Shown here: piece after piece, positions 1 through 64,000 of the stretch | How the letters are laid out: each line of letters opens with the position of its first letter | How positions within the stretch are numbered: position 1 is the first letter of the stretch | Assembly: GCF_053078305.1 (NCBI RefSeq) | Contig: NZ_CP166879.1 | Reading direction: 5' to 3' (one strand) | Length of the DNA stretch: 64,000 nt | Position numbers and translations under genes: made by a program | Notes under the pieces: model-generated | The model's database searches: none | Told to the model about the DNA's origin: nothing | Seen by the model: the letters and a program-made list of their open reading frames with translations, nothing else

Positions 1-1924
<1,924 letters not shown>

Positions 1925-1966
1925 TTATAGCACAGTGGTGGTGACTTGACCACCGTGCGCGTAGTG

Positions 1967-3268
1967 TCAAGCAGAGGTAAATTGCGGGATGTTATGCCAT
2001 AACGGCCAGCTAAACGAGAAGCGGGCACCACCCAGTTCGCTGGTGTCACAATTAACCGTACCGCCCATTGCCAGTGCTATAGAGTGGACAATTGCCAGCC
2101 CCAGCCCGCAGCCGCCGGTTGAGCGATCCCGGCTGGGATCGAGGCGAACAAAAGGTTCAAAGATATGTTCGCGGTTTTCTGGGGCAATCCCTGGGCCATC
2201 ATCCTCAACAATTAATGTCGCTCTATTCCCCGACAGTAGCAGGCTGGTTTCAACCGTTGAATGGCAGTAGCGAAGGGCGTTATTGAGCAAATTATCCAGC
2301 ACGCGCTCCATTAAGCGCATATCCAACGCCGCATAATGGCCTTGCATGAGCGTTTTTATCCGTACCGTTTTATCGGGCGTTACTGCCTGAATATCTGCCA
2401 GATGCGTTGATAGCCACAACGGCAGGTCTGGTTCGCTAAGATGAAGCTCGTTTTGTGGGCGATCGAGTCGGGCATAAGTCAGCAGCTCTTCAATTAAAGC
2501 TTCAAGTTGACTGATATCACGATTCAACGCCTGGGATTCGGCGGCGCTCAGGTTATCGCTCATCTCCAGTCGATAACGCAGGCGCACTAACGGTGTTCGC
2601 AGTTCGTGAGCGATACCGTCAATAAGCTGTTTTTTGCTGGCAATCAAGGCGTTGATATTGTCCGCCATCTGGTTAAATGCGATACCAAGTCGTTCAAAGC
2701 TCGAACCCTCATCAAAGTGGATACGTTCATTGAGATGCCCATCGCCAAATCGTTGCGCCGCTGCTTCCAGTTTTAACATATCCTGCCAGTGCGGACGCAT
2801 CCAGATAAACACCGGAAAGGCGAGGGAAATAGCAATAAAAGCGATCAGGGCGATATCCAGCAATCGCATCTGATGGAGATAATAAAGATAAGGAACAGGA
2901 CCAACTGCCAGCACGTAGTGGCTGCGCGGGATACGCTGCAAAAACGTGTACTGATCGTCCAGGGCGACAATTTCGCCGCCACGCAGTCGGTGCATGGAAA
3001 TATCATCAAGATGGTATTTACTCAGTGGCTCGACACGCAGATCGAAAGAGAGATTTAAATCCATCTCTTTCAGCGTCTTACCCCAGTCGTGTGGGGGGAT
3101 CTCACGCAATTCGCTGCGCATCAGATACAGCGAACTGTTCATCAAATCATCCAGCGACTGTTTGCCCGCGCGTTCGGCGGTAAATTTGTACACCAGCCCA
3201 ACCAGCAGAGACATCACAAGGAAGCAGACAAACAATAACAGGTAAAACTGGATAAACAGTTTTTTCAT
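1967..3268 (-). CDS. rstB: Sensor histidine kinase RstB
   Basis: 433-aa minus-strand ORF; N-terminal TM segments, HAMP region, H-box (AHELRTPL) and HATPase C-terminus; synteny with rstA. Confidence 0.9.
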   Translation of the reverse strand: MKKLFIQFYLLLFVCFLVMSLLVGLVYKFTAERAGKQSLDDLMNSSLYLMRSELREIPPHDWGKTLKEMDLNLSFDLRVEPLSKYHLDDISMHRLRGGEIVALDDQYTFLQRIPRSHYVLAVGPVPYLYYLHQMRLLDIALIAFIAISLAFPVFIWMRPHWQDMLKLEAAAQRFGDGHLNERIHFDEGSSFERLGIAFNQMADNINALIASKKQLIDGIAHELRTPLVRLRYRLEMSDNLSAAESQALNRDISQLEALIEELLTYARLDRPQNELHLSEPDLPLWLSTHLADIQAVTPDKTVRIKTLMQGHYAALDMRLMERVLDNLLNNALRYCHSTVETSLLLSGNRATLIVEDDGPGIAPENREHIFEPFVRLDPSRDRSTGGCGLGLAIVHSIALAMGGTVNCDTSELGGARFSFSWPLWHNIPQFTSA

Positions 3269-3271
3269 CGC

Positions 3272-3991
3272 TTATTCCCATGCATGAGGCGCAAAAAGAT
3301 AGCCTTTGTTACGCACAGTTTTAATGCGATAAGGTTCTGCGGCGTTATCGAGCAGTTTTTTTCTTAACCGCGAAATAGCCACGTCCACGCTACGATCCAG
3401 TCCGTCATAACTGACGCCGCGTAAATTTTTCAGCAATGCATCGCGGTCCATGATTTGCCCGGCATGGGTAGCTAATTCCCACAATAATTCGAAATCAGCT
3501 GTCGAGAGCGAGATTTCAGTGTTAGCCAGGGTGACTACGCGGTTGATGGGATCGATGGTCAACGTGCCGAAATGCAGGGCTTTGTAGGGAGTCAGAGACG
3601 TTTCCTGAAGACCTTTGGTCAGTGTGGCTTGCTCATTCTGACGCAAATGCAAACGTAAACGCGCTAACAAAACAGCAGGGGGCGTCGTTTTGAGAATATA
3701 GTCGCAGGCACCCATTTCCAGTGCCAGGATATGGTTCATATCGCTATCGAGAGAGGTTAGAAGAACAATCGGTCCGGACCACTTTGCGCGTAAATCACGA
3801 CAAATGGTCATGCCGTCCTTGCCTGGTAGCATGATGTCGAGTAACACCAAATCCGGATTTTCTCGCAAAATGGTTTCTTCGGCCTGGTCGCCGCGCGGCT
3901 CTACGGTAACCTGCATATCATGTTTTGCCAGGTACGCGGCAATCAGTGAACCGACTTCCGCATCATCTTCCACAAATACGATAGTGTTCAT
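3272..3991 (-). CDS. rstA: Response regulator RstA (OmpR family)
   Basis: Translation MNTIVFVEDD... with receiver and winged-helix domains; track ORF trimmed by 20 codons to the ATG at 3989-3991. Confidence 0.9.
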   Translation of the reverse strand: MNTIVFVEDDAEVGSLIAAYLAKHDMQVTVEPRGDQAEETILRENPDLVLLDIMLPGKDGMTICRDLRAKWSGPIVLLTSLDSDMNHILALEMGACDYILKTTPPAVLLARLRLHLRQNEQATLTKGLQETSLTPYKALHFGTLTIDPINRVVTLANTEISLSTADFELLWELATHAGQIMDRDALLKNLRGVSYDGLDRSVDVAISRLRKKLLDNAAEPYRIKTVRNKGYLFAPHAWE

Positions 3992-4119
3992 AACATTCAC
4001 GGTAGATATAAAAACGTCACAATACACCGCGCTGTTTTTACTTACTATCAATCGTTTCTAAACAAGTTTTCATCAGGTATTCTACTGATGACTTGTTATG
4101 GAAGTGTTAAGGTAAAAAG

Positions 4120-4455
4120 ATGGGGCTGGTAATCAAAGCCGCGCTCGGTGCGCTGGTAGTGCTGTTGATTGGTGTTTTAGCAAAAACGAAAAATTATTAT
4201 ATCGCCGGGCTGATTCCACTTTTCCCGACCTTTGCGCTCATCGCGCATTATATTGTTGCCAGCGAACGTGGCATCGAAGCCTTGCGTGCAACCATCATTT
4301 TTAGCATGTGGTCGATTATTCCCTATTTTGTTTACCTGGTGTCACTGTGGTATTTCACCGGAATGATGCGCTTACCCGCTGCTTTTGTTGGTTCTGTTGC
4401 GTGTTGGGGGATAAGCGCATGGGTGTTGATTATATGCTGGATAAAGCTGCATTAA
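4120..4455 (+). CDS. ydgC: Inner membrane protein YdgC (GlpM family)
   Basis: 111-aa hydrophobic ORF between rstA and folM, matching K-12 gene order. Confidence 0.8.
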   Translation: MGLVIKAALGALVVLLIGVLAKTKNYYIAGLIPLFPTFALIAHYIVASERGIEALRATIIFSMWSIIPYFVYLVSLWYFTGMMRLPAAFVGSVACWGISAWVLIICWIKLH

Positions 4456-5174
4456 CGCAGATGACGACCGCCATCAAGTGGGAAACTGCGTCCGGTGACA
4501 AAGCAACTGGTAAGTAAGTAATCGACCAGGTCGATCACTTCTTTCTCGCCAGGCGCGGTTTTCATCAGTGATTTATTCAGCGCCTGTTGTCGATATTCGG
4601 CATCATCATGTTCATTAAACAGGATCAGCGATGGCGCAATAGAATTCACTTTCACTTCCGGTGCCAGCTTGCGGGCAAACGAGCGGGTCATATTATCCAG
4701 TGCCGCTTTGCTTGCAGCATACGCAATATGCTTGTCGCTACCGCGCTCCACCACATAATCGGTAAAGTGAATGATATCGCTGGCGGCGTGTCCGTGCCCA
4801 CGCAGTAATCTTTCCAGCGCATGGTTGAGCAGGTATGGGGTATTAACGTGGATCTGCATCATGCAAGCCAGTACGTCGGCCAGTGGCGCACCCGGTTTTT
4901 CCGCCATCCACGCACTGGCGTTATGCAAAATAGCACGCAGACCATGGGTGCTTTTTAGTACTTCATCGGCAAACGCCATCACACCGTCGTTGGTCGAAAA
5001 ATCAGCCTGAATACACTGCGCACCTGCATTAATCAGTCCATCAATGGCTGGATAGTGTGTCCGATAGCTGACAATCACCGGTTGCTTTTGATTAATGAAA
5101 TGCCATGCAAGGGCGAGGCCGATGCGACGACCTCCGCCAGTAATTAATATTGGCAAGGGCTGGGTTTTACCCAT
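4452..5174 (-). CDS. folM: Dihydromonapterin reductase FolM (short-chain dehydrogenase)
   Basis: 240-aa ORF with N-terminal TGGGRRIG dinucleotide-binding motif and YxxxK active-site pattern; synteny. Confidence 0.85.
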   Translation of the reverse strand: MGKTQPLPILITGGGRRIGLALAWHFINQKQPVIVSYRTHYPAIDGLINAGAQCIQADFSTNDGVMAFADEVLKSTHGLRAILHNASAWMAEKPGAPLADVLACMMQIHVNTPYLLNHALERLLRGHGHAASDIIHFTDYVVERGSDKHIAYAASKAALDNMTRSFARKLAPEVKVNSIAPSLILFNEHDDAEYRQQALNKSLMKTAPGEKEVIDLVDYLLTSCFVTGRSFPLDGGRHLR

Positions 5175-5210
5175 CGTTATCTCCTTTACTATCCAACGAT
5201 GGGATGAACG

Positions 5211-6593
5211 TTATCCCACCAGCATCCAGGTCGCCGGAACTGAGGCAATTAACAGCATGCCAATCAGCACCATTTCCTGACGGTTCAGTACATTATCATG
5301 TGTATGCGTTTTGCGCGCATACAGGAAAACCAGCAGCCCCGGTGCATACAGAACAACGGATAACAGCAAGTGCATTGGACCAGAGGCGTACAATAACCAT
5401 AAGCCATAAATGCAGGCACCGACACCTACCGCTTTATGCAGTGGACGGGTTGCGATTTTCAGCAAGAACGCGCCGACCAGGAAATAGGGCACCAGAATCA
5501 TTTCTGAGGCGATGGTCAGCAACGTGTTGTAATCGGAACCGGTCAGCCAGATGAGTACCAGACAAATTTGCACGCAGATGTTGGTCAACCACAGTGAGGC
5601 GGATGGCGCAGCTTGTGCGTTCTGGCGCGCAAAAATGCGTGGGAATGCTTTATGAGTGGCAGCCAGGAACGGAACTTCTGCCGCCATGATGGTCCAGCTT
5701 AAGTACGCGCCGCAAACGGAAACGATCAAACCGGCAGCGATGATGATTTCGCCCCATGGTCCCATCATTTCCACCATCAGACCGGCCATTGATGGGTTAC
5801 GAATTTCAGCCAGTTCAGGACGTGCCACCACACCCAGCGAAAGCAGCGTTACCAGCAAGTAAACGCCCAGAGCGGAGAGAACCGCCAGTAGTGTCGCTTT
5901 GCCAACATCACGTTTATTACGCGCACGCGCAGAAACAACCACGGCACCTTCCACACCAATGAAAACCCACAGGGTGATCAGCATGGTGTTTTTCACCTGT
6001 TCCCAAACAGGTACGCCAAGTGCAAGTCCGGTGAAGTCGAGCTTGAAGGTATCCAGTTTGAACATCATCATCGCCAGCACAACAAACAGACCCAGCGGCA
6101 ACAATTTTGCCAGTGTCGCCACCAGGTTAATGCTGGCAGCGGTTTGCACCCCGCGCAGGATCAAAAAGTGAACAATCCACAATAAAGCCGATGCACCGAC
6201 TATCGATTGCCAGGTATTACCATCGCCAAACAGGCGCAATTCCGGCGTGTCCGTAAAAAAGCTTAACGCGGAAAAAACGATCACCAGATAGGAGACGTTG
6301 GCGATGACTGCACACAGCCAGTATCCCCATGCGGAACAAAAGCCGATTAGCTCGCCAAACCCTTCGCGGGCATAGGTAAAGATACCGCCGTCAAGTTCGG
6401 GACGAATGCGCGTGAGGATCAGCATGGCAAAGGCCAGCAATAAAATGCCAGCGCCAGTAATACCCCAGCCGATGAGCAGTGCTGCCGGGCTGGCAACTGC
6501 CGCCATATTTTGCGGCAGACTGAAAACACCCGCGCCCAGCATTGAGCTTAATACCAGCGCGGTGAGTGCGCTCAGTCCCAGTTTCTTTTCCAT
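5211..6593 (-). CDS. ydgI: Amino-acid antiporter YdgI/ArcD family (APC transporter)
   Basis: 460-aa polytopic membrane ORF; conserved position between folM and ydgH. Confidence 0.85.
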   Translation of the reverse strand: MEKKLGLSALTALVLSSMLGAGVFSLPQNMAAVASPAALLIGWGITGAGILLLAFAMLILTRIRPELDGGIFTYAREGFGELIGFCSAWGYWLCAVIANVSYLVIVFSALSFFTDTPELRLFGDGNTWQSIVGASALLWIVHFLILRGVQTAASINLVATLAKLLPLGLFVVLAMMMFKLDTFKLDFTGLALGVPVWEQVKNTMLITLWVFIGVEGAVVVSARARNKRDVGKATLLAVLSALGVYLLVTLLSLGVVARPELAEIRNPSMAGLMVEMMGPWGEIIIAAGLIVSVCGAYLSWTIMAAEVPFLAATHKAFPRIFARQNAQAAPSASLWLTNICVQICLVLIWLTGSDYNTLLTIASEMILVPYFLVGAFLLKIATRPLHKAVGVGACIYGLWLLYASGPMHLLLSVVLYAPGLLVFLYARKTHTHDNVLNRQEMVLIGMLLIASVPATWMLVG

Positions 6594-6725
6594 CGATATC
6601 CAGTGATTAAAACGTGATAAGAAGAATAAATATTAGGGCAAAACGCATAAAAATGGAGTTTGCCACTGAAGCGCGGGATTTTACGAAGAGATGTGTCTGC
6701 ATGCAATGGTCGTAGGGAAATTTGT

Positions 6726-6760
6726 GACTAAAAATGCGAAAGGCGGCATCAAGCCGCCTT
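6726..6760 (-). terminator. Putative intrinsic terminator downstream of ydgH
   Basis: Hairpin AGGCGGC-ATCAA-GCCGCCT (6741-6760) followed on the minus strand by a T-rich run. Confidence 0.4.
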
Positions 6761-6778
6761 ATAGGAGTAACTGAATAG

Positions 6779-7723
6779 TTATTTATACAGATCTGCGCTG
6801 ACGGTCAGGTTATTACCACGTTCCTGCCACTGGCGGGTGATGTGGTAATACTTAGCACCTTTCTTCGCGGCACGTTTCGCAACCTGATAGGAGACTTCGG
6901 TCATGTTGCCGTAGTTGCCAGAGAATTTGATGCTGTCGAACGGGACCATCATCGCTGCTGTCGCTTTGTTCAGTTCTTCGACTTTAGTGCCATCCGGGAG
7001 CGTGACGGTGTAACGCCCGCCTTTTGATGACTGGGTTTCAAAGAAGCGACCGACTTCAGAACTTGGTGATGCGGTAGTCGCAACACCCGGGATCTCAACT
7101 TTCTTCGCGGCTTCGCCACCGGCAGCCAGAGCTGCACGTCCTGCTTCGGAATCTGCCGGGATCACATCCGGGCTCTGGACGATACGTTTCTTAGCATCTT
7201 TTTTATAGATGAATGCAGTAATACGCTGGTTGCCGCCCTGGTTGGCATCGATTTGACGAACGATGTAGAAAGAGTAGGCACCTTTCGCTTTTGCCGCTTT
7301 GGTGATGGCATCATTGACTTCTGGCTGGCTACGATAGAAGCCCTGGACGGTGACCGTGTCAAACGGTTCAATCAGAACAGCCTGATCTTTCGGCAGTTCG
7401 ACAACACCGTTAATTACGCGATTACTTGTTTCTTCTGCTTTTTCAGCATCGGCTTTATAGAGGTCAGCGACCACACGCCAGTTACCGCTGTTACCAAAAT
7501 CAGAAGTGTCGACAACATAAAAAGAGGCGGCACCTTCTTTATCTGCGCGACGAGAAACGGCTTTCACCGCTTCGCCAATAGCATTAAAACGACCGGTAAC
7601 CACTACACGGTCAAAAGGTTTAACCGCTGCCGCTTGCTCCGGTGTCAGTTCTGTTGCTGCGTTAACGGAGAATGCCGTAGCAGAAAGCAGTGCCGACGCC
7701 AGGAGGGTGTTCTTAAGCTTCAT
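6779..7723 (-). CDS. ydgH: Periplasmic protein YdgH (DUF1471 repeats)
   Basis: 314-aa ORF with signal peptide and three internally repeated segments; synteny. Confidence 0.85.
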   Translation of the reverse strand: MKLKNTLLASALLSATAFSVNAATELTPEQAAAVKPFDRVVVTGRFNAIGEAVKAVSRRADKEGAASFYVVDTSDFGNSGNWRVVADLYKADAEKAEETSNRVINGVVELPKDQAVLIEPFDTVTVQGFYRSQPEVNDAITKAAKAKGAYSFYIVRQIDANQGGNQRITAFIYKKDAKKRIVQSPDVIPADSEAGRAALAAGGEAAKKVEIPGVATTASPSSEVGRFFETQSSKGGRYTVTLPDGTKVEELNKATAAMMVPFDSIKFSGNYGNMTEVSYQVAKRAAKKGAKYYHITRQWQERGNNLTVSADLYK

Positions 7724-8183
7724 AAAAATAATCCTTCGCCTTGCGCAAACCAGGTACTGGTATTGTTATTAACGAGAAACGTGGCTGATTATTGCATTTA
7801 AACGGTGTAACTGTCTGCGTCATTTTTCATATCACATTCCTTAAGCCAATTTTAATCCTGCTCAAATGACCGTCTATGCTTAAAAAACAGCCGTATCAGC
7901 ATCATTACTACTGAAGCAACTGAATTGTATAAGTTAATTTAATGTTAAGTAGTGATTCGTGCCGGGGCGATGTCTCGTTTTACCCGACCGTCGAAGACAA
8001 TTATCAGTCTTTATCCGGCGTTCTAAGGTGTTTATCCCACTATCACGGCTGAATCGTTAATATTTTGCGAGTTCACGCCGAAATACTGATTTTTGGCGCT
8101 AGATCACAGGCATAATTTTCAGTACGTTATAGGGCGTTTGTTACTAATTTATTTTAACGGAGTAACATTTAGCTCGTACATGA

Positions 8184-9779
<1,596 letters not shown>

Positions 9780-9786
9780 GGGGTAA

Positions 9787-11178
<1,392 letters not shown>

Positions 11179-11182
11179 CCCT

Positions 11183-11214
11183 GACGGCCTCTGCGGAGGC
11201 CGTCACTCTTTATT
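11183..11214 (+). terminator. Intrinsic terminator after pntB
   Basis: GC-rich hairpin GACGGCCTC-TGC-GGAGGCCGTC followed by ACTCTTTATT; overlaps the convergent tqsA stop. Confidence 0.6.
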
Positions 11215-12237
11215 GAGATCGCTTAACAGAACGGCGATGCTTTGACCTCCCGCTGTTTGTTCAAGCGCAATTTTGACAATAATTGTCAACGGCACGGAAA
11301 GCAGCATACCCACCGGTCCTAACAACCATCCCCAAAAAATCAACGACAAAAATACCACCAATGTGGAAAGACCCAGCCCACGCCCCATGATGCGCGGCTC
11401 CAGAATATTGCCGAAGACCAGATTAATCAGCAGATATCCCGCCAGCACCAGCAACGCTTCGTAGAAGCCATTAAATACCAGTACCTGAGCGATAGGGGGG
11501 ATTGCCGCGAGAACTGAACCAATATTAGGGATGTAATTAAGCGCAAAGGCCAGCAATCCCCAGACAAAAGCGAAGCGAACATCGAGGGCGGCGAGCATCG
11601 CCCATGCGACCAGGCCGGTGATGATGCTGATGGCTGTTTTCAGCACCAGATAATGAGACACACTGTCAATCGCACGCTGAATCGCCGCCATCCCTTCAAC
11701 CGGACGCGCCATCATTTGCTGAAATTTTCCGGGCAATTGTGGCACTTCGAGCAGCATAAACAGCACCGTCAGCAGCAATAAAAATATTGATGACATGGCA
11801 TTAGATAACTGCGTCAATAAGTTGGTGAGCAACGTCATCGCCGCGTTCGGATCAATGTAATGCGCCAGTTGGTCAACTGAGACGTCAATCCCTACGCGTT
11901 GCAACAACGGCTCAAGAGCTTGCAGCGGCGTCATAATAGAGTTGCGATATTGCGGTAACGTCCGCGTCAACTCGTTGAGCGCGGAACCCAGATAAGCTAA
12001 CAGCAACACCATAGCCATCACAATGATGGTCATCAAAATCGACACCGCCAGTACACGCGGCACTCGCCAGCGGACCATGTGTTGCACCAGCGGGTTAAGA
12101 ATAACAGCAATAAATAATGCGAGAATAAACGGCACGATGATCTCGGCGGCAAAACGGATACCGCAGAGAATAATGACCAGCATTCCCAACATAATGACGA
12201 TTTTTAGGCCATTGAGCGTGATGATCGGCTTTGCCAT
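11203..12237 (-). CDS. tqsA: AI-2 transport protein TqsA (YdgG)
   Basis: 344-aa polytopic membrane ORF ([14 protein letters not shown]...); synteny. Confidence 0.85.
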
Positions 12238-12648
12238 GCTTGTCCCCGTTTTTTCTTCCTTTGCTAATAATAATGTCTTTTTCGCTCCGTCATCATAACG
12301 AAAATCAAACCGCTCAGGTAAAGAAGTGAAAATATTTTGAGTTAATTCTTAAGCTATGATACAAATCAGGCGTGTTCAACTACCGAGGACAATTATCATC
12401 CGCGATGACGAGAAGCAACACTGCGGATAATTGTAATATTATGGACAATTTGTTCAGGACGTTATTTTCTACATTTACCCATCTTCGTACCTCATCCACT
12501 ATCTTGCTCGTAGGTGAGCAGCACTGGCGCAACGCGCTTTAGTCCTTTCTTCTGCCAAAGCTTGCGCTAAGCGCGGGGCTTGACCACTTTACTTTGGTTT
12601 CGCTGAATTAAGCGAAAATTAAAATAATTCTCTTGCAGGAGAAGGACA

Positions 12649-13014
12649 ATGTATATTTATTGGATTTTATTAGGTCTGGCTATTGCTACAGAAATTACCG
12701 GTACGCTGTCCATGAAATGGGCGAGCGTCAGTGAGGGAAATGGCGGTTTTATTTTAATGCTGGTGATGATTTCTCTGTCGTATATATTTCTCTCTATCGC
12801 CGTTAAAAAAATCGCCTTAGGCGTAGCTTATGCGCTGTGGGAAGGTATCGGTATTTTATTTATTACCTTGTTTAGCGTTTTGTTATTCGACGAAAGTTTA
12901 TCGCTGATGAAAATTGCCGGGTTAACCACCCTGGTCGCCGGGATTGTGTTGATAAAATCAGGTACCCGTAAAGCGCGTAAACCTGAACTGGAGGTGAACC
13001 ATGGCGCAGTTTGA
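12649..13014 (+). CDS. mdtJ: Spermidine export protein MdtJ (SMR family)
   Basis: 121-aa four-helix SMR-type ORF; long upstream leader (12250-12648); overlaps mdtI. Confidence 0.9.
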
Positions 13015-13330
13015 ATGGGTTCACGCCGCCTGGCTGGCATTGGCAATCGTGCTGGAAATCGTTGCTAACGTCTTTTTGAAATTTTCTGACGGCTTTCGTC
13101 GCAAAATATTTGGCTTGCTCTCCCTGGCGGCGGTGCTGGCTGCCTTTAGTGCGCTTTCTCAGGCCGTTATAGGGATCGACTTGTCTGTCGCTTATGCATT
13201 GTGGGGCGGGTTTGGTATTGCCGCCACGTTAGCCGCAGGTTGGATCTTGTTTGGTCAACGGTTAAATCGTAAAGGCTGGATTGGCCTGGTCTTGCTGTTG
13301 GCTGGAATGATCATGGTGAAACTTGCCTGA
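13001..13330 (+). CDS. mdtI: Spermidine export protein MdtI (SMR family)
   Basis: 109-aa SMR-type ORF overlapping the mdtJ 3' end. Confidence 0.9.
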
Positions 13331-13335
13331 TGAAC

Positions 13336-13377
13336 ACGCTGCCCGCACAGTCGGGCAGCGTTTGAACATTATTTTTG
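13336..13377 (+). terminator. Terminator between convergent mdtI and ydgD
   Basis: 10-bp perfect stem ACGCTGCCCG/CGGGCAGCGT followed by TTGAACATTATTTTT. Confidence 0.6.
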
Positions 13378-14190
13378 CGACAGTTGATCCAGCTTGTCGC
13401 GAAAACCGGTAACAGAAATGGCCCGGTTATCGGCGCGCCAGCGATCTTTCGCGGCAGGAGCCGAACTTTGCACCCCAATTAATTGCCAGCCGTCATCGGT
13501 ATGCAACATCAGAGGCGAACCGCTGTCACCCGGCAAGGTATCGCACTGATGTGACATCACCGACGTTTGCGCCCAGCCAGTCACTTCACAGTTTTGATGA
13601 CTGTACAACGTATCGAGATGATCTTCAGGGTATCCTGCCTGAGTCACTTTACGACCTGCCGCTTTTAATGCGGCGGTAAGCGCGGCTTTATCTCCCTCAA
13701 ATAACGGCAACGGCGTAATGCCAGAAGGGGGATTACGTAGCACAATCAATCCGAAGTCCCACGGCGCGGCTGCGGGAGGTACAATCCAACCATCCCCATC
13801 TGCTTTTAACCGCTTTCCCAGTGTCGGATCAACGCGGCCTTCTATGTCGTGGATGTCATAGCGCCAAAGACCTTTATTTGACACAAAACGCAGCGCCACT
13901 GCTTTATCGGCTTTACCCCTTGGAGGTGTCAATAAACAGTGTCCTGCCGTTAATGCCAGATTGGGTGCAATCAGCGTCGCCGTACATAAATTGCCGCTGG
14001 CCGTTTCCAGTTGCCCAACCGCATCCCACGGTGATTGGGTCGTGTCATTCACTGGCACACGATCATCATGACCAAAAAACAGGGTGCTGACCTCATCGTT
14101 TGCCGATTTGGCAACGTCTGGTTTATCTGCAAACACAAAAGCAGACGTCAAACTAATTGCACCCAACACTACAGCAATGGTTGTACGCAT
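13369..14190 (-). CDS. ydgD: Trypsin-like serine peptidase YdgD
   Basis: 273-aa ORF with signal peptide, TAGHC histidine motif and GDSGSP serine motif. Confidence 0.85.
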
Positions 14191-14289
14191 ATCACACTCT
14201 GGTGGGTAATTATGATTATTAAAAGCAAACCCTCATAAATACTATAGACGGGACGGGATGAAAGTGGGAGTAAAATCAGATAACTACAG

Positions 14290-14373
14290 TCAGGAAAGAT
14301 AAAAACGGGCGGCAATCAGTGCGCATAAAATAAGGATGATAAGAATGAACTCAAAGCGATAACGGCCCACCAT
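14290..14373 (-). CDS. ydgU: Small membrane protein YdgU (27 aa)
   Basis: Minus-strand translation MVGRYRFEFILIILILCALIAARFYLS; matches the position of the K-12 small protein between asr and ydgD. Confidence 0.55.
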   Translation of the reverse strand: MVGRYRFEFILIILILCALIAARFYLS

Positions 14374-14465
14374 ACTACCCTCCGCTAAAGGCGGTGCTAA
14401 ACGTTACCCGCTTAGCACCGTAATTTTCAGGCGCGAGGGGGCGCGCCAGCATTACTGTTGAAAAC

Positions 14466-14774
14466 TTACGCTGCGGGTTGTGCAGCAGGTTTTGCCGGTT
14501 GCTGATGGCTGTGTTTCTTGGCGTGTTTCTTCGCTGCCTGCGCTTTTTGTTCTGGGGCTTTCTGTTCAGCTTTCGCATTTTTATGATGCTTTTTAGCCGC
14601 CTGCGCTTTCTGGGCAGGTGCTGCTTTATGCTGTTTTTTATGATGTGTAGTTTTCGCCGGTGCTGCTTTGGTGGTCGTCGCAGTCGGAGCAGGTGTGGTC
14701 GCAGTCTCTGCAGCAAAGGCGGCAGAAGACAGACCCATAGCAGCGGCAACAACCAGAGCTAATACTTTTTTCAT
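14466..14774 (-). CDS. asr: Acid shock protein Asr
   Basis: Translation [21 protein letters not shown] followed by a low-complexity A/K/H/Q-rich repeat; track ORF trimmed by 9 codons. Confidence 0.85.
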
Positions 14775-14877
14775 TGTCATACCCTCAATTTGTTTTTTCA
14801 TTTAACCCCACTGCGGGGCCGTTGAAATAACTATATCCCTGGGAATGGCAGACTTCCGTGAGTGGTTGGTTTCAGCG

Positions 14878-14893
14878 TGTAACGATATGTACA
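14878..14893 (-). promoter_or_regulatory. RstA box upstream of asr
   Basis: Minus-strand TGTACATATCGTTACA fits the reported RstA consensus TACATNTNGTTACA, about 105 bp upstream of the asr start. Confidence 0.55.
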
Positions 14894-15197
14894 AACGCTG
14901 AATAAATTACAGCGTTGATAATAACGTATTGTGACTTAAGGAAAATTTAGCTACCAATAATAGTAGTCTTGATCGGGTTAACTATTTTACTACTTACAAA
15001 GCGGTAGAATAACTGCGCATCAGTAATAAATGACACACAGCAAAATGAATCCGTTTATTTGGGTACTTATAATCCTGATGACGCTAGACGCGCTGCGGGA
15101 ATTGGCTGGCGCTTCGTCTATTTTAGGATGGCTATTAACGTTGGTTTGAGTAGGCAATAAGTCCGGACGGGTATTTACCGCAGTCCGGACTTATTTT

Positions 15198-16451
15198 TCA
15201 GGCGTGCAGACGACGATGCAAACGCGTCCCGACCAGCAGAGCAATGACCAGCATCAGAGCAATAAATGCGCCGACGCCGTTCCAGCCATAGTTATGCCAG
15301 AAAACACCACCCAGCGTCCCGGCAATACTCGACCCCAGATAGTAACTGAACAGATACAGCGAGGAGGCCTGGCCTTTAGCGCGTTTTGCGCGGGGGCCGA
15401 TCCAGCTGCTGGCAACTGAGTGGGCTGCGAAGAATCCTGCTGAGAAGAGTAACATTCCGGCAAAGATCAGCCACAGCGAGCTGAATAAGGTCATCAGTAA
15501 ACCAAACAGCATAACCCCCGTCGAAAACAACATCACTGGACCACGCCCATAGCGGGTGGTCATGGTTCCGGCTTTGGGTGAGCTCCATGTACCGGTCAAA
15601 TAAGCCAGCGATAATAAGCCAACCACGGCCTGACTGACATGCCAGGGGGAGAGCATCAACCGATAGCCGATGTAATTAAACAGCGTGACGAACGACCCCA
15701 TCAGCAAAAAGCCTTCTGCGAACAATAACGGTAATCCCCGGTCACGCCAGTGCAGACGAAAGTTGATAAACAACGACTTAGGTCGCAGCGAAGTCGGGCG
15801 AAAATGGCGTGATTCCGGGAGGATTTTCCAGAACATCAACGCCGAGGCTAGCGCGAAACAACCGATAGCCGCCAGAGCAATTCGCCAGTTGAAAAAGTCC
15901 GTGAAGACACCGCTAATTAAGCGTCCGCTCATGCCGCCAATTGAGTTGCCGCTGATATACAACCCCATCGAAAAGGCCACGAAACTGGGGTGGATTTCCT
16001 CGCTAAGATAAGTCATGCCAACAGCTGCCACGCCACTTAACGAAAGCCCAATCAAGGCGCGCATAATCAAAATGCCGTGCCAGCTGGTCATCATTGTCGA
16101 AAGTAACGTACAAATGGAGGCCAACAGTAGCGCCGTGACCATCACTGGTTTGCGACCAATGGCATCGGATAGGGGGCCAGTAAACAGCAAACCAATAGCC
16201 AACATCGCCGTGGAAATGGACAGTGAAATACTACTGTTCGCGGGCGTTAAGCCAAACTCCTGCGAAAGCACCGGAAGGATAGGCTGCACACAATAGAGAA
16301 GTGCAAATGTTGCCAGTCCGGCAGAGAACAGCGCCAGGGTGACGCGCATAAATTGCGGCGTACCGCGTTTAATAAATTGATTTGGCTGAGAAATGCTTTG
16401 CTTGTCAGTGTCGCTTGCCGGAGCGCCATCAACAGTTGTAGTACGGCTCAC
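15198..16451 (-). CDS. ynfM: MFS transporter YnfM
   Basis: 417-aa 12-TM ORF; synteny. Confidence 0.85.
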   Translation of the reverse strand: MSRTTTVDGAPASDTDKQSISQPNQFIKRGTPQFMRVTLALFSAGLATFALLYCVQPILPVLSQEFGLTPANSSISLSISTAMLAIGLLFTGPLSDAIGRKPVMVTALLLASICTLLSTMMTSWHGILIMRALIGLSLSGVAAVGMTYLSEEIHPSFVAFSMGLYISGNSIGGMSGRLISGVFTDFFNWRIALAAIGCFALASALMFWKILPESRHFRPTSLRPKSLFINFRLHWRDRGLPLLFAEGFLLMGSFVTLFNYIGYRLMLSPWHVSQAVVGLLSLAYLTGTWSSPKAGTMTTRYGRGPVMLFSTGVMLFGLLMTLFSSLWLIFAGMLLFSAGFFAAHSVASSWIGPRAKRAKGQASSLYLFSYYLGSSIAGTLGGVFWHNYGWNGVGAFIALMLVIALLVGTRLHRRLHA

Positions 16452-16557
16452 TTGAAATCCTTGCTAAATATGCCTGTGGATCAGGCTTATACATAGGGTA
16501 GGAAAATCGAATTGTTCTGTCTAATATATTAATAATCTCAAATAAGATGTTTTAAAT

Positions 16558-17451
16558 ATGAATATTGAACTTCGTCATCTGCGTTACTTTGTTGCTGTTG
16601 CGGAAGAGCTGCATTTCGGGCGCGCCGCTGCCCGCCTGAATATTTCGCAACCGCCGCTAAGTCAGCAGATTCAGGCGCTGGAGCAACAAATTGGTGCCCG
16701 ACTGCTGGCACGAACCAATCGCAGTGTATTGCTGACGGCAGCAGGAAAACAGTTTCTTGCAGATAGTCGGCAAATCCTGTCTATGGTGGATGACGCTGCC
16801 GCTCGCGCTGAAAGACTGCATCAGGGTGAAGCGGGGGAGTTGCGCATTGGTTTTACTTCGTCGGCTCCTTTTATTCGGGCGGTGTCCGATACGTTATCGC
16901 TGTTTCGCCGAGATTATCCCGATGTCCATTTACAAACCCGCGAAATGAACACTCGCGAGCAAATCGCTCCGCTCATTGAAGGAACGCTGGATATGGGATT
17001 GCTGCGTAACACAGCGTTACCGGAGACGCTTGAACACGCAGTCATCGTCCATGAACCGCTTATGGCGATGATCCCGCACGATCATCCCCTGGCAAATAAC
17101 CCGAATGTAACGCTGGCTGAACTGGCGAAAGAACCCTTTGTCTTTTTTGATCCGCACGTCGGGACAGGGCTGTATGACGATATTCTCGGGCTGATGCGAC
17201 GTTACCATTTGACGCCCGTCATCACTCAGGAGGTGGGCGAGGCAATGACCATCATCGGTCTGGTTTCCGCCGGTCTGGGTGTTTCAATTTTGCCTGCGTC
17301 ATTTAAACGTGTTCAGCTCAACGAAATGCGCTGGGTGCCGATTGCTGAAGAGGATGCGGTTTCTGAAATGTGGTTGGTCTGGCCGAAACATCATGAACAA
17401 AGTCCAGCTGCGCGTAACTTTCGTATTCATCTGCTGAATGCTCTCAGGTGA
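16558..17451 (+). CDS. ynfL: LysR-family transcriptional regulator YnfL
   Basis: 297-aa ORF with N-terminal LysR HTH, divergent from ynfM. Confidence 0.85.
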   Translation: MNIELRHLRYFVAVAEELHFGRAAARLNISQPPLSQQIQALEQQIGARLLARTNRSVLLTAAGKQFLADSRQILSMVDDAAARAERLHQGEAGELRIGFTSSAPFIRAVSDTLSLFRRDYPDVHLQTREMNTREQIAPLIEGTLDMGLLRNTALPETLEHAVIVHEPLMAMIPHDHPLANNPNVTLAELAKEPFVFFDPHVGTGLYDDILGLMRRYHLTPVITQEVGEAMTIIGLVSAGLGVSILPASFKRVQLNEMRWVPIAEEDAVSEMWLVWPKHHEQSPAARNFRIHLLNALR

Positions 17452-17585
17452 GGGAAATTTCAGCGAAAAAGCCCGAAAAATGTGCTGTTAATCACATGCC
17501 TAAGTAAAAATTTGACGACACGTATTGAAGTGCTTCACCATAGCCTACAGATTATTTCGGAGCGCGAAAATATAGGGAGTATGCG

Positions 17586-18806
17586 GTGGTTGCTGAAAAC
17601 CAGCCTGGGCACATTGATCAAATAAAGCAGACCAACGCGGGCGCGGTTTATCGCCTGATTGATCAACTTGGTCCAGTCTCGCGTATCGATCTTTCCCGTC
17701 TGGCGCAGCTGGCTCCTGCCAGTATCACTAAAATTGTCCGTGAGATGCTCGAAGCACACCTGGTGCAAGAGCTGGAAATCAAAGAAGCGGGGAACCGTGG
17801 CCGTCCGGCGGTGGGGCTGGTGGTTGAAACTGAAGCCTGGCACTATCTTTCTCTGCGCATTAGTCGCGGGGAGATTTTCCTTGCTCTGCGCGATCTGAGC
17901 AGCAAACTGGTGGTGGAAGAGTCGCAGGAACTGGCGTTAAAAGATGACTCGCCATTGCTGGATCGTATCATTTCCCATATCGATCAGTTTTTTATCCGCC
18001 ACCAGAAAAAACTTGAGCGTCTAACTTCGATTGCCATAACCCTGCCGGGAATTATTGATACGGAAAATGGCATTGTACATCGCATGCCGTTCTACGAGGA
18101 TGTAAAAGAGATGCCGCTCGGCGAGGCTCTGGAGCAGCATACCGGCGTTCCGGTTTATATACAGCATGATATCAGCGCATGGACGATGGCAGAGGCCTTG
18201 TTTGGTGCCTCACGCGGGGCGCGCGATGTGATTCAGGTGGTTATCGATCACAACGTGGGGGCGGGCGTCATTACCGATGGTCATCTGCTACACGCAGGCA
18301 GCAGTAGCCTCGTGGAAATAGGTCACACACAGGTAGACCCATATGGTAAACGCTGTTATTGCGGGAACCACGGCTGCCTCGAAACCATCGCCAGTGTGGA
18401 CAGTATTCTGGAGCTGGCACAGCTGCGTCTCAATCAATCCATGAGCTCGATGTTACATGGGCAACCGTTAACCGTGGACTCATTGTGTCAGGCGGCATTG
18501 CGCGGCGATCTGCTGGCAAAAGACATCATTACCGGGGTGGGCGCGCATGTAGGGCGCATTCTTGCCATCATGGTGAATTTATTTAACCCACAAAAAATAC
18601 TGATTGGCTCACCGTTAAGTAAAGCGGCAGATATCCTCTTCCCGGTCATCTCAGATAGCATCCGTCAGCAGGCCCTTCCTGCGTATAGTCAGCACATTAG
18701 CGTTGAGAGTACTCAGTTTTCTAACCAGGGCACGATGGCAGGGGCTGCGCTGGTAAAAGACGCGATGTATAACGGTTCTTTGTTGATTCGTCTGTTGCAG
18801 GGTTAA
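17586..18806 (+). CDS. mlc: ROK-family global regulator Mlc (DgsA)
   Basis: 406-aa ORF starting at GTG (VAENQPGHIDQIK...), ROK zinc motif CYCGNHGCLE. Confidence 0.9.
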   Translation: MVAENQPGHIDQIKQTNAGAVYRLIDQLGPVSRIDLSRLAQLAPASITKIVREMLEAHLVQELEIKEAGNRGRPAVGLVVETEAWHYLSLRISRGEIFLALRDLSSKLVVEESQELALKDDSPLLDRIISHIDQFFIRHQKKLERLTSIAITLPGIIDTENGIVHRMPFYEDVKEMPLGEALEQHTGVPVYIQHDISAWTMAEALFGASRGARDVIQVVIDHNVGAGVITDGHLLHAGSSSLVEIGHTQVDPYGKRCYCGNHGCLETIASVDSILELAQLRLNQSMSSMLHGQPLTVDSLCQAALRGDLLAKDIITGVGAHVGRILAIMVNLFNPQKILIGSPLSKAADILFPVISDSIRQQALPAYSQHISVESTQFSNQGTMAGAALVKDAMYNGSLLIRLLQG

Positions 18807-18930
18807 CATTTTTTAACTGTTCTACCAAAATTTGCGCTATCTCAATTTGGGCCAGGAAAGCATAACTTAGACTTTCAAGGTTAATTATTTTCCTGGTTTA
18901 TATTTGTGAAGCATAACGGTGGAGTTAGTG

Positions 18931-19626
18931 ATGCTGAAGCGTTTCTTTATTACCGGTACAGACACTTCTGTAGGGAAAACGGTGGTTTCCCGCGCATTGC
19001 TACAAGCGTTAGCCTCCCAGGGAAAAACGGTTGCGGGATATAAACCCGTAGCGAAGGGGAGCAAAGAGACACCCGAAGGGCTGCGTAATAAAGATGCCCT
19101 GGTGTTGCAGAGTGTTTCAACCATCGAACTGCCTTATGAAGCAGTTAATCCTATCGCGTTAAGCGAAGAAGAAAGTAGCGTGGCGCACAGTTGCCCAATC
19201 AATTACACCCTCATTTCAAACGGCTTGGCAAACCTGACCGAAAAAGTCGATCATGTCGTGGTAGAAGGGACTGGCGGCTGGCGTAGTCTGATGAATGATT
19301 TGCGTCCACTCTCTGAATGGGTGGTGCAGGAACAACTGCCGGTGTTGATGGTTGTCGGTATTCAGGAAGGTTGCATTAACCATGCACTGCTAACAGCTCA
19401 GGCGATTGCCAACGACGGGCTGCCGCTCATTGGCTGGGTGGCTAACCGAATCAACCCAGGACTGGCGCATTATGCGGAAATCATTGATGTGCTCGATAAA
19501 AAACTTCCGGCACCGCTCATTGGTGAACTGCCTTATCTGCCGCGCGCCGAACAGCGTGAACTGGGGCAATACATCCGCTTAGCTATGCTGCGCAGTGTGC
19601 TGGCGGTAGATAGAGTCACGGTGTAA
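18931..19626 (+). CDS. ynfK: Dethiobiotin synthetase paralogue YnfK (BioD2)
   Basis: Translation [17 protein letters not shown] (P-loop); start set to the ATG at 18931. Confidence 0.85.
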
Positions 19627-20835
19627 CGTCCGCGAGATTACCGACGCAATTACGCAGGCAATCAATAAACCGGGGAGTAGCTGATACTCCCCGGTCATTT
19701 CACATATCATCAACGTCGACATAATCGGCGCGTGCGTGGTTGCCGCCAACAGTGTCGCCATCCCGGTCAATCCGAGTAAAAGCGTAATTTCTTCGCCATC
19801 AGGGAACCATAATCCCATGCTACGACCATACAACATGCCAATGGCAAGACCGATAAATAGCGTCGGTGTAAAGACACCACCGGGTGCGCCGGAACCGCTA
19901 CTCGCCAGCACGGCACACAGTTTACAAAGGAAGATCCCGGCAATGATCATTAACAGTGGCGGGGCGGTTAAAAAGGATTGTACGGTGCTATAGCCGTTGC
20001 CCCACACTGCAGGTGTGAACAGGGAAAGCAGACCCACGATCAACCCGCCTAGTGCCAGTTGCCAGGGCGGCGCAAGTTTGAGACTCACAAATCCACGATG
20101 ACAGGCGTTCATTAACGTTAACAACAGTGGTCCGCACAGACCTGCCAGCACACCTGTACTGATAATCAGCGCATAGTCACGAGCCTGAACCGTCACTGAG
20201 AATTGTACGCTGTAGAGTAACGCGTCGCTATGATTAATCAGATTGCTAACCAGCAATGCCACGACGGCGGAAATAATCACCGGGCCGAGAGAGGCCAACA
20301 TCATAGTGCCAAACAGCACTTCGGCTATAAATAAACTGCCAGCAAGCGGGGCACGATAGGCCGCAGCCATTCCCGCCGCGGCCCCACAGGCGATCCATAA
20401 TTTCCACTCCTGGCGTGGCGTAAAACGTTGGGCAAAACAGGAGGCGGCAAGGGCAGCTAAAAGAATCATCGCACCTTCGCGACCAATTGCACTGCCGCTG
20501 GTTACTACCAGCAGAGAGGCAAGCGATTTAACCAGGCTTGCTGCGTAATCAAACTGACCCTCGGTTTGCAACGCTTCCATATAATCGGTCGGCGCATGAG
20601 GGCGTTGCTGGGTAAATTTCTGCCAGCCCATCAGCAACAAACCCGCCGCCAGTCCGCCGAGCGCCGGAGTTAGCAGCCGTCGCCAGGGGGAAAGGTTTGT
20701 CGCTGCATTGACCAGACTGCCGGAGTCATTATTGAGGAACAACCACTCCAGTAGCAGCATCGCATGACGAAACCCGGCAACGGCAAAGGCCGCGAGAATA
20801 CCGACGACTGTTGCGATAAGCAGACGGCGGAACAT
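19579..20835 (-). CDS. clcB: ClC-type voltage-gated chloride channel ClcB
   Basis: Translation [12 protein letters not shown]..., GREGA selectivity motif; trimmed to the 418-aa form; 3' end overlaps ynfK convergently. Confidence 0.85.
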
Positions 20836-21029
20836 AGTGCGCAGATCCGGATAGATGTGTAGATGATGCATGAGCAGAAATGGGCAATGAAACACGGGCG
20901 ACTATTTTGCGGCAAAAGAGGCCAGCCGCAAAAGCAGTGCGTGCTTTAAGAGATAAAAAAACGTGACACTGTAACCTATTATTGCCGGATTGCGCGTAAT
21001 CGTCACCATCCGGCAATATTACGGTGATC

Positions 21030-21644
21030 CTATCGAAACAGCGGTTTAACCGCGACAGGAATTAACAGTTGTGATTGCCATTGCGCCAGCGTTAAGCGAG
21101 CCAGTTCACCCAGTGCACGGTAGAAAGGGTGTTCTGCTTTTTCGATAAAAACATCAAGAAAACGTGTTGACCACGGAAAAAGGTGCCATGCCAGCAATTC
21201 TTCGCATTCTGTCTGGCGACCATTCTCCGCCAACCACGCAGCCATCAACAGCAGTGAACCAAAATGATCTTCCGGTTCGTTTTGCTTCATTTCAAACTGA
21301 ATGCCTTTCTCGCGCATCCACTGACGAAGTGCCAATGTTGAATCGCCAAACAGCACAGATTCGCGATCCAGCCAGACCGACCCCCACGGCGGAGACGGCA
21401 GTGCCCACGGGCCGACAAACAAACGCTGCCAGGCCTGGGCGTGAGTCTCTTCACACTGTGTCTGAAAAGCCGTCACCAGCGGCGCTAATGACGCTTCTGG
21501 TAGAGGCCACTGAGTTTCCCAGCCGTCACTGGTGAGTACCGCAACCAGAGGTGCGGCTTCAGCACTCTCTGGAGCGTAGTAAAACAGTGCGCCCAACACG
21601 CGCGCCGCAACAGAAAAATTATCTTGCTGTGAAAAATGGGTCAT
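21030..21644 (-). CDS. dmsD: Tat proofreading chaperone DmsD
   Basis: Translation MTHFSQQDNFSVAARVLGALFYYAPES...; downstream of ynfH. Confidence 0.85.
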   Translation of the reverse strand: MTHFSQQDNFSVAARVLGALFYYAPESAEAAPLVAVLTSDGWETQWPLPEASLAPLVTAFQTQCEETHAQAWQRLFVGPWALPSPPWGSVWLDRESVLFGDSTLALRQWMREKGIQFEMKQNEPEDHFGSLLLMAAWLAENGRQTECEELLAWHLFPWSTRFLDVFIEKAEHPFYRALGELARLTLAQWQSQLLIPVAVKPLFR

Positions 21645-21686
21645 TCCTAACATCCTGAAATGTGCGGGTTGCCCCGCACTAATTTG

Positions 21687-22541
21687 TTAACCTGCAATAG
21701 CCATTCCTACCGTCATGTGCAGGCCATAAAAGAGCACACGCCCGATCATCTCACCGCCAAGTATGAGGATTAGCCCCAGAATAAGTCCGGCAACGTGAGG
21801 TTCACGGCGACGAATGAGCGGACAAAGCCAGCATCCAAGACCTGCGCATAACAATACCACACGCCAGACCTGTAAGGAGGCGTAATCTGGTACCAGTGCG
21901 CTGGCTTGTTGCACGGATGAGTGAATAGACGACAGAGACAAACCTTGCAGCACAATCACCCCGGCACAAGCGATCAGCGCCAGAACGCTAATGATGGCAA
22001 ATGGTGTGGTATTAAATGTAACGCGGGCTGCCCGCAGAATTGCGGCAGCAAGTATTGGACCACTCAACAATACCGTCAGGAAGAAAGCCAGCGTAGTGTA
22101 ACCGTTATGCCAGGTTGGCACAGTGTCGATTTGATACACGCAGGTCATCATCCAGACGAAAATGACGCCGAGCGCCATGCTGACAAGTAACCAGAGTTTC
22201 CCCAACGCTTGCGGCATTTTACCGATGACCGCCACCAGCCACCATAGTCCGCCAACGGCAAAAAATATGGAACCGGCAGCAATCTCGTTACTTAGACCAG
22301 AAGCTCCGATTCGATTCAGCGAGTTAAACGCCCGCAGTGGCGATCCCAGGTGCATGACAGAGGCAATAAACCCGATGCCCATCAACAGCCAGAGGAAAAA
22401 CATGCCACGAACAATGTGCTGACGGTCTGCGTCATTTTTGGCGGCGAACCAGCCAATTCCGCTAACAATCAGCGCGCCTACTACGCATTGACCCAATACG
22501 GTAAAGATAACCAGTGGCCATTCATGCCATCCATTTCCCAT
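21687..22541 (-). CDS. ynfH: DMSO-reductase-type membrane anchor subunit YnfH (DmsC paralogue)
   Basis: Translation MGNGWHEWPLVIFTVLGQ...; 284-aa polytopic protein; track ORF trimmed by 80 codons. Confidence 0.85.
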   Translation of the reverse strand: MGNGWHEWPLVIFTVLGQCVVGALIVSGIGWFAAKNDADRQHIVRGMFFLWLLMGIGFIASVMHLGSPLRAFNSLNRIGASGLSNEIAAGSIFFAVGGLWWLVAVIGKMPQALGKLWLLVSMALGVIFVWMMTCVYQIDTVPTWHNGYTTLAFFLTVLLSGPILAAAILRAARVTFNTTPFAIISVLALIACAGVIVLQGLSLSSIHSSVQQASALVPDYASLQVWRVVLLCAGLGCWLCPLIRRREPHVAGLILGLILILGGEMIGRVLFYGLHMTVGMAIAG

Positions 22542-22542
22542 T

Positions 22543-23160
22543 TTACACTTCCTCCGGATTAGCCAGATAACCAGTGGTATCGCCGGTCGGGCGGCTGTTG
22601 GCGTTAGGTTTGATAACGATATTGGGTTTTGTGAAATGCGCGCGCGGCAGTGGCGCGACGGCAGCAAGAGTGCCGTGCTTCTGGCGCAGCTCTTCAATTG
22701 GACCGAACTCAAGTGCACGCAGCGGGCAGGATTCGACACATATGGGTTGTTTCCCCTCGGCGACGCGCGAATAACAACCATCGCACTTCGTCATGTGCCC
22801 TTTTTCAGCATTGTACTGTGGCGCGCCGTACGGACAAGCCATGTGGCAGTAGCGGCAGCCGATACAAACATCTTCATCAACCACCACAAAGCCATCTTCA
22901 CGCTTATGCATTGCGCCGCTGGGGCAGACTTTTGTACATGCGGGGTCATCGCAATGGTTACAGGAGATGGAGAGATAATAAGCGAACACGTTCTGGTGCC
23001 AGACGCCATTATCTTCCTGCCAGTCGCCGCCAGCATATTCATAAATACGGCGGAAACTGACTTCCGGGCCAAGATCTTTAAAATCTTTGCACGCCAGTTC
23101 GCAGGTTTTACAGCCAGTACAGCGGCTGGAATCGATAAAAAATCCATATTGTGTGGTCAT
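22543..23160 (-). CDS. ynfG: DMSO-reductase-type Fe-S subunit YnfG (DmsB paralogue)
   Basis: 205-aa ORF with four ferredoxin-type Cys clusters. Confidence 0.9.
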   Translation of the reverse strand: MTTQYGFFIDSSRCTGCKTCELACKDFKDLGPEVSFRRIYEYAGGDWQEDNGVWHQNVFAYYLSISCNHCDDPACTKVCPSGAMHKREDGFVVVDEDVCIGCRYCHMACPYGAPQYNAEKGHMTKCDGCYSRVAEGKQPICVESCPLRALEFGPIEELRQKHGTLAAVAPLPRAHFTKPNIVIKPNANSRPTGDTTGYLANPEEV

Positions 23161-23170
23161 GGGCTACTCC

Positions 23171-25594
23171 TTAAACCTTTTCGATCTGGACAAGATTGCT
23201 GTGCGACGGGTTTCCCTTTGCCAGCGGTGAAGGGCGGTGAGAGGTCAGAATATTAATACTGCCGCCGTGATCGACCCGGTCACCAAACATATCCGCTTTA
23301 AGCCACGCACCTTGCCCGATGGCGGTAACGCCAGGCAGAATACGCGGAGTCACTTTTGCGGCAATCAGCATTTCTCCATTATTGTTAAATACCCGCACGG
23401 TATCGCCATGACGGATACCGCGAGCCTGAGCATCAATGGGGTTGATCCACACCTCTTGTGGGCAGGCCTGCTGTAACACATCAATATTGCCGTAGCTGGA
23501 GTGGGTACGCGCTTTGTAGTGGAAGCCCGTTAACTGCAGTGGATAGGTTTTCCGCAGGGGATCGTCCCAGCCATCAAAACCTGGGGTATACGCAGGAAGG
23601 GGATGAATAATTTCATCTTTTTTCAATTCCCAGGTATCTGCAATCTTCGCCAGTCGTTCAGAATAAATTTCGATTTTCCCCGAAGGTGTTTTCAACGGGT
23701 TTGCCTGTGGATCTTCACGGAATGCGCGGAAAGCGACGTAGTGTTCTTCCGGGCATTTTTTCTTAAAGATCCCGGTCGTTTTCATCTCCTCGTAGTCGGG
23801 CATCTCAGGGTTACGTTCCTTCGTTTTCGCATGGAGATATTTGATCCATTCATGCTGACTGCGACCTTCAGTAAAGGTTTGATAAACGTCCGGTCCTAAG
23901 CGTTTGGCGACTTCACTCAGCATCCAGTAGATGGGTTTGCGTTCAAATTTTGCTGAGGTTGCGGGTTGGGCGAGGATCACATAGCCCATATTCCCTGCAG
24001 ATTCATGAGAGATAAGGTCTTCTTGCTCTGTTGGCATCAGGTCGGGCAACAGGATATCGCAATACTTAGCCGAGGCCGTCATGAAGTGGTCAATGCCGAC
24101 AATCATCTCGCACTTGCTGTCATCCTGAAGCACCTCATGGGTGTGATTGATGTCGCCATGTTGATTGATCAATGTGTTACTGGCGTAGCACCATAAAAAC
24201 TTGATGGGGACATCCAGTTTTTCTTTTCCACGAACACCATCACGGGTCGCGGTCATTTCCGTACCATGGTCGATGGCATCTGTCCATGTAAAGACGGAAA
24301 TCTGCGTTTTAACAGGATTCTCGAGCATCGGGAACCATTCTACCCCCAGATCCCAGCTACCTTCGCGTACGCCTGAGTTGCCGCCGTTTATGCCGACGTT
24401 ACCGGTGAGAACGGAAAGCATGGCAATAGCGCGGGATGTTTGTTCGCCGTTGGAGTGTCGTTGTGGCCCCCAACCCTGACAAATATAAGCAGGTTTTGCT
24501 GAACCGATCTCTCGTGCCAACTGGATAATTTTTTCTGCCGGGATGCTGGTGATTTTTGCTGCCCATTCCGGCGTTTTAGCTATGCCGTCAGGCCCTTCGC
24601 CCAGAATATAGGCTTTATAATGCGCGTTACGTGGTGCGTTGGCGGGCAGCGTTTTTTCATCGTAACCAACACAATATTTGTCGAGAAATGGCTGATCGAC
24701 CATGTTTTCAGTAATCAGTACCCAGGCAATCGCACAGGCCAGTGCGCCATCGGTGCCAGGGCGAATGGGCAGCCATTCATCTTCACGCCCGGCAGCTGTG
24801 TCGTTATAACGTGGATCGATGACGATCATGCGTGCGTTTGAACGTTCGCGGGCTTGCTCGACGTAGTAAGTGACACCACCGCCGCTCATCCGCGTTTCTG
24901 CCGGGTTATTTCCGAACATAACGACCAGTTTCGTATTGGCGATATCATCCGGGCTGTTGCCATCATTGGCACCGAACATATAACTCATTGCGGCACTGAT
25001 CTGTGCGGTACTGTAGCTGCCATAGCGACTGAGAAAACCACCGCAAGAGTTCATCAGACGGTACGGGACGTTTGAGTTGGTGATGTTTCCGCCATCTACG
25101 CCTGTTCCGTACAGGACATGTACAGCCTCATTGCCGTAATCTTTCAGGATCCGCCGAAGATTATCACTGATGGTATCCAGGGCTTCGTCCCAACTTATCC
25201 GTTCAAATTTACCTTCACCGCGCTTGCCGACGCGCTTCATGGGATATTTCAACCTATCAGGATGATTCATCCGTCGGCGGATAGAGCGCCCGCGTAAACA
25301 CGCTCGAACCTGATGATTACCGTAGACGTCGTCACCTGTCGTATCAGATTCCACCCAGTACACGGTGTCATCTTTCACATGCAAACGTAACAGACAGCGG
25401 CTCCCGCAGTTAACGGTGCAGGAACTCCAGACCGCTTTCTCTTCTACCGGAGCCTGTGCCGCCCGGACCATTTGGGAAAATGGCAGAGTGAAAGCACTGC
25501 TTGCCAGCGCAAGACTGCCAAGTGCGGAGGTTTTCATCAGACTTCTACGGCTGATTTCAGCCTTCATGAGCGCCTCTGTGGTATGGATTTTCAT
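23171..25594 (-). CDS. ynfF: Molybdopterin oxidoreductase catalytic subunit YnfF (DmsA paralogue)
   Basis: About 807-aa ORF with Tat signal (SRRSLMK) and Cys cluster; tandem paralogue of ynfE. Confidence 0.9.
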   Translation of the reverse strand: MKIHTTEALMKAEISRRSLMKTSALGSLALASSAFTLPFSQMVRAAQAPVEEKAVWSSCTVNCGSRCLLRLHVKDDTVYWVESDTTGDDVYGNHQVRACLRGRSIRRRMNHPDRLKYPMKRVGKRGEGKFERISWDEALDTISDNLRRILKDYGNEAVHVLYGTGVDGGNITNSNVPYRLMNSCGGFLSRYGSYSTAQISAAMSYMFGANDGNSPDDIANTKLVVMFGNNPAETRMSGGGVTYYVEQARERSNARMIVIDPRYNDTAAGREDEWLPIRPGTDGALACAIAWVLITENMVDQPFLDKYCVGYDEKTLPANAPRNAHYKAYILGEGPDGIAKTPEWAAKITSIPAEKIIQLAREIGSAKPAYICQGWGPQRHSNGEQTSRAIAMLSVLTGNVGINGGNSGVREGSWDLGVEWFPMLENPVKTQISVFTWTDAIDHGTEMTATRDGVRGKEKLDVPIKFLWCYASNTLINQHGDINHTHEVLQDDSKCEMIVGIDHFMTASAKYCDILLPDLMPTEQEDLISHESAGNMGYVILAQPATSAKFERKPIYWMLSEVAKRLGPDVYQTFTEGRSQHEWIKYLHAKTKERNPEMPDYEEMKTTGIFKKKCPEEHYVAFRAFREDPQANPLKTPSGKIEIYSERLAKIADTWELKKDEIIHPLPAYTPGFDGWDDPLRKTYPLQLTGFHYKARTHSSYGNIDVLQQACPQEVWINPIDAQARGIRHGDTVRVFNNNGEMLIAAKVTPRILPGVTAIGQGAWLKADMFGDRVDHGGSINILTSHRPSPLAKGNPSHSNLVQIEKV

Positions 25595-25654
25595 CATTAC
25601 TCACTTATTGCTTTTCAAACAAAATGTCATGCCAGAATTTATGGTTGTAGTGGG

Positions 25655-28081
25655 TTATATTTTTTCGATCTCGACCAGATTCGTATGCTGCGGGTTTCCC
25701 TTCGCCAGTGGTGAAGGGCGCAGAGTGGTTAGCGTATTCACACAGCCTCCATGGTCGATTTTATCGCCAGACATATTGGCCTCGTGCCAGGCTCCCTGGC
25801 CCATAGCGCTAACTCCAGGGAGAATACGTGGTGTCACTTTGGCTGGTAGCCGAACTTCGCCACGATGGTTAAACACCCGCACCATATCGCCGTTGGCAAT
25901 CCCACGTTTCTGCGCATCTATAGGGTTGATCCACACCTCCTGACGGCAGGCAGCCTTCAGGAGATCAATATTGCCGTAGGTCGAGTGAGTACGGGATTTG
26001 TAATGGAAACCAAACAGTTGCAGTGGAAAGGTACTACGTTCAGGGGAGTCCCAGCCTTCAAAGGTTGAGGCATAAACTGGCAGTGGGCTTATCACTTCAT
26101 CTTTTTCCAGTTCCCAGGTACGGGCAATTTCCGCCAGCTTGCTGGAATAAATTTCAATCTTACCGGAAGGTGTTTTAAGTGGATTTGCCTCGGGGTCGTC
26201 ACGAAATGCTTTGTAGGCGACAAAATGACCATTGGGATCTTTACGCTTATAGATACCCATTTTTTTCAGTTCGTCGTAAGATGGTAACGCCGGATCTTTG
26301 GCAAGCATTTTGGCGTACAGATGTTGTAACCATTGTTCCTGCGTGCGACCTTCAGTGAACTTTTGATAGACGTCAGGTCCAAGACGTTTCGCGACTTCAC
26401 TCAGGATCCAGTAAATCGGTTTACGTTCGAATTTTTCGCTGGTGACTGGCTGGAGGAAAATGAGATATCCCATGTTACCGGCGTAGTCGTTAGGAATAAT
26501 ATCTTCCTGCTCAACGGTCATCAGGTCTGGCAGCAGAATGTCGGCATATTTTGCCGATGAGGTCATAAAGTTTTCGATGACCACAATCATTTCGCATTTC
26601 GATTCGTCCTGCAGAATTTCATGCGTTTTGTTGATGTCAGAATGCTGATTAACGAGGGTATTTCCCGCGTAGTTCCAGATGAACTTAATGGGCACATCCA
26701 GTTTATCTTTGCCGCGGACGCCATCGCGGATTGCCGTCATTTGCGGAACATGATCGATAGCATCTGTCCAGCTGAAGCAGGAAATTGACGTTTTGACCGG
26801 ATTATCCAGCACCGGCAGTCGCTCTATGGTAATGGTATAGGTCGATTCACGCGCGCCACTATTTCCGCCGCTGATGCCGACATTGCCCGTCAGAATAGGC
26901 AACATAGCAATAGCGCGTGCGGTCAGTTCGCCGTTTGCCTGGCGTTGCGGCCCCCAGCCCTGGCAGATATAAGCGGGTTTTGCTGTGCCAATTTCACGCG
27001 CCAGTTTGATGATACGGTCCACCGGGATACCGGTAATTTGCGAAGCCCACTGCGGCGTTTTCGCTGTGTTATCATCACCTTCACCAAGAATATAGGCTTT
27101 ATAGTGACCATTTTTGGGTGCATCTGCAGGTAAGGTTTTTTCGTCATAGCCGACGCAGTATTTATCGAGAAAAGGTTGATCAACGAGATTTTCGTTAATC
27201 AATACCCAGGCAATCCCCGCAACCAGCGCGGCATCGGTGCCCGGGCGAATAGGAAGCCATTCATCTTCACGACCAGCAGCCGTATCGGTATATCGCGGAT
27301 CGATAACAATCATTTTGGCGTTCGATTTCTCGCGCGCTTTTTCAAGAAGATAAGTGATGCCACCGCCGCTCATGCGGGTTTCTGCCGGGTTGTTACCAAA
27401 CATCACGACCAGCTTGCTGTTTTCAATATCCGTGGTGCTGTTGCCATCATTACTGCCGTAGGTGTAGGGCATGGCACAGGAAATTTGTGCGGTGCTGTAG
27501 GAGCCATACTGATTGAGTGAACCGCCGTAGCAGTTCATCAGGCGTTTGACCGCCGAGGCTGATGGCGAAGAGCGGGTCATATTGCCGCCAACGATCCCCG
27601 AAGAGTACTGAATATATACAGCCTCATTGCCATATTGTTCGACGGTTTTCTTCAGGCTACTGGCGATAGTATCCAGGGCTTCATCCCAGCTAATCCGTTC
27701 GAATTTGCCTTCGCCGCGTTTGCCCACGCGTTTCATTGGGTAATTCAAGCGATCGGGATGATTAATACGCCGACGGATGGAGCGACCACGCAAACAGGCG
27801 CGTACTTGATGATTGCCATACTCGTCGTTGCCGGTGTTGTCAGTTTCCACCCAGATCACTTCATTATCTTTAACATGCAGACGAAGTGCACAGCGGCTAC
27901 CACAGTTGACGGAACAGGCACCCCAGACCACTTTTTCGCTGGCCTGTTGTACTGCTGCCGCTGCACTGCGCAGGGTGAACGGTAAAGAAAAATCGCCTGC
28001 AGCCAGCGCCAGAGAACCTATTGCGGTAGATTTAACGAGTGTTCTGCGGCTGATGCCCACCATTTGTTCATTTTTGGACAT
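25655..28081 (-). CDS. ynfE: Molybdopterin oxidoreductase catalytic subunit YnfE (DmsA paralogue)
   Basis: 808-aa ORF with Tat signal (SRRTLVK); first gene of the ynfEFGH-dmsD operon. Confidence 0.9.
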   Translation of the reverse strand: MSKNEQMVGISRRTLVKSTAIGSLALAAGDFSLPFTLRSAAAAVQQASEKVVWGACSVNCGSRCALRLHVKDNEVIWVETDNTGNDEYGNHQVRACLRGRSIRRRINHPDRLNYPMKRVGKRGEGKFERISWDEALDTIASSLKKTVEQYGNEAVYIQYSSGIVGGNMTRSSPSASAVKRLMNCYGGSLNQYGSYSTAQISCAMPYTYGSNDGNSTTDIENSKLVVMFGNNPAETRMSGGGITYLLEKAREKSNAKMIVIDPRYTDTAAGREDEWLPIRPGTDAALVAGIAWVLINENLVDQPFLDKYCVGYDEKTLPADAPKNGHYKAYILGEGDDNTAKTPQWASQITGIPVDRIIKLAREIGTAKPAYICQGWGPQRQANGELTARAIAMLPILTGNVGISGGNSGARESTYTITIERLPVLDNPVKTSISCFSWTDAIDHVPQMTAIRDGVRGKDKLDVPIKFIWNYAGNTLVNQHSDINKTHEILQDESKCEMIVVIENFMTSSAKYADILLPDLMTVEQEDIIPNDYAGNMGYLIFLQPVTSEKFERKPIYWILSEVAKRLGPDVYQKFTEGRTQEQWLQHLYAKMLAKDPALPSYDELKKMGIYKRKDPNGHFVAYKAFRDDPEANPLKTPSGKIEIYSSKLAEIARTWELEKDEVISPLPVYASTFEGWDSPERSTFPLQLFGFHYKSRTHSTYGNIDLLKAACRQEVWINPIDAQKRGIANGDMVRVFNHRGEVRLPAKVTPRILPGVSAMGQGAWHEANMSGDKIDHGGCVNTLTTLRPSPLAKGNPQHTNLVEIEKI

Positions 28082-28180
28082 AACTCACTCCCTGTTCTTT
28101 ATCGTTATATAAAAGTTTATATATTGAATATTTAGCGCGCTAATAATAGAGGAAGTCTACCCATTTTGGGTTAAGAATTA

Positions 28181-28194
28181 TTAATCCATATCAA
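28181..28194. promoter_or_regulatory. Possible FNR-type site upstream of ynfE
   Basis: TTAATCCATATCAA resembles TTGAT-N4-ATCAA with one mismatch, about 100 bp upstream of the ynfE start; operon is known to be anaerobically expressed. Confidence 0.3.
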
Positions 28195-28278
28195 TAGAAG
28201 GGTATGAGTAATAAGGTGGGTTATGTTATATGTTCAAATCGCCGGATGCGTCGTATCCGGCGTTCAGTCGATAATGTA

Positions 28279-28584
28279 TTACTGCGGTTCGGCAGGCACG
28301 CCATCCTGGTTAGACTGCGCGGGAGCAGAGACGTTACCGCTGGTGGTGCGGGTGTAGAGAATTTTATGCGTATCATTAGCGCAATGCCCGACGACCTGGG
28401 AATCAGGCTGATCAACCTGGTCATTGGGTACAATACTTAACGTGAAGCTGCTTTCGGGTACGCCATTATTGATAATGCGTTGTGATATATCGCTCTGTAT
28501 GCGCTCACAGGATCCCGGCGCGGCGAGTACCGTGGGTGAGGAGAGGGCGAGCAGAAGCGCGGCACAGCAGGCTGAGAGTTTCAT
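28279..28584 (-). CDS. ynfD: Secreted protein YnfD (DUF1161)
   Basis: Translation MKLSACCAALLLALSSPTVLA (signal peptide); AAGGAG SD 6 nt upstream of this ATG. Confidence 0.8.
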   Translation of the reverse strand: MKLSACCAALLLALSSPTVLAAPGSCERIQSDISQRIINNGVPESSFTLSIVPNDQVDQPDSQVVGHCANDTHKILYTRTTSGNVSAPAQSNQDGVPAEPQ

Positions 28585-28691
28585 CATAAGCTCCTTACGC
28601 GAAGATAACTTCTTTAAGCATAGCATTTAACGTGTAAAGTACTGTATTTGCTACTATGATTGAGAATCATCTCTACTCTCTGGTGACTGAT

Positions 28692-29402
28692 GTGAAATAC
28701 AAATTACTGCCATGCTTACTCGCGATATTACTCACAGGATGTGACCGCACAGAGGTAACACTTTCATTTACTCCTGAGATGGCCAGTTTCTCTAATGAAT
28801 TCGATTTTGATCCGCTGCGTGGTCCGGTAAAAGATTTCACTCAGACATTAATGGATGAGCAAGGTGAAGTGACGAAACGTGTTTCTGGAACTTTGTCGGA
28901 AGAAGGCTGTTTTGATTCACTCGAATTACTGGATCTGGAAAATAATACCGTGGTCGCTCTGGTACTGGACGCCAATTATTACCGTGATGCCGAGACGCTG
29001 GAGAAGAGAGTACGTTTACAGGGAAAATGCCAGCTAGCGGAATTACCTTCCGCCGGGGTGAGTTGGGAAACCGATGATAATGGCTTCGTGATTAAAGCCA
29101 GCAGCAAACAGATGCAGATGGAATATCGCTATGATGATCAGGGGTATCCGCTGGGTAAAACCACGAAAAATAACGACAAAACATTATCTGTCAGCGCCAC
29201 GCCATCAACGGATCCGATCAAAAAATTAGATTACACAGCGGTTACTTTACTGAACAATCAACGGGTTGGTAATGTAAAACAGAGCTGTGAATATGACAGT
29301 CACGCCAATCCGGTGGACTGTCAGCTAATCATTGTTGATGAAGGAGTAAAACCCGCCGTCGAACGGGTTTACACCATCAAAAATACAATCGATTATTATT
29401 AA
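28692..29402 (+). CDS. ynfC: Lipoprotein YnfC (UPF0257)
   Basis: GTG start giving MKYKLLPCLLAILLTGC lipobox; 236 aa. Confidence 0.8.
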   Translation: MKYKLLPCLLAILLTGCDRTEVTLSFTPEMASFSNEFDFDPLRGPVKDFTQTLMDEQGEVTKRVSGTLSEEGCFDSLELLDLENNTVVALVLDANYYRDAETLEKRVRLQGKCQLAELPSAGVSWETDDNGFVIKASSKQMQMEYRYDDQGYPLGKTTKNNDKTLSVSATPSTDPIKKLDYTAVTLLNNQRVGNVKQSCEYDSHANPVDCQLIIVDEGVKPAVERVYTIKNTIDYY

Positions 29403-29404
29403 TG

Positions 29405-29965
29405 CTATTGTGCGGTCGGCTTCAGGAGAGTCTGACCCGGTGTTTTGTGCTCTGCCAGATACTGATGCTGGAATATACACATGCGAATGGCATTACGATA
29501 TTGACCATTAATAAAGAACTCATGCATCAATTCACCTTCAACCGTAAAGCCAAGCTTGCGGTAAATGTGAATCGCTTTTTCATTCTCTTTATCAACGATC
29601 AGATACAGCTTATAGAGATTGAGAACGGTGAAGCCATAGTCCATTGCTAATTTGGCGGCACGGGTTGCCAGACCTTTCCCTTGATACTCCGGGGAGATAA
29701 TTATCTGAAATTCTGCGCGGCGATGAACATGGTTAATTTCCACCAGCTCCACCAGACCGGCTTTTTCGCCGTCACATTCCACCACAAAGCGCCGTTCGCT
29801 CTGATCGTGAATATGCTTATCATACAGATCAGAGAGTTCAACAAAGGCTTCGTAGGGTTCCTCAAACCAGTAACGCATCACACTGGCGTTATTGTCGAGT
29901 TGATGTACATAGCGTAAATCTTCACGCTCCAGCGGGCGTAGCTTAACACTGTGGGCGCTTGGCAT
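29405..29965 (-). CDS. speG: Spermidine N1-acetyltransferase SpeG (GNAT)
   Basis: 186-aa [26 protein letters not shown]... with GNAT motifs. Confidence 0.9.
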
Positions 29966-29999
29966 AACGTGTCCTTACATTCCTTAAATCAATAACAGG

Positions 30000-30341
30000 T
30001 TAGGGGGTAATAACGCGGCCAGTTCGACGGTCCAGGCAGCGCAAAGTATTTGGCTCCCAGTAGGCATTGATGTTGGCGCTTTGCTCACATTTATCGCGGT
30101 TATCAAAAGCGGCGTCGGCTTTATCCCACTCTTTTTCAGTGCGTTTATTCACTTTCTGACGCAGATTGCGCGTGTCATTCCATTGCTCTTTTTCCATAGC
30201 GGCGTGCTGGCGGCTTTGTGCACTGTCGCCAGACTCAATCACCAGTTTGTTAGTTTCGGCATGAACAGTTGTGCTCAATGCCAGTGCGCAAGGCAGCAGA
30301 AAAGCGAGCAGGCCGATTCGTTTGCTGAGAGTGATTTTCAT
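30000..30341 (-). CDS. ynfB: Secreted protein YnfB (UPF0482)
   Basis: 113-aa ORF with signal peptide; synteny. Confidence 0.8.
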
Positions 30342-30475
30342 AATTCATTCCCTGTGTGAATGATTAAAGGTGATTCTACACCATCCACTGCGAACGCAAA
30401 ACGTACCAGGAGGGTGTTTATATTGATGATATTATGTCGCCCTATAACTATACATGATGTCAATAAGTGACAAAG

Positions 30476-30802
30476 ATGATTAAAACAACGTTACTATTTT
30501 TTGCTACTGCGCTGTGTGAAATTATTGGATGCTTTCTGCCCTGGTTGTGGTTAAAACGAAACGCCAGTATCTGGCTGTTGCTTCCGGCGGGGATTTCACT
30601 GGCGCTGTTTGTCTGGTTGTTAACGTTGCATCCTGCGGCGAGTGGGCGTGTTTACGCGGCTTATGGTGGCGTTTATGTCTGCACGGCGTTGATGTGGCTG
30701 CGCGTTGTGGATGGCGTGAAACTGACTCTTTATGACTGGACGGGTGCGTTGATTGCGCTTTGCGGCATGTTGATCATTGTTGCGGGCTGGGGGCGCACGT
30801 AG
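30476..30802 (+). CDS. ynfA: Membrane protein YnfA (UPF0060)
   Basis: Translation [20 protein letters not shown]...; 108 aa, four TM helices. Confidence 0.8.
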
Positions 30803-31007
30803 GAACATAAATCCATTTTATCAATAAGATACGAGGAAGTGTCAGCTGACAAAAGGTATTCTATTTCATCTTTTGTCAACCGTTCACAGCGCAAATATAC
30901 GCCTTTTTTTGTGATCACTCCGGCTTTTTTTGATCTTCATACTTGTATGGTAGTAGCTCAGTTGCGTAGATTTCATGCATCACGACAAGCGATGCAAGGA
31001 ATCGAAC

Positions 31008-32222
31008 ATGAAGATCGTAAAGGCTGAAGTTTTTGTTACCTGTCCGGGGCGTAATTTCGTCACATTAAAAATCACCACTGAGGACGGTATTACGGGCCTT
31101 GGGGATGCCACCCTCAATGGACGTGAGCTTTCTGTGGCCTCTTATTTGCAGGATCACCTTTGTCCGCAGCTTATTGGTCGCGATGCGCACCGTATCGAAG
31201 ATATCTGGCAGTTTTTCTATAAAGGTGCTTACTGGCGTCGCGGTCCGGTTACGATGTCGGCCATTTCAGCGGTTGATATGGCGCTGTGGGATATTAAAGC
31301 CAAAGCTGCCAACATGCCGCTTTACCAGTTACTCGGCGGCGCGTCTCGTGAAGGGGTGATGGTTTATTGCCATACCACCGGTCACAGTATTGATGAAGCT
31401 CTGGATGATTATGCCCGTCATCAGGAGCTGGGATTCAAAGCCATCCGCGTGCAGTGCGGCATCCCTGGTATGAAAACCACCTACGGCATGTCGAAAGGTA
31501 AAGGTCTGGCTTATGAACCCGCAACCAAAGGACAGTGGCCGGAAGAGCAGCTGTGGTCGACGGAGAAATACCTCGATTTCATGCCGAAATTGTTTGACGC
31601 GGTACGTAACAAGTTTGGTTTTAATGAACATTTGCTGCATGACATGCACCATCGCTTAACGCCTATTGAAGCGGCGCGCTTTGGTAAAAGCATTGAAGAT
31701 TATCGCATGTTCTGGATGGAAGACCCGACGCCTGCGGAAAACCAGGAATGCTTCCGTCTCATTCGCCAACATACCATCACACCCATCGCGGTGGGTGAAG
31801 TCTTCAACAGCATCTGGGACTGCAAGCAACTGATTGAAGAGCAACTTATCGATTATATCCGCACCACGCTGACCCATGCAGGCGGAATTACCGGTATGCG
31901 CCGGATTGCCGATTTTGCTTCGTTGTATCAGGTACGTACTGGCTCACACGGTCCTTCCGATTTGTCACCAGTCTGCATGGCTGCGGCGCTGCACTTTGAT
32001 CTGTGGGTCCCCAATTTCGGTGTCCAGGAATACATGGGTTATTCCGAACAAATGCTCGAAGTCTTCCCGCACAACTGGACTTTCGATAACGGCTATATGC
32101 ATCCGGGAGACAAACCGGGTCTTGGCATCGAATTCGATGAAAAGCTGGCGGCGAAATATCCCTATGAACCTGCTTATCTGCCAGTCGCACGTCTGGAAGA
32201 TGGCACGCTGTGGAACTGGTAA
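31008..32222 (+). CDS. rspA: Starvation-sensing protein RspA (enolase superfamily, mannonate dehydratase-like)
   Basis: Translation [22 protein letters not shown]...; track ORF trimmed to the ATG at 31008. Confidence 0.9.
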
Positions 32223-32233
32223 GGAGTAAGATA

Positions 32234-33253
32234 ATGAAAAGCATATTAATTGAAAAACCGAATCAACTGGCGATTGTCGAACGTGAAATACCCACCCCGT
32301 CAGCGGGTGAAGTTCGAGTAAAAGTAAAACTTGCCGGAATTTGTGGTTCAGATAGCCATATTTATCGTGGGCATAATCCTTTTGCGAAATATCCGCGCGT
32401 CATTGGACATGAATTCTTTGGCGTCATTGATGCGGTGGGTGAAGGTGTGGCAAGCGCCAGAGTCGGTGAACGTGTTGCTGTCGATCCGGTGGTCAGCTGT
32501 GGTCATTGCTATCCGTGCTCTATAGGTAAGCCGAACGTTTGTACGACACTGGCTGTATTAGGTGTGCACGCTGACGGTGGTTTCAGTGAATATGCCGTGG
32601 TTCCGGCAAAAAATGCGTGGAAAATTCCTGAAGCAGTGGCCGATCAATATGCGGTGATGATCGAACCTTTTACCATTGCGGCTAACGTAACCGGTCATGG
32701 TCAACCGACTGAAAATGATACCGTTCTGGTTTACGGTGCCGGTCCAATCGGCCTGACGATCGTTCAGGTATTAAAAGGCGTCTATAACGTTAAAAATGTG
32801 ATTGTTGCCGATCGCATTGATGAACGACTGGAAAAAGCGAAAGAGAGCGGGGCTGACTGGGTGATTAATAACAGCCAGACACCGCTTGGCGAGATTTTCG
32901 CTGAAAAAGGCATCAAGCCGACATTAATTATCGATGCGGCTTGTCATCCTTCTATCTTGAAAGAGGCCGTAACGCTGGCTTCTCCAGCGGCACGTATTGT
33001 ATTGATGGGGTTCTCCAGTGAACCGTCTGAAGTGATTCAGCAAGGAATTACCGGAAAAGAACTCTCTATTTTCTCTTCACGCTTAAATGCAAATAAATTT
33101 CCGGTCGTTATCGACTGGTTAAGTAAAGGGTTAATTAAACCAGAAAAATTAATTACCCATACGTTTGATTTTCAGCATGTTGCTGATGCCATTAGTTTAT
33201 TTGAACAGGATCAAAAACATTGCTGCAAAGTCTTACTCACTTTTTCTGAATAA
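32234..33253 (+). CDS. rspB: Starvation-sensing protein RspB (zinc-type alcohol dehydrogenase family)
   Basis: Translation MKSILIEKPNQLAIVER..., GHEFFG zinc motif, GAGPIG Rossmann motif. Confidence 0.9.
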   Translation: MKSILIEKPNQLAIVEREIPTPSAGEVRVKVKLAGICGSDSHIYRGHNPFAKYPRVIGHEFFGVIDAVGEGVASARVGERVAVDPVVSCGHCYPCSIGKPNVCTTLAVLGVHADGGFSEYAVVPAKNAWKIPEAVADQYAVMIEPFTIAANVTGHGQPTENDTVLVYGAGPIGLTIVQVLKGVYNVKNVIVADRIDERLEKAKESGADWVINNSQTPLGEIFAEKGIKPTLIIDAACHPSILKEAVTLASPAARIVLMGFSSEPSEVIQQGITGKELSIFSSRLNANKFPVVIDWLSKGLIKPEKLITHTFDFQHVADAISLFEQDQKHCCKVLLTFSE

Positions 33254-33310
33254 TACCAATAACGGCGAGTAAGTAGTACGCATCTTACCTCTTTTTTAGA
33301 GATAACCATT

Positions 33311-33418
33311 ATGACAATAGAAAAACACGAAAGAAGCACTAAGGATTTGGTGAAAGCAGCGGTATCGGGATGGCTGGGCACTGCGCTTGAATTTATGGAT
33401 TTCAAGAGTCATGCATAG
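33311..33418 (+). pseudogene. ydfJ: 5' fragment of MHS-family transporter gene ydfJ, truncated by prophage insertion
   Basis: ORF MTIEKHERSTKDLVKAAVSGWLGTALEFMDF then stop after only 35 codons; the G-x3-E-[FW]-x-DF motif is the start of an MHS transporter; an integrase gene begins immediately downstream. Confidence 0.6.
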
Positions 33419-33446
33419 TAACCATTTGATAAATATTAAATTAATT

Positions 33447-34721
33447 TTACCCCGCCTTGTTATGGGGCATGGTTGGGGCAAACTCGCTTAGCTGTGTATT
33501 TAACAGCGTTACCTGTGCATTATTATTTTCTGACATCCATTTTCCGTACACCTGAAACACCATTTGCGCATCGGCATGCCCCATCTGGTTTGCTATGAAT
33601 GCAGGATTAGCACCAGCTGTTAGCGACCAGCAGGCATAAGTATGTCTCGACTGATATGATTTTCGGTGGCGGAGTCCTGCTCGTTTTATTGCTGCGTCCC
33701 ACATCTGTCTTATTGAGTCAACAGTAAAATGGTCACCATAATTTTTTACTCTCGCTGACACTTCAGGTTGAAAAACAAAGGTGCATTTTTGTTTTTCTGT
33801 TCTGCCATACTCTCTGAGGTGAACATCAATGATATGCTCTTTGCTCAGTCTCGTTAGTGTCATCTGATTCTGGAGGGCCTCGATTGCTGGCTTAATAAGG
33901 TGAATTACACGATTAGTCCCCGCCTGTGTTTTTGGTACCGTAAAATGGTCTTTTGCTAAATTTCTCCTGATCATCATTGTTCCATTTTTCAGATCTATGT
34001 CCTCCCATCCAAGTGCACACAACTCACCAGGGCGAACGCCAGTATAAACAGAAACACACCACAAATTTTTGGCTTGCTGATTTCTGCACGCATCTATAAG
34101 GCGGATAAATTCCTCCCGCGAAAGAGGATCTGGAATGGTTCTTGATTCCTTTAATGGCGATATCCCCTTAAACGGATTATCTGCCAGGTAGCTGTTATCA
34201 ACACCAAACTGGAACACGGCGTTAAGATTTGTCATGTAATTATTTACGGTAACAGCCGATCTCCCGGGTTGTGTAACAATATAGTTACTTTTGGGGATCT
34301 GGTATCCAGTCAGTAACTCTTTACGAACCTCCAGTAATTTTTCTTTATTAATCGATGAGGCAAGATTTTTTTCACCGATTATGCTCAGGATATTTTTGAT
34401 GACGGCACGGTATGTATTGAGTGAACTTCTGGCAACTTCGGCCTCTTTTAGTGCCAGAAATTTTTCGGCCAGTTCACCTATAGTCAAATTTTGTCTGGCT
34501 TCCCCAAATTTTTCCAGATTGTGGGAGTAGGGGAACTGTTTTGCGTAGTCAAAAATCCCCGTTTTTATTGCGTAACAAACAGAAGCGCGTAGTTCACCAG
34601 CGATGCGTCTGTTTTTTACTGTGTCAGGGACACCGAGGTTTTCCCTGACTCTTACGCCTTTATAAACAAACCAGATGCGTAATGTCCCCCCGTGTTTTTC
34701 TACGCCTGTCGGATATTTCAT
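33447..34721 (-). CDS. int: Phage integrase (tyrosine recombinase)
   Basis: 424-aa ORF with C-terminal catalytic R...H-x-x-R...Y region (RHTYACWSLTAG...HADAQMVFQVYGKW); adjacent to the disrupted ydfJ. Confidence 0.9.
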   Translation of the reverse strand: MKYPTGVEKHGGTLRIWFVYKGVRVRENLGVPDTVKNRRIAGELRASVCYAIKTGIFDYAKQFPYSHNLEKFGEARQNLTIGELAEKFLALKEAEVARSSLNTYRAVIKNILSIIGEKNLASSINKEKLLEVRKELLTGYQIPKSNYIVTQPGRSAVTVNNYMTNLNAVFQFGVDNSYLADNPFKGISPLKESRTIPDPLSREEFIRLIDACRNQQAKNLWCVSVYTGVRPGELCALGWEDIDLKNGTMMIRRNLAKDHFTVPKTQAGTNRVIHLIKPAIEALQNQMTLTRLSKEHIIDVHLREYGRTEKQKCTFVFQPEVSARVKNYGDHFTVDSIRQMWDAAIKRAGLRHRKSYQSRHTYACWSLTAGANPAFIANQMGHADAQMVFQVYGKWMSENNNAQVTLLNTQLSEFAPTMPHNKAG

Positions 34722-34755
34722 GCCAGCTTCTCTCGTTGATTAGTGTTGTTTTGGA

Positions 34756-35007
34756 TTAAGCAAGGTGACGTCTTGGCCTTGCCGATGCCTGACGCTCGAT
34801 CCAGCGATCAATTTCTTCCAGATTGTAAAAACATGGGCTGTTATCCCACGGCATGCCGTCATGAGCGACATGTTTATACTCTCTCCCTTCCATAAATGAT
34901 TTTTCCCTGGCTTTTTTCAGTGTTCCTTTTTTTATTCCTTTCAGCGCAATTAACTGCTCTTCAGATACCCATTTGCCGGGAGAGACAATCATGATTACTT
35001 CACTCAT
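34756..35007 (-). CDS. xis: Putative excisionase
   Basis: 83-aa ORF immediately upstream of int on the same strand; typical xis position. Confidence 0.5.
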   Translation of the reverse strand: MSEVIMIVSPGKWVSEEQLIALKGIKKGTLKKAREKSFMEGREYKHVAHDGMPWDNSPCFYNLEEIDRWIERQASARPRRHLA

Positions 35008-35077
35008 CGCTTTTTATCTCTTACATCAGATGAGCGCCGGTTGCAGAATACCAGTCACAACCGGCGACGGTTGAACA

Positions 35078-37597
35078 TTAAAAATCAGCCTGATTCGGGA
35101 ACAGTTTTTGCCAGATAACTGAAACGTATTTTGCCTGGTAACGCGCATCGTGCAGGGCATTATGGCGTTCACCCTCAAATGTGATGACGTTGCGGGCATC
35201 GAAATCCATCACCAGTCCCAGGGCAACAATCGTTCTTACATCACGATCGTTGTAGTGACGCCACGGGCAGGGGATTTCTTGTCGTTTATATGAACGGCTT
35301 AAAATTACGTTGTCGAAGTTGGCTCCATTTCCCCAGACCTGAACAAAAAACTCACCGGAGTTTTCGTCTATAAATTCCCGTAATTGTAAAAGCGCATCAT
35401 CAAGCGGTATTCGATCAGCTAAAATGGCGGCACGGGCTTCGCCAGAGCGTTGAAGCCACCATTCGATGGTGCTTATGTCTACAGTGCCACCACATGTATC
35501 CATATCAATTATTTTGCTGAATTCTGGCCCCAGTTCTCCGGTTTGCGGATCGAAAAAGACTGCGCCTATTGAGGCTATTGGTGCGTCAGGATTTTTGCCC
35601 ATCGTTTCAAGGTCAATCATCAGGTGATCCCACATTCTGCTGGTGGATGTGCTTTCACGATGACCGTTCACCTTAATTAAGGGATTTGCTGTCTCGCCTG
35701 TTTCATTATTGCCATTGGCATGTTGATCGCCTTCGGTGCACTCCTTGTTCGGGTGTCCGGCACTTTCCATTTCCTCCAGATCTTTTTCCCGGGCTTCATC
35801 CTGGCTTTCTTCGTTGAATGTCTCCTGGTATGTTGCGTCGCCCATCACCGCGCCACAGTCAGGACAGTTGCCGCCACCGCTCTGACCGCAGGCGGTGCAG
35901 ACTTTTTCCTCTTCCTGTTGCGCTACTGGTTCGGATTGTTTCGTTTCTGGCTCGTCTTGTAACGCATTTTGGCTGTTTTGTTCTGCTTTCTGGTCGTTCT
36001 GTTCCGTTTCTTGCTGGTTCTGGTTCACAGAATCGCAGGTTTCAATCCCCTTAACCCATTTCGAATCATTCGGGTCGCTAATCCCTTCAACAAACTCACC
36101 ACGGGAAGCGGCAAGCAATTTGTCGGCATCTGGTCGACTGATGTCTGCTGCCTCCATAATTTTATTTACTTCTTCAGCAGTAACTTTTACCTGTGACTTG
36201 TCATCCAGCGGCTGCGGGTCCTGATGATGTTCAACTGTATCCGCTGCCATTGTTTCAGCCGTTGCCTGTTCATCTGCCATTGCGCCAGATGGCTGCGGTT
36301 TTTCTTCATCATCCTGTTTTCCTTCTTTTGTTACACGCTGAGGGATAGGGGCAGAGGAGCGACCGCAGGCAATATCCACGATTTCCGGATCAGGGTTGGC
36401 ATGATCGGTTTCGGTCAGTACTTTGTTCAGATATTCGGTAACACGGTGGGGAGTAGCCTCGATACCAATTGGTGCTTCTTTCACGGACGCAACTACTATC
36501 GCGCGGGAATAATCCAGGTGACCAGGCATGGCGATGAATTTGTCACGAAAAACAGAAAAGGGCGGCTTATTCTCTGAAACGATTTCTTCAATGCGTTTGG
36601 CGTGTGCCGGATGTGGATTGTAAATATCGATGTCCATTGAACGGGCCAGAACGCCAGCGGCAACGTCACGTTCCACTGACGCATCATCGTGGACAAAACC
36701 TTCACCGCGATCGGTAAGAATTCCTCCGCCAGCATTAGCGCCGGACGGGGTGCGATTGATTTCAGATACGCAATTTCCCTTTGCCCACTCTTTTGTCAAC
36801 AGCCCCTGATCAAGGTAGTCAGTCTTCATCCAGGTGGAAATGAACTTGTCGAATTCTGCCGGGCTGATACGGCGTGTTGTTGCGTGAGTGAATGCCTTTT
36901 CCACCGAATGCGCCAGTCTTCCAAGATGATGGTTTGTCAGCTTATCCAGCTCAGGATGCGAACGTACTGCAGTAAGCAGGCTCTGTATGTTTCCATCTTC
37001 CATATCCATTTCGATGCGGATCACGTCCTTGCGTTGTTCTGGTGTGGCGTGATGTTTGTATTTCTCGTCGAACTCCTGACCAAAGAAGTAGAGGTGCAGG
37101 AAGCGATGGGTAAGACTCAGGGTGGAGACGGGGATTTCACATTCAGGGCAGTCATCGTTGCTGTCCGGGGATTCGCTTTTATCTGCGTTCTCTGTCTGAG
37201 AGTCACTTTGTTCATCGCAGTCACGGCTGACACCTGTAACAGCTTCGCCGCTGGTATTGTCAGTGCTGGCAGGTTTGTCCTGAGCTGAAGGGGAAGGAGC
37301 TATAAATATCATTGTGATACCATCTTCCCCGCCTTTTTCGTAACGGTTGCAGAATTCAGTATCAAACACGCCTTCTGGAGGAAGGTCATTCACAACGGGT
37401 AAATGGACGCGAACAGGTTTTTTAAAGTCGTCCTCGTCATAATCATTATCATCCATTGCGGTAATGCAGCGGGAGATGGCAACAGATAATTTTTTTGCTG
37501 TAGTCCAGTAAAAACCACCTTTAATCCCAAGGCGTTTTCTGACCTTGTCATTTTTTGCTTCGCAATATAGTGCAAAAGTTTCTTTATCAGTGCTCAT
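35078..37597 (-). CDS. Prophage exonuclease, 839 aa, with C-terminal DEDDh-type 3'-5' exonuclease domain (often annotated exodeoxyribonuclease VIII)
   Basis: C-terminal approx. 190 aa carry the exonuclease motifs (MIDLETMG ... NGANFD ... HNALHDARYQA); central region strongly acidic and low-complexity with a CxxC...CxxC pair. Confidence 0.6.
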   Translation of the reverse strand: MSTDKETFALYCEAKNDKVRKRLGIKGGFYWTTAKKLSVAISRCITAMDDNDYDEDDFKKPVRVHLPVVNDLPPEGVFDTEFCNRYEKGGEDGITMIFIAPSPSAQDKPASTDNTSGEAVTGVSRDCDEQSDSQTENADKSESPDSNDDCPECEIPVSTLSLTHRFLHLYFFGQEFDEKYKHHATPEQRKDVIRIEMDMEDGNIQSLLTAVRSHPELDKLTNHHLGRLAHSVEKAFTHATTRRISPAEFDKFISTWMKTDYLDQGLLTKEWAKGNCVSEINRTPSGANAGGGILTDRGEGFVHDDASVERDVAAGVLARSMDIDIYNPHPAHAKRIEEIVSENKPPFSVFRDKFIAMPGHLDYSRAIVVASVKEAPIGIEATPHRVTEYLNKVLTETDHANPDPEIVDIACGRSSAPIPQRVTKEGKQDDEEKPQPSGAMADEQATAETMAADTVEHHQDPQPLDDKSQVKVTAEEVNKIMEAADISRPDADKLLAASRGEFVEGISDPNDSKWVKGIETCDSVNQNQQETEQNDQKAEQNSQNALQDEPETKQSEPVAQQEEEKVCTACGQSGGGNCPDCGAVMGDATYQETFNEESQDEAREKDLEEMESAGHPNKECTEGDQHANGNNETGETANPLIKVNGHRESTSTSRMWDHLMIDLETMGKNPDAPIASIGAVFFDPQTGELGPEFSKIIDMDTCGGTVDISTIEWWLQRSGEARAAILADRIPLDDALLQLREFIDENSGEFFVQVWGNGANFDNVILSRSYKRQEIPCPWRHYNDRDVRTIVALGLVMDFDARNVITFEGERHNALHDARYQAKYVSVIWQKLFPNQADF

Positions 37598-37689
37598 TGA
37601 TAAACCTCATTACTATTTTAAGGTTGTGCGAATCCCTGCCATTGCTGGCATTTTTAATCCGTTTGTATGGCGTTAATATGGCTGGTGGG

Positions 37690-37878
37690 TTATCCAGCCG
37701 GTATTTCGTTATTCAGGTACAGCGATACTTTTTTTAACGGGAGGCATTCGCCAGAAATTTTTTGCTCGTCTCTTGCACGGAGGCATGATTCTTTACTGGC
37801 ATAAATTCCGGTAATCACATTCTGTGGCTCACCCGTTATAAGAAAAACAGTCATTACCAGTGCAAATGCAGAAGTCAC
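37690..37878 (-). CDS. ydfD: YdfD-like small protein (DUF1482)
   Basis: 62-aa ORF immediately downstream of the dicB-like gene; resembles Qin YdfD in length and N-terminal hydrophobic segment. Confidence 0.55.
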   Translation of the reverse strand: MTSAFALVMTVFLITGEPQNVITGIYASKESCLRARDEQKISGECLPLKKVSLYLNNEIPAG

Positions 37879-38063
37879 TGCTGCCCCCCGAAAATACCAA
37901 GTTTAAGAAGGGCAATTCTGGAGAGTATGGAATTATCATTGAGAAGATAAGGCTCATATTTTCTCATCTTAATGGCATCTTCAGTAAACTCCCGGTTACT
38001 GAGCAGAACACCAATATCAAAACACCCTTCAGACGTATTAACGTTTGGTAATAACGTTTCCAT
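37875..38063 (-). CDS. dicB: DicB-like cell-division inhibitor
   Basis: 62-aa ORF METLLPNVNTSEGCFDIGV...FTEDAI... closely resembles K-12 DicB (MKTLLPNVNTSEGCFEIGV...). Confidence 0.7.
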   Translation of the reverse strand: METLLPNVNTSEGCFDIGVLLSNREFTEDAIKMRKYEPYLLNDNSILSRIALLKLGIFGGQQ

Positions 38064-38073
38064 TATCGCGTCC

Positions 38074-38631
38074 TCAACAATGAATTTTTAGTAATTGCTC
38101 CACAGTCATATTTTTAATTGCGCTCCGGTTTACAAGAGTCCAGCCTTGTTTCTCCAGATAAAACTGGAAGGTATCCAGGGTGCAGACCATTGCGCCGTCC
38201 GGAACGGTTTCAGTGAATTTGATATTGCCGTGTTCGTCGAGACGGATAACCAGGGTACGTCCGTCCCCGTGAATCATTTTGTCGGGAGACGGGGCGTTAT
38301 TCTGGCGCAGTTCTTTCTCCATGCGATCGAACTCAGCGATGTAGGCTTCTTTAAATGCAGCGGCTTTTTTGCCGGTGAAGCCCATCACCAGGAAAACGAA
38401 GCCGTTTTTGGTGATTTGGTACATGGGGCGTTTTTCGCCTTTGGCATCGGTGTAGGTAACCGACACAAAATTGTGTTCGTTAAAATTTGATGAGCAGTCT
38501 AAATTGCGAATTTTATCCAGTACTCGCTCGTGACGCTTACCAAAGAACTCTGCAATTGCAACAGACGTAGTGACAGCGCGACCATTTTTGATGGTTACGT
38601 CAGGGTGAGAAAGGGTAGGGATAGTAGCCAT
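38074..38631 (-). CDS. Rha-family phage regulatory protein
   Basis: Translation MATIPTLSHPDVTIKNGRAVTTSVAIAEFFGKRHERVLDKIRNL matches the Rha N-terminal motif; AAGAGG SD upstream; the track's longer ORF (to 38928) crosses a terminator-like hairpin. Confidence 0.6.
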   Translation of the reverse strand: MATIPTLSHPDVTIKNGRAVTTSVAIAEFFGKRHERVLDKIRNLDCSSNFNEHNFVSVTYTDAKGEKRPMYQITKNGFVFLVMGFTGKKAAAFKEAYIAEFDRMEKELRQNNAPSPDKMIHGDGRTLVIRLDEHGNIKFTETVPDGAMVCTLDTFQFYLEKQGWTLVNRSAIKNMTVEQLLKIHC

Positions 38632-38794
38632 AATGGCAGCCTCTTGGTTGAGTATTAATAACTCACCACCAAGGTTTTCCACGACCATAAGGGTGGTGAG
38701 ACGTACAGGGGTGGAAATACCGGTCAACCAAGAATCCGGCCAGCCTTGCGGCTGCCCTGCACGCCCCACCATAATCTGAATGTGGCTGTGCATT

Positions 38795-38823
38795 ACGCAT
38801 AAAAAAACCGCCTGAGCGCGGTT
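38795..38823 (-). terminator. Weak intrinsic terminator between the DicF-like RNA and the Rha-like gene
   Basis: Minus-strand AACCGCGCTCAGGCGG followed by TTTTTTT; stem only 4-5 bp. Confidence 0.3.
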
Positions 38824-39119
38824 ATGCGCTTGATTGAATTCCGGGTTTCCACGCCCGGCACCCGCTTTATGAGGTGCAGATGAACTATAATTCCACCCGT
38901 TCTGGTTTTCAATAGCTACATTCAACATTTTCTCTTACCCTTCATCACCGAAGTGAACTTTGTTGATGCAGTGCCTGGTGCCTCCAGGTGACGTTAACCA
39001 GTTAACAATTAACGCCGGAATACAGAAGTATGCCCGTTACGCCCCGTAAAAGACCACTTTACGGTTTTAACTGTTCCGCGTGCGCTTAGCCGCATTCACC
39101 GCATCACAAAATTCACTTT

Positions 39120-39177
39120 AAAAAGGGTGGCAGAGCAGTCACGGAGTAGAACTGATGCCACCAAAGACTACACATGG
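39120..39177 (-). ncRNA. dicF: DicF-like small RNA
   Basis: Minus strand reads ...GGTGGCATCAGTTCTACTCCGTGACTGCTCTGCCACCCTTTTT, near-identical to the 3' two-thirds of K-12 DicF including its terminator hairpin; 5' segment diverges. Confidence 0.55.
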
Positions 39178-39428
39178 GTATTGTGGCGGGGCTGTCACTT
39201 AAGCGTATGGTCAACCTGACAACCCGGTGCATTTTCTGGAGCAATGGAGGAAACCCCAGCCATACTTACCGCCGCGCCATTTCGCGGAGTGCCACAACCG
39301 GAAGCGCACGTTCGAAGAAATCTAACGACAAGCCTTCTAAGGGAAAGAGCTTCGCCGTACGCTTTCGCGTTATGCCCTGACTTTTCAGGGTAAATTAACC
39401 AGTGGCAACCTGTTTTTACTGGTGCTAA

Positions 39429-39581
39429 TCAGTTAGTGTTTCTTGCTAACCAGCGACGCGCGCCAGCTTCGGTTTTAAACTTTTTACTTTTGGTATACGT
39501 CATCGCGGTAAACGTGCCGTCCTGGTTAGGGAACACACCGCATACCAGAGATTCGTTGTTGCCAAGATTGAGCGTATCCAT
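39429..39581 (-). CDS. ydfA: YdfA-like small protein (DUF1391)
   Basis: 50-aa ORF MDTLNLGNNESLVCGVFPNQDGTFTAMTYTKSK... downstream of the dicA-like gene, as in Qin. Confidence 0.55.
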   Translation of the reverse strand: MDTLNLGNNESLVCGVFPNQDGTFTAMTYTKSKKFKTEAGARRWLARNTN

Positions 39582-39771
39582 GTTGACCTCATTTCCCCTT
39601 AACGCCGGGGTAGCGGAACTGTTTGCTGAGAACACCGTGCGGTGTCTTGATGGATGGTAATTTAGTTTTCTCATTGCGCTTGGTCAAATGTTTTTGATGA
39701 GAAATCTCAATATTTAATACAAAACAAAGCCAATACATTGAAATGTAAGGCTTTAAATTTTGTGAAGGGGG

Positions 39772-40179
39772 TTATTGATGTTTGTTACGTTTGCGAGCTT
39801 CTAGTAGCTCGGTGAATAGGCGATTAAAATTCTCAACGCGGGCACGGAGTTCGCTGATCTGTGCTTGCTGCTCTGATTTTGGAAGTGCGCGATACAATCG
39901 CAACATCTCCAACTCATCTTCCGATAAGTCTAAGGCGCTGTTGAGTGCAACTGGTGGATCTGGTGTTTTATCCTCGTCACCAAACAGTATCCAAGTTGGT
40001 GAACATTGCAATACCTCAGCTAGGCGATGCAAATTTTGCCCGCGCGGGGCTGTATGGTCGCTTTCCCATAGTGAAATTGATGAGCCAGATACGCCAGCAG
40101 CTTTGCTTAAATCGTTTTGACTTAAACCAACCTGTTTGCGTCTTTCTCTAATTCGTTGACCTAAAGTTTTCTCGTTCAT
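39772..40179 (-). CDS. dicA: DicA-like HTH (XRE family) prophage repressor
   Basis: 135-aa ORF with N-terminal HTH (LSQNDLSKAAGVSGSSISLWE) and the DicA-like C-terminal segment VLQCSPTWILFGDEDK; divergent from the Cro-like gene. Confidence 0.8.
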   Translation of the reverse strand: MNEKTLGQRIRERRKQVGLSQNDLSKAAGVSGSSISLWESDHTAPRGQNLHRLAEVLQCSPTWILFGDEDKTPDPPVALNSALDLSEDELEMLRLYRALPKSEQQAQISELRARVENFNRLFTELLEARKRNKHQ

Positions 40180-40256
40180 ATTTAGATATCTTAATAACCC
40201 TTGACTTGAGATTCCTTGAGTGATTACTATTGAGAAAACTCAAGCCTGGAGGGGTG
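40180..40256. promoter_or_regulatory. Immunity-region operator with divergent promoters
   Basis: Repeated half-sites ACTTGAG...TTGAGT...TTGAG...CTCAAG between the divergent dicA-like and dicC-like genes. Confidence 0.5.
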
Positions 40257-40484
40257 ATGTTTAAATCAGACGTAATTAATTTTTATGGGACGAAAGCCAA
40301 AGTAGCGAAAGCTGCTGGTGTTGATCCATCTGCTGTTTCTCAATGGGGGGAACTGGTCCCTGAAGGTCGCGCGATGCGCCTGCAAGAGGCATCCGGCGGG
40401 GAGCTTCAGTATGACCCCAAAGTTTATGACGAATATCGTAAGACGAAGCGGGCGGGGCGGGTGAACAATGAAAATCACTCCTGA
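40257..40484 (+). CDS. dicC: DicC-like Cro-type regulator
   Basis: Translation MFKSDVINFYGTKAKVAKAAGVDPSAVSQWGELVPEGRAMRLQEASGGELQYDP resembles DicC; start set to the internal ATG. Confidence 0.7.
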   Translation: MFKSDVINFYGTKAKVAKAAGVDPSAVSQWGELVPEGRAMRLQEASGGELQYDPKVYDEYRKTKRAGRVNNENHS

Positions 40485-40989
40485 ACAGGTTTGCGAGGCT
40501 CTGGATGCCTGGGTATGCAGACCAGGAATGACACAGGAGCAGGCGACGATATTAATCACCGAAGCATTCTGGGATCTGAAAGAGCGCCCGAACATCGATG
40601 TTCAGCGTGTCACGTTTGATGATGGCGCGGTTGATCAACGGGCGCTTGGCGTTAACCGGGTGAAGATATTCGAACGCTGGAAGGCTATCGACACCAGGGA
40701 TAAGCGTGAAAAATTCACGGCGCTGATTCCGGCAATTATGGAGGCTATCCGGATTAGTGATTTCAGGTTGTACCGCGAAATTACTGACGGAAAAAGCATT
40801 ACGTACATGATTGCCGGGTTAAACAAAGAATATGGCGATGTGGTGGAGTCCGGGCTGCTTTTTGCAGATCCAGCTGTTGTGGAACGTGAGACAGACGAGC
40901 TTATAGAAAAAGCAATCGCTTTCAAGCGTGCCTATCGTCACCAGTACCAACAAAAAGCCGGATGGAATTATGAGCCTTCTTTTTGCTGA
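40468..40989 (+). CDS. YdaT-like prophage protein
   Basis: 173-aa ORF MKITPEQVCEAL... overlapping the dicC-like 3' end; resembles Rac YdaT in N-terminus and the ...REKFTALIPAIMEAI... segment. Confidence 0.45.
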   Translation: MKITPEQVCEALDAWVCRPGMTQEQATILITEAFWDLKERPNIDVQRVTFDDGAVDQRALGVNRVKIFERWKAIDTRDKREKFTALIPAIMEAIRISDFRLYREITDGKSITYMIAGLNKEYGDVVESGLLFADPAVVERETDELIEKAIAFKRAYRHQYQQKAGWNYEPSFC

Positions 40990-41935
40990 ACGCCCGCTGG
41001 TTATAAACACACAGCTGGCGATGAAGATTGGTTTAAACGAAGCCATTGTGTTGCAGCAACTGCATTACTGGTTAAGGGATACCAGTTCCGGCATGGAATG
41101 TGATGGCGTTCGCTGGATTTACAACACAACGGAACAATGGCTGGAACAGTTTCCGTTCTGGTCAGAGTCAACGTTAAAGCGTGCGTTTGCAAGTCTGAAA
41201 GCGCTGGGGCTTTTGCGTAGCGAAAAGCTCAATAAATCGAAGCGTGATATGACTAATTTTTACACAATTAACTACGATAGCGCGCTTTTAGATGATGGCA
41301 AAGTGAACGAATCCATCGGGGCAAAATGCGCCACTCCATCAGGTCAAAATGACACGATGGAAGAGGTCAAAATGAAACGTTCCATTGGTTCAAAACGGCC
41401 CAATGTCATCAGGTCAAAATGGCCCGATGATCCTACAGAGAATACAACAGAGAATACAACAGAGAATAAAAAACTCTCTTGTCCGGACGCTTCGCAACCG
41501 GACGAGTTGACGGCTGAACAGGCGTTTTTAACCCGCCATCCTGATGCAGTTGTGTTCAGCGTGAAAAAACGCCAGTGGGGAACCCGGGAGGATTTGACAT
41601 GTGCGCAGTGGATCTGGGGGCGGGTTGTAAACCTGTACGAACAGGCTGCCAGTGACGATGGTGAGATCACGCGACCGAAAGAGCCCAACTGGACGGCGTG
41701 GGCCAATGACGTGCGCACAATGCGGATGCTGGATGGAAGAAGTCACAGACAAATTTGCGAAATGTTCAGTCGGGCACAACGGGATCCGTTCTGGATAAAA
41801 AACATCAAGAGCCCGGAAAAACTCCGTGAGAAATGGGATGAACTGGTTATTCGACTGTGGCGTGGTCCCGCGCAGCGTTGCGTGAATCATATTTCTGAAC
41901 CGGATACCGAAATTCCGCCGGGTTTCAGGGGGTAG
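40970..41935 (+). CDS. Phage replication initiation protein (O-like replisome organiser)
   Basis: Translation MSLLFAERPLVINTQLAMKIGLNEAIVLQQLHYW...; internal repeat-encoded linker; followed by a DnaC-like loader. Confidence 0.6.
   Translation: MSLLFAERPLVINTQLAMKIGLNEAIVLQQLHYWLRDTSSGMECDGVRWIYNTTEQWLEQFPFWSESTLKRAFASLKALGLLRSEKLNKSKRDMTNFYTINYDSALLDDGKVNESIGAKCATPSGQNDTMEEVKMKRSIGSKRPNVIRSKWPDDPTENTTENTTENKKLSCPDASQPDELTAEQAFLTRHPDAVVFSVKKRQWGTREDLTCAQWIWGRVVNLYEQAASDDGEITRPKEPNWTAWANDVRTMRMLDGRSHRQICEMFSRAQRDPFWIKNIKSPEKLREKWDELVIRLWRGPAQRCVNHISEPDTEIPPGFRG
41318..41475 (+). repeat. Iteron-like direct repeats plus 12-bp tandem repeats (candidate ori) inside the replication gene
   Basis: GGTCAAAATG at 41342, 41365 and 41412, variants GGGCAAAATG and GGTTCAAAACGG, followed by ACAGAGAATACA in about 2.7 tandem copies (41436-41468). 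Confidence 0.55.
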
Positions 41936-41941
41936 CGCACC

Positions 41942-42682
41942 ATGAAAAACATTACGTCAGGTGGTGTTCTGGCAAGAGTCAGCAGATTTGTGCCGCAGGA
42001 TGCAATCCCTCCGTACCGTACGGTGGCGGAGTGGCGGGAATGGCAGCTTGCTGAAGGGCGTAAGCGAAGCGAGGAGGTTAATCGTCTGAATCATCAGACG
42101 CGGGTTGAAAAAATCATTAACCGCTCCGGTATCCAGCTGCTTCACCGGAAGTGTACGTTCGGTAACTACCGGGTGCAGAACGATGGTCAGCGCCATGCCC
42201 TGAGTCAGGCGAAATCCATTGTGGCAGAGCTGGAAGGCGGCTGTACGAATTTTGTTTTCAGTGGCAGGCCTGGCACAGGAAAAAACCACCTGGCGGCGGC
42301 TATTGGCAACCACCTTCTGGCGAAAGGTCGCAGTGTGATTGTGATAACAGTGGCGGATGTGATGCTGGCGTTACATGGCAGCTACGACAACAAAAACTCG
42401 GGCGAAAAATTTTTGCAGGGATTGTGTGGCGTTGACCTGCTGGTACTGGATGAAATTGGCATGCAACGGGATACGCGTAATGAGCAGGTCACGCTTAATC
42501 AGATTGTTGACCGCAGAACGGCATCGTTACTCAGTGTGGGGATGCTGACAAATCTTAATCATGCAGCGATGAATACACTTCTCGGCGAGCGGGTAATGGA
42601 CCGCATGTCCATGAACGGTGGTCGCTGGGTGACTTTTAACTGGGAGAGCTGGCGTCCGAACGTCAGCCAGCACAGGAACTGA
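41942..42682 (+). CDS. DnaC-like helicase loader (IstB-type AAA+ ATPase)
   Basis: Walker [16 protein letters not shown] and Walker [10 protein letters not shown]. Confidence 0.8.
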
Positions 42683-42711
42683 GAAGTAATTTTTATCCGG
42701 AGGAAATTTTA

Positions 42712-43473
42712 ATGGAAACCGTATTGCATGCACTGAAAGCGATGGGTAAAGCCAATTCTGTTGAACTGGCGGCGCGGCTTGATATCAGCCGTGAAGAAGT
42801 TCTCAACGAACTGTGGGAACTCAAAAAAAATGGCGTTGTTGATAAAACGGGTCACACCTGGTTTCTGGCTGGTGAAGGTGAATCCGGGGTAACCGAAGAG
42901 CAGCCAGCACAGTCTGAAGTACCGGATGTGCTGACCGGGGAGGTCGAACAAAAAGTTACCGCGGACATGATGATTGAGTTTATCTGTCAGGATGGGGCTA
43001 AAACGTGTGAGGAACTGGCGGATAAGTTCGGTGTTAGCATTCGCAAGGTTGCTTCCACGTTGGCGGTCGTAACAGCAACGGGGCGCCTGGCACGCGTAAA
43101 TCAGAACGGTAAATTTCGTTACTGCATACCGGGCGCTGATTTACCGGCAGAGCCGGAAGCTGCATCCGTAGCGGAAACCGATGGTAAAGCCTTTCCTCAG
43201 CCAGCAGGTGTTGCGTTACCAGTCCGGGAAGCTGCAACACAGGAAGAAATAAAAACGGAAAGTGTGGCGGTCACAGTGCAGTCACAGCCGTCGTTCACCA
43301 GAAAGCATCCGGATGGTCTGATTTTACCATCGCTGCATGTGGCTAACCGCGAGCTGCGCCGGGCAAAAGGTCAGGTTCAGAAGTGGGAGCGAGTCTGCGC
43401 CGCGCTGCGGGAGCTGAACAAGTGCCGGGATATTCTCCGGGATATTACCGCCACCAGAGAACACCAGCGGTGA
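42712..43473 (+). CDS. Hypothetical phage protein with N-terminal winged-helix-like segment
   Basis: 253-aa ORF; no family recognised. Confidence 0.5.
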
Positions 43474-43532
43474 GTGGGTGGAAGACGTGGTGCCGGGCTG
43501 AAATTCTGATACTCCGGCAGTGCGCGGGAACA

Positions 43533-43787
43533 ATGAAGGTAAAAAGCATTGGCGCACTTATCGGACGAACTGAAGCGGCAGTGAGAACGAAGGCACGGGA
43601 GTTGGGCATCAGCATGATGTTACGTGGTGATTTTCACCCGTCGGCAAAATATTCACAACGTGATATTGAGCTGGCGCGGCAACTGCATCAGCGCGGTGTA
43701 CCCCGACGGGAAATTGCCGAAAAGTTCGGAATGAAGTTGCGCACAGTGAATAACTACGTTTATTTCGACAGGAGGGTTCAGGCGTGA
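43533..43787 (+). CDS. Hypothetical small protein (start uncertain)
   Basis: Frame open from 43383; first ATG after the upstream stop is at 43533; possible HTH (RREIAEKFGMKLRTVNNYV). Confidence 0.35.
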   Translation: MKVKSIGALIGRTEAAVRTKARELGISMMLRGDFHPSAKYSQRDIELARQLHQRGVPRREIAEKFGMKLRTVNNYVYFDRRVQA

Positions 43788-44080
43788 GGGTGAGAATTTA
43801 TATCGCCGGTCCGATGACGGGATATGAAAATTTCAACCGCGAGGCGTTTCACAGGGCGGAAGAAGCACTGAAACGGGAAGGGCATACCGTTTTAAACCCG
43901 GCAGTACTTCCGGACGGGCTGACTCAGCCGCAGTACATGGATATTTGCATGGCAATGATTCGTTGTGTGGATGCGGTTTATATGCTGAAAGGCTGGCAGC
44001 GGTCGGCAGGCGCTAAGGCAGAGCTGGCACTGGCGGAGAAACTGGGGCATGCGGTGATTTATCAGGAGGTGGCTCAATGA
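43784..44080 (+). CDS. DUF4406-type protein (nucleoside 2-deoxyribosyltransferase-like fold)
   Basis: Translation MRVRIYIAGPMTGYENFNREAFHRAEEALKREGHTVLNPA fits the N-terminal motif of this family. Confidence 0.6.
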   Translation: MRVRIYIAGPMTGYENFNREAFHRAEEALKREGHTVLNPAVLPDGLTQPQYMDICMAMIRCVDAVYMLKGWQRSAGAKAELALAEKLGHAVIYQEVAQ

Positions 44081-44538
44081 GAGAGGTTAACTATGAGGCG
44101 CTTCGTGAGGCAGCACAAAACTATCAGTCGACGCTGGCGTGGTATCAGGCTATCCCGGACAGCCCAAATGCTGAACGGGATTGTGATGCGGCTCTTGCTG
44201 CGTTTAAGCGTCACATCCGTCATCGGGAAGCGGATATTATCGCTGATTTGCTGGATGGACTGGAAGAAGCAAAATCACAACTCAACGAGCAACGTGAGTA
44301 TTACGAAGGTGTTATCTCGGATGGGAGTAAGCGCATTGCTGAACTGGAAGCGCGGGAAGTTCAATTACCGACTCGCTACGACCTTCGATATGGACACCCG
44401 ATAAATGCAGATGAGCGACAAGTCATGATACCTAAAGAAAATGGCAGTTGGCTTTACCTGATTGACCTAGAACACGCATTACGCGTCGCTGGCATTCGCA
44501 TCAAAGGAGAGGAGCATGGAAATAAAACCAGAGGATGA
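44077..44538 (+). CDS. Hypothetical phage protein (Ead/Ea22-like, coiled-coil)
   Basis: 153-aa ORF overlapping neighbours by 4 nt; coiled-coil centre; family assignment tentative. Confidence 0.45.
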   Translation: MREVNYEALREAAQNYQSTLAWYQAIPDSPNAERDCDAALAAFKRHIRHREADIIADLLDGLEEAKSQLNEQREYYEGVISDGSKRIAELEAREVQLPTRYDLRYGHPINADERQVMIPKENGSWLYLIDLEHALRVAGIRIKGEEHGNKTRG

Positions 44539-44872
44539 GTTAAGCAATATCGTTTTATTTCCGGTAAAAGAGGATGACCCTCGTAATCAGGTTAATTTTC
44601 TTTATGAGCCATCGGAAAGACCATATTGTCATCACGCCTCTGTTCGGGTTGACGAAAAAGAGCGTCAGGTCCGCTGTAAAATCTGCGGTGCAGTTGTGGA
44701 GCCGTTTGACTGGATGCTCTCTGTGGCGAAAAGAGAAACCAGACTGGCAGATGATGTAAGGCTATTGCACCAGGAGGAACAGGAAAGGCGGAAAAATATA
44801 GAAAAGTTAATTCAGATTGAGCGTAACGCGAAAGCGCGGATACGCAGGGCGACAAAATCCAGAACTGAATAA
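44516..44872 (+). CDS. Hypothetical protein with possible zinc-ribbon
   Basis: 118-aa ORF; CHH...CKIC motif, basic C-terminus. Confidence 0.45.
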   Translation: MEIKPEDELSNIVLFPVKEDDPRNQVNFLYEPSERPYCHHASVRVDEKERQVRCKICGAVVEPFDWMLSVAKRETRLADDVRLLHQEEQERRKNIEKLIQIERNAKARIRRATKSRTE

Positions 44873-44922
44873 ATAAATTTAGCGCTGTAAATAAAATCTA
44901 ATCCTTAACTGGAGGTATATTT

Positions 44923-45135
44923 ATGTTAAATACACAGAAATCCATTAATGCGGAAAAATATAACGAGTGGGCAAGAAAATTCTCTGAGCAGATTTTTAAA
45001 ATTACTGGCGATGAGAATGCGGCAAAAAATGAATTAGAACCGTGGACGCCTGAAGGAGCCGACCCAAATTATTGCTGGAGGGAGGTTGATCCAGTTGATG
45101 CTGCAAATGAAGCTATGAGTTATCACAACGATTAA
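44923..45135 (+). CDS. Hypothetical protein
   Basis: 70-aa ORF preceded by GGAGG. Confidence 0.45.
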   Translation: MLNTQKSINAEKYNEWARKFSEQIFKITGDENAAKNELEPWTPEGADPNYCWREVDPVDAANEAMSYHND

Positions 45136-45167
45136 TGTCAGGAGGCCGCCCGAAAGGGCGGTAATGA

Positions 45168-45386
45168 ATGGTCACATTATTTAGAAAAAAATATCCGCGA
45201 AAGAGTAGAACAACAGAATTTCTGTTTCTCATTCTGTTTATCGTGTTGATGATACCGATATCCCCGTTAATCCTAGTCTGGATAATCGGAAAAATAATTG
45301 AGCCAGTTATTGAATTGTATAACGACGTGGTATGGGCGTCATTCAACACACTGCACAATAAAATTAATCCGTATAAGGAAAGCTGA
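45168..45386 (+). CDS. Hypothetical small membrane protein
   Basis: 72-aa AT-rich ORF with one long hydrophobic segment, filling the gap before the HNH gene. Confidence 0.35.
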   Translation: MVTLFRKKYPRKSRTTEFLFLILFIVLMIPISPLILVWIIGKIIEPVIELYNDVVWASFNTLHNKINPYKES

Positions 45387-45387
45387 T

Positions 45388-45753
45388 ATGGCACTGACGA
45401 AAAAACAACGCGCAGAACTGCGCATGAAGTTCGGTGGTCGCTGTGCTTATTGCGGCTGCGAACTTGGCGAAAAGTGGCATGCAGACCATGTAAAACCGGT
45501 CATTCGTTTTGATGGAAATATGCTTCACCAGGAACGTGACGATATATCCAACATGGTTCCGGCATGCCACCCATGCAATCTGCACAAGCATTGCAGTAGT
45601 CTGGAAGATTATCGGCGAATTATCAGTGATGGTCGTCGTGAATTCCTTGCGTCCGGGAAAGGCAAAGCGCTGGTTCGTATGGGATTGGTTGAAATGAAAT
45701 CTGACCCGGTTGTGTTCTGGTTTGAAAAATATCAAGAAGGGGCTACGGCATGA
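45388..45753 (+). CDS. HNH endonuclease
   Basis: Translation [26 protein letters not shown]...WHADHVKPV...[11 protein letters not shown]; AAGGAA SD upstream. Confidence 0.75.
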
Positions 45754-46094
45754 CGACTTTTACCAGAGAGCAGTTAATAGCTCACGCAGAGGAGACTATT
45801 GAAGCACAGAGACTGTGCATACCGGGCACAATCGACCATGACATCATCCGCACATATAAGATGGATATTGCTGTTCTGGAAATCGCACTGGTATCGCTGG
45901 CAGCAGAGCCAGCCGGTAAATTGCATGAATACAAACCAGTGGGATATCAGCGTCTGGTCGATGAGTTAACCATGCTGGTAAAGCAGTTAACCTGGCAACT
46001 GAGGAAAGCGAAGCCAGACTGCAAATTACCGGATAAGGCGATGAGTTATCTGGAGCGGAACGGACTGATAAGCGTGGAGGATATTTTACGATGA
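45750..46094 (+). CDS. Hypothetical phage protein
   Basis: 114-aa ORF overlapping the HNH stop. Confidence 0.5.
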
Positions 46095-46385
46095 CCTGGC
46101 CTGAAGCATTAACAACGGTAGGAATTGCGATGGCGGTGGCGCTGGTGGTGTATTCGATTTGCCGCTGGGGATAAAAACGGTTTGCGGGAAAAGGAGAGTT
46201 AAGTAGAATTGCAGCGGGTGCTTGAGGCTATCTGTCTCAGGCATGAACACCAAAAGGCAGATAGAGAAAAGCCCCAGTTAACATTACGCGTCCGGCAAGA
46301 CGCTTAACATTAATCTGAGGCTCAATCTGTGAACGGCAAATCTAGGTTAGCCTCTTACGCGCCGAAAGGCAAGGAGAAGCAGGCT

Positions 46386-46541
46386 ATGAAGCAGCAAAAG
46401 GCGATGTTAGTCGCCCTGATCGTCATCTGTATTACCGTCATTGTGACGGCACTGGTAACGAGGAAAGACCTCTGCGAGGTACGAATCCGAACCGGCCAGA
46501 CGGAGGTCGCTGTCTTCACAGCTTACGAACCTGAGGAGTAA
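46386..46541 (+). CDS. hokD: Hok/Gef-family type I toxin (HokD-like)
   Basis: Translation MKQQKAMLVALIVICITVIVTALVTRKDLCEVRIRTGQTEVAVFTAYEPEE; upstream in-frame extension corresponds to the overlapping mok frame. Confidence 0.85.
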   Translation: MKQQKAMLVALIVICITVIVTALVTRKDLCEVRIRTGQTEVAVFTAYEPEE

Positions 46542-46643
46542 GAGACCAGGCGGGGGAGAAATCCCTCGCCACCTCTGATGTGCCAGGCATCCTCAACGCA
46601 CCCGCACTTAACATGCTTCGGCGGGTTTTGTTGTATTAGAATA

Positions 46644-46961
46644 TCAGGATATTACCTGGATCCCGTTTTTCTCGACAACTGAAAGAAGCCGAAGAGCTGC
46701 ACCTCCCGGGCGTTTCACTCCTCGTTCCCAGTCTGATATCAGGTTTTTACTGACGTTGAGGTATCTGGCAAAAACAGGTTGAGACAGATGCTCTCGTTCT
46801 CGCAGTGCACGGATCCTTTCTGGAGACATTACCGGCGCAGGCTGAAGACAAGTTTCATCGAATTCGCGCATAGTTTGTTTTGTGATTGCACCGATATCAT
46901 GGAGTGACTCCATCATTTCATGTACAGATGCAAGTGCATCACTGCGGTAATTTTTACTCAT
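46644..46961 (-). CDS. HTH (XRE family) antitoxin, HigA-like
   Basis: 105-aa ORF with C-terminal HTH (LSQPVFARYLNVSKNLISDWERG); overlaps the upstream toxin gene by 8 nt. Confidence 0.55.
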   Translation of the reverse strand: MSKNYRSDALASVHEMMESLHDIGAITKQTMREFDETCLQPAPVMSPERIRALREREHLSQPVFARYLNVSKNLISDWERGVKRPGGAALRLLSVVEKNGIQVIS

Positions 46962-47325
46962 TGGGTACCTCCGTGAACTGGCCTTGTTGAATCAATTGTG
47001 CCAGCTGTTCATCAGTAAGATTGAGGACATGGGGAGCGGCTTTTCGAAAAGCATTTTCCTCTATAGCAGTGATATTCTCTCGTTCATTCTTTGCGTATGC
47101 GTAGATGAAAAAGGCTTTTTCTGCAACGCGGTAAAAAATTATTGTCCGGTAACCGCCTGATTTTCCGCCACCACTTCGGGCTAATCTTTGTTTAATGACA
47201 CCACTACCCAAATTTGCGGATATGATCCCCTTATCGGCCAGCTCCACGATTTTGCGCAGCGATTTATCGGAAATCCGATGTTTTCGGGCGAAACGTTCAA
47301 ACCAGGCGTTTTTGAAAATTCGCAT
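46954..47325 (-). CDS. RelE/ParE-superfamily toxin, HigB-like
   Basis: 123-aa ORF with GGGKSGGYRTIIFY segment; toxin-first order typical of higBA. Confidence 0.5.
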   Translation of the reverse strand: MRIFKNAWFERFARKHRISDKSLRKIVELADKGIISANLGSGVIKQRLARSGGGKSGGYRTIIFYRVAEKAFFIYAYAKNERENITAIEENAFRKAAPHVLNLTDEQLAQLIQQGQFTEVPNE

Positions 47326-47548
47326 ACCTGCCTCTGCATTTTATATAACACATAGTGTTACACCATGTGGACTATGGAGGCAATCTTTATTTGAGAATGC
47401 TTGCTGATTTATCGGTGTTCAAAAAACAGACGTAATTCAGATTGTATAAACGGCAGACAGAAAAAGTCATTGTTCTTGCGCATAAAATCCTCAGATTTAC
47501 TGAGTGAAATGCGTCTCTTTTCATGGTTATAGTCCGAGAGAAGCGATA

Positions 47549-47776
47549 ATGCATTTCATTTCCTTTACGTCAGGAGGTGTTGTGAAAATCCCAGCCAGTT
47601 TGATCCCGGGGTTTTATGAGAGCACGCGCCCGGTTGTTGTTTACAGAAACAGTGATGGTTCTTTTCAATGTGGTTTTGTTATGCGAAGTAATGAGGTTGT
47701 TGTAAGCCTTTCTCTTCTTTCTGAGGTAAGAGAGTTGGCAGGATTACCTGTTGATGATATTCAGAAGCAGCTATAA
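47549..47776 (+). CDS. Hypothetical protein (start uncertain; alternative GTG at 47582 has an AGGAGG SD)
   Basis: Open frame from 47504; no family recognised. Confidence 0.4.
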   Translation: MHFISFTSGGVVKIPASLIPGFYESTRPVVVYRNSDGSFQCGFVMRSNEVVVSLSLLSEVRELAGLPVDDIQKQL

Positions 47777-47829
47777 AATCAGGCTGACTTGAACCGTCGC
47801 TGAGAAACACCGTGCCACCGGAGATCCCG

Positions 47830-48102
47830 ATGGCGCACGATATCAAACATCACAATTCTGATACCGGCCCTGCCAGCAGGCACGGGCGGCGTTCTCACAC
47901 ATTCAAATCTGACTGGTTCCTGCATGACCCATGCACTGAAGAACAGGCCGAATGGCTGATTCAGTGCTACCGCAGACGCGGGTATAAGTTTGAGAAAGCC
48001 CTCAGTCTTGACCGTCGCCACTGGATAATCTCCGTCAGGCTCCCTTATTCCGAACGCCCACCGCGTCCGTCCCGTACATTCCAGCAGCGCATCTGGAGGT
48101 AA
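47830..48102 (+). CDS. Hypothetical protein
   Basis: Translation MAHDIKHHNSDTG...; GGAGA SD 7 nt upstream. Confidence 0.45.
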   Translation: MAHDIKHHNSDTGPASRHGRRSHTFKSDWFLHDPCTEEQAEWLIQCYRRRGYKFEKALSLDRRHWIISVRLPYSERPPRPSRTFQQRIWR

Positions 48103-48103
48103 C

Positions 48104-49153
48104 GTGCGGGTATTACTTCGACCTGTTCTGGTACCGGAACTCGGGATGGTGCTCCTAAAGCCGGGCCGTGAATCAATGTCAGCATTCCATAACGGCAGAA
48201 TATTGGTGGAGCCGGAACCGAAAAACATGCGCGGTCTGCCGTCCGGAGTCGTTCCTGCCGTTCGACAGCCGCTGGCAGAGGATAAAACATTACTGCCATT
48301 TTTCAGCAACGAACGGGTGATTCGTGCTGCGGGTGGCGCTGGTGCACTGTCTGACTGGTTATTACGTCACGTGAAATCCTGCCAGTGGCCACACGGTGAT
48401 TATCATCACAGCGAAACTGTCATTCACCGTTACGGTACCGGCGCGATGGTGTTGTGCTGGCACTGCGACAACCAGCTGCGCGACCAGACATCAGAATCAC
48501 TCGATCAACTTGCTCAGCAGAATCTGGTTGCCTGGATGATTGACGTTATCCGTCACGCAATAAGCAGTACGCAGGAGAGGGAGTTATCGCTGGCCGAATT
48601 ATCCTGGTGGGCGGCCTGCAATCAGGTGGTGGATGCACTACCTGAGGCAGTAGCGCGTCGTTCGCTGGGATTACCAGCGGAAAAAATCCGCTCCGTATAC
48701 CGTGAGAGTGACATCGTACCGGGAGAACAGACAGCCATCAGCATACTGAAGCAGCGCACAAAAAATATTGCGCTGCCACTTCACGTCCACCAGCAACAAA
48801 ATCCACCACAGAAAAAAACGGTTGTCAGTATCGCCGTTGATCCGGAGTCTCCTGAATCGTTCATGAGGCGGCCTAAACGTCGCCGTTGGGTTAATGAGAA
48901 ATACACGCGCTGGGTAAAGACACAGCCGTGTGCGTGTTGTGGTAAGCCTGCTGACGATCCGCATCACCTGATTGGTCATGGTCAGGGGGGAATGGGGACA
49001 AAGGCCCACGATATTTTCACGCTACCGTTGTGCCGGGAGCACCACAACGAACTTCATGCAGACCCGCTGGAGTTTGAGAAAAAGTACGGCTCTCAGATTG
49101 AGTTAATTTTTCGTTTTCTTGATCACGCCTTTGCGACTGGCGTGCTCGGGTAA
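48104..49153 (+). CDS. ydfU: YdfU-like prophage protein (DUF968)
   Basis: 349-aa ORF; C-terminal CACCGKPADDPHHLIGHG...LPLCREHHNELH Cys/His cluster; same length and position as Qin YdfU. Confidence 0.55.
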   Translation: MRVLLRPVLVPELGMVLLKPGRESMSAFHNGRILVEPEPKNMRGLPSGVVPAVRQPLAEDKTLLPFFSNERVIRAAGGAGALSDWLLRHVKSCQWPHGDYHHSETVIHRYGTGAMVLCWHCDNQLRDQTSESLDQLAQQNLVAWMIDVIRHAISSTQERELSLAELSWWAACNQVVDALPEAVARRSLGLPAEKIRSVYRESDIVPGEQTAISILKQRTKNIALPLHVHQQQNPPQKKTVVSIAVDPESPESFMRRPKRRRWVNEKYTRWVKTQPCACCGKPADDPHHLIGHGQGGMGTKAHDIFTLPLCREHHNELHADPLEFEKKYGSQIELIFRFLDHAFATGVLG

Positions 49154-49165
49154 AAGAGGTGACTG

Positions 49166-49525
49166 ATGCTCATAGATTTGGTTTTACCTTACCCGCCGAC
49201 GGTGAACACTTACTGGCGACGCCGTGGCAGCACATATTTTGTATCAAAAGCAGGGGAGCGTTATCGCCGGGCAGTGGCACTTATTGTTCGCCAGCAGCGG
49301 CTGAAATTAAGCCTGTCCGGACGGCTGGCAATAAAAATTATTGCAGAGCCACCGGATAAGCGTCGTCGTGACCTGGACAATATTCTGAAAGCACCGCTGG
49401 ATGCGCTGACGCATGCGGGAGTGCTCATTGATGACGAGCAGTTTGATGAAATCAATATTGTACGTGGTCAGCTTGTTCCTGGTGGTCGGTTGGGTGTGAA
49501 GATTTACAAAATTGAGAGTGAGTGA
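49166..49525 (+). CDS. rusA: Holliday junction resolvase RusA
   Basis: 119-aa ORF MLIDLVLPYPPTVNTYW...RRRDLDNILKAPLDAL matching RusA. Confidence 0.85.
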   Translation: MLIDLVLPYPPTVNTYWRRRGSTYFVSKAGERYRRAVALIVRQQRLKLSLSGRLAIKIIAEPPDKRRRDLDNILKAPLDALTHAGVLIDDEQFDEINIVRGQLVPGGRLGVKIYKIESE

Positions 49526-50094
49526 GCGTAAATATGATATATCCGGAAATTACAGGCAAAAGCGGCGAACATTTACGCCTGAACACGCTGGAAGCAGTCT
49601 GGATCCAGGGGAAATTACGGATGTGGGGGCGGTGGTCGTATATCGGTGGGGGTAAATCCGGAAATATGTTTAACCGGTTACTGGTTTCGAAGAAGCTGAC
49701 GAAAACAGCAGTTAATGAGGTTTTACGCAGAATGAAGAAATCCGGGCTGGAAAAACCGGAACTTGAGGCATTTTTTCGGGATATGACCAGAGGGAAGCAG
49801 AAGAGCTGGTTGTCACATTGTACAGACACAGAGGCGTTGATTATTGATCGCGTTATCAGTGAGGTGCTTGGGGAATATCCCGGGCTAATCAATATTCTCC
49901 GGCAAAGGTACGAAGGACGGGGAATGAGCAAACTGAAAATGGCCGAAAGGTTAAATGCAGATCATCCTGAGTGGACGTTGGTTACGTGCAGACGCCGAAT
50001 TGATCAGTGGTTGGGGATATCTGAATTTATGTTACATGCCCCCATGCGTATGGCTTTTGTTACAGAGAAAAAAATGTTGCAAACTGATCAATAA
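49522..50094 (+). CDS. Putative late-gene antiterminator (Q-like)
   Basis: 190-aa ORF between rusA and the terminators/tRNAs; assignment by position and loose resemblance to QuuD-type Q proteins. Confidence 0.45.
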   Translation: MSVNMIYPEITGKSGEHLRLNTLEAVWIQGKLRMWGRWSYIGGGKSGNMFNRLLVSKKLTKTAVNEVLRRMKKSGLEKPELEAFFRDMTRGKQKSWLSHCTDTEALIIDRVISEVLGEYPGLINILRQRYEGRGMSKLKMAERLNADHPEWTLVTCRRRIDQWLGISEFMLHAPMRMAFVTEKKMLQTDQ

Positions 50095-50163
50095 ACTGCT
50101 TCAATCCGTATAAGCTTCGCAAGGCTGTATCGCGAGGCGAAACGCAAGTTTTTTCGCACAAGG

Positions 50164-50187
50164 AAGCCACCGGAAGGTGGTTTTTTT
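50164..50187 (+). terminator. Intrinsic terminator about 70 nt downstream of the Q-like gene
   Basis: CCACC-GGAA-GGTGG hairpin followed by TTTTTTT. Confidence 0.6.
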
Positions 50188-50310
50188 GTGTCCGTAATAT
50201 ACAGCAGCGCAATAAATTCGCTGGTGGTTATTAATACCGTTCTTTCAGCTTGCTGGCTTGTTCGACAAGAGTTATTGGTGTGTCACGTTAACCGGAAAAA
50301 GGAAAAAGAC

Positions 50311-50508
50311 ATGCTGAAACAGCAGGATATGACCGAAACCGCCAGAGTGGTGTTTAATGAATTAAGCGTCACAGAACCGGCGACAGTCGGGGAGATTGCG
50401 CAGAATACTTACCTTTCACGCGAACGCTGTCAGTTAATACTGACCCAGCTGGTTATGGCGGGTCTGGCAGACTATCAGTTCGGTTGTTACAGACGCCTTC
50501 AGTCCTGA
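50311..50508 (+). CDS. Hypothetical small protein, possibly winged-helix
   Basis: Translation MLKQQDMTETARVVFNELSVTEPATVGEIAQNTYLSRERCQLILTQLVMAGLADYQFGCYRRLQS; AAGGA SD upstream. Confidence 0.45.
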   Translation: MLKQQDMTETARVVFNELSVTEPATVGEIAQNTYLSRERCQLILTQLVMAGLADYQFGCYRRLQS

Positions 50509-50520
50509 AGGCTTTTTTAT
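50495..50520 (+). terminator. Intrinsic terminator overlapping the stop of the small ORF
   Basis: GCCTTCAG-TCC-TGAAGGC hairpin followed by TTTTTTAT. Confidence 0.65.
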
Positions 50521-50658
50521 TTGTGGTAAATGGGCGGCTGGTGGGTGTTAGGGGCACTCACCAGCCATCTGCTCATGCGTCCGGATCACAAGCAAACCTC
50601 AGGCCCACTGCTTTGCGCAAAAGCAGAATGAGCCTATCAGAGACAGGCTTAATGATCC

Positions 50659-51717
50659 ATGCTTAATACTGTAAAAATATCCAGTTGTGAGTTAATCAAC
50701 GCCGACTGCCTGGCATTTATCCGGTCGTTACCCGAAAATTCTGTTGACCTGATAGTCACGGACCCGCCGTACTTTAAAGTGAAGCCTGAGGGCTGGGATA
50801 ACCAGTGGAAGGGCGACGATGATTACCTGAAGTGGCTGGACCAGTGTCTTGCGCAGTTCTGGCGGGTGCTGAAACCTGCCGGAAGTCTTTACCTGTTCTG
50901 TGGCCATCGCCTGGCATCTGATATCGAAATCATGATGCGTGAACGCTTCAGTGTGCTGAACCATATTATCTGGGCAAAGCCGTCCGGACGCTGGAACGGG
51001 TGCAACAAGGAAAGCCTGAGGGCGTATTTCCCCGCCACAGAGCGCATTCTGTTCGCGGAACATTATCAGGGGCCGTATCGTCCGAAAGATGCCGGGTATG
51101 AGGCGAAGGGCAGGGCACTGAAACAGCATGTGATGGCCCCGCTGATTGCTTACTTTCGTGATGCGCGTGCTGCCCTGGGGATAACGGCAAAACAGATTGT
51201 GGATGCCACAGGAAAGAAAAACATGGTGTCGCACTGGTTCAGTGCCAGTCAGTGGCAGCTACCGAACGAAAGCGATTATCTGAAATTACAGGCGCTGTTT
51301 GCCCGGGTGGCAGAAGAGAAGCATCAGCGCGGTGAACTGGAAAAGCCCCACCACCAGCTGCTGGAGACGTATACTTCACTGAACCGGCAGTATGCGGAAC
51401 TGCAGAGTGAATATAAGCATCTGCGGCGGTATTTTGGCGTGACGGCGCAGGTGCCGTACACCGATGTGTGGACGCATAAACCGGTGCAGTACTATCCCGG
51501 GAAACATCCGTGCGAAAAACCGGCAGAAATGCTGCAGCAGATAATCAGCGCGAGCAGTCGTCCGGGGGACCTGGTTGCAGATTTTTTCATGGGGTCGGGT
51601 TCGACAGTCAAAGCCGCGATGGCGCTGGGGCGTCGTGCAACTGGCGTTGAGCTGGAGACTGAACGTTTTGAGCAGACGGTCAGGGAAGTACAGGATTTAG
51701 CCAGTCAGAACGGATGA
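50659..51717 (+). CDS. DNA methyltransferase (N6-adenine/N4-cytosine, DPPY type)
   Basis: N-terminal LIVTDPPYF and C-terminal FFMGSGST motifs; 352 aa with a long insert between them. Confidence 0.8.
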   Translation: MLNTVKISSCELINADCLAFIRSLPENSVDLIVTDPPYFKVKPEGWDNQWKGDDDYLKWLDQCLAQFWRVLKPAGSLYLFCGHRLASDIEIMMRERFSVLNHIIWAKPSGRWNGCNKESLRAYFPATERILFAEHYQGPYRPKDAGYEAKGRALKQHVMAPLIAYFRDARAALGITAKQIVDATGKKNMVSHWFSASQWQLPNESDYLKLQALFARVAEEKHQRGELEKPHHQLLETYTSLNRQYAELQSEYKHLRRYFGVTAQVPYTDVWTHKPVQYYPGKHPCEKPAEMLQQIISASSRPGDLVADFFMGSGSTVKAAMALGRRATGVELETERFEQTVREVQDLASQNG

Positions 51718-51757
51718 TATTGCAGTATTAGTTACGTACCGTTATTATCCTGCACCC

Positions 51758-51833
51758 GGCCCTTTAGCTCAGTGGTGAGAGCGAGCGACTCATAATCGCC
51801 AGGTCGCTGGTTCAAATCCAGCAAGGGCCACCA
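51758..51833 (+). tRNA. tRNA with CAU anticodon, ileX-like (tRNA-Ile2 lysidine type)
   Basis: Cloverleaf GGCCCTTTAGCTCAGTGGTGAGAGC...ACTCATAATCG...GGTTCAAATCC...AAGGGCCACCA; close to E. coli ileX. Confidence 0.75.
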
Positions 51834-51842
51834 TATCACATA

Positions 51843-51919
51843 CCGCCATTAGCTCATCGGGACAGAGCGTCAGCCTTCGAAGCTGGTTGCGCGGGGTTCG
51901 AGTCCTCGATGGCGGTCCA
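51843..51919 (+). tRNA. tRNA-Arg (anticodon TCG)
   Basis: Acceptor stem CCGCCAT/ATGGCGG, anticodon loop CTTCGAA, T-loop GGTTCGAGTCC, 3' CCA. Confidence 0.7.
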
Positions 51920-51932
51920 TTATCGGTATTCA

Positions 51933-52009
51933 GCGTTGTTAGCTCAGCCGGACAGAGCAATTGCCTTCTAAGCAATCGGTCACTGGTTCGAATCCAGTAC
52001 AACGCGCCA
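51933..52009 (+). tRNA. tRNA-Arg (anticodon TCT)
   Basis: Acceptor stem GCGTTGT/ACAACGC, anticodon loop CTTCTAA, T-loop GGTTCGAATCC, 3' CCA. Confidence 0.75.
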
Positions 52010-52178
52010 TACTTATTTTTCTGGCTCGCTTTTGCGGGCCTTTTTTGTATCCGCGCCACGCCCGGCGCATATCAACCACAGAGCCTTTCGGGGGTGAGCT
52101 TACGGAGTGGTCAGTGTGACTTTCTCTGTGGGCAGATCGCTCCCGGGCGTTGGCTCACCCACCCAAAGGAACGTCACG

Positions 52179-52610
52179 ATGTTTGGTATTTTCAAAAAGA
52201 AAACCCGCAGAGCAGCAACGGAAATTAAAAAGTTTGAGAAACGCGATCTGGCACAGGCGGTTATTAATGCTGCCTACCTGGTAGCCTATGCAGATGGTGA
52301 ATGTGAGGCTTCAGAGAAAGCGAAGATCGAACAGGTATTACGTAACCAGCCTGCGTTGTCCGCGTTTACGTCAGAAATTAATGCCATCAGTGCCACGATC
52401 ACAGGTCAGCTTGACACCAACTTTAAAATTGGTCGTCGAGCGGCGTTGCGTGAAATTGAAGATGTGAAACACGATACGCGTGAAGCGGAAGATGTGCTGG
52501 ATGTGGCGGTGGCTATTGCTGAAGCAGATGGTGAAATTGAGCCGGAAGAGCGTAAGGTTCTGGAAGAGATTGCAGGTGTTCTTGGCCTGCGACTGGAGAA
52601 CCACCTGTGA
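52179..52610 (+). CDS. TerB-domain protein
   Basis: Translation MFGIFKKKTRRAATEIKKFEKRDLAQAVINAAYLVAYADGECEASEKAKIEQVL...AIAEADGEIEPEERKVLEEIAGVLGL; AAAGGA SD upstream. Confidence 0.6.
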   Translation: MFGIFKKKTRRAATEIKKFEKRDLAQAVINAAYLVAYADGECEASEKAKIEQVLRNQPALSAFTSEINAISATITGQLDTNFKIGRRAALREIEDVKHDTREAEDVLDVAVAIAEADGEIEPEERKVLEEIAGVLGLRLENHL

Positions 52611-52771
52611 CGGTAAAACTGCGTCTGGCCGCTGTGGCACTCCTGCTGTTTCTGGTGGTGATGGTGGATTTCACCAGCAGGATCATGTCGGTGCTGGCGG
52701 ATGGAGTGCTGGTGGTCGGTATTGTGGTGGTGCTTTTTCCTTTGGTGAAAAAGGACATGCCAGGTAGTTAG
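52607..52771 (+). CDS. Possible small hydrophobic protein translationally coupled to the TerB-like gene
   Basis: GTG overlapping the upstream TGA (GTGA), GGAGA 7 nt upstream; 54 codons, two hydrophobic stretches; below the track length cutoff. Confidence 0.3.
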   Translation: MTVKLRLAAVALLLFLVVMVDFTSRIMSVLADGVLVVGIVVVLFPLVKKDMPGS

Positions 52772-53019
52772 CCGGGTATCAGTCATGCCCCGAAAATTTT
52801 AAATGTCTCACAATTCAGACGGTTGACAGTTGTCTGTTTTGCGGGGAGTTTGTTAAAAGAAACTGGCATGGTGAATCCCCCTGAGCGGAGGGGCGACTGG
52901 TGCATTAGGTGTTATCTTTGATACCTAGGAAAGTGAACGCGCGGGTTTGGTTGCACCGGGCTGAACTCACCGGGAGGCACCCGGCATCATGCGCATGATG
53001 ATACAGATACGCGGCTTTA

Positions 53020-53046
53020 GCCCCTCTCCGGAGGGGCTTTTATATG
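53020..53046 (+). terminator. Intrinsic terminator
   Basis: GCCCCTC-TCCG-GAGGGGC hairpin followed by TTTTATATG. Confidence 0.6.
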
Positions 53047-53072
53047 AATTTTGTAAGATATGAGTAAACTAA

Positions 53073-53408
53073 TTATGGACACTGTTGTTTTAGTCCGTAA
53101 GGGCATATTTGCAGAATGCAATGATTATTAAAGCATTCTTTCAATACGTTATCTGAATTTGCAGGACATTCCTGGCTGTTTTTGATTAAATCCCAGAATC
53201 TTTTATTGAATGGTACAACGTTGTAAATGGTTACAGGTAGCACTTTGTTATTAAGTACGATACCTGTGTGAGTCAACGTAAATATACTTTCAGGAGGTAA
53301 GAAAACATCCGATTGATACCAGATTATTAATTTTATTTTACTCCATATGGCTGAAAAAGATATTCCGCATGATGGCTGGATAACTGTATCAATCACAATC
53401 CACTTCAT
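53073..53408 (-). CDS. Hypothetical Cys-rich protein on an AT-rich antisense island
   Basis: 111-aa ORF with AAGGAGG SD 5 nt upstream of the ATG; seven Cys, five in the C-terminal third; region visibly AT-rich. Confidence 0.55.
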
Positions 53409-53661
53409 TTAGCCTCCTTATTTATGCTGTGCTGGTGATGTTCTGAAAAGTATAAATGATAATTTTGAATGTAAACCATAGAGCAGAATTATTTTTCTGA
53501 TGTTGTTTATTTAAATACAGGTTTTTTATATCCCGTCTTGTAGTTTATCCATGCATACCTGCTTTATGATGAGGTTTTCATTTAAGGTATGGTTTTGTGT
53601 TTTTTTCTGTATTTCATGTCAGGTATTTTAAAGAATTGTTTTTAATATGGTGGAAAGAACC

Positions 53662-55629
53662 ATGGCATTTAAACACTACGATGTGGTCAGGGCGGCGTCG
53701 CCGTCAGACCTTGCGGAGCGACTGACTCAAAAACTGAAGGAGGGGTGGCAGCCATTTGGCAGTCCTGTCGCCATCACGCCTTATACCCTGATGCAGGCCA
53801 TTGCGGCGGAAGGTGATGTCACCACACCTGTGCTGGTGAAGCCGTCGGATGGAGAAGGCACAGTTATCAGCACCACCAGCGAACCGGAGTATTACTTTGT
53901 TGTTGTTCTGGCGGGGCAGTCAAACAGCATGGCATATGGTGAAGGCCTTCCGCTGCCGGAGACATATGACCGTCCGGACCCGCGTATTAAGCAGCTGGCG
54001 CGCCGCAGTACGGTGACACCGGGCGGTGCCGCCTGTAAGTATAACGACATTATTCCGGCGGACCATTGTCTGCATGATGTGCAGGACATGAGCCGTCTTA
54101 ACCATCCGAAAGCGAACCTGTCAAAGGGGCAGTACGGAACCGTGGGGCAGGGGCTGCATATCGGCAAAAAACTGCTGCCGTTTATACCGGCGAATGCGGG
54201 CATTCTGCTGGTTCCGTGCTGCCGTGGTGCTTCGGCATTCACAACGGGTGCAGACGGCACATACAGCGAATCAGCCGGTGCATCGGAAAATTCACTGCGC
54301 TGGGGTGTGGGTAAGCCGCTGTATCAGGATTTGGTGAGCCGGACTAAAGCCGCACTGGCGAAGAACCCGAAAAACCGTCTGCTTGCGGTGGTGTGGATGC
54401 AGGGAGAAGGTGATGCGGCAGTGGGGACGCATGCGCAGCATCCGGGGCTGTTTAGTGCGATGGTGAATCAGTTCAGAACGGAGCTTGCCGGTCTGGCATC
54501 ACAGAGCACAGGAGGCAGCGCATCAGCGGTACCGTGGATTTGCGGGGACACAACGTATTTCTGGAAGCAGCGTCATGCGGAAGGGTATGCATCAGTATAC
54601 GGAGGGTATAAGGGTAAGGAGTCGCAGAACATTTTCTTTGTACCGTTAATGACGGATGAGAATGGTGCGAATGTGCAGACCAATGACCCGGCAGAAGACC
54701 CGGACCTGGAAGCCGTCGGTTATTACGGTTCAAAGTGGCGTAATGACCAGAAGACCTGGACATCTGTGGACAGGGCAAGCCATTTCAGTTCATGGGCACG
54801 CCGTGGGATTATTTCCGACCGTCTGGCAACGGCGATTCTGGTGCATGCCGGGAGAACTGCTGAATTCATTACCGGAAAACAGCCTGATACGGTGAAGCCC
54901 ACCGGACCTTCCGGTGAAGGCCCGGAGAGAGAGCCGGAAGCCCCGGTCAGTAACCGAACCCTGATGAGTCTGCTGGCGTCCGGTGAAGACCTGGCATCAC
55001 AGGGCTGGCGCTATTATCACAAACCGGCGAGCGGAGACAATGTTGATAAAAACATCGCTGAGGCTGTGGTCAGTGATGAGGGTGCCACCGGTGGTAAGGC
55101 CCTGCAACTGAACAAACCGGAAAGCCACATCTGGTTTCTGGAGCATGATGCCGCCGGGCAGGGGGCAGAGTTGCTGAAGAAAGGCGGACGTGTGAGCGTA
55201 CGGTTTAAGGTGCCGGGCTCACTGGTGCCGAATCAGTTTGCCCTGGGTATTTACTGGCAGTTGTCGTCCCTGCCGGAGGGAGTGACGCTGGCAGAGGAAG
55301 GCAACGACATGCTGATGTCCTTCTTCCTGCAGACGGATGCGACGAACCTGAACGCGATGTACCACAAGAAGCAGAATGCGAAGCTGGATACGTTCGGGGT
55401 CTTTGATAACGGATGGCACACACTGGCTTTTGAGTTTGCCGGAAACAACAGCATTCAGGTGACGCCGGTACTGGATGAGAAACGGGGTACACCGTTCACA
55501 CTGGTGAAATCTCCGGCATCAGGGGCGGCGGACAAACTGCAACTGACAGGCATATCAAAGGCGGCGACATATACGTTGCTGATTGACAGTGTGAAGGTGG
55601 AAGTGAACAACGCGGACGCCGCGGCATGA
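53662..55629 (+). CDS. Prophage O-acetyl sialic acid esterase NanS-p-like protein (DUF1737 + SGNH/DUF303)
   Basis: About 655-aa ORF; N-terminal MAFKHYDVVRAASPSDLAERL... segment and VVVLAGQSNSMAYGEG esterase motif; located after the tRNAs and before the lysis genes as in Stx phages. Start could be the ATG at 53647. Confidence 0.7.
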   Translation: MAFKHYDVVRAASPSDLAERLTQKLKEGWQPFGSPVAITPYTLMQAIAAEGDVTTPVLVKPSDGEGTVISTTSEPEYYFVVVLAGQSNSMAYGEGLPLPETYDRPDPRIKQLARRSTVTPGGAACKYNDIIPADHCLHDVQDMSRLNHPKANLSKGQYGTVGQGLHIGKKLLPFIPANAGILLVPCCRGASAFTTGADGTYSESAGASENSLRWGVGKPLYQDLVSRTKAALAKNPKNRLLAVVWMQGEGDAAVGTHAQHPGLFSAMVNQFRTELAGLASQSTGGSASAVPWICGDTTYFWKQRHAEGYASVYGGYKGKESQNIFFVPLMTDENGANVQTNDPAEDPDLEAVGYYGSKWRNDQKTWTSVDRASHFSSWARRGIISDRLATAILVHAGRTAEFITGKQPDTVKPTGPSGEGPEREPEAPVSNRTLMSLLASGEDLASQGWRYYHKPASGDNVDKNIAEAVVSDEGATGGKALQLNKPESHIWFLEHDAAGQGAELLKKGGRVSVRFKVPGSLVPNQFALGIYWQLSSLPEGVTLAEEGNDMLMSFFLQTDATNLNAMYHKKQNAKLDTFGVFDNGWHTLAFEFAGNNSIQVTPVLDEKRGTPFTLVKSPASGAADKLQLTGISKAATYTLLIDSVKVEVNNADAAA

Positions 55630-55768
55630 TAAAAAGAGCCGCCAGCGGCAGGAATGGAAGCTGGCGGAGGTAATCCCAATGGAGAATGTAAAGAAAAGAT
55701 GCTTTCGTACATCGGTTGTTTTTTTAAATGAAAACAGTTCTCATTGTCAACCATAACGGTAAGAAATT

Positions 55769-55948
55769 ATGACATTTATTCATCAGGTGATGCTGTACTT
55801 CTGTACGGCGGTCTGTGTGCTGTATCTTCTTTCGGGTGGGTACAGGGCCGTGCGCGATTTCTGGCGCAGGCAGATTGATAAAAGGGCCGCAGAGAAAATC
55901 AGCGCCAGTCAGTCAGCCGGAAGCAAACCCGAAGAGCCGCTCATTTAG
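55769..55948 (+). CDS. Possible small membrane protein
   Basis: 59-codon ORF MTFIHQVMLYFCTAVCVLYLLSGG...; weak SD. Confidence 0.3.
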   Translation: MTFIHQVMLYFCTAVCVLYLLSGGYRAVRDFWRRQIDKRAAEKISASQSAGSKPEEPLI

Positions 55949-55988
55949 CTGCAACTTTCTTAACAACCATTTTCAACGAGAAAATCCC

Positions 55989-56234
55989 ATGTCAGAAATC
56001 ACATCCCTGGTCACTGCAGAGGCAGTGAAGGAAGTCCTGCGCTCTGAAGAAGTCCTGAGCGCACTGAAACAGAAACTCCGCCAGAACCTTGAGTCGCGTC
56101 TTGATGCAGAAGTGGATGCCATTCTGGATGAACTGCTGGGCGCACCGGCTGTTCCGGAGCCGGAAGGCATTGCGGGTGACGGGAGTGCTTCAGATGGCGG
56201 TGAACCCACACCCGACAGCGACATGATGATGTAA
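55989..56234 (+). CDS. Hypothetical acidic protein
   Basis: 81-aa [25 protein letters not shown]... upstream of the holin. Confidence 0.45.
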
Positions 56235-56310
56235 GCATGCGCAAGGGACCATCGGTGTGTGCCGGTGGTCTTTATATTGTTGTGAGCTTCCGGATTGCGG
56301 GAGACGGGGT

Positions 56311-56526
56311 ATGTACCAGATGGAAAAAATCACAACAGGTGTGTCATACACCACGTCAGCGGTGGGAACGGGCTACTGGTTCCTGCAGTTGCTGGACAGG
56401 GTTTCCCCGTCTCAGTGGGCGGCAATAGGCGTGCTGGGGAGTCTGCTGTTTGGTCTGCTGACATACCTGACGAACCTGTATTTTAAAATCAGAGAAGACC
56501 GGCGTAAGGCGGCCCGGGGAGAGTAA
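56311..56526 (+). CDS. Class II holin / pinholin (phage 21 S-like)
   Basis: Translation [71 protein letters not shown]; dual-start arrangement (ATG 56311 and 56320). Confidence 0.8.
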
Positions 56527-56530
56527 AGCG

Positions 56531-57517
56531 ATGAATAACAAATATGAACTGGTTGTAAAAGGGATAAATCATTACCCGGATAAGATAACTGTTACGGTGG
56601 CACTGGAAATTGCCGGTCAGCCGTCGTTGTTGTCGCCATATGTGGCGATTAGTCTTGACCGTACTGAAGGTGCCACGCTGGAATTTTACGAAGCTGAGGC
56701 GAAAAAACAGGCGAAGCAGTTTTTCATGGATGCGGCTCTCGGATTACGCGAAGGGACTGCGCGATGTGGCTTTCAGAATATTTCTTCATGGACAATGCCG
56801 GAAAAAATCGCCACTTACCCGGGGCGTGAAAAGGTCAACGAACCGGTAAAAAATGCGCCTGATGATGTGCAGAGCGCGATGGTTAATGTGGAGCTTCCGG
56901 CACGTGTGACACCAGGAGTGAAAGTCGGGGAAGATTCTCGTCTTGTGCTGACCAAAAGAATAGGCAGCGTGGTCAGTGTTCATATTGATCATGAGGAAGT
57001 TCTGTCGGTTATGTACAGGGAAGACTACGATCCGAAAACAACATTCAGCGACTATGAAGCGAGAGCAAAGGAGTATGCCTTGTCGGTATTTGCTGCGGTA
57101 CGTGGCGAGGACTGTCGTAAAAACGGGCATGAAAGTGATTTTACTGTGCCTGTGTCGGACAAAAACCAGGAACGGGAGTGTAACCGGCCATCCTTTGTTG
57201 TATCCGGTGATGACGGGAAAATCACCATATCAGAAAATGGAAAAGTAACACCGCCATCGCACCAGCACAGTGAGACGCTCATTGAATTTGCCATTGATTA
57301 CCTGAAGAACAATAAAAAACAGGGGCTGATGAAGCGCATTGGTCGCTGCATGGGATATCTGCAGCTGGCGGCAGAGATTGAAGCACTTGCCAGTGGTGCA
57401 GACAGGGATGCTGCGGTGCGGGAGGCTCTTCTTTGTGATTTCAATACGCCACCCTTTAAGAAAGAGCCTGATGGCTGGATCCAGCCGGGGCTGACTTATC
57501 TTAAAGTGCGTATTTAG
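56531..57517 (+). CDS. Hypothetical 328-aa protein inserted between holin and endolysin
   Basis: Uninterrupted ORF starting 5 nt after the holin stop; no signal peptide and no motif recognised. Confidence 0.6.
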   Translation: MNNKYELVVKGINHYPDKITVTVALEIAGQPSLLSPYVAISLDRTEGATLEFYEAEAKKQAKQFFMDAALGLREGTARCGFQNISSWTMPEKIATYPGREKVNEPVKNAPDDVQSAMVNVELPARVTPGVKVGEDSRLVLTKRIGSVVSVHIDHEEVLSVMYREDYDPKTTFSDYEARAKEYALSVFAAVRGEDCRKNGHESDFTVPVSDKNQERECNRPSFVVSGDDGKITISENGKVTPPSHQHSETLIEFAIDYLKNNKKQGLMKRIGRCMGYLQLAAEIEALASGADRDAAVREALLCDFNTPPFKKEPDGWIQPGLTYLKVRI

Positions 57518-57553
57518 TGGGCCAGGGACAGCGGCTGAATATTTAATATATAC

Positions 57554-58087
57554 ATGAACGCAAAAATCAAATACGGCCTGTCAGCTGCTGTTCTGGCGCT
57601 GATTGCCGCAGGTGCGCCTGCGCCTGAAATCCTCGACCAGTTTCTTGACGAAAAAGAAGGTAACCACAGCACGGCATACCGTGATGGTGCGGGTATCTGG
57701 ACCATCTGCCGTGGTGCCACCCGGGTGGATGGTAAGCCTGTCGTCCCTGGCATGAAGCTGTCGAAGGAAAAATGCGACCAGGTTAACGCCATTGAACGTG
57801 ATAAGGCGCTGGCATGGGTGGCGAAAAACATCAAAGTGCCACTGACTGAACCCCAGAAAGCGGGGATCGCGTCATTCTGTCCTTACAACATTGGCCCAGG
57901 TAAGTGTTTCCCGTCGACGTTTTATAAACGAATTAATGCAGGCGATCGCAGGGGAGCGTGTGAGGCGATTCGCTGGTGGATTAAGGACGGTGGCAGAGAC
58001 TGCCGTATTCGCTCAAATAACTGTTACGGTCAGGTATCCCGGAGAGACCAGGAGAGCGCGCTGGCGTGCTGGGAAATCGACAGATAA
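57554..58087 (+). CDS. SAR endolysin (T4-lysozyme-type, phage 21 R-like)
   Basis: N-terminal signal-anchor-release segment LSAAVLALIAAGA and catalytic E...D...T pattern (EGNHSTAYRDGAGIWTICRG). Confidence 0.85.
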   Translation: MNAKIKYGLSAAVLALIAAGAPAPEILDQFLDEKEGNHSTAYRDGAGIWTICRGATRVDGKPVVPGMKLSKEKCDQVNAIERDKALAWVAKNIKVPLTEPQKAGIASFCPYNIGPGKCFPSTFYKRINAGDRRGACEAIRWWIKDGGRDCRIRSNNCYGQVSRRDQESALACWEIDR

Positions 58088-58243
58088 GCAGAATATTTTG
58101 CTGAAAAATGAGGTTTGCTTACATGGACGGATAACACGAAATCCTGCGAACTGGCAAAATGTAAGTGAATAAAAGTAAAAACCCCGTTTGTTGGCAGCAA
58201 GCGGGGTTTTGTGTTTCTGACCTTGGATAAGGCAAGGGAGAAC

Positions 58244-58426
58244 ATGGAAAAGTATAAACGAATTCTGTTGAGGTTGACTATGAAAAACGGCCTTGAACTG
58301 AAAGCGCCAGTAACTGATGACATCAGCAGAGCACTGGCTTTTGCTATTAAGTGGGTGGCGGTCGGTATCGCTGTGTCTCCGATGCTGTATGGGCTGGCAA
58401 AACTGGTCATTGCGTTGAAATCGTGA
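58244..58426 (+). CDS. Hypothetical small membrane protein
   Basis: 60-aa ORF MEKYKRILLRLTMKNG... with C-terminal hydrophobic helix; GGGAGA SD upstream. Confidence 0.4.
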   Translation: MEKYKRILLRLTMKNGLELKAPVTDDISRALAFAIKWVAVGIAVSPMLYGLAKLVIALKS

Positions 58427-58440
58427 AGGGAGGATTAAAC

Positions 58441-58572
58441 ATGTCAGACAAACTCATAATGCTGGCGAAGATCCTCTGTGTAATCGTCGGCATTTCATTT
58501 TCACTAATGCTGGTTGCTATTTGCTTTTCCACTGCCTGGCGCGTCTTAACTCTGTCAGGGCTGGTGGGGTGA
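58441..58572 (+). CDS. Hypothetical small membrane protein
   Basis: 43-aa ORF MSDKLIMLAKILCVIVGISFSLMLVAICFSTAWRVLTLSGLVG; GGGAGG SD upstream. Confidence 0.45.
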   Translation: MSDKLIMLAKILCVIVGISFSLMLVAICFSTAWRVLTLSGLVG

Positions 58573-58579
58573 CAGAAAC

Positions 58580-59515
58580 ATGAAATGTGTACTGTATTCC
58601 GGTGACTGTCTTGATGTTATGCCTTCATTACTACCGGGAAGTGTTGACCTGGTTTTATGTGACCCGCCGTATGGAACCATTAAAGGGCTTACACTCCGTA
58701 CATGGGATAAGAGTACGACAGCATGGGACGATGCCTTAAATCCTGAAGATATTTTCACACAGTGCGAACGACTGCTGAGGGTGGGCGGTGTGCTGGTCAT
58801 GTTCAGCCAGGAGCCGCATACAAGCACGATGATTACTCTGGCGGATAAAAACCTGCCGTTTTTATATCGTATGGTGTGGAAGAAGGAGCATTTCCCCAAC
58901 CCGCTTTCAGTAAAAAAAGCACCTGTATCTTTATTCGAGGATATCGTTGTTTTCCGGAAAAAATATGACAGTGAGAAAAACCACCCGCTGAGGGAGTACG
59001 CCCGAAATATCCTTTCTTTCATTGGCCACAGGACAGACAAGGAAGTTAACAAAACACTGGGGCACTGTCGGGCAGAGCATTTTTTTCGCGTGAACACAGT
59101 CCAGTTTTCCCTCTGCTCACAGGATACGTACAACGAGTTAATTAAACGCTTTGGTATCGACCGTATGCCGGGTTTCATGACATATGAAGAAATGTGCAAA
59201 GTGAATTCCGGTTACGGCACTGTGGTTTTTAATCTCCCTCAGGGGAAAAAATACCGCGCAAATATTCTGGAGTACGCGCGGGAGCGGGAGCGATGGCATC
59301 CGACCCAGAAGCCAGTTGCATTACTGGAAGAGCTGATTCAGACGTACAGCAACCCTGGCGACAGGGTACTGGATTTTACTATGGGGAGTGGTTCAACAGG
59401 TGTTGCATGTATCCGGACGGGGAGACGGTTTACCGGAATAGAAAAGGATGACCGGTATTTCGCTGTTGCAAAAAAACGTCTGGAAAAAGAAAACAGTGAA
59501 ATGGTGGTGATATGA
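58580..59515 (+). CDS. DNA methyltransferase (DPPY type), second copy, inserted between endolysin and Rz
   Basis: N-terminal LVLCDPPYG and C-terminal FTMGSGSTG motifs; stop overlaps the Rz start. Confidence 0.8.
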
Positions 59516-59979
59516 ACCGTGTTCTGTGTGTGGTGATTATTGTCCTGCTGGTGGCCTGTGGTGCGCTTAGTCTGGGGCTGAATCATTACCGCGATAACGC
59601 CATCACCTACAAAGCGCAGCGCGATAAAAAAGCCAGAGAGCTGGAGCTGGCAAACGCAACCATTACTGATATGCAGCAGCGCCAGCGCGATGTTGCTGCG
59701 CTCGATGCTAAATACTCGAGGGAATTAGCCGATGCGAGAGCTGAAAATGAAACTCTGCGTGCTGATGTTGCCGCTGGTCGTAAGCGCCTGCGGGTTAAAG
59801 CCACCTGTCCAGGCTCCGTGCGTGAAGCCCCCACCACCTCCGGCGTGGATAATGCAACCGGCCCCCGACTGGCAGACACCGCTGAACGGGATTATTTCAT
59901 CCTCAGAGAACGGTTGATGACAATGCAGAAGCAGCTGGAAGGGGCGAAGGAATATATCCGCACTCAGTGTATTAACTAG
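59512..59979 (+). CDS. Spanin inner-membrane subunit Rz
   Basis: 155-aa ORF with N-terminal TM helix and coiled-coil periplasmic domain; contains Rz1 in the +1 frame. Confidence 0.75.
59732..59917 (+). CDS. Spanin outer-membrane lipoprotein Rz1 (embedded in Rz)
   Basis: Lipobox LVVSAC followed by the proline-rich [27 protein letters not shown] segment, as in lambda Rz1. Confidence 0.65.
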
Positions 59980-60002
59980 TATTTTTGTTATCCGGAGAAT
60001 GC

Positions 60003-60227
60003 ATGAAGAAATTACTGGTAACCGTAAAGCCTTTTCAGGGAACAATTCCGTTCCGTATTTTGCAGTGTGGTCGTGTTCTTGTTGAAGGTTCGTTCAGTGG
60101 TAAATGTACGCAATTACACTCCCGGACCTTTCAGGTGAATGCCACGAATGAAGAGCTAACCGTTGAGTGTACGATGAATGCAGCTAAATGCCGCATGGTA
60201 TCGGCTGCATTACAGCCAGTGTGTTGA
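60003..60227 (+). CDS. Hypothetical Cys-containing small protein
   Basis: 74-aa ORF MKKLLVTVKPFQG...; GGAG SD upstream. Confidence 0.4.
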   Translation: MKKLLVTVKPFQGTIPFRILQCGRVLVEGSFSGKCTQLHSRTFQVNATNEELTVECTMNAAKCRMVSAALQPVC

Positions 60228-60469
60228 GCGACCTTATTATCCATGCGCGGTATTGTCGCCGTATTCCTGCATTAACAGAGACCGCAGCCCGACAGGGAGA
60301 CTCCTCTGCGCGAGTGTGCGGGGATAATCAAAAACGATACACACCGGGGTTTACCGCGTTAACGGAGCGCGGCGTTGTCCCCTCATGGTCGCTGGTCCGG
60401 TGCGATGGTGGAAGAAACTGGATTTTGTTGCAACTGATAATCATTATCATTTTCTCGGGTCCTTTCCGG

Positions 60470-60660
60470 CATATGGACCCGTTACGGGGCGGCGACCTCG
60501 CGGATTTTCACTATTTATGAAAATTTTCCGGGATCCATGTCCGGTTTCTCTGCAAGTTAACCATATGAAAAATATAAAAACATGCTTTCCATGAACCGGA
60601 CATGCGCAAAAAATAGACACTAAAACCGGACATGACCGGTTTTGTTGTGATTGTGAGGTG
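60470..60660 (+). other. cos site (cosN with lambda-identical 12-nt cohesive-end sequence, plus cosB-like R sites)
   Basis: GGGCGGCGACCT at 60487-60498 followed by CGCGGATTTTCACTATTTATGAAAATTTTCCGG, near-identical to the lambda genome ends; three CCGGACATG-type motifs at 60536, 60596 and 60626. Confidence 0.8.
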
Positions 60661-60681
60661 AGAGTTTTTGCGAGGTGAGGA

Positions 60682-61191
60682 GTGGCTACGCAGACTGAAG
60701 TTGCCAGGCATTTAAGTCTGACCGATCGCCAGCTTCGCAGATTGCAGAAATTGCCGGGTGCCCCGATATCGAATAAGCGAGGGCAACTGGATCTGGATGC
60801 CTGGCGCGATTTTTACATATCGTATCTGAGAAGAAGTAAAAACGATGTGCCTGATGGCGATAGCGAAGACGACTATGAGGAGAAATTGCTTATTGCCAGA
60901 TGGGAACTGACAGCAGAACAGGCTGTTACACAGCAGTTAAAAAATGAGGTGTCAAAAGGAAAACTTATTGACACCGGGTTCTGTATTTTTGCCCTCAGCA
61001 AGCTGGCAATGGCGTTATCCAGTACGCTTGATTCCATCCCTTTATCCATGCAGCGACAGTTTCCTGATTTAACACCGCGCCATCTTGACCATCTGAAAAC
61101 CCTTATTGCGAAGGGGGCAAATCAGTGTGCGCGGGCGGGGGATAAATTACCGGATTTACTCGATGAATATATCAGAGCAACAACTGAATAA
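60682..61191 (+). CDS. Terminase small subunit (lambda Nu1-like)
   Basis: GTG start with GAGGTGAGGA SD; C-terminal half aligns with lambda Nu1. Confidence 0.8.
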   Translation: MATQTEVARHLSLTDRQLRRLQKLPGAPISNKRGQLDLDAWRDFYISYLRRSKNDVPDGDSEDDYEEKLLIARWELTAEQAVTQQLKNEVSKGKLIDTGFCIFALSKLAMALSSTLDSIPLSMQRQFPDLTPRHLDHLKTLIAKGANQCARAGDKLPDLLDEYIRATTE

Positions 61192-63091
61192 TATGATGAG
61201 CGCTGTCACAACAGCATTACAGCCCCTGATAAGGGCATTGCCGGTGACGCCAGTTGAATGGGCTGATCAAAATTATTATCTGCCTAAAGAATCTTCATAT
61301 GGTGAGGGAGAATGGAAAACGCTGCCGTTCCAGATCGCCATCATGAACAGCATGGGGAATGATCAGATCCGGACTGTTAATCTGATTAAATCTGCCCGTG
61401 TTGGCTATACAAAGATGTTGCTGGGAGTCGCCGGGTATTTTATTGAGCATAAATCCCGAAACAGTCTGCTTTTTCAGCCCACGGATTCTGCCGCTGAAGA
61501 TTTTATGAAGTCTCACGTGGAGGCGACGATTCGCGATGTTCCCTGCCTGAAAAAACTTTCTCCCTGGCTGGGACGTAAACATCGTGATAATACCATCACG
61601 CTGAAACGCTTTTCATCGGGTGTGGGTTTCTGGTGCCTGGGTGGTGCGGCAGCAAAAAACTACCGTGAAAAATCCGTGGATGTGGTCTGCTATGACGAGC
61701 TTTCCTCGTTCGAGCCGGATGTTGAAAAAGAGGGCTCGCCAACCCTGCTGGGGGATAAGCGTATTGAGGGCTCGGTATGGCCAAAATCCATTCGCGGCTC
61801 GACGCCAAAAATAAAAGGTTCCTGCCAGATCGAAAAAGCGGCCAACGAGTCGGCGCATTTTATGCGTTTTTATGTGCCCTGCCCACACTGCGGGGAGGAG
61901 CAGTATCTGAAATTTGGCGATGAGTCCACGCCTTTTGGCCTTAAATGGGAGAAGGACAGCCCCGAAAGCGTTTTCTACCTCTGTGAACATCATGGCTGCG
62001 TGATCCATCAGTCTGAGCTTGACCAGAGCAACGGGCGGTGGATCTGTGAAAACACGGGGATGTGGACCCGTGATGGTCTGACGTTTTTCAGCGCTGCGGG
62101 TAATGAAATTCCACCGCCGCGCTCCATCACGTTCCACATCTGGACGGCGTACAGTCCGTTCACCACCTGGGTACAGATAGTCTATGACTGGCTGGATGCA
62201 CTGAAAGATCCCAACGGCGTGAAAACCTTTGTGAACACCACGCTGGGCGAGACCTGGGAAGAGGCCGTGGGCGAAAAACTCGATCACCAGGTGCTGATGG
62301 ATAAGGTTGTGCGTTACACAGCGGCGGTGCCTGCCCGGGTGGTTTATCTGACGGCGGGTATTGACTCGCAGCGAAACCGTTTTGAGATGTATGTCTGGGG
62401 ATGGGCTCCGGGAGAGGAAGCCTTTCTGGTGGATAAAATCATCATTATGGGGCGTCCCGATGAGGAAGAGACGCTGTTACGTGTGGATGCGGCGATCAAC
62501 AAAAAATACCGCCATGCAGACGGAACCGAAATGACCATTTCCCGTGTCTGCTGGGACACAGGGGGGATCGATGGCGAAATTGTCTATCAGAGGTCAAAAA
62601 AACACGGTGTTTTCCGGGTGCTGCCGGTAAAAGGTGCATCTGTTTATGGCAAGCCGGTGATCACCATGCCAAAAACCCGCAATCAGCGGGGCGTGTATCT
62701 GTGCGAAGTGGGGACGGACACCGCAAAAGAAATTCTCTATGCCCGTATGAAAGCCGATCCCACGCCTGCGGATGAAGCCACGTCGTATGCCATCCGTTTT
62801 CCTGATGATCCGGAGATTTTTTCGCAGACAGAGGCGCAGCAACTGGTGGCGGAAGAGCTTGTGGAGAAGTGGGAAAAAGGAAAGATGCGTCTGCTGTGGG
62901 ATAACAAAAAGCGGCGTAACGAAGCGCTGGACTGCCTGGTGTATGCCTACGCGGCATTACGTGTGTCCGTGCAACGCTGGCAGCTTGATCTGGCTGTACT
63001 GGCAAAATCCCGGGAAGAAGAGACGACCCGGCCAACCCTTAAAGAACTGGCAGCGAAGCTGTCCGGAGGAGTGAATGGTTACAGTCGCTGA
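61163..63091 (+). CDS. Terminase large subunit (lambda gpA-like)
   Basis: Translation MNISEQQLNNMMSAV...; long stretches match lambda gpA (AVEWADQNYYLPKES, KSARVGYTKMLLGV, EGSVWPKSIRGSTPK, CPHCGEEQYLKFGD, KKRRNEALDC). Confidence 0.9.
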   Translation: MNISEQQLNNMMSAVTTALQPLIRALPVTPVEWADQNYYLPKESSYGEGEWKTLPFQIAIMNSMGNDQIRTVNLIKSARVGYTKMLLGVAGYFIEHKSRNSLLFQPTDSAAEDFMKSHVEATIRDVPCLKKLSPWLGRKHRDNTITLKRFSSGVGFWCLGGAAAKNYREKSVDVVCYDELSSFEPDVEKEGSPTLLGDKRIEGSVWPKSIRGSTPKIKGSCQIEKAANESAHFMRFYVPCPHCGEEQYLKFGDESTPFGLKWEKDSPESVFYLCEHHGCVIHQSELDQSNGRWICENTGMWTRDGLTFFSAAGNEIPPPRSITFHIWTAYSPFTTWVQIVYDWLDALKDPNGVKTFVNTTLGETWEEAVGEKLDHQVLMDKVVRYTAAVPARVVYLTAGIDSQRNRFEMYVWGWAPGEEAFLVDKIIIMGRPDEEETLLRVDAAINKKYRHADGTEMTISRVCWDTGGIDGEIVYQRSKKHGVFRVLPVKGASVYGKPVITMPKTRNQRGVYLCEVGTDTAKEILYARMKADPTPADEATSYAIRFPDDPEIFSQTEAQQLVAEELVEKWEKGKMRLLWDNKKRRNEALDCLVYAYAALRVSVQRWQLDLAVLAKSREEETTRPTLKELAAKLSGGVNGYSR

Positions 63092-63281
63092 ACTGCAGGC
63101 GCTGCGTCAGGCGCGCCTTGATTTATTAACCGGTAAACGGGTGGTGTCTGTCCAGAAAGATGGTCGCAGAATTGAATATACGGCGGCCTCTCTGGATGAG
63201 CTTAACCGTGCGATCAATGATGCTGAGTTGGTACTGGGGACAACCCGCCGTCGCCGTCGTCCGCTGGGAGTGAGGTTATGA
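63075..63281 (+). CDS. Head-tail joining protein (lambda gpW-like)
   Basis: 68-aa ORF with TGKRVVSVQKDGRRIEYTAAS matching lambda W. Confidence 0.85.
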   Translation: MVTVAELQALRQARLDLLTGKRVVSVQKDGRRIEYTAASLDELNRAINDAELVLGTTRRRRRPLGVRL

Positions 63282-64000
63282 AACGAACGCCTGTCCTGAT
63301 TGATGTGAACGGCGTTCCGCTTCGGGAGAGCCTAAGCTACAACGGGGGCGGCGCAGGATTTGGCGGGCAAATGGCAGAGTGGTTGCCACCCTCGCAGAGT
63401 GCCGATGCGGCCCTGCTGCCCGCGTTGCGTCTGGGGAATGCCCGTGCAGATGATCTGGTGCGCAATAACGGAATAGCGGCCAATGCGGTGGCCCTGCATA
63501 AGGATCACATTGTCGGGCATATGTTTCTGATTAGCTACCGTCCGAACTGGCGCTGGCTGGGGATGCGGGAGACCGCGGCAAAAAGTTTTGTCGATGAGGT
63601 GGAGGCGGCCTGGTCAGAATACGCAGAAGGGATGTTTGGTGAGATCGACGTGGAAGGGAAACGCACGTTTACGGAATTTATCCGTGAAGGTGTGGGCGTT
63701 CATGCGTTTAACGGCGAAATCTTTGTGCAGCCGGTCTGGGATACGGAGAGCACGCAACTGTTTCGTACGCGTTTTAAAGCCGTGAGTCCGAAACGGGTGG
63801 ACACGCCAGGACACGGTATGGGGAACCGTTTTCTGCGGGCCGGTGTGGAGGTCGATCGATATGGTCGTGCCGTTGCGTACCATATCTGTGAGGATGATTT
63901 TCCTCACTCCGGGAGTGGACGATGGGAACGGATCCCGCGTGAACTTCTCACCGGGCGTCCGGCCATGCTGCATATTTTCGAGCCGGTGGAGGACGGGCAG
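63278..64000 (+). CDS. Portal protein (lambda gpB-like), 5' part; continues beyond window
   Basis: Open frame from ATG 63278 to the window end (not in the track because no stop is reached); NARADDLVRNNG and IHVFEPVEDGQ-type segments match lambda B. Confidence 0.85.
   Translation, partial: MKRTPVLIDVNGVPLRESLSYNGGGAGFGGQMAEWLPPSQSADAALLPALRLGNARADDLVRNNGIAANAVALHKDHIVGHMFLISYRPNWRWLGMRETAAKSFVDEVEAAWSEYAEGMFGEIDVEGKRTFTEFIREGVGVHAFNGEIFVQPVWDTESTQLFRTRFKAVSPKRVDTPGHGMGNRFLRAGVEVDRYGRAVAYHICEDDFPHSGSGRWERIPRELLTGRPAMLHIFEPVEDGQ

Follow-up and report, generated by a model that had tools for sequence, protein, structure and literature searches.

A recurrent DicF allele of a Qin-type prophage that probably keeps the ftsZ/pykA seed and lacks the xylR seed

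DicF belongs to the few prophage small RNAs (sRNAs) whose host targets are defined, and it uses its two ends on different ones: pairing with ftsZ and pykA maps to the 3′ part and pairing with xylR to the 5′ end, as shown genetically by Balasubramanian et al. (PMC5069750). A DicF-like element with a diverged 5′ region, carried on the minus strand of a 64,000-nt stretch of contig NZ_CP166879.1 (RefSeq assembly GCF_053078305.1; hereafter, the window), raises the question of whether such an element is still a DicF and, if so, which of these targets it has kept. The initial annotation, made from the sequence, had called it a close relative of the K-12 Qin sRNA, and the Rfam 15 scan bore this out: model RF00039 (DicF) was matched over its full length (1–52 of 52) with 61.1 bits and E = 6e-11, computed for the whole 64-kb window, above the gathering score (GA) of 48, and a U5 tail follows directly 3′ of the match (Table 1). 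We took dicF b1574 of K-12 (NC_000913.3 1649382–1649434), a 53-nt RNA, as the reference. The alignment with DicF family members that had been proposed as a check showed nt 13–53 to be kept apart from four positions, and the 5′ part to be different.

Such a match could in principle be the chance resemblance of an ordinary terminator hairpin, and similarity to the terminator hairpin alone had been named from the outset as the finding that would overturn the assignment. Inside the mature RNA, the similarity is indeed essentially limited to the hairpin and the UUU ahead of it. However, homology to K-12 Qin extends for ~280 nt upstream and ~190 nt downstream of DicF, with the flanks 80% identical to the K-12 dicF region over 440 nt; the operon is syntenic with that of K-12, and the prophage is at the Qin chromosomal site. 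Because the hairpin holds the sequence that pairs with ftsZ and pykA (PMC5069750) and the homology continues into the flanks, the likeness is not that of a chance terminator match. Taken with the E value, the synteny, and the shared site, this refutes chance resemblance, to which we give next to no probability. The window element is a genuine DicF copy. It belongs to a well-known sRNA family as a minority allele that recurs among genomes, and is not a new kind of element; we refer to it as type B, and to the K-12 form as type A.

Table 1. Positions of the features of the type B dicF locus in the window, followed by the loci (L numbers, IMG/VR) that hold other alleles of the same slot
Feature	Position or locus	Strand	Evidence
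DicA-type repressor	39772..40179	-	NF007257 (DicA) 238.3 bits, cut-off 101; 56% identical to K-12 DicA
Promoter-like site at dicBp (PL-type) position, TTGACC-17-TAAATT, 9/12	39659..39687	-	consensus match only
YdfA (DUF1391) homologue, first operon gene	39429..39581	-	DUF1391 annotation in close relative; 90% DNA identity to K-12 ydfA
Structured leader and trailer enclosing the sRNA slot	39072..39315	-	consensus fold of 9 alleles
Single-stranded spacer / 5′ arm ACCCAUGUGUAGUCUUU, 17 nt	39163..39179	-	gap and substitutions in alignments
DicF sRNA, type B allele	39120..39176	-	RF00039 match 39125-39176 and U5 tail 39120-39124
Terminator hairpin with ftsZ/pykA-pairing sequence; 7-bp lower stem, 4-bp upper stem, 11-nt loop	39126..39162	-	fold and covariation
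STnc100-like element, directly 3′ of DicF	38959..39113	-	RF02076 30.8 bits, below GA 47, E 1.3e-4
isrK-like sRNA	38801..38877	-	RF01394 68.4 bits, GA 50
C4 antisense RNA (P1/P7 immI type)	38689..38776	-	RF01695 79.8 bits, GA 45
Rha-family phage regulatory protein	38074..38631	-	TIGR02681 113 bits, cut-off 45.95
DicB cell-division inhibitor homologue, 62 aa	37875..38063	-	NF049927 (NCBIfam CellDivInhibDicB) 111.2 bits, cut-off 100
STnc100-like element, other alleles	L238 5351-5570; L243 5283-5485; L242 4270-4424; L246 1376-1581		below GA 47
K-12-type arm (A) with loop C	L244, L246, L251		
K-12-type arm (A) with short plain hairpin (E)	L236, L245, L259, L260		
CCAUGUUGA-type arm (D) with U-rich loop (D)	L242, L253, L258		
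CCAUGUUGA-type arm (D) with loop F	L238		
Arm UGUGUGUAGUCUUUGG, near-identical to that of the window, with loop F	L243		

In the region 18150–37597, the window runs collinear with K-12 1,668,000–1,651,551, the DNA flanking the prophage being 98.3% identical up to the integrase, and the prophage therefore occupies the attachment site of Qin. Less decayed than its K-12 relative, it has an intact integrase ORF (33447–34721) and a full-length RecE-like ORF (35078–37597), whereas K-12 has pseudogenes and an IS2 in their place. The locus shares with K-12 the hairpin, the ftsZ/pykA string, the U-rich stretch and U tail, the leader and trailer, the ydfA(BC)–dicB position, and the DicA-type repressor, but it differs in the missing 5′ arm and RNase E site, the stem changes, U29C, the missing ydfB and ydfC, and the inserted isrK, C4, and Rha.

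On the minus strand, the DicA-type repressor is followed by the promoter-like site, ydfA, the leader, DicF, the STnc100-like element, isrK, C4, Rha, dicB, and a ydfD-like ORF, so that the dicA–ydfA–dicF–dicB order is that of K-12 Qin. A tblastn context survey found neither ydfB nor ydfC in the window operon, and among the IMG/VR loci both allele types were found with or without these genes. A consensus scan gave no promoter-like site between that of ydfA and DicF. A separate promoter for type B DicF was considered and rejected on this ground. With no such site directly 5′ of it, DicF is likely to be cut out of the operon mRNA, as in K-12.

The terminator stem had been described as retained, with paired changes that preserve pairing, and our comparison agrees. 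Pairwise alignment showed that 37 of the 41 positions of K-12 nt 13–53 are identical in the window allele, the changes being C18U, U21C, U29C, and G50A; both the string ACTCCGTGACTGCTCTGCC and the 19-nt ftsZ/pykA-pairing string ACUCCGUGACUGCUCUGCC are the same in the two alleles. The stem reads GGUGGCA/UGCCACC in the window and GGCGGUA/UGCCGCC in K-12: the lower-stem pair 18–50 has changed from C:G to U:A, which is compensatory, and pair 21–47 from U·G to C:G, and position 29 in the loop has changed from U to C. The hairpins have the same predicted structure and practically equal minimum free energies (−15.8 kcal/mol in the window vs. −15.9 in K-12). Among 21 distinct variants from public prophage contigs, 98.7% of the cells of the 11-pair structure were paired, and pair 18–50 was CG in 14, UA in four, and UG in one; the U·G state, found in loci L206 and L212, is the expected intermediate. 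The C:G to U:A change counts as one evolutionary event, consistent with the structure and not an independent proof of it. The U-rich stretch ahead of the stem and the U tail, which are Hfq-binding features, are both kept.

The 5′ part does differ from that of K-12, as the initial annotation had stated, but what had been described as divergence is, in the pairwise and nine-allele alignments, a 14-nt deletion plus ~10 substitutions affecting the 5′ 12–13 nt. The gap is located immediately 5′ of the UUUGG ahead of the stem, and the missing block corresponds to K-12 AAUUUUCUGGUGACG, which holds the RNase E cut and most of the mature 5′ arm; this cut forms the 5′ end of the 53-nt K-12 DicF (PMC5069750; PMC10448788). 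The K-12 site AUCAA↓UUUUCUGG falls inside the 14-nt gap and the substituted block in these alignments and is absent in the window allele. Here the window allele has AUGUGUAGUC, whose counterpart in the alignments is the part of the K-12 leader 5′ of the RNase E cut, not the mature arm. The spacer that separates the DicF stem from the last helix of the leader is 31 nt long in K-12, where it holds both the RNase E site and the xylR seed, whereas in the window it measures 17 nt and has neither. Because the missing 14 nt carry the site and the seed, a different 5′ end and no repression of xylR are expected, and the 5′ end of the window DicF is probably shorter than that of K-12. RNase E cleaves at a consensus of the RN↓WUU type, and no full site of this type was evident in the 17-nt spacer. 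With the K-12 site deleted as well, the small RNA might not be released efficiently from the window allele.

To see what these changes imply for targets, duplex energies against the K-12 target regions were computed for arm and core separately with RNAduplex, a crude measure that leaves out accessibility. Full-length energies were over-extended and unreliable and were set aside; the full-length duplex of type B with ftsZ reached a z of only −1.6. The K-12 arm (nt 5–16) forms 12 contiguous base pairs with xylR +8..+21 at a predicted −16.7 kcal/mol, while the window arm showed no pairing at this site and its best xylR duplex (−7.1 kcal/mol) lies at an unrelated one. The core is predicted to pair with ftsZ at −24.7 kcal/mol (vs. 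−29.2 for K-12) and with pykA at −29.6 kcal/mol (vs. −28.9). U29C breaks one A:U pair of the K-12 ftsZ register, and an alternative register with a G:C pair is possible. These model energies support the loss of the xylR seed and the retention of the ftsZ/pykA seed, and support nothing finer. The target prediction proposed for ftsZ and other DicF targets has thus given retained core pairing and lost xylR pairing; of the suggestion that the 5′ change could alter target specificity, the loss of a target is supported and the gain of new ones less well so. Additionally, in an alignment of type A loci, nt 12 of the K-12-type arm is itself variable (G, A, or U), as is nt 10 (A or G). The predicted 12-bp xylR duplex includes both of these nucleotides, and xylR control may therefore differ even among K-12-type alleles.

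The sRNA is embedded in a larger folded scaffold. In the consensus fold of nine alleles, an outer helix, CGUGCGC (39304–39310)/GCGCACG (39079–39085), is invariant in all nine; the leader and trailer also form an inner helix, GUUGUGGC/GCCACAAU, and a hairpin, GGGUUGUCA...UGACAGCCC, in which one pair covaries as UA, UG, and GC. This alignment-based scaffold was used instead of single-sequence folds of the ~270-nt precursor, which were no better than those of shuffled sequences (z −0.4 and −0.9). The 190-nt DicF precursor of K-12 has an RNase III-dependent 5′ end (PMC10448788), and, by K-12 coordinates, this end maps into the 5′ strand of the outer helix. The STnc100-like element directly 3′ of DicF is the sequence of the K-12 dicF–dicB spacer, conserved between the two; it contains a conserved stem-loop, CACCUGGAGGCACCAGGCAC, and followed four of the six other slot alleles scanned (32–38 bits). 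STnc100 and PasD have been linked as diverged relatives in a 2026 preprint (PMC13192938). Elsewhere in the window, a full-length STnc100 match (140.9 bits; 52837–53049, +) ends in a strong terminator, and three prophage tRNA genes (Met-CAT, Arg-TCG, and Arg-TCT; 51758–52009, +) lie ~0.8 kb upstream of it. Stx-type lambdoid phages typically have tRNA genes followed by STnc100 in their late-promoter region.

We investigated how widely type B occurs. Its 48-mer was found in 201 of 5,426 complete E. coli genomes, at 205 places that were all chromosomal, compared with 3,958 of the same 5,426 genomes and 6,457 places for the K-12-type 48-mer, and 159 or more of the complete E. coli genomes contain an identical 161-bp stretch. 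Strains 7/2 (NZ_CP023820) and FHI_NMBU_10 (NZ_CP046539) are examples of carriers of the identical allele. Type B also occurs away from the Qin site, as the prophage that carries it in 7/2 adjoins potCD. The type-B-specific 48-mer had no match in 50,697 sequenced phage records, and type B may therefore reside mostly in defective prophages. RefSeq has no feature annotated under either 48-mer match, and PGAP gave no ncRNA at type B in the records examined. A one-genome-per-species scan with a loose DicF loop pattern returned 60 hits, none of them from the E. coli representative, and hence says little on taxonomic range; only two of the hits, both in MAG contigs (L126 and L179), were true DicF, and hits in Photorhabdus and Vibrio were discarded as unrelated to DicF, being without stem and U tail. 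No O157:H7-labelled strain was among the 60 of the 201 type B genomes that were listed, and O157:H7 strains carry the K-12-type arm. According to the accounts of Melson and Kendall 2019 given in PMC7873438 and PMC9438474, EHEC O157:H7 has multiple DicF copies, four in number, which likewise belong to different lambdoid prophages of pathogenic E. coli. An incomplete literature search found no paper describing DicF alleles of the type B kind.

Type B was also found in ~40 IMG/VR loci, and in these the loop and 3′ half are nearly invariant although the search pattern, which fixed the 5′ stem half only, had left them free. The 16-nt arm, with four variable sites, is the most polymorphic segment; the loop and the 3′ half of the stem, 24 nt together, have two, and one more lies at the base between the stem and the U tract. 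These gapless counts are valid from ~64 nt 5′ to ~100 nt 3′ of the point where the hairpin starts, with indels beyond. The polymorphism is a mild argument against a role of the arm as a conserved new seed, the sample being small and closely related. As the type B loci are close relatives, the invariance of their loop is weak evidence of selection.

The position that DicF occupies between leader and trailer, here called the slot, was surveyed in IMG/VR with the conserved upstream flank and not with DicF itself. Across loci L235–L260, it held at least three types of 5′ arm and six different interiors of the hairpin, all within a scaffold that stays constant and consists of the structured leader, a GGCGG/CCGCC stem base, the U tail, and the STnc100-like trailer (combinations in Table 1). 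The DicF loop occurs both with arm A and with arm B. Other alleles scored below the GA of RF00039 (43.5 bits for loop C, 40.4 for L243, and 37.9 for L238), and the model left the D types, the E types, and L235 (loop H) undetected; the window allele is well inside the DicF family. From these sequences, it is conceivable that the dicF slot is a modular, recombining sRNA cassette of lambdoid prophages in which arm and hairpin interior are exchanged independently, and that the window holds a natural separation-of-function DicF with ftsZ/pykA kept, xylR dropped, and an arm that might recruit new targets. We offer this tentatively, at odds well short of even.

A comparable organization is known from AgvB, AsxR, and EcOnc03, which combine a conserved ~42-nt 3′ region with variable 14–18-nt 5′ regions that set target choice (PMC4104026). 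Like the DicF alleles, they are short prophage sRNAs with a conserved 3′ terminator region and a variable 5′ part, present as non-identical alleles at a fixed prophage position. They differ in lying downstream of PR′ and not in the early-left operon, in their unrelated sequence, and in being primary transcripts, not processed from an operon mRNA. The AgvB and AsxR models (RF02702 and RF02703) found no match in the window at gathering thresholds, nor at E values up to 1 in 38400–39500.

In our favored reading, with a probability of roughly 0.6, the window element is a functional DicF allele that a lambdoid prophage carries in its early-left (dicBF-type) operon; the allele keeps ftsZ/pykA, has lost xylR, and probably has a shorter 5′ end. 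Its transcription, processing, Hfq binding, and regulation of ftsZ and pykA would follow K-12 by analogy. Relief of the DicA-type repressor would permit transcription from the promoter upstream of ydfA through the structured leader, and the transcript would either stop at the DicF hairpin and U tract or read through into isrK/C4–rha–dicB. Cleavage by RNase III in the outer helix and by RNase E in the 17-nt spacer would release a small Hfq-binding RNA, whose loop and 3′ stem would pair with the ribosome-binding region of ftsZ and with pykA; together with DicB, DicF would block cell division.

The same deletion may instead have inactivated DicF as a trans-acting RNA, leaving the hairpin as only an intrinsic terminator or attenuator (tL-like) of the early-left operon. 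The loss of the known RNase E processing site would fit such a relic, as would the absence of type B from the sequenced phages searched, and a bare terminator role is plausible in that several slot alleles keep the terminator with unrelated loops (e.g., the short hairpin of L236). Yet a terminator needs no specific loop, and the 19-nt ftsZ/pykA string equals that of K-12; precisely because other slot alleles keep the terminator with quite different loops, the retention of the DicF loop is meaningful. Furthermore, the stem changes all restore or strengthen pairing, and the U-rich stretch and U tail are intact. As the loop, the pairing, and these U-rich parts are all kept, we favor a working DicF over a bare terminator and consider the latter unlikely. 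Somewhat less likely again is that DicF has acquired a new function, with AUGUGUAGUC serving as a new single-stranded seed for other mRNA or sRNA targets and the hairpin keeping ftsZ control. The arm is, to be sure, a discrete sequence that recurs in ~40 loci and 201 genomes, its near-identical form in L243 is joined to a different hairpin, so that arms and hairpins behave as exchangeable modules, and AgvB, AsxR, and EcOnc03 provide a precedent. However, its alignment partner in K-12 is leader sequence 5′ of the RNase E cut and it may lie outside the mature RNA, it is the segment in which type B loci are most polymorphic, and its complement has no second site in the 64-kb window.

If the reading as a functional allele is true, a common ftsZ/pykA-only DicF would mean that strains differ in the regulon of a horizontally acquired sRNA, and that division inhibition is the function of DicF under constraint. 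The arm and loop combinations in one scaffold would also be a tractable system for studying sRNA seed swapping by recombination, as far as the alignments suggest.

Downstream of DicF, the initial annotation had placed a DicB-like gene at about 1 kb, separated from DicF by a Rha-family gene not present at this position in K-12. The start of DicB was measured at 1,062 nt downstream of the DicF hairpin, in accordance with that estimate, vs. 175 nt in K-12. The protein is 61% identical to K-12 DicB, with the N-terminal 32 residues well conserved and the C-terminal half diverged. The Rha-family gene was likewise recovered, and the K-12 interval holds no gene; the description is refined in that isrK, C4, and Rha together form a ~1-kb P1 immI-like module between dicF and dicB. 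The isrK-like sRNA has its own promoter-like site (TTGAAA-17-TATAGT, 38912–38884) and terminator (38823–38806), and the Rfam scan gave a weak c4-a1b1 match (24.5 bits). In P1/P7 immI and the Salmonella Gifsy-1 IsrK locus, isrK-like and C4 RNAs also precede a regulatory or antirepressor-type gene, as in the window insert; this likeness concerns the neighbor of DicF, and the cargo in the window is a Rha-family protein.

The gene model of Rha deserves comment. A mechanical 284-aa ORF (855 bp, 38074–38928) runs through C4 and isrK, and RefSeq relatives annotate this 855-bp ORF as the Rha protein. In the short form, which starts with the ATG at 38631, the Rha domain sets in as early as residue 11; this ATG is therefore likely the true start, and the annotated N-terminus is probably over-extended. 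The locus also matters for annotation, as RefSeq (PGAP) misses the ncRNA here and calls a Rha ORF across two Rfam-supported RNAs. In IMG/VR, the Rha module was seen between dicF and dicB in 13 of the 40 loci with type B and in 11 of the 112 with type A. Both allele types occur with and without it, and the insertion is therefore a recurrent mosaic option, not peculiar to the window. In E. coli 7/2 (NZ_CP023820), RefSeq records an 84-nt DicB pseudogene fragment with its C-terminus missing (L273 9142–9225) between DicF and the Rha module, which suggests that the module was inserted at the start of dicB, duplicating the dicB 5′ end. In another part of the window, a sok antitoxin RNA match of 109.7 bits was found at 46216–46391 (+), and positions 46372–46629 are 96.9% identical to the K-12 hokD locus.

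What the first reader, a model, noticed from the sequence alone, without database searches (positions are those of the whole stretch)
41318..41475. Iteron array inside the replication initiator gene, a likely prophage origin
Four to five copies of a GGTCAAAATG-type motif are followed by ACAGAGAATACA repeated about 2.7 times, all within the coding sequence. The repeats encode the linker between the N- and C-terminal parts of the O-like protein. This mirrors phage lambda, where ori iterons lie inside gene O.
Basis: partly seen in the sequence, partly recalled or inferred. Interest (0 to 1): 0.45.

Follow-up and report, generated by a model that had tools for sequence, protein, structure and literature searches.

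The report
Prophage replication origin inside initiator gene
The repeats are real and are almost certainly the replication origin of a lambda-like prophage, sitting inside the gene of the protein that binds them. This layout is well known from phage lambda, but here it uses an unnamed DNA-binding domain found in phages of many bacterial phyla.

Summary
Observation confirmed and refined. There are six 23-nt dyad-symmetric units (41291-41429, core GGTCAAAATGACC), then ACAGAGAATACA x3 (41435-70) in the gene's second least stable segment, then a short inverted repeat. All lie inside an O-like gene (40970-41935), followed by a DnaC-like loader gene.

The repeats act at the DNA level:
- The 23-nt period runs through all three reading frames.
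- Synonymous resampling never reproduces it (0/5000).
- Between relatives, the iteron zone has higher nucleotide identity but lower amino-acid identity than the folded N-terminal domain.

The strongest evidence is co-variation. In 29 lineages the base 4 nt from each iteron centre tracks protein residue 67, at the start of the predicted recognition helix: S->T, D->G, K/R->A, N->C. It fits 28/29 lineages with at least 8 independent switches.

The C-terminal half is homologous to lambda O's C-terminal half. The N-terminal winged helix best resembles RepA_N plasmid initiators, whose iterons also lie inside their own gene.

The same cassette (domain + 22-23-nt iterons + CAGAGA/CAGATA 12-mers) recurs across Proteobacteria, Firmicutes and Bacteroidota. 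The domain has no Pfam or NCBIfam model and the gene is usually annotated "hypothetical protein".

It is a new member of a known kind, of moderate interest.

The parts
40201..40230 (+). pR-like promoter match (TTGACT-18-TACTAT) between the divergent cI-like and cro-like genes. It would drive the rightward early operon through the origin.
   Evidence: consensus scan only, and the match count is not above the shuffles. Gene order.
40970..41935 (+). O-like replication initiator gene (321 aa). Its ATG overlaps the end of the upstream YdaT/cII-like gene.
   Evidence: PHROG 391 at 7.7e-91. No Pfam or NCBIfam family. Called 'hypothetical protein' in most E. coli genomes and in NCBI/UniRef.
40970..41290 (+). 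Coding region of the N-terminal winged-helix domain (aa 1-107), the predicted iteron-binding part. Residue S67 (codon 41168-41170) begins the predicted recognition helix.
   Evidence: AlphaFold2 pLDDT 87.4, helices 54-60 and 66-78 plus a beta wing. Best PDB fold matches are RepA_N initiator NTDs 4pql, 5kbj and 4pt7. Residue 67 co-varies with an iteron base.
41231..41271 (.). Left low-stability A+T-rich segment flanking the iterons. It also encodes the conserved wing of the domain.
   Evidence: Nearest-neighbour dG -46.1 against a regional mean of -57.0, sd 4.1.
41291..41313 (.). Iteron 1: GATGATGGCAAAGTGAACGAATC
   Evidence: The homologous unit in mEp460_4F5 is GAAGAGGTCAAAGTGAACGAATC.
41314..41336 (.). 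Iteron 2: CATCGGGGCAAAATGCGCCACTC
41337..41359 (.). Iteron 3: CATCAGGTCAAAATGACACGATG (best palindrome)
41360..41382 (.). Iteron 4: GAAGAGGTCAAAATGAAACGTTC
41383..41405 (.). Iteron 5: CATTGGTTCAAAACGGCCCAATG
41407..41429 (.). Iteron 6: CATCAGGTCAAAATGGCCCGATG
41435..41470 (.). Three 12-nt repeats ACAGAGAATACA / ACAGAGAATACA / ACAGAGAATAAA (protein TENTTENTTENK). The top strand is A-rich. This is the proposed unwinding element.
   Evidence: TRF score 68. GC 0.30 and AT skew 0.57. The window 41433-41473 has dG -46.2, tied for least stable in the gene. The motif is conserved across phyla.
41481..41503 (.). Inverted repeat GTCCGG-N11-CCGGAC just right of the A-rich segment. It marks the mosaic joint between the N-terminal/origin module and the C-terminal module.
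   Evidence: Read from the sequence. Identical in mEp460 phages and in SfIV, which has a different N-terminal domain. BLAST hits of the two modules overlap only at query 497-537.
41567..41851 (+). Coding region of the C-terminal domain homologous to lambda O's C-terminal domain, the presumed helicase-loader docking part.
   Evidence: BLASTP 6e-25, 35% identity over aa 140-294.
41864..41932 (+). C-terminal tail ...HISEPDTEIPPGFRG, the same as the tail of E. coli DnaT.
   Evidence: phmmer against PDB: 6aep, 2ru8, 9zbt. NCBIfam DnaT model positions 158-179.
41942..42682 (+). DnaC-like AAA+ helicase-loader gene (246 aa).
   Evidence: IstB_IS21 1.5e-15. PHROG 50 at 3.6e-78. PRK12377 4.5e-141 and DnaC 1e-89.

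Best explanation
This is the theta-type replication origin of a lambdoid prophage, embedded in the gene of its own initiator.

Proposed sequence of events (each step marked as shown or inferred):
1. After induction, rightward early transcription makes the O-like protein. [Inferred from gene order.]
2. Dimers of its N-terminal winged-helix domain bind the six dyad-symmetric 23-bp iterons (41291-41429). Residue S67, at the start of the recognition helix, reads the T:A pair 4 bp either side of each iteron centre. [Binding inferred from protein-DNA co-variation, which is shown.]
3. The phased array, with an A-tract at each iteron centre, forms an O-some-like complex. This complex opens the adjacent weakly paired A-rich 12-mer segment (41433-41473). 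[By analogy with lambda; the low stability is shown.]
4. The lambda-O-like C-terminal domain and its DnaT-like tail bring in host DnaB through the phage DnaC-like loader encoded next door. [By analogy.]

The peptide encoded by the repeats is a tolerated linker. Because the site and its binding domain are one piece of DNA, they move together as a module. The joint at the A-rich segment and inverted repeat lets that module recombine with different C-terminal, helicase-recruiting modules. [The mosaicism is shown.]
For: (a) The repeat acts on DNA, not protein. Iteron centres fall at gene nt 333, 356, 379, 402, 425 and 449, covering all three codon phases. Synonymous resampling reached the observed periodicity 0/5000 times.

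(b) Constraint is on the nucleotides. For window vs mEp460_4F5, the iteron zone has nt identity 0.83 and aa identity 0.63; the N-terminal domain has 0.73 and 0.76. Identical codons at conserved residues are 0.89-0.92 in the iteron and 12-mer zones against 0.51 in the domain. The Klebsiella phage gives the same pattern. Fisher p = 2.6e-5 and 5e-7.

(c) The array keeps its position and 22-23-nt period in nearly all relatives inspected; two (Pseudomonas AF, Vibrio SSP002) show little or none. This holds from E. coli to Staphylococcus, Bacillus, Listeria, Flavobacterium and Bacteroides phages. Meanwhile both half-sites change together: GGTCA..TGACC, GGGCA..TGCCC, GGACA..TGTCC, ACCCCA..TGGGGT.

(d) Protein-DNA co-variation. 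In 29 lineages (clusters at 85% identity) residue 67 predicts the +/-4 base in 28. On a tree built with residue 67 masked, the base changes at least 8 times. No tip shuffle out of 100000 matched this agreement. The close pair L115 (N, C) and L116 (D, G) is a natural specificity swap.

(e) The domain is a confident winged helix whose best solved look-alikes are RepA_N initiator NTDs, including a Rep-iteron DNA complex. Those initiators bind Rep boxes in the middle of their own gene (PMC5703833).

(f) The C-terminal half is homologous to lambda O's, a DnaC-like loader gene is adjacent, and the layout matches the annotated ori-lambda (PMC7466680).

(g) The two least stable duplex segments of the gene flank the array.

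(h) Plaque-forming relatives keep the array.
Against: No experiment was done: neither binding, unwinding nor origin activity has been shown for this family, and I found no paper on it.

The fold match to RepA_N is modest (TM about 0.55, Foldseek E 2e-3), and there is no sequence-level match to Pfam RepA_N or Phage_rep_O.

Individual iterons are imperfect palindromes; in the window, units 1, 5 and 6 break the +/-4 symmetry.

The dyad symmetry would equally allow hairpins in mRNA or single-stranded DNA (RNA fold z = -2.87).

Several relatives with the same origin module lack a DnaC-like gene, so the helicase-loading step is uncertain.

Whether this particular prophage is still inducible is unknown; the window ends within it.
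Confidence: 0.85

Rival explanations
1. The repeats are initiator-binding sites, but their main role is regulatory rather than origin firing. Examples would be autoregulation, titration or handcuffing that limits replication, or exclusion of related phages. The true origin would then lie elsewhere.
For: Iterons in plasmids do both jobs, and the co-variation shows binding, not firing. The phage-lambda literature describes inhibition by cloned ori copies (papers PMC3349717 and PMC4488673, listed).
Against: The array is always followed at a fixed distance (18 nt in most enteric relatives, 15 in two) by a weakly paired A-rich segment, as in ori-lambda. No other iteron cluster occurs in the window. 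Phages with this module show no other candidate origin in the replication region. These roles can also coexist with origin function.
Confidence: 0.07
2. The dyad-symmetric units act as hairpins in the mRNA or in single-stranded DNA, for example to control translation or stability of the initiator message. Under this reading they are not duplex binding sites.
For: The RNA fold of 41285-41510 is more stable than shuffles (z = -2.87, 3 of 200 shuffles as good). Compensatory changes in the two half-sites are also what base pairing predicts.
Against: The half-site base co-varies with a specific amino acid of the recognition helix (28/29 lineages), which RNA pairing does not explain. The stems would be only 4-6 bp around an AAA loop. 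The invariant CA-N3-TG core and the strict 22-23-nt phasing across phyla are not needed for hairpins. No Rfam family matches.
Confidence: 0.04
3. The repeats are merely a repetitive, low-complexity protein linker created by slippage, with no function in cis.
For: The 12-mers are in frame (TENT x3). The encoded linker is poorly conserved. In RepA_N plasmids the equivalent peptide is dispensable (PMC5703833).
Against: The 23-nt period is not a multiple of 3 and cycles through all frames. Synonymous sites are the most conserved. Codon choice in the 12-mers is nearly fixed: Thr ACA/ACT 77 vs ACC/ACG 3, against 125 vs 172 elsewhere (p 8e-21), even in genes of 58-60% GC. In Bacillus phage TP21-L the CAGAGA(A/C)TAC motif recurs at 11- and 10-nt spacing, out of frame.
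Confidence: 0.03

Closest known systems
ori-lambda inside gene O of phage lambda and Stx phages (O/P system)
   Same: The origin lies in the middle of the initiator gene. It has 4-6 dyad-symmetric iterons with an A-tract centre (lambda TCCCTCAAAACGAGGGA) at 20-24-nt spacing. An A-rich A+T segment and then an inverted repeat follow. The encoded peptide is the inter-domain linker. The C-terminal domain is truly homologous (BLASTP 6e-25). The position in the early right operon after cro and a cII-like gene is the same.
   Different: The N-terminal DNA-binding domain is not lambda O's: there is no Phage_rep_O match and BLAST aligns only the C-terminal half. The iteron sequence differs. The partner is a DnaC paralogue, not lambda P. 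There are six iterons and a tandem 12-mer in place of lambda's non-repetitive A+T stretch. A DnaT-like tail is present.
RepA_N theta plasmids of Firmicutes (pSK41, pTZ2162)
   Same: The design is tripartite: a roughly 120-aa N-terminal winged helix binds Rep boxes located centrally in its own gene, the ori-encoded peptide is a dispensable linker, and the C-terminal domain is host-specific (PMC5703833). These NTDs are the best PDB fold matches to the N-terminal domain here (4pql, 5kbj, 4pt7).
   Different: There is no detectable sequence similarity to Pfam RepA_N, and TM is only about 0.55. The context is phage rather than plasmid. The C-terminal domain is lambda-O-like, whereas the pSK41 one binds DnaG.
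SPP1 G38P/oriL and staphylococcal phage 80alpha ORF20 (replisome organisers with an embedded origin)
   Same: The origin is embedded in the initiator gene. In 80alpha, ORF20 plus a DnaC-like ORF21 are necessary and sufficient for autonomous replication, and ORF20 cannot be complemented in trans (PMC5499656). That is the same two-gene module as here.
   Different: The paper relates 80alpha ORF20 to SPP1 G38P. I did not compare either protein with this N-terminal domain, so the family relationship is untested.
Rac prophage ydaS-ydaT-ydaU-ydaV region of E. coli K-12
   Same: The gene order is the same: cro-like, YdaT-like, initiator-like, DnaC-like. The DnaC-like proteins are nearly the same length (246 vs 248 aa).
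   Different: YdaU is a DUF1376 protein, a different initiator family, so its origin sequences are not comparable.

Membership tests
Iteron-type origin embedded in its initiator gene (functional class: lambda, SPP1 oriL, RepA_N plasmids) | Three or more regularly spaced direct repeats inside the initiator's coding sequence | tested here: met
   Six units at 23-24 nt within 40970-41935.
Iteron-type origin embedded in its initiator gene (functional class: lambda, SPP1 oriL, RepA_N plasmids) | The repeats are bound by the cognate initiator | not testable with these tools
   Indirect support only: residue 67 co-varies with the +/-4 base in 28 of 29 lineages, with at least 8 independent switches.
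Iteron-type origin embedded in its initiator gene (functional class: lambda, SPP1 oriL, RepA_N plasmids) | An adjacent easily melted A+T-rich segment | tested here: met
   41433-41473 has dG -46.2 against a mean of -57.0, sd 4.1; GC 0.30.
Iteron-type origin embedded in its initiator gene (functional class: lambda, SPP1 oriL, RepA_N plasmids) | Supports autonomous replication when the initiator is supplied | not testable with these tools
   Needs cloning and transformation.
Lambda O protein family / ori-lambda | N-terminal iteron-binding domain homologous to lambda O (Pfam Phage_rep_O) | tested here: not met
   No Pfam hit at E <= 0.01. BLASTP against lambda O aligns only aa 140-294.
Lambda O protein family / ori-lambda | C-terminal domain homologous to lambda O | tested here: met
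   BLASTP 6e-25, 35% identity over 155 columns.
Lambda O protein family / ori-lambda | Lambda-P-type helicase loader encoded downstream | tested here: not met
   The downstream gene is a DnaC/IstB-type AAA+ protein.
RepA_N initiators | Sequence match to Pfam RepA_N (PF06970) | tested here: not met
   None of the 12 family members matched, even at E <= 10.
RepA_N initiators | Winged-helix N-terminal fold like the pSK41/pTZ2162 RepA NTD | tested here: inconclusive
   These are the top Foldseek PDB hits, but with TM 0.55 and E 2e-3; many generic winged-helix regulators score nearly as well.
DnaC-type helicase loader (neighbouring gene) | Full-length match to DnaC/PRK12377 AAA+ models | tested here: met
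   PRK12377 at 4.5e-141, above its cutoff. The DnaC equivalog scores 300 bits, below its 357 cutoff, so this is a paralogue rather than DnaC itself.

The most novel reading that the evidence does not exclude
The locus would be one member of a very large initiator superfamily that has no Pfam or NCBIfam model. The superfamily has about 15,000 clusters at 50% identity, spread over Proteobacteria, Firmicutes and Bacteroidota. Its members carry a conserved three-part origin cassette inside their own gene:
- a winged-helix domain;
- iterons at a fixed 22-23-bp phase, whose specificity is set largely by one residue (S/A/P->T, D->G, K/R->A, N->C at the +/-4 base);
- a sequence-conserved 12-nt-period element, (T)ACAGAGA(W)TAC or ACAGATAT.

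That last element is more than generic A+T-rich DNA. It may be a specific site held in single-stranded form by the initiator, comparable to DnaA-trios, or a conserved helicase or primase entry site.
Probability: 0.4. Interest if true: 0.65.

Novelty: new member of a known kind. Interest (0 to 1): 0.45.

Why it matters
For this window, it assigns a function to a gene that NCBI and UniRef call "hypothetical protein" in thousands of enterobacterial genomes. It also marks the prophage's origin to within about 250 bp.

More broadly, the one-residue/one-base rule predicts which prophage and phage replicons share origin specificity, and so which could cross-activate, compete or be incompatible. It also suggests a simple specificity-swap experiment.

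The cross-phylum conservation of the 12-mer next to the iterons is unexplained. It could reveal how this class of initiators opens DNA or positions the helicase.

Tried and rejected
- Pfam and NCBIfam scans of the initiator and of 12 N-terminal domains found no family. There were only weak generic winged-helix hits; the best E-value for any member was 2.4e-4.
- Sequence search of PDB with the N-terminal profile found nothing meaningful.
- Rfam found no match in 40000-43000.
- I rejected Rac YdaU as a relative: it is DUF1376.
- The cI/cro operator region has unrelated palindromes (CTTGAG..CTCAAG), so the iterons are not repressor operators.
- Single-protein scans of viral contigs with the Hafnia and Stenotrophomonas domains returned mostly near-identical relatives. 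The alignment-based scan returned only relatives 76-100% identical to the E. coli protein.
- Literature searches for the motif strings, and for descriptions of this family's origin, found nothing. This is absence in an open-access subset only; the Weigel & Seitz 2006 review on phage replication modules was not readable here.
- The Glu GAG 46:0 codon count is partly circular, because the zone was defined by the hexamer, so I rely on the Thr codon test instead.
- Automatic centring of iterons was unreliable for the Flavobacterium, Bacteroides and Lactobacillus phages. I read those by eye.
Full report
**1. What is in the sequence**

Reading 40600-42400 and the repeat finders confirm the finding, with corrections. 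The 23-nt unit occurs six times, not four to five:
- 41291-41313
- 41314-41336
- 41337-41359
- 41360-41382
- 41383-41405
- 41407-41429

Spacing is 23, 23, 23, 23, 24 nt. The reported start, 41318, cuts unit 2 and misses unit 1.

Each unit is an imperfect palindrome around an A-tract, e.g. CATCAGGTCAAAATGACACGATG. The invariant skeleton is CA-N3-TG.

Then follow:
- ACAGAGAATACA x2.8 at 41435-41468 (TRF score 68), with a degenerate third copy ending at 41470;
- an A-rich stretch;
- an inverted repeat GTCCGG-N11-CCGGAC at 41481-41503.

The periodicity is the strongest in the 64-kb window: lag-23 self-identity is 0.53-0.56, z = 6.7. It exceeds all 2000 dinucleotide shuffles, whose maximum was 0.443.

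**2. Context**

The array lies in a 321-aa ORF, 40970-41935. It matches PHROG 391 "replication initiation O-like" at 7.7e-91, but has no Pfam or NCBIfam family.

- Upstream are a cI-like repressor gene (39772-40179, minus strand), a P22-Cro-like gene and a YdaT/cII-like gene.
- Downstream is a DnaC paralogue, 41942-42682.
- A pR-like promoter match sits at 40201-40230.
- The surrounding element is a lambdoid prophage. It has an integrase (33447-34721), a RecE-like exonuclease, Rha/Ash, three tRNAs, an endolysin and a large terminase (61106-63091), and it runs off the window end.
- The 3-kb replication region is 99.7% identical to one complete E. coli genome, and 60 genomes hold a match covering at least 80% of it. 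PGAP mostly calls the initiator "hypothetical protein". NCBI and UniRef do the same for hundreds of homologues in Escherichia, Citrobacter and Salmonella.

**3. The repeat acts on DNA, not protein**

- Because 23 is not a multiple of 3, iteron centres (gene nt 333, 356, 379, 402, 425, 449) fall in all three codon phases. The same DNA core is read as GKV, GAKC, GQND, EVKM, GSKR and RSKW.
- Re-drawing synonymous codons while keeping the protein never reached the observed periodicity (0/5000).
- Between the window and mEp460_4F5, the iteron zone has higher nucleotide identity than the folded N-terminal domain (0.83 vs 0.73) but lower amino-acid identity (0.63 vs 0.76).
- Identical codons at conserved residues are 0.89-0.92 in the iteron and 12-mer zones against 0.51 in the domain. 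A Klebsiella phage gives the same picture. Fisher p = 2.6e-5 and 5e-7.

This is the signature of frame-independent constraint on nucleotides overlying an unconstrained linker peptide.

**4. Relatives**

The gene is mosaic:
- One group of phages (Klebsiella ST147-VIM1phi7.2 and others) shares only query nt 58-537, which is the N-terminal domain plus repeats.
- Another group (SfII, SfIV and others) shares only nt 497-875, the C-terminal domain.

The joint is the A-rich segment and inverted repeat. SfIV has a different N-terminal domain with its own 15-nt iterons and no 12-mer array, but the same inverted repeat and C-terminal domain. So the 12-mers travel with the N-terminal module.

tblastn with the N-terminal 111 aa finds 155 phage records across phyla. 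Examples are Staphylococcus phage 96 (49% identity), Bacillus TP21-L (46%), and Listeria, Vibrio, Flavobacterium, Bacteroides and Lactobacillus phages.

In nearly all relatives inspected, 3-6 repeats at a 22-23-nt period follow the domain at gene nt about 310-450. Two exceptions were Pseudomonas phage AF and Vibrio SSP002, which show little or no array. The repeats are followed by a 12-nt-period A-rich motif:
- in enterics, TACAGAGAWTACWACAGAGA;
- in Bacteroidota, Vibrio and Lactobacillus phages, ATACCAGATATAAACACAGATAT.

The plaque-forming phages mEp460_ev081, HannyBb and PhiR42_1 carry essentially the window's array.

**5. Protein-DNA co-variation, the key evidence**

The half-sites change together between lineages:
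- GGTCA..TGACC (window, Klebsiella, Providencia)
- GGGCA..TGCCC (Pantoea, Erwinia, Pseudomonas)
- GGACA..TGTCC (Hafnia)
- ACCCCA..TGGGGT (L115)
- ACCGCA..TGCGGT (L116)
- GGATCA..TGATCC (L117)

The base 4 nt from the centre tracks the residue aligned with window residue 67. In 29 lineages clustered at 85% identity:

| Residue 67 | Base at +/-4 | Lineages |
|---|---|---|
| S | T | 11/11 |
| D | G | 9/9 |
| K or R | A | 4/4 |
| A or P | T | 2/2 |
| N | C or T | 1 each |

That is 28 of 29 agreements. On a neighbour-joining tree built with residue 67 masked, the base changes at least 8 times. None of 100000 tip shuffles reached this agreement. Two Stenotrophomonas-type members fell below the score cut-off but also pair N with C.

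The AlphaFold2 model of the domain is confident (pLDDT 87.4). It is a winged helix-turn-helix in which residue 67 is the second residue of the recognition helix, 66-78. That residue 67 contacts the base directly is my inference; it was not modelled.

The best solved look-alikes are N-terminal domains of RepA_N plasmid initiators, including a Rep-iteron complex (4pql, 5kbj, 4pt7; TM about 0.55, E 2e-3). Those proteins bind Rep boxes located centrally in their own gene, and the ori-encoded peptide is a dispensable linker (PMC5703833).

**6. Comparison with lambda**

The C-terminal half is homologous to lambda O's C-terminal half: BLASTP 6e-25, 35% identity. The N-terminal half is not.

Lambda's annotated iterons begin 348 nt into O, at 20, 24, 23-nt spacing. 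Each is a palindrome around CAAAAC. They are followed by an A-rich A+T segment and an inverted repeat (PMC7466680). Here the array begins 322 nt into the gene.

The two least stable 41-nt duplex windows of the gene flank the array: 41231-41271 (dG -46.1) and 41433-41473 (dG -46.2), against a regional mean of -57.0, sd 4.1.

The partner differs: a DnaC paralogue rather than lambda P.

The last 23 residues (..SEPDTEIPPGFRG) match the C-terminal tail of E. coli DnaT. The role of that tail is not defined in the recent preprimosome structure paper (PMC13377028).

Several relatives with the same origin module have no loader gene at all. They may use the host DnaC-DnaB complex directly.

**7. The 12-mer element**

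- About 39 of the 68 unique genes carry the same N-terminal family.
- The other ~29 carry N-terminal domains that are only distantly similar. Of these, 23 were inspected and lag-23 repeats ranked among their top periodicities (identity 0.52-0.90), immediately upstream of the 12-mers. Their C-terminal domains vary.
- A profile-profile comparison unites the two N-terminal groups: hhalign probability 97.7%, E 2e-12.

An exhaustive profile search finds 15,305 clusters at 50% identity with E <= 1e-3. Of the 150 best, 54 carry a strict TExTTE or PDINTD motif at aa 126-158, against 0 in shuffles.

The 12-mer looks DNA-constrained:
- Thr codons there are ACA/ACT 77 vs ACC/ACG 3, against 125 vs 172 elsewhere (p 8e-21).
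- This holds even in genes of 58-60% G+C.
- In Bacillus phage TP21-L the CAGAGA(A/C)TAC motif recurs at 11- and 10-nt spacing, so one copy is read in another frame.
- The first CAGAGA lies 18 nt from the last iteron centre in most enteric relatives, and 15 nt in two.

What recognises this element is unknown. The simplest reading is a DNA-unwinding element, and a sequence-specific role is possible. I found no paper containing these motif strings.

**8. Rivals**

- A purely regulatory or titration role for the iterons cannot be excluded, and it can coexist with origin function.
- RNA or single-stranded-DNA hairpins fit the dyad symmetry (fold z -2.87). They do not fit the amino-acid co-variation, and no Rfam family matches.
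- A pure protein-linker repeat is contradicted by frame rotation and synonymous-site conservation.
- The iterons are unrelated to the palindromes of the immunity region.

**9. Verdict**

This is a lambda-style origin embedded in an O-like initiator gene, next to a DnaC-like loader gene.

The principle is textbook (lambda, SPP1, RepA_N plasmids; 80alpha in PMC5499656), so the locus is a new member of a known kind.

Three things go beyond the expected:
- the initiator's DNA-binding domain has no Pfam or NCBIfam model (PHROGs does label the protein "replication initiation O-like") yet is very widespread;
- a one-residue/one-base specificity rule holds across many lineages;
- the 12-mer is conserved across phyla.

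Origin activity, binding and unwinding remain to be shown experimentally.

Noticed in passing
window 41864-41932 (aa 299-321 of the O-like protein): The C-terminal tail HISEPDTEIPPGFRG is nearly identical to the last residues of E. coli DnaT (VSEPDSQIPPGFRG). The same tail ends many phage initiators that have different N- and C-terminal domains (SfIV, the Klebsiella, Pantoea and Hafnia phages, L155, L197). It is probably a shared docking peptide; its partner is unknown.
   Followed up: partly
L001 (mEp460_ev081), L002, L003, L004, L005: Functional phages with the same origin module have no DnaC-like or P-like loader gene after the initiator ('initiator-solo' modules). The loader next to the window's gene is therefore optional for this origin type.
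   Followed up: partly
proteins P0001-P0027: Many of the best database matches to the N-terminal domain are 400-880-aa proteins with two tandem copies of the domain. I did not examine their DNA for two iteron arrays.
   Followed up: no
L006 (lambda) about 1160-1175; window 41435-41470: Lambda's ori region contains a single TCAGAGAAT, to the right of its A+T-rich segment. BLASTP aligns the peptide it encodes (SSENSGESS) with the window's TENTTENTTE. It could be a remnant of the same element or a coincidence.
   Followed up: no
window about 35914-36060, inside the RecE-like exonuclease gene (35078-37597, minus strand): This is the second strongest periodic signal in the window: lag 21, self-identity 0.556. 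A 21-nt period preserves the reading frame, so it is likely an acidic, low-complexity protein repeat.
   Followed up: no
window 41231-41271 and 41301-41274 (minus strand): A second low-stability A+T-rich segment lies left of the iterons, next to a leftward promoter-like match (TTGCCA-16-TATCGT). The count of such matches is no higher than in shuffles.
   Followed up: no
window 51758-52009: A cluster of three tRNA genes (Met-CAT, Arg-TCG, Arg-TCT) lies in the late region of the prophage, upstream of the lysis genes.
   Followed up: no
proteins P0154, P0157, P0160: Some genomes carry 448-aa ORFs that combine a YdaT domain (PF06254) with the full O-like protein. In the window the O-like ATG (40970) overlaps the end of the YdaT-like gene (stop at 40989), so these may be fusions, frameshifts or mis-calls.
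   Followed up: no
L243 (E. coli K-12 Rac prophage, ydaS-ydaV): Rac has the same gene order (cro-like, YdaT, initiator, DnaC-like), but its initiator YdaU belongs to another family (DUF1376). This illustrates module replacement at a fixed position.
   Followed up: partly

Follow-up and report, generated by a model that had tools for sequence, protein, structure and literature searches.

The closest described relatives of the DUF4406 protein analyzed here belong to the nucleoside 2-deoxyribosyltransferase (NDT) superfamily. The catalytic residues of DNPH1 are Tyr24, Asp80, and Glu104; its contacts with the 5'-phosphate are made by Ser98 and Gly100, and the adjacent subunit supplies base- and phosphate-binding residues, including Ser128' and Met130' (PMC10483697). 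A phage-encoded protein of the NDT family, DmtZ, is a dAMP hydrolase/deoxyribose-5-phosphate transferase of Z-genome phages (PMC12884076). A second described system of relevance is Ea22, a domain mosaic whose C-terminal domain normally varies from one family member to another (PMC10834534). The Ea22 proteins of lambda and Stx phages, the only ones for which this was tested, bias the decision toward lysogeny (PMC7093339).

Relatives of both are encoded in the window, the 64,000-nt stretch of DNA that we analyzed (NCBI RefSeq assembly GCF_053078305.1, contig NZ_CP166879.1). They lie side by side among seven small genes in the early region of an Escherichia coli lambda-like (lambdoid) prophage.

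Results

Seven Small Genes between Replication Genes and hok/sok

The region (43784–46094) consists of seven small open reading frames (ORFs), all on the + strand, with ribosome-binding sites and mostly overlapping, with replication genes upstream. An AGGAGG/GGAG-type Shine-Dalgarno sequence precedes each of the seven starts, and the successive spacings, counted from the upstream helix-turn-helix (HTH) gene on, are −4, −4, −23, +50, +32, +1, and −4 nt. Per-gene G+C content within the region ranges from 36 to 54%. All seven ORFs match recurrent PHROGs phage protein families with E values of 1e-41 to 1e-57, far beyond chance. The same genes carry RefSeq annotation in near-identical prophages; all seven are already annotated by RefSeq, and the region is real but ordinary and already known.

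The original prediction, made from sequence alone, had placed a run of small genes between the replication genes and hokD. This position is correct, with CII-like, O-like, and DnaC-like genes upstream and hok/sok, DUF968, RusA, and Q downstream. The six ORFs it listed were found where predicted, on the + strand, but a seventh within the same span (114 aa, 45750–46094) had gone unmentioned. Profile searches supported both its DUF4406 and its HNH assignments.

Immediately upstream lies a gene for a small HTH DNA-binding protein (43506–43787, +; Pfam HTH_7, 7.6e-04; PHROG 323 transcriptional regulator, 7.7e-27), the stop of which overlaps the start of the DUF4406 gene by 4 nt. Its own start is ambiguous, being either the ATG at 43533 or, if the length of the RefSeq homologue is taken as a guide, position 43506. 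RefSeq names its homologue in locus L001 "DNA-binding protein," and in O26 the slot of the HTH gene is filled by an unrelated DUF977 gene. On the downstream side, a hok/sok type I toxin–antitoxin locus (46216–46541, +) comprises an Rfam sok match at 46216–46391 (RF01794, 109.7 bits, E 2.3e-24) and the hokD ORF at 46386–46541; RefSeq annotates hokD in L001. No promoter-like or terminator-like site was found on the + strand between a pR-like site at 40201–40230 and position 46899, which is a weak negative, as the scan overall gave no more sites than expected from shuffled sequence. We infer that the seven genes would form one transcription unit only from their co-direction, their Shine-Dalgarno sequences, and their overlapping or abutting stops and starts. 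The roles proposed below for the seven genes are likewise drawn from residues and folds.

A DUF4406 Protein with a Minimal NDT-Superfamily Fold

The first gene (43784–44080, +), which has a GTG start, encodes a 98-aa protein that begins MRVRIYIAGPMTG. It was originally called a DUF4406 protein related to nucleoside deoxyribosyltransferases, and this identification is borne out. Pfam DUF4406 (PF14359) matches in full length (i-Evalue 5e-37, model positions 2–91 of 91), PHROG 355 "nucleoside 2-deoxyribosyltransferase" matches at 7.5e-48, and the RefSeq name of the homologue is "DUF4406 domain-containing protein." The match to Pfam Nuc_deoxyrib_tr (PF05014) reaches only 7e-03. The AlphaFold model (pLDDT 95.5) shows a minimal NDT-superfamily (Rossmann-like) fold with four strands and three helices, and its fold matches are NDT, DNPH1, and MilB only. 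The best matches are NDTs (Trypanosoma brucei NDT, E 8.8e-05; Foldseek E 5e-05, TM 0.76), with a Foldseek TM of ~0.5 when normalized to the NDT target.

In the profile alignment, the GAkaE segment of the DUF4406 protein falls on GTAFE in T. brucei NDT and on SPGTHIE in BcmB, a CMP N-glycosidase, and the catalytic Glu in each of T. brucei NDT, BcmB, and DNPH1 has E80 as its counterpart. An hhalign comparison with human DNPH1, which is statistically weak alone (E 0.11), pairs Y6 with Y24, S74 with S98, G76 with G100, and E80 with E104. Among 151 family members, S74 is conserved in 95%, E80 in 93%, and Y6 in 81%. For the general-acid Asp (Asp80 of DNPH1), two disagreeing alignments give residue 50 or 55, and no more than 47% of family members have the nearby D53. 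The protein stops 18 residues past E80, the NDT/DNPH1 targets being 130–165 aa long, and Ser128', Ala129', and Met130' of DNPH1 have no counterpart in its 98 residues.

Because the DUF4406 protein keeps the Tyr and the Glu nucleophile, together with Ser and Gly where DNPH1 binds the 5'-phosphate, these residues suggest a minimal (d)NMP N-glycosidase. In such an enzyme, Glu80, positioned by Tyr6, would attack the sugar C1', while Ser74, Gly76, and the GPMTG loop after strand 1 would hold the 5'-phosphate. The substrate would be a (deoxy)nucleoside 5'-monophosphate or another 5'-phosphorylated riboside, not a free nucleoside. Since the C-terminal ~50 residues of NDT/DNPH1 are missing, the active site may be incomplete or differently built.

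The family is large: it comprises 12,381 cluster representatives and is spread over hundreds of unrelated phages, among them phages of Vibrio, Arthrobacter, and Escherichia. In three distant phages, homologues are found amid helicase, exonuclease, dNMP kinase, and RusA genes. This location in the early replication/recombination region of very different phages suggests a role in manipulating the nucleotide pool during replication. No conserved partner was seen in the distant contexts examined (three phage regions with annotation and three short contigs without).

Two other kinds of activity have to be weighed against a (d)NMP N-glycosidase. Were the protein a true nucleoside 2-deoxyribosyltransferase that swaps bases between free deoxynucleosides, it would agree with the NDTs being its top sequence and Foldseek matches, with the label of PHROG 355, as in many phage annotations, and with the transferase activity of some PF05014-family phage NDTs (bioRxiv 10.1101/2025.10.22.683976). 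We nevertheless consider this unlikely, as the 95%-conserved Ser six residues before the nucleophile is shared with DNPH1 (Ser98) and BcmB but is Asp in T. brucei NDT. Asp versus Ser at this position reportedly decides between nucleoside and nucleotide specificity, a point attributed to work by Kaminski and Labesse in 2013. The corresponding Ser in DNPH1 binds the 5'-phosphate (PMC10483697). Furthermore, PF05014 is matched only marginally, and the C-terminal part of NDTs is missing, as reflected in the target-normalized TM. A counter-defense or conflict enzyme, which would cleave the N-glycosidic bond of NAD+, NMN, or an immune signal derived from nucleotides, or else serve as a nucleotide sponge, strikes us as decidedly improbable too. 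It would account for an early-expressed accessory gene being so widely distributed among unrelated phages, and for the limited conservation of D53, since the reaction might do without a general acid if the leaving group, like nicotinamide, carries a positive charge; moreover, retron Ec86 uses an NDT-like effector. However, there was no PADLOC match for the DUF4406 protein at E values up to 0.01, a literature search found no evidence, the nearest folds and motifs are those of NDT, MilB, and DNPH1 rather than TIR, and its homologues in the three distant phages have genes of replication and nucleotide metabolism as neighbors. We hold equally little confidence in the idea that DUF4406 proteins are very widespread minimal N-glycosidases that serve as early phage conflict enzymes on NMN, NAD+, or an immune signal instead of in housekeeping dNMP turnover, although the TIR-like fold and the lack of a general acid fixed throughout the family would fit a charged leaving group (nicotinamide).

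An Ea22-Like Protein and a Zinc-Knuckle Protein

The second gene (44077–44538, +) encodes a 153-aa protein, originally described as a coiled-coil protein, which proves to be a member of the Ead/Ea22 family (Pfam Ead_Ea22, PF13935, 5.6e-06; PHROG 250, 1.2e-41). BLASTP aligns its residues 1–108 with lambda Ea22 at 39% identity (E 9e-18), and the core AKSxLNEQREYYEGVISDGSKRIAxLE is nearly identical between the two. It therefore displays a lambda-Ea22-type N-terminus and central coiled coil, but its C-terminal domain is different and unlike lambda's solved NMR domain, the alignment ending at residue 108 and no PDB sequence match being found at E values up to 10. Many of its 4869 homologues are 95–97% identical across only 55–63% of the length, which indicates intragenic mosaicism in the Ea22-like gene. 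The protein would be an Ea22 paralogue that forms coiled-coil oligomers and has had its C-terminal domain swapped.

The third gene (44516–44872, +) encodes a 118-aa zinc-knuckle protein that matches PHROG 1621, a family of unknown function, at 1.3e-56. It consists of a disordered N-terminus, CHCC zinc ligands (C38, H40, C54, and C57), and one helix some 55 residues long, which carries the basic, nearly invariant motif LRxEExxRRxNIEKLIQIERNAKARIRR. The four ligands are invariant in a 41-sequence alignment from Enterobacterales, in keeping with the zinc-ribbon protein that had been predicted at this place. A Pfam Zn_Ribbon_TF match (2.6e-04), obtained for one member of a mixed nine-protein set, is presumed to belong to this protein. 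In its AlphaFold model (pLDDT 73.6), the helix exceeds 90, and Foldseek retrieved a TFIIB zinc ribbon only (E 0.1). The protein would bind zinc by its Cys-His-Cys-Cys ligands and might offer the long invariant basic helix to a conserved partner, which may be a nucleic acid or a protein of the host.

Four Downstream Genes, Including an HNH Nuclease

The next gene encodes an acidic 70-aa protein, p70 (44923–45135, +; pI 4.5), which matches PHROG 4659 in full length (4.6e-50) and has no Pfam, NCBIfam, or PADLOC match. It is followed by a gene for a 72-aa DUF4014 small membrane protein (45168–45386, +; Pfam DUF4014, 4.3e-25; PHROG 1832, 1.3e-44), with one strongly hydrophobic segment at approximately residues 19–42 (Kyte-Doolittle 19-residue maximum 3.0). 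The last gene of the region encodes a 114-aa protein, p114 (45750–46094, +; PHROG 660, 8.2e-43). Its family has a C-terminal segment in common with larger mosaic proteins, such as a 328-aa relative with the same C-terminus in locus L036, and p114 itself is a short member. It shows no PDB sequence match and no similarity to lambda Ea22. These three proteins have no assignable function.

Between the DUF4014 and p114 genes lies a gene for a free-standing HNH nuclease of 121 aa from its ATG (45388–45753, +); a mechanical ORF from the TTG at 45298 would give 151 aa. The HNH assignment made originally is well founded, with matches to Pfam HNH (PF01844, 3.6e-06) and PHROG 2118 (8.8e-57) and an intact motif that includes the zinc-binding CxxC pairs and the catalytic His and Asn (C19xxC22, D33-H34, N55, and C60xxC63-N64). 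PADLOC found the protein to be only generically similar to PtuB (3.2e-08), with no PtuA partner, and the other six ORFs have no PADLOC-DB match. The protein is predicted to be an active-looking small nuclease, whose gene would move as an exact gene-sized cassette.

Independent Exchange of Single-Gene Modules

We compared 63 loci that have a DUF4406 gene of at least 91% identity and at least 3 kb of downstream sequence, a set that is not phylogenetically independent. They display 16 gene-content patterns, in which the Ea22-like gene is found in 52 loci, the zinc-protein gene in 53, p114 in 17, DUF4014 in 13, HNH in 10, and p70 in 9. Blastn breakpoints fall at 43781, 44069–44120, 44476–44488, 44918, 45138–45168, 45375, 45409, 45695–45765, 46094, and 46169–46175. 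All breakpoints but one are at or within ~55 nt of a gene start or stop, the exception (45858–45865) being inside the 114-aa gene. Prevalence differs as well: among 5426 complete E. coli genomes, the DUF4406 gene was found in 1207, the zinc-protein gene in 1678, the HNH gene in 702, and the whole arrangement in 3. In the Stx2a phage ArgO145, the stretch from exo to int holds the zinc-protein, p70, DUF4014, HNH, and p114 modules but no DUF4406.

Just upstream of the DUF4014 start codon is a conserved junction element, tcAGGAGGCCGCCCGAAAGGGCGGta (45139–45163, +), in which a 7-bp GC-rich stem, capped by a GAAA loop, comes after AGGAGG. The predicted RNA fold of 45128–45178 has an energy of −19.7 kcal/mol (z −3.5). 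The element recurs at module junctions: an exact 18-mer of it is present in 40 of the 89 fetched loci, and it was seen with at least two different left and at least four different right flanks. In O26 and ArgO145, two copies bracket a roughly 1-kb three-gene insertion.

The "cargo cluster" of the original prediction does not fit these data, as each gene assorts on its own, breakpoints lie at every gene boundary, and prevalences differ. We think that the region is probably a variable accessory segment of the rightward delayed-early operon, made up of seven single-gene modules that are co-transcribed but exchanged independently at gene boundaries, and not one multi-gene system. That the seven genes work as one coordinated system, for instance in DNA/nucleotide modification or anti-defense, with glycosidase, nuclease, and helpers acting together, is very unlikely and largely refuted by the synteny data. 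Tight packing with overlapping stop and start codons would be expected of such a system, and a base-excising enzyme beside a nuclease is a plausible pairing on paper. The DUF4406, Ea22-like, and zinc-protein genes also co-occur in about 52 of the 63 close relatives, which could hide a functional link, but shared recent ancestry explains this equally well. Against it stand the diversity of gene-content patterns, with HNH accompanying DUF4406 so rarely, the breakpoints at every gene boundary, the scarcity of the whole arrangement (3/5426), the presence of the downstream five modules without DUF4406 in a different operon of ArgO145, the lack of a conserved partner in the distant DUF4406 contexts examined, and a PADLOC search that returned no known defense system besides the generic HNH–PtuB similarity (3e-08). 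A further alternative concerns the HNH gene only, which might encode a free-standing homing endonuclease and spread selfishly by cutting alleles that lack HNH and copying itself into them. We regard this as possible, although we would not bet on it. The homology between the window and L036 spans exactly 45375–45765, i.e., the HNH ORF ± 12 nt, with different, unrelated flanking genes; the HNH protein is 99–100% identical across contexts in which neighboring genes are 87–100% identical; and 318 of the 702 HNH-positive E. coli genomes hold only partial copies. However, all the other modules break at gene boundaries in the same way without encoding a nuclease, and ordinary lambdoid mosaicism is therefore sufficient. 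Moreover, no target site and no cognate HNH-less allele with a conserved cut site were identified, and the nuclease might just as well have a role in recombination, DNA processing, or exclusion.

Discussion

In common with DNPH1 (human/rat Rcl) and MilB/BcmB, the DUF4406 protein has a Tyr in the aligned position, the Ser-x-Gly-x3-Glu segment, and the nucleophilic Glu. In contrast to these proteins of about 130–175 aa, it has 98 aa, without the C-terminal strand and helix or the neighbor-subunit residues; it has its own conserved NPAxLPxGL...YM loop, and the general-acid Asp is not conserved across its family. The YxAGP start and the Glu nucleophile are common to NDTs (PF05014; T. brucei, C. 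thermalis, and Lactobacillus), but the DUF4406 core is shorter, with Ser instead of the Asp of T. brucei NDT six residues before the nucleophile. DmtZ is, like DUF4406, a phage-encoded protein of the NDT superfamily and, acting on dNMPs, offers a precedent for nucleotide-pool manipulation by this fold. It differs in being about 145 aa long, with five strands, and in its link to purZ/dutZ in adenine-replacing phages; the prophage analyzed here shows no sign of base replacement, and the relation between DUF4406 and DmtZ is at the superfamily level only. DUF1937 (PDB 1t1j) is a further close comparison, 1t1j itself being a protein of unknown function. For the 121-aa HNH protein, the HNH endonuclease Gmet_0936 (PDB 4h9d) aligns over the full CxxC...DH...N...CxxCN motif, with marginal similarity (E 0.058).

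At the level of gene order, the original prediction stated that the usual lambda nin genes are replaced here, which holds by position only. When compared by family profiles, not directly against the lambda nin proteins, none of the seven ORFs matches any PHROG, Pfam, or NCBIfam family bearing the name of a lambda nin gene, except for a weak Pfam match to NinG (3e-03), and the recognizable lambda relative, Ea22, is an exo-xis gene. While the Ea22 gene of lambda sits in the exo-xis region, its 153-aa relative here is in the rightward operon, from the replication genes to Q. Similarly, ArgO145 has five of the seven modules in its exo-xis region, whereas here all seven lie between the replication genes and Q. 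Linker sequences are said to exist at lambdoid module junctions (work attributed to Juhala in 2000 and Clark in 2001), and a short conserved junction element flanks modules here too, as lambdoid boundary/linker sequences do. With the lambda nin region (ren, ninA–ninI), the region analyzed here shares the same map position and the same logic, in which dispensable small genes between P and Q are swapped as modules.

Seven small genes between the replication genes and Q of a lambdoid prophage

The lambdoid prophage spans 33.4-64 kb of the window. Its cI-like repressor gene is on the minus strand (39772-40179), and the early right arm carries a cro-like gene and then a CII/YdaT-like gene ahead of an O-like replication initiator (40928-41935) and a DnaC-like helicase loader (41942-42682). 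Separated from the loader by a DUF1627 gene and a small HTH gene, seven plus-strand ORFs encode, in order, a 98-aa DUF4406 protein (43784-44080), a 153-aa Ea22-like protein (44077-44538), a 118-aa zinc protein (44516-44872), the 70-aa p70 (44923-45135), a 72-aa DUF4014 protein (45168-45386), a 121-aa HNH protein (45388-45753), and the 114-aa p114 (45750-46094). They are followed by hok/sok, an opposite-strand toxin-antitoxin pair, a DUF968 HNH protein, RusA, and Q.

The seven ORFs are real genes. All of them match recurrent phage protein families in PHROGs (E 1e-41 to 1e-57), each is preceded by a Shine-Dalgarno sequence, and spacing from the upstream HTH gene onward is tight, with overlaps of 4, 4, 23, and 4 nt and otherwise gaps of 1-50 nt. 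RefSeq annotates these genes in O26:H11 strain 11368 as well as in E. coli FHI_NMBU_11, where 97% of a 3.3-kb query aligns at 98.6% identity. An IMG/VR contig (L006) matches the window without a difference over the whole region. The gene description in the original prediction was thus accurate as given, except that it listed six genes and left out the last, p114. FHI_NMBU_11 (L001), the RefSeq relative nearest to the window, carries a DUF1627 gene interrupted by a stop codon (L001 5440-6156) and a frameshifted zinc-protein gene (L001 7199-7554); in the window both genes are intact.

From a pR-like site at 40201-40230 as far as 46899, the plus strand showed no promoter-like or terminator-like site. 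Over the whole scanned region such sites were no more numerous than expected from shuffling, and the scan thus gave no support for internal transcription signals. Rfam gave no match inside 43784-46094. The simplest reading is that the region would be crossed by a single read-through delayed-early transcript.

Several other features of the prophage were recorded. Two toxin-antitoxin loci lie directly 3' of the seven ORFs, hok/sok at 46216-46541 (Rfam sok, 109.7 bits) and, on the minus strand at 46644-47325, a RelE/HigB-like toxin with an HTH antitoxin; the equivalent place in O26 and in the Stx2a phage ArgO145 (NC_049918) holds a RelE/ParD pair. The DUF968 protein (48104-49153), with a Cys/His-rich motif at its C terminus, matches PHROG 96 'HNH endonuclease' (2e-174), so that the early right arm encodes two unrelated HNH proteins plus RusA. 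Downstream of Q, a tRNA trio (a Met-type with CAT anticodon, Arg-TCG, and Arg-TCT) sits beside an STnc100 sRNA match of 140.9 bits, these features together occupying 51758-52009 and 52837-53049. Stx phages carry tRNAs and toxin genes at this place; a cursory look at the list of 120-aa ORFs alone revealed no StxA-sized ORF. In the left arm, Rfam matches of 61-80 bits to C4 antisense RNA, isrK, and DicF RNA (38689-39176, minus strand) form a set as found in Qin/Rac-type and P1-like immunity regions.

The seven genes are not one system

The genes had been described as one cluster, a framing that was not borne out, since gene content, breakpoints, and prevalence all vary gene by gene. We located all window proteins in 80 viral contigs with a DUF4406 gene of at least 92% identity and in five reference loci. 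For 63 loci the sequence extends 3 kb or more beyond DUF4406, and these show 16 gene-content patterns: 52 have the Ea22-like gene, 53 the zinc protein, 17 p114, 13 DUF4014, 10 HNH, and 9 p70. The full window set was present in only four or five. When the window was compared to ten loci by blastn, breakpoints were at 43781, 44069-44120, 44476-44488, 44918, 45138-45168, 45375, 45409, 45695-45765, 46094, and 46169-46175, all of which fall at, or within ~55 nt of, a gene start or stop. The exception is one breakpoint within the 114-aa gene (45858-45865). In the fetched locus L036, the HNH module corresponds exactly to 45375-45765 and is set between two other Ea22-like genes. G+C content per gene ranges from 36% to 54%. 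Across 5426 complete E. coli genomes, DUF4406 was found in 1207, the zinc protein in 1678, and HNH in 702, and the whole arrangement in 3. The HNH gene is at least 80% present in only 384 of its 702 matching genomes, so truncated copies are common, pointing to decay or to intragenic recombination.

The DUF4406, Ea22-like, and zinc-protein genes frequently occur together in close relatives, as the counts of 52 and 53 loci illustrate, and these three might be functionally linked. The simplest explanation of their association is recent common ancestry. Three distant phages have DUF4406 homologs amid helicase, exonuclease, dNMP kinase, RusA, and NrdH genes; no neighbor recurs among the three, and the other distant contexts were short contigs with only small unannotated ORFs.

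A short element at one junction may bear on how the modules are exchanged. Between p70 and DUF4014, tcAGGAGGCCGCCCGAAAGGGCGGta (45139-45163) contains a GC-rich stem of 7 bp capped by a GAAA loop; AGGAGG immediately precedes it, and the next ATG is 6 nt on. The 51 nt around it have a folding energy of -19.7 kcal/mol (z -3.5). An exact 18-mer of this element occurs in 40 of the 89 fetched loci (for example at 7158-7175 in L036), flanked by at least two different upstream and at least four different downstream genes, and two copies bracket a 1-kb three-gene insertion in O26 and ArgO145; in L002, copies are at 5948-5965 and 7020-7037. It looks like a short conserved linker where lambdoid modules are exchanged, and it may also place the Shine-Dalgarno sequence nearer the start codon.

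Domain assignments of the small proteins

Profile searches for each ORF supported the DUF4406 (Pfam, 5e-37) and HNH (3.6e-06) assignments made from the sequence alone, the HNH protein having a complete CxxC...DH...N...CxxCN motif. Other Pfam matches were to DUF4014 (4.3e-25), Ead_Ea22 (5.6e-06), and a TFIIB-type zinc ribbon (2.6e-04). The last was returned for a single protein in a search with nine together, presumably the 118-aa one. NCBIfam assigned no family to six of the seven ORFs and gave only subthreshold IscB and retron-HNH matches for HNH, while PADLOC detected in the seven ORFs nothing but a generic PtuB-like HNH similarity. Single-sequence searches of PDB found no significant match for the DUF4406, 153-aa, zinc, or 114-aa protein.

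The 153-aa protein, predicted to be a coiled coil, is by sequence a true relative of lambda Ea22 (39% identity, E 9e-18), with a nearly identical core, AKSxLNEQREYYEGVISDGSKRIAxLE. Their similarity ends at residue 108, in line with published work that describes Ea22 as a short N terminus, a coiled coil, and an interchangeable C-terminal domain (PMC10834534). Among the 4869 homologs of the 153-aa protein, many share 95-97% identity with it across just ~60% of the length, a sign of intragenic mosaics. The 114-aa protein shows no similarity to lambda Ea22.

The zinc-ribbon call was upheld by invariant C38, H40, C54, and C57 in the 118-aa protein, whose family is confined to Enterobacterales and which shows no similarity to lambda Ea8.5. 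Across Escherichia, Serratia, Erwinia, and Yersinia, its C-terminal helix, LRxEExxRRxNIEKLIQIERNAKARIRR, hardly changes, although the remainder drifts down to 45% identity. This suggests a conserved binding partner. In the structural model, a small beta knuckle leads into one 55-residue helix, and the sole Foldseek match to the model was a 27-residue TFIIB zinc ribbon (E 0.1). As for the remaining small proteins, the 72-aa protein has one strongly hydrophobic segment, and p70, which matches a PHROG family of unknown function over its full length, is acidic (pI 4.5; 14 Asp+Glu vs. 7 Lys+Arg). In its composition p70 is somewhat like DNA-mimic or anti-restriction proteins.

DUF4406 as a putative N-glycosidase of 5'-phosphorylated substrates

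DUF4406 is a large family, with 12,381 representatives of 50%-identity clusters (E ≤1e-3), to which no activity has been assigned; the literature searched holds only incidental, nonfunctional mentions. A scan with the single protein returned only close E. coli-type relatives; tblastn matched 324 phage records, mostly of Vibrio, Arthrobacter, Aeromonas, and Pseudomonas phages. The label 'LygF', which appears beside DUF4406 in phage records and for which we found no function in the literature, was rejected as a name since it belongs to the upstream DUF977 gene. No Pfam domain was found in the extra parts of 27 longer relatives, so fusions offer no functional clue. Seven relatives (P0025, P0031, P0039, P0048, P0054, P0067, and P0128) are fused to N-terminal extensions with a repeated motif of the type '...L(A/K)(F/W)L(V/L)xN(L/V)xxWP...', which belongs to no Pfam family and may represent an uncharacterized phage domain.

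An AlphaFold model built from a 75-sequence alignment (pLDDT 95.5) predicts four strands and three helices. Every PDB match found with it by Foldseek at E ≤1e-3 is a nucleoside 2-deoxyribosyltransferase (NDT), followed at 4e-3 to 2e-2 by the (d)NMP hydrolase DNPH1 and the CMP N-glycosidases MilB and BcmB, with TM scores of 0.73-0.79 to the query and about 0.5 to the target. A profile search of PDB sequences retrieved T. brucei NDT (8.8e-05), aligning YIAGP with YIAGP and GAkaE with GTAFE. In a profile-sequence alignment with human DNPH1, using a sequence whose numbering agrees with all residues named in PMC10483697, Y6, S74, G76, and E80 correspond to Tyr24, Ser98, Gly100, and Glu104. The catalytic residues of DNPH1 are Tyr24, Asp80, and Glu104; its contacts with the 5'-phosphate are made by Ser98 and Gly100, and the enzyme does not act on nucleosides (PMC10483697). 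The position of S74 is Asp in T. brucei NDT and Ser in BcmB, and across the DUF4406 family S74 is conserved in 95%, E80 in 93%, and Y6 in 81%, with Phe in most of the rest. Because these residues match DNPH1 and S74 and E80 are conserved, we read the DUF4406 protein as a putative minimal N-glycosidase of a 5'-phosphorylated substrate rather than a nucleoside transferase. Alignments place its general-acid Asp differently, D53 being conserved in only 47% of the family, and the C-terminal third with which NDT and DNPH1 complete the active site of the adjacent subunit is absent from it. DmtZ, a phage NDT-family dAMP hydrolase, is a precedent for such chemistry (PMC12884076).

Relationship to the exo-xis and nin regions

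On its own the region is of little consequence: RefSeq and PHROGs already annotate every gene, and IMG/VR contains an identical sequence. The only points that might repay bench work are the N-glycosidase hypothesis, which the Tyr and Ser-x-Gly-x3-Glu residues make cheap to test, and the unexplained conserved helix of the zinc protein.

The region had been labeled a nin region, a label that does not hold at the sequence level: beyond a weak NinG match in Pfam (3e-03), PHROGs and Pfam revealed no nin homolog among the seven ORFs, and the kinship with Ea22 places the region with the exo-xis pool. Five of the same modules (zinc protein, p70, DUF4014, HNH, and p114) occur in ArgO145 (L003 5029-7679) with 97% DNA identity to window 44516-46094, within the leftward operon, where exo/ssb and int enclose them in the exo-xis region. 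There, the run lacks DUF4406 and follows a different, longer Ea22-like gene. Since the same five modules are leftward in ArgO145 and rightward between the replication genes and Q here, modules move between two early operons. The Stx-phage exo-xis genes, Ea22 and its neighbors, thus come from the same module pool that fills the replication-to-Q region in other prophages, and exo-xis phenotypes may therefore also apply there. Gene-by-gene mosaicism is a textbook property of lambdoid accessory regions, and the seven genes resemble both the lambda nin region and the lambda and Stx-phage exo-xis regions in being dispensable small early genes that are exchanged one by one.

Follow-up and report, generated by a model that had tools for sequence, protein, structure and literature searches.

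Adjacent hok/mok/sok and HigB-2/HigA-2-type toxin cassettes in a lambda-like prophage of Escherichia coli

Overview

Two toxin modules lie tail to tail in a lambda-like prophage of Escherichia coli: a complete hok/mok/sok module and a HigB-2/HigA-2-type pair. They are very probably two separate, self-contained prophage cassettes. The stretch of DNA analyzed here (the window, 64,000 nt) is E. coli chromosome carrying this prophage (NCBI RefSeq assembly GCF_053078305.1, contig NZ_CP166879.1), in which replication genes and DUF968/RusA/Q genes flank the two accessory cassettes. An earlier reading made from the sequence alone (the sequence-only reading) had proposed two adjacent toxin systems, and all of the ORFs it relied on are present at the coordinates given below. 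Gene and RNA anatomy, family membership, conservation and cassette borders come directly from the present analysis. The features of hok, of the type II pair and of a 27-codon ORF upstream are not due to chance, as judged from Rfam, PHROG and Pfam scores, dN/dS and frame conservation.

Both modules belong to textbook families, are already annotated and are ordinary. PGAP names the genes of the arrangement hokD, RelE/ParE toxin and HTH protein, and these annotations cover over 160 complete E. coli genomes, O157:H7 among them. A literature search found no paper on the type II pair and no experimental study of the E. coli copy. We infer the toxicity, RNA processing, operator use and biological role of both modules, of which the most likely role is prophage stabilization (selfish) or the exclusion of other phages.

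The type I module

The complete hok/mok/sok module occupies 46168–46632 on the plus strand, with borders taken from pairwise comparison. The hok gene itself (HokD-type, 51 aa; 46386–46541, plus strand) is identified by its ORF call, its identity to K-12 HokD and its match to PHROG 251 (E = 7e-33). A mok-type frame of 70 aa (46329–46541, plus strand) begins at a GTG upstream and is in frame with hok, the same layout in which K-12 mokC and hokC are annotated. The earlier description of a HokD-like toxin gene with an upstream mok frame is borne out by the identity of Hok to K-12 HokD at 49 of 51 residues and by the in-frame GTG at 46329. Where the window has GTG, locus L004 has ATG. The GAGG Shine-Dalgarno of mok, read from the sequence, is at 46317–46320 (plus strand), and both it and the GTG fall inside the predicted Sok-complementary region 46261–46337.

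Hok has the features of the Hok/Gef peptides: about 50 aa, an N-terminal hydrophobic helix and a conserved cysteine, with C15 and C30 in this copy. The match to the NCBIfam Hok family (E = 5e-13) scores 48.6 bits, under the curated cutoff of 73, and scores against the NCBIfam Hok models are all under their curated cutoffs. PGAP calls homologues of the window hok hokD. The codon of Tyr47 stands in a TAC-G context; TAC-GAA is the context in which TadA editing recodes tyrosine to cysteine in hokD-type genes (bioRxiv 10.1101/2025.08.07.668861).

From the Rfam match and the fold, the full-length hok mRNA is predicted to run from 46216 to 46633 (plus strand) and to comprise a leader, mok/hok and a 3' UTR with fold-back and terminator. 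Rfam model RF01794 matches 46216–46391 on the hok-sense strand over model positions 1–157 of 157, with 109.7 bits (E = 4.5e-25; gathering score 59). The predicted fold of the mRNA has an energy of −161.3 kcal/mol (z = −5.0 relative to shuffles). In this minimum-free-energy fold, the 5' end of the mRNA (46216–46227, plus strand) pairs with a complementary fbi-like element CCTCAACGCACCC at 46591–46603 (plus strand, from the pair table), forming a helix of 12 pairs with a single bulge. In a transcript shortened by 45 nt at its 3' end, the predicted fold puts the 5' end into a local hairpin instead. The fbi-like element is conserved across the aligned hok loci. The terminator hairpin and T-run of hok (46601–46633, plus strand; fold and alignment) also form the junction with the type II cassette. 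Its consensus in other loci is CCCGC-TTCG-GCGGG-TTTT; in the window and in L001 the 5' arm is CATGC, a CC to AT change.

The hexamer TAGAAT at 46204–46209 (plus strand), 7 nt upstream of the start of the RF01794 match, is a candidate −10 element of the hok promoter. TA.AAT is invariant across five aligned hok loci, K-12 hokC among them, and no good −35 hexamer accompanies it.

The predicted Sok antisense RNA is 77 nt long (46261–46337, minus strand), with ends set by alignment to the annotated K-12 sokC, and spans the Shine-Dalgarno and start codon of mok. Its predicted fold (−31.5 kcal/mol, z = −4.5) consists of a long hairpin between a single-stranded 5' tail of about 10 nt and a U-rich tail. 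A promoter for this RNA, which the sequence-only reading had suggested looking for in the hok leader, can be read from the sequence at 46344–46372 (minus strand): TTGCCT (46372→46367), a 17-nt spacer and TAACCT (46349→46344), with the predicted Sok start at 46337, 7 nt downstream of the −10. The AGGTTAGCCTCTTAC and AGGCAAGGAG of this promoter are conserved in prophage hok loci. The plasmid R1 sok promoter, which we take to be TTGCGC-17-TATCCT, has the same layout.

These elements suggest how the module may work. The hok mRNA would be stable, start near 46216 and stay inactive while its 5' end is paired with the 3' fold-back. By analogy with the R1 paradigm, trimming at the 3' end would cause the mRNA to refold, leaving mok (GTG at 46329) translatable and able to drive hok translation. 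Sok would be a short, unstable antisense RNA made from its own promoter inside mok, covering the mok ribosome-binding site and blocking mok translation. If the locus were lost or Sok synthesis stopped, Hok, a 51-aa membrane peptide, would be expected to kill the cell.

A 27-codon hydrophobic ORF precedes hok, as had been noticed from the sequence (46091–46174, plus strand; closing the upstream gene block). Its start and the stop codon of the 114-aa ORF before it overlap in the sequence ATGA. Of 8 related loci, with DNA identity as low as 71%, 7 preserve the frame at exactly 27 codons with an unchanged stop; L005 alone has a frameshift. A tblastn search finds the ORF in 91 phage records. In L008 and L009, both without hok, it adjoins the type II pair. 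The ORF is a real, conserved small gene at the 3' end of the upstream block and is unrelated to hok.

The type II module

The HigB-2/HigA-2-type module runs from 46633 to about 47514 on the minus strand, as set by the cassette borders. The toxin gene (47325→46954) comes first and the antitoxin gene (46961→46644) second, an order found in all alleles examined; the opposite-strand, toxin-first pair of 123-aa and 105-aa proteins with an 8-nt overlap, as first described, is confirmed.

The 123-aa toxin (46954–47325, minus strand) belongs to the HigB-2 family by Pfam profile. It aligns with PF06296 ('RelE') over positions 1–120 of 120 with 159 bits (E = 6.5e-47), and among the matches listed, 120 of 120 homologues carry PF06296. 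Profile classification, which had been proposed as a check, assigns it to the RelE/ParE superfamily with PF06296 from end to end. The earlier label 'HigB/HigA-like' holds for a toxin-first RelE/ParE protein with an HTH partner; the pair is specifically HigB-2/HigA-2 (PF06296) and not an Rts1-type HigBA. PF06296 is the HigB-2 family, characterized by ribosome-dependent mRNA degradation and toxin-first gene order (PMC11980606).

Among PDB sequences, the best matches of the toxin are to Vibrio cholerae HigB-2 (E = 3e-4). Active-site residues tested in VcHigB2 are R51, R64, Y82 and K84 (PMC5416850), which align with R47, R60, Y77 and K79 of the window toxin. In an alignment of 36 family members, R60 and K79 never vary, R47 is conserved in at least 90% of sequences, and position 77 is F or Y. 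An AlphaFold2 model built from this alignment is mediocre (pLDDT 64.6); with it, Foldseek returns HigB2 (8a0x) as the top PDB entry with a probability of 0.98–0.99 and a TM-score of only 0.37–0.46, an agreement with HigB2 too weak to establish the BECR (RelE/ParE) fold. The most likely activity of the toxin is ribosome-dependent endonucleolytic cleavage of mRNA, with R47, R60, Y77 and K79 as a RelE-like active site.

NCBIfam has no model that truly matches the toxin; an SDR oxidoreductase identity suggested by that collection is spurious (E = 0.0077, 15 bits against a cutoff of 538). No PADLOC model matches Hok or the 123-aa toxin, and the antitoxin matches generic HTH models only.

The antitoxin (HigA-2-like, 105 aa; 46644–46961, minus strand) is identified from HTH_3, PDB entry 5jaa and phrog_2104. 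It consists of an N-terminal segment of about 44 aa followed by a C-terminal XRE helix-turn-helix (residues 45–99), with matches to HTH_3 over residues 50–94 (E = 1.4e-7) and to phrog_2104 (E = 5e-43). Among solved structures, V. cholerae HigA-2 matches it best (5jaa, E = 6.7e-8), residues 45–99 corresponding to VcHigA2 39–93. The N-terminal 44 residues are conserved between alleles and not alignable to VcHigA2; it is probably through this segment that the antitoxin neutralizes the toxin. The two genes share the 8-nt overlap ATGAGTAA at 46954–46961 (minus strand, from the ORF ends), and the GGAGG Shine-Dalgarno of the antitoxin sits within the 3' end of the toxin gene. The ATGAGTAA overlap and the strong GGAGG would favor antitoxin synthesis.

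Upstream of the toxin, a perfect 15-bp palindrome, TAACAC-N3-GTGTTA (47346–47360), lies 21–35 nt from the ATG and is a candidate operator for the antitoxin. It is the most conserved upstream block in three alleles that are 81–84% identical. The V. cholerae HigA2 operator is a single inverted repeat, TGTACGC-N5-GCGTACA (PMC11006873). The putative promoter of the type II operon is ATGACT-18-TACAAT at 47441–47470 (minus strand), found by consensus scan and allele conservation; the palindrome is about 80–95 nt downstream of this sole conserved promoter-like site. A promoter/terminator consensus scan of the region gave as many sites as expected by chance, so only cross-allele conservation lends the candidate weight: three diverged alleles all keep its TAnAnT and GA.TTT positions. 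An extended −10 inside the palindrome (TGtTATATA) was rejected, being not conserved in L008.

Compared with an allele of 81% identity, the toxin has a dN/dS of 0.042 (dS 0.78) and the antitoxin one of 0.048; dS in these comparisons is 0.78–1.2, and a second allele gives 0.010 for the antitoxin. Both type II genes are under strong purifying selection (dN/dS about 0.04–0.05).

It is unlikely, in our judgment, that the modules are present and functionally inert, with hok as silent as the K-12 chromosomal loci and the pair decaying, its HTH protein kept as a regulator or for 'immunity'. Chromosomal hok loci of K-12 and other strains are reported to show no post-segregational killing, as cited in bioRxiv 10.1101/2025.08.07.668861 (its reference 26). 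The window itself has GTG as the mok start and a hok terminator stem weakened by the CC to AT change. The toxin gene is frameshifted in L010; in O104:H4 it is multiply frameshifted beside an intact antitoxin with a dN/dS of 0.01; and it is split in 7 of 31 sampled near-identical copies. Since a fraction of near-identical copies carry such frameshifts, selection on toxicity is not universal. Against inertness, however, every element in the window is intact (full Rfam match, promoter, Sok, fold-back and full-length toxin), the catalytic residues of the toxin are retained, and its low dN/dS over a dS of 0.78 indicates long-term selection on the protein.

Cassette borders and distribution

Pairwise locus comparison defines the cassette borders. 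Those of hok, at 46167–46170 and 46629–46632, recur in loci L002, L004, L007 and L010. Beyond the type II pair, a 64-aa ORF (47582–47776, plus strand; phrog_31309, E = 7e-48) is a separate cassette outside both toxin systems, present in L001, L002 and L010 and absent beside the type II pair in L008 and L009. Neither this ORF nor the 90-aa ORF is K-12 rem, as Rem (phrog_340) is unrelated to phrog_31309 (64-aa ORF) and to phrog_1212 (90-aa ORF).

Each toxin module occurs without the other in related prophages, hok without the type II pair in L004, L005, L006 and K-12, and the type II pair without hok in L008 and L009, which argues that the two are independent. O104:H4 carries an insertion between the two modules, a Doc toxin gene preceded by a 59-aa ORF. 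Hok, the type II pair and the 64-aa ORF are cassettes that can each be exchanged independently of the others.

The type II pair is found in 214 of 5426 complete E. coli genomes, in none of them on a plasmid. At least 166 of the 214 have the whole arrangement (O157:H7, O103, O145). In the phage collection, no record spans the whole arrangement, and a close toxin homologue occurs in one record only (PhiR12_3).

We consider it improbable that the two systems form one functional unit, such as an anti-phage or abortive-infection island, in which read-through from the type II genes supplies extra antisense on hok. The high co-occurrence of the modules would fit such a unit; it arises because clonal STEC lineages share one prophage type at 95–99.9% identity. 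The geometry also speaks for it: the antitoxin stop (46644) and the end of the hok terminator are about 10 nt apart, and on the minus strand no T-run follows the shared hairpin, whereas the L007 and L008 alleles, away from hok, have a proper two-way terminator. Because the type II operon lacks this T-run, read-through would yield RNA antisense to the entire hok mRNA, and coupling, if real, would link expression of the type II module to silencing of the type I toxin. The slot between the hok terminator and the 90-aa and DUF968 genes holds different cargo in related loci: the HigBA-2 pair, the Doc gene with its upstream 59-aa ORF, rem or unknown ORFs. There is little likelihood, though some, that this slot is a toxin-antitoxin or defense cargo hotspot of lambda-like prophages, in which the two toxin systems might also be coupled. 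Against a single functional unit, besides the separate occurrence of each module, PADLOC recognizes neither toxin as a defense protein, and in a survey hok was not enriched near defense systems (bioRxiv 10.1101/2025.08.07.668861).

Under the preferred reading of separate cassettes, the borders show hok, the type II pair and the nearby small ORFs as separately exchangeable units joined at terminator hairpins. They neatly illustrate how mosaic prophage cargo turns over in Shiga-toxin-producing E. coli lineages. A useful outcome is that the type II pair is now placed precisely, as a HigB-2/HigA-2 (PF06296) module.

Relation to K-12 Qin

Pairwise comparison limits the homology between K-12 Qin and the window to 46372–46632 (hokD CDS and 3' UTR) and to 47790 onward. 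Over the first segment, which includes CDS, 3' UTR, fold-back and terminator, the DNA is 96.6–96.9% identical to Qin hokD (relF), and the same DUF968/ydfU gene lies downstream. At this locus K-12 lacks everything that the window has upstream of 46372: hok promoter, 5' leader, mok start, Sok RNA and sok −10. Their place is taken by relBE, which precedes hokD on the same strand and makes it the third gene in the row, with only its coding sequence and 3' UTR kept, whereas the window has the intact, self-regulated form of the locus. In the window, the type II pair follows the hok terminator, is encoded on the other strand and fills the slot that K-12 gives to rem.

The sequence-only reading had taken the type II module to be exchanged for relBE at its Qin position, beside a fixed hokD; although both prophages have a RelE/ParE-superfamily module directly beside a HokD-type gene and a DUF968 (ydfU) gene after it, this is highly implausible, as the alignments contradict it in side, strand and slot, relBE is antitoxin first and the window pair toxin first, the slot of the pair is filled by rem in K-12, by just 74 bp in L004 and by different cargo in L005, and the upstream border of hok meets the 27-aa ORF block in the window and an ORF6N anti-repressor gene in O157. 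RelBE and the window pair are two unrelated insertions at opposite hok borders.

Comparison with known systems

The hok locus of the window resembles hok/mok/sok of plasmid R1 and hokC/mokC/sokC of K-12 (RF01794) in its long leader, overlapping mok and Hok/Gef peptide of about 50 aa, in an antisense Sok whose promoter is inside mok, and in 5'–3' fold-back pairing. Like K-12 mokC, the window mok is in frame with hok; its start is GTG. K-12 sokC is 59 nt and the predicted window Sok 77 nt, with a hairpin 18 nt longer. The R1 system is carried on a plasmid, whereas the window system is in a lambda-like prophage.

By family assignment, the toxin shares the RelE/ParE (BECR-fold) superfamily with K-12 RelE. 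However, RelE is PF05016 in an antitoxin-first operon, whereas the window toxin matches PF06296 only and is encoded first, with an XRE antitoxin. The K-12 record names RelB a DNA-binding repressor; going by the title of a reference in PMC11980606, RelB binds DNA through a ribbon-helix-helix motif. HigBA of Rts1 (Proteus vulgaris) is similar in its toxin-first order, HTH antitoxin and ribosome-dependent mRNase activity, the last of these predicted for the window toxin. Rts1 HigB belongs to another Pfam family, PF05015 (HigB-like; PMC11980606), which is absent from the Pfam scan of the window toxin (E ≤ 10), where PF06296 alone is listed.

The closest solved relatives are HigB-2/HigA-2 of V. cholerae (VCA0468/0469, superintegron), which share PF06296, the toxin-first order and the active-site residues. 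The window toxin also has the glycine-rich beta2–beta3 loop of HigB-2, and the antitoxin, like HigA-2, has a C-terminal XRE helix-turn-helix, a short N-terminal segment and a single upstream inverted repeat, a candidate operator in the window. The structural alignment, from a weak model, gives about 25–28% identity between the toxins, and the window toxin is 13 residues longer. All four DNA-contacting residues of HigA-2 differ in the window antitoxin (N73, S76, D77, V82), and the palindromes differ as well, TGTACGC-N5-GCGTACA in V. cholerae and TAACAC-N3-GTGTTA in the window. HigBA-2 of V. cholerae resides on an integron cassette, whereas the window pair resides on a prophage.

Cassettes and their borders

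Two toxin systems lie side by side in the window, and the gene identities proposed in the sequence-only reading were right: one is a Hok/HokD match, the other a PF06296 toxin with an HTH_3 antitoxin. All of its ORFs are present at their coordinates, and match scores place the listed features far beyond chance. The computational results establish the anatomy of the modules, the families they belong to, their conservation and borders, and the RNA folds. Pairwise locus comparisons gave sharp cassette borders. The hok cassette (46168-46632) starts just past the stop of a 27-codon ORF and ends with the terminator T-run; the type II cassette (46633 to about 47514) flanks hok on its other side and is encoded on the opposite strand. 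Two related loci (L008 and L009) carry the type II pair straight after the 27-codon ORF and have no hok at all. To judge from these comparisons, hok/sok and the type II pair are independent cassettes.

The same reading held that the type II pair had been swapped in for relBE of the K-12 Qin prophage. This claim fails. In K-12, relBE is directly upstream of hokD on the same strand, whereas the window pair is downstream, on the opposite strand and in a variable slot. The slot contains only 74 bp in phage vB_EcoS-640R1, a 130-aa ORF in vB_EcoS-689R5, and rem-family ORFs in HannyBb and K-12. In E. coli O104:H4 2011C-3493 it is filled by a Doc toxin gene with a 59-aa ORF upstream, together with the type II pair in decayed form. 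On this evidence, relBE and HigBA-2 were inserted in separate, unrelated events, one at each border of hok. K-12 Qin is homologous to the window only at 46372-46632 (96.6-96.9% identity) and then from 47790 onward. Since homology begins at 46372, K-12 hokD, unlike the window locus, lacks the promoter, leader, mok start, Sok and sok -10 hexamer. Pedersen and Gerdes reportedly described hokD as a truncated locus in 1999, in agreement with this comparison.

The O104:H4 locus has three toxin modules in a row at its positions 2413-4230 (hokD; the 59-aa ORF with the Doc-family toxin; the decayed type II allele). The Doc-gene insert has the hok terminator motif CTTCGGCGGGTTTT on either side, as though cassettes recombined at terminator hairpins.

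The 27-codon ORF (46091-46174) had been noted as preceding hok. It is present and conserved, with exactly 27 codons and conservative substitutions in seven of eight loci (frameshifted only in vB_EcoS-689R5), but its presence in the two loci without hok speaks against a relationship. In O104:H4 its product reads MNWPEAFAITGVAMAITFLVYVICRWG (71% DNA identity), and 91 phage records, 933W and VT2-Sakai among them, contain the ORF by tblastn. It overlaps the stop codon of the gene ahead, a 114-aa ORF in the window and DUF551 in L008 and L009. We take it to be a genuine gene for a small membrane protein that forms the end of the upstream block and has no relation to hok.

Prophage setting

The window comes from an E. 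coli chromosome. Its first 4000 bases carry rstA-rstB-tus-fumC, 99.6% identical to many strains, and a lambda-like prophage extends from about 38 kb onward. Rfam places C4 antisense RNA, isrK and DicF on the minus strand at 38689-39176, near the immunity region, and three tRNAs near 51.8-52.0 kb, downstream of a methyltransferase gene (RNA matches span 51758-53049). An STnc100 sRNA (52837-53049, 140.9 bits) is also downstream of this gene. The genes follow the order seen in annotated prophages from strain FHI_NMBU_10 and from O157:H7 strains: DicA-like repressor, Cro, YdaT, replication genes, DUF1627, Ea22-like genes, hokD, RelE/ParE toxin, HTH protein, DUF968, RusA, antiterminator, methyltransferase and tRNAs.

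About 1.5 kb of the window (44275-45749) encodes an HNH endonuclease (gene start 45298 or 45388, end 45753; phrog_2118, E 4e-57) and contains a 70-aa ORF. The closest related prophage (L001) has no counterpart, so this is another exchangeable cargo segment. Divergent from the type II toxin gene is a 64-aa ORF (47582-47776, plus strand; GTG start, GGAGG Shine-Dalgarno, phrog_31309) that accompanies the pair in L001 and two further loci (L002, L010); L008 and L009 have other sequence instead. A 90-aa ORF (47830-48102, phrog_1212) follows. K-12 Qin has an intact 92-codon ORF (MARNAKYYNSD...QQRIWR) with 73% identity to it between rem and ydfU (L003 4310-4585, minus strand; NC_000913.3 about 1644309-1644584), which the RefSeq record does not annotate as a CDS.

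The hok/sok module

The proposed HokD-like toxin with an overlapping mok-type frame is borne out. hok (46386-46541, plus strand) encodes 51 aa, 49 of them identical to K-12 HokD. The protein matches PHROG 251 'MokW-like host killing' (E 7e-33) and NCBIfam Hok models (E 5e-13, yet under curated cutoffs). Rfam RF01794 covers 46216-46391 end to end (109.7 bits; gathering score 59); because the match is on the hok-sense strand, the model describes the hok leader. mok starts at GTG 46329 (plus strand; Shine-Dalgarno GAGG, 46317-20), in frame with hok as in K-12 mokC. A conserved candidate -10 hexamer, TAGAAT, is at 46204-09 (plus strand), with no clear -35 upstream of it.

The predicted full-length hok mRNA (46216-46634) folds with z = -5.0, and its first 12 nt pair with a fold-back element at 46591-46603. 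Trimming 45 nt from the 3' side is predicted to let the 5' end refold as a local hairpin, the switch known from R1 hok mRNA. The 5' stem arm of the hok terminator is CATGC in the window (differing at 46614-46615) and L001, and CCCGC in K-12, HannyBb and O104:H4; the change weakens the tight CCCGC-TTCG-GCGGG hairpin. The Tyr47 codon of Hok is TAC followed by GAA (46524-46529), the TACG context in which TadA A-to-I editing converts Tyr to Cys in hokC, hokD and hokE (bioRxiv 10.1101/2025.08.07.668861).

Sok was placed by aligning the window and three prophage hok loci to K-12 hokC/mokC/sokC, which has an annotated sokC. The predicted RNA runs on the minus strand from 46337 (5') to 46261 (3'), its ends mapped from sokC, and is 77 nt long against 59 nt for sokC, with a hairpin 18 nt longer. 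The anticipated sok promoter is present on the minus strand ahead of this start: TTGCCT (46372->46367), 17 nt, and TAACCT (46349->46344), 7 nt upstream of 46337. Both blocks are conserved in prophage hok loci, and we take the layout to be that of R1 sok (TTGCGC-17-TATCCT). Predicted Sok spans the mok Shine-Dalgarno and GTG; its fold (-31.5 kcal/mol, z = -4.5) consists of an unpaired 5' tail followed by a long hairpin and a U-rich tail. The mok-start/Sok 5'-tail region (46320-46343) has two sequence variants among prophage hok loci, one in the window and vB_EcoS-640R1, the other in HannyBb, O104:H4 and K-12 hokC; the remaining leader is nearly identical. The mok start is GTG in the window and ATG in vB_EcoS-640R1. 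These variants could represent different Sok specificity groups.

The type II module

The toxin (123 aa, 46954-47325, minus strand) and antitoxin (105 aa, 46644-46961, minus strand) genes overlap by ATGAGTAA at 46954-46961, and a GGAGG within the toxin gene lies 6 nt upstream of the antitoxin ATG. HMM classification agrees with the HigB/HigA-like call: the toxin matches the whole Pfam PF06296 model (159 bits, E 6.5e-47). This is the V. cholerae HigB-2 family, with ribosome-dependent mRNA degradation and toxin-first order; K-12 RelE belongs to PF05016 and Rts1 HigB to PF05015 (2025 review, PMC11980606). The family is broad (1418 matches at E <= 1e-5), with members in Salmonella, Chromatiaceae, Halomonas, cyanobacteria and others. 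A literature search found no paper on this E. coli type II pair.

The closest solved relatives are VcHigB-2 (E 3e-4) for the toxin and VcHigA-2 (E 6.7e-8) for residues 45-99 of the antitoxin. Alanine at R51, R64, Y82 or K84 cripples VcHigB2 (PMC5416850); these residues align with R47, R60, Y77 and K79 of the window toxin. Among its relatives (36-member alignment, 59-85% identity), every sequence keeps R60 and K79, at least 90% keep R47, and either F or Y occupies position 77. The AlphaFold2 model has a pLDDT of only 64.6. HigB2 chains lead its PDB matches (probability 0.98-0.99, TM 0.37-0.46), an agreement that we rate as weak. Against the L008 allele (81% identical), the toxin has a dN/dS of 0.042 and the antitoxin one of 0.048 (dS 0.78-1.2); judged by their alleles, both are real genes under purifying selection.

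The antitoxin has HTH_3 at residues 50-94. Its N-terminal 44 residues, which gave no alignment to VcHigA2, are likely the toxin-binding segment, as the only part besides the HTH. The base-contacting residues R68, E71, N72 and R77 of VcHigA2 (PMC11006873) are replaced by N73, S76, D77 and V82. Because all four differ, a different operator is expected. The candidate operator, TAACAC-N3-GTGTTA (47346-47360), is perfectly palindromic, sits 21-35 nt ahead of the toxin ATG and is the best-conserved block of the upstream region in three alleles. About 80-95 nt further upstream is a candidate promoter, ATGACT-18-TACAAT (47470->47441, minus strand), the sole conserved promoter-like site in a region where the promoter scan is at chance level.

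Distribution and decay

Among 5426 complete E. coli genomes, 214 have the type II cassette (165 at >=99% identity), always on the chromosome; a close toxin homologue is found in only one record of a 50,697-record phage collection. Segment 45700-48200 runs from the 114-aa ORF into the beginning of DUF968 and includes both hok and the pair; 166 genomes, O157:H7, O103:H2 and O145 strains among them, have at least 80% of it. The cassette is 99.3-99.9% identical, above its flanks (95-97%). PGAP labels are hokD, 'type II toxin-antitoxin system RelE/ParE family toxin' and 'helix-turn-helix domain-containing protein'.

Of 31 sampled copies with at least 99% identity, seven have the toxin annotated in two pieces next to an intact antitoxin; a single toxin frameshift was confirmed in L010 (2822-3194). 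The O104:H4 toxin is multiply frameshifted, and its antitoxin is intact (dN/dS 0.01). A broken toxin with an intact antitoxin is the usual pattern, in which the toxin decays first. The frameshifted copies are signs that toxicity is not always maintained. A statement quoted in bioRxiv 10.1101/2025.08.07.668861 has chromosomal hok loci inactive in post-segregational killing.

Comparison with known systems

The modules may serve prophage addiction or phage exclusion, or may simply persist as selfish elements. By analogy with R1 hok/sok, 3' processing would refold the hok mRNA, Sok would silence hok via mok, and Hok would kill at the membrane. As in V. cholerae HigBA-2, the type II toxin would cleave mRNA at the A-site, the antitoxin N-terminus would neutralise it, and the antitoxin would repress its own operon at the palindrome. 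Neither module contains anything outside these known kinds.
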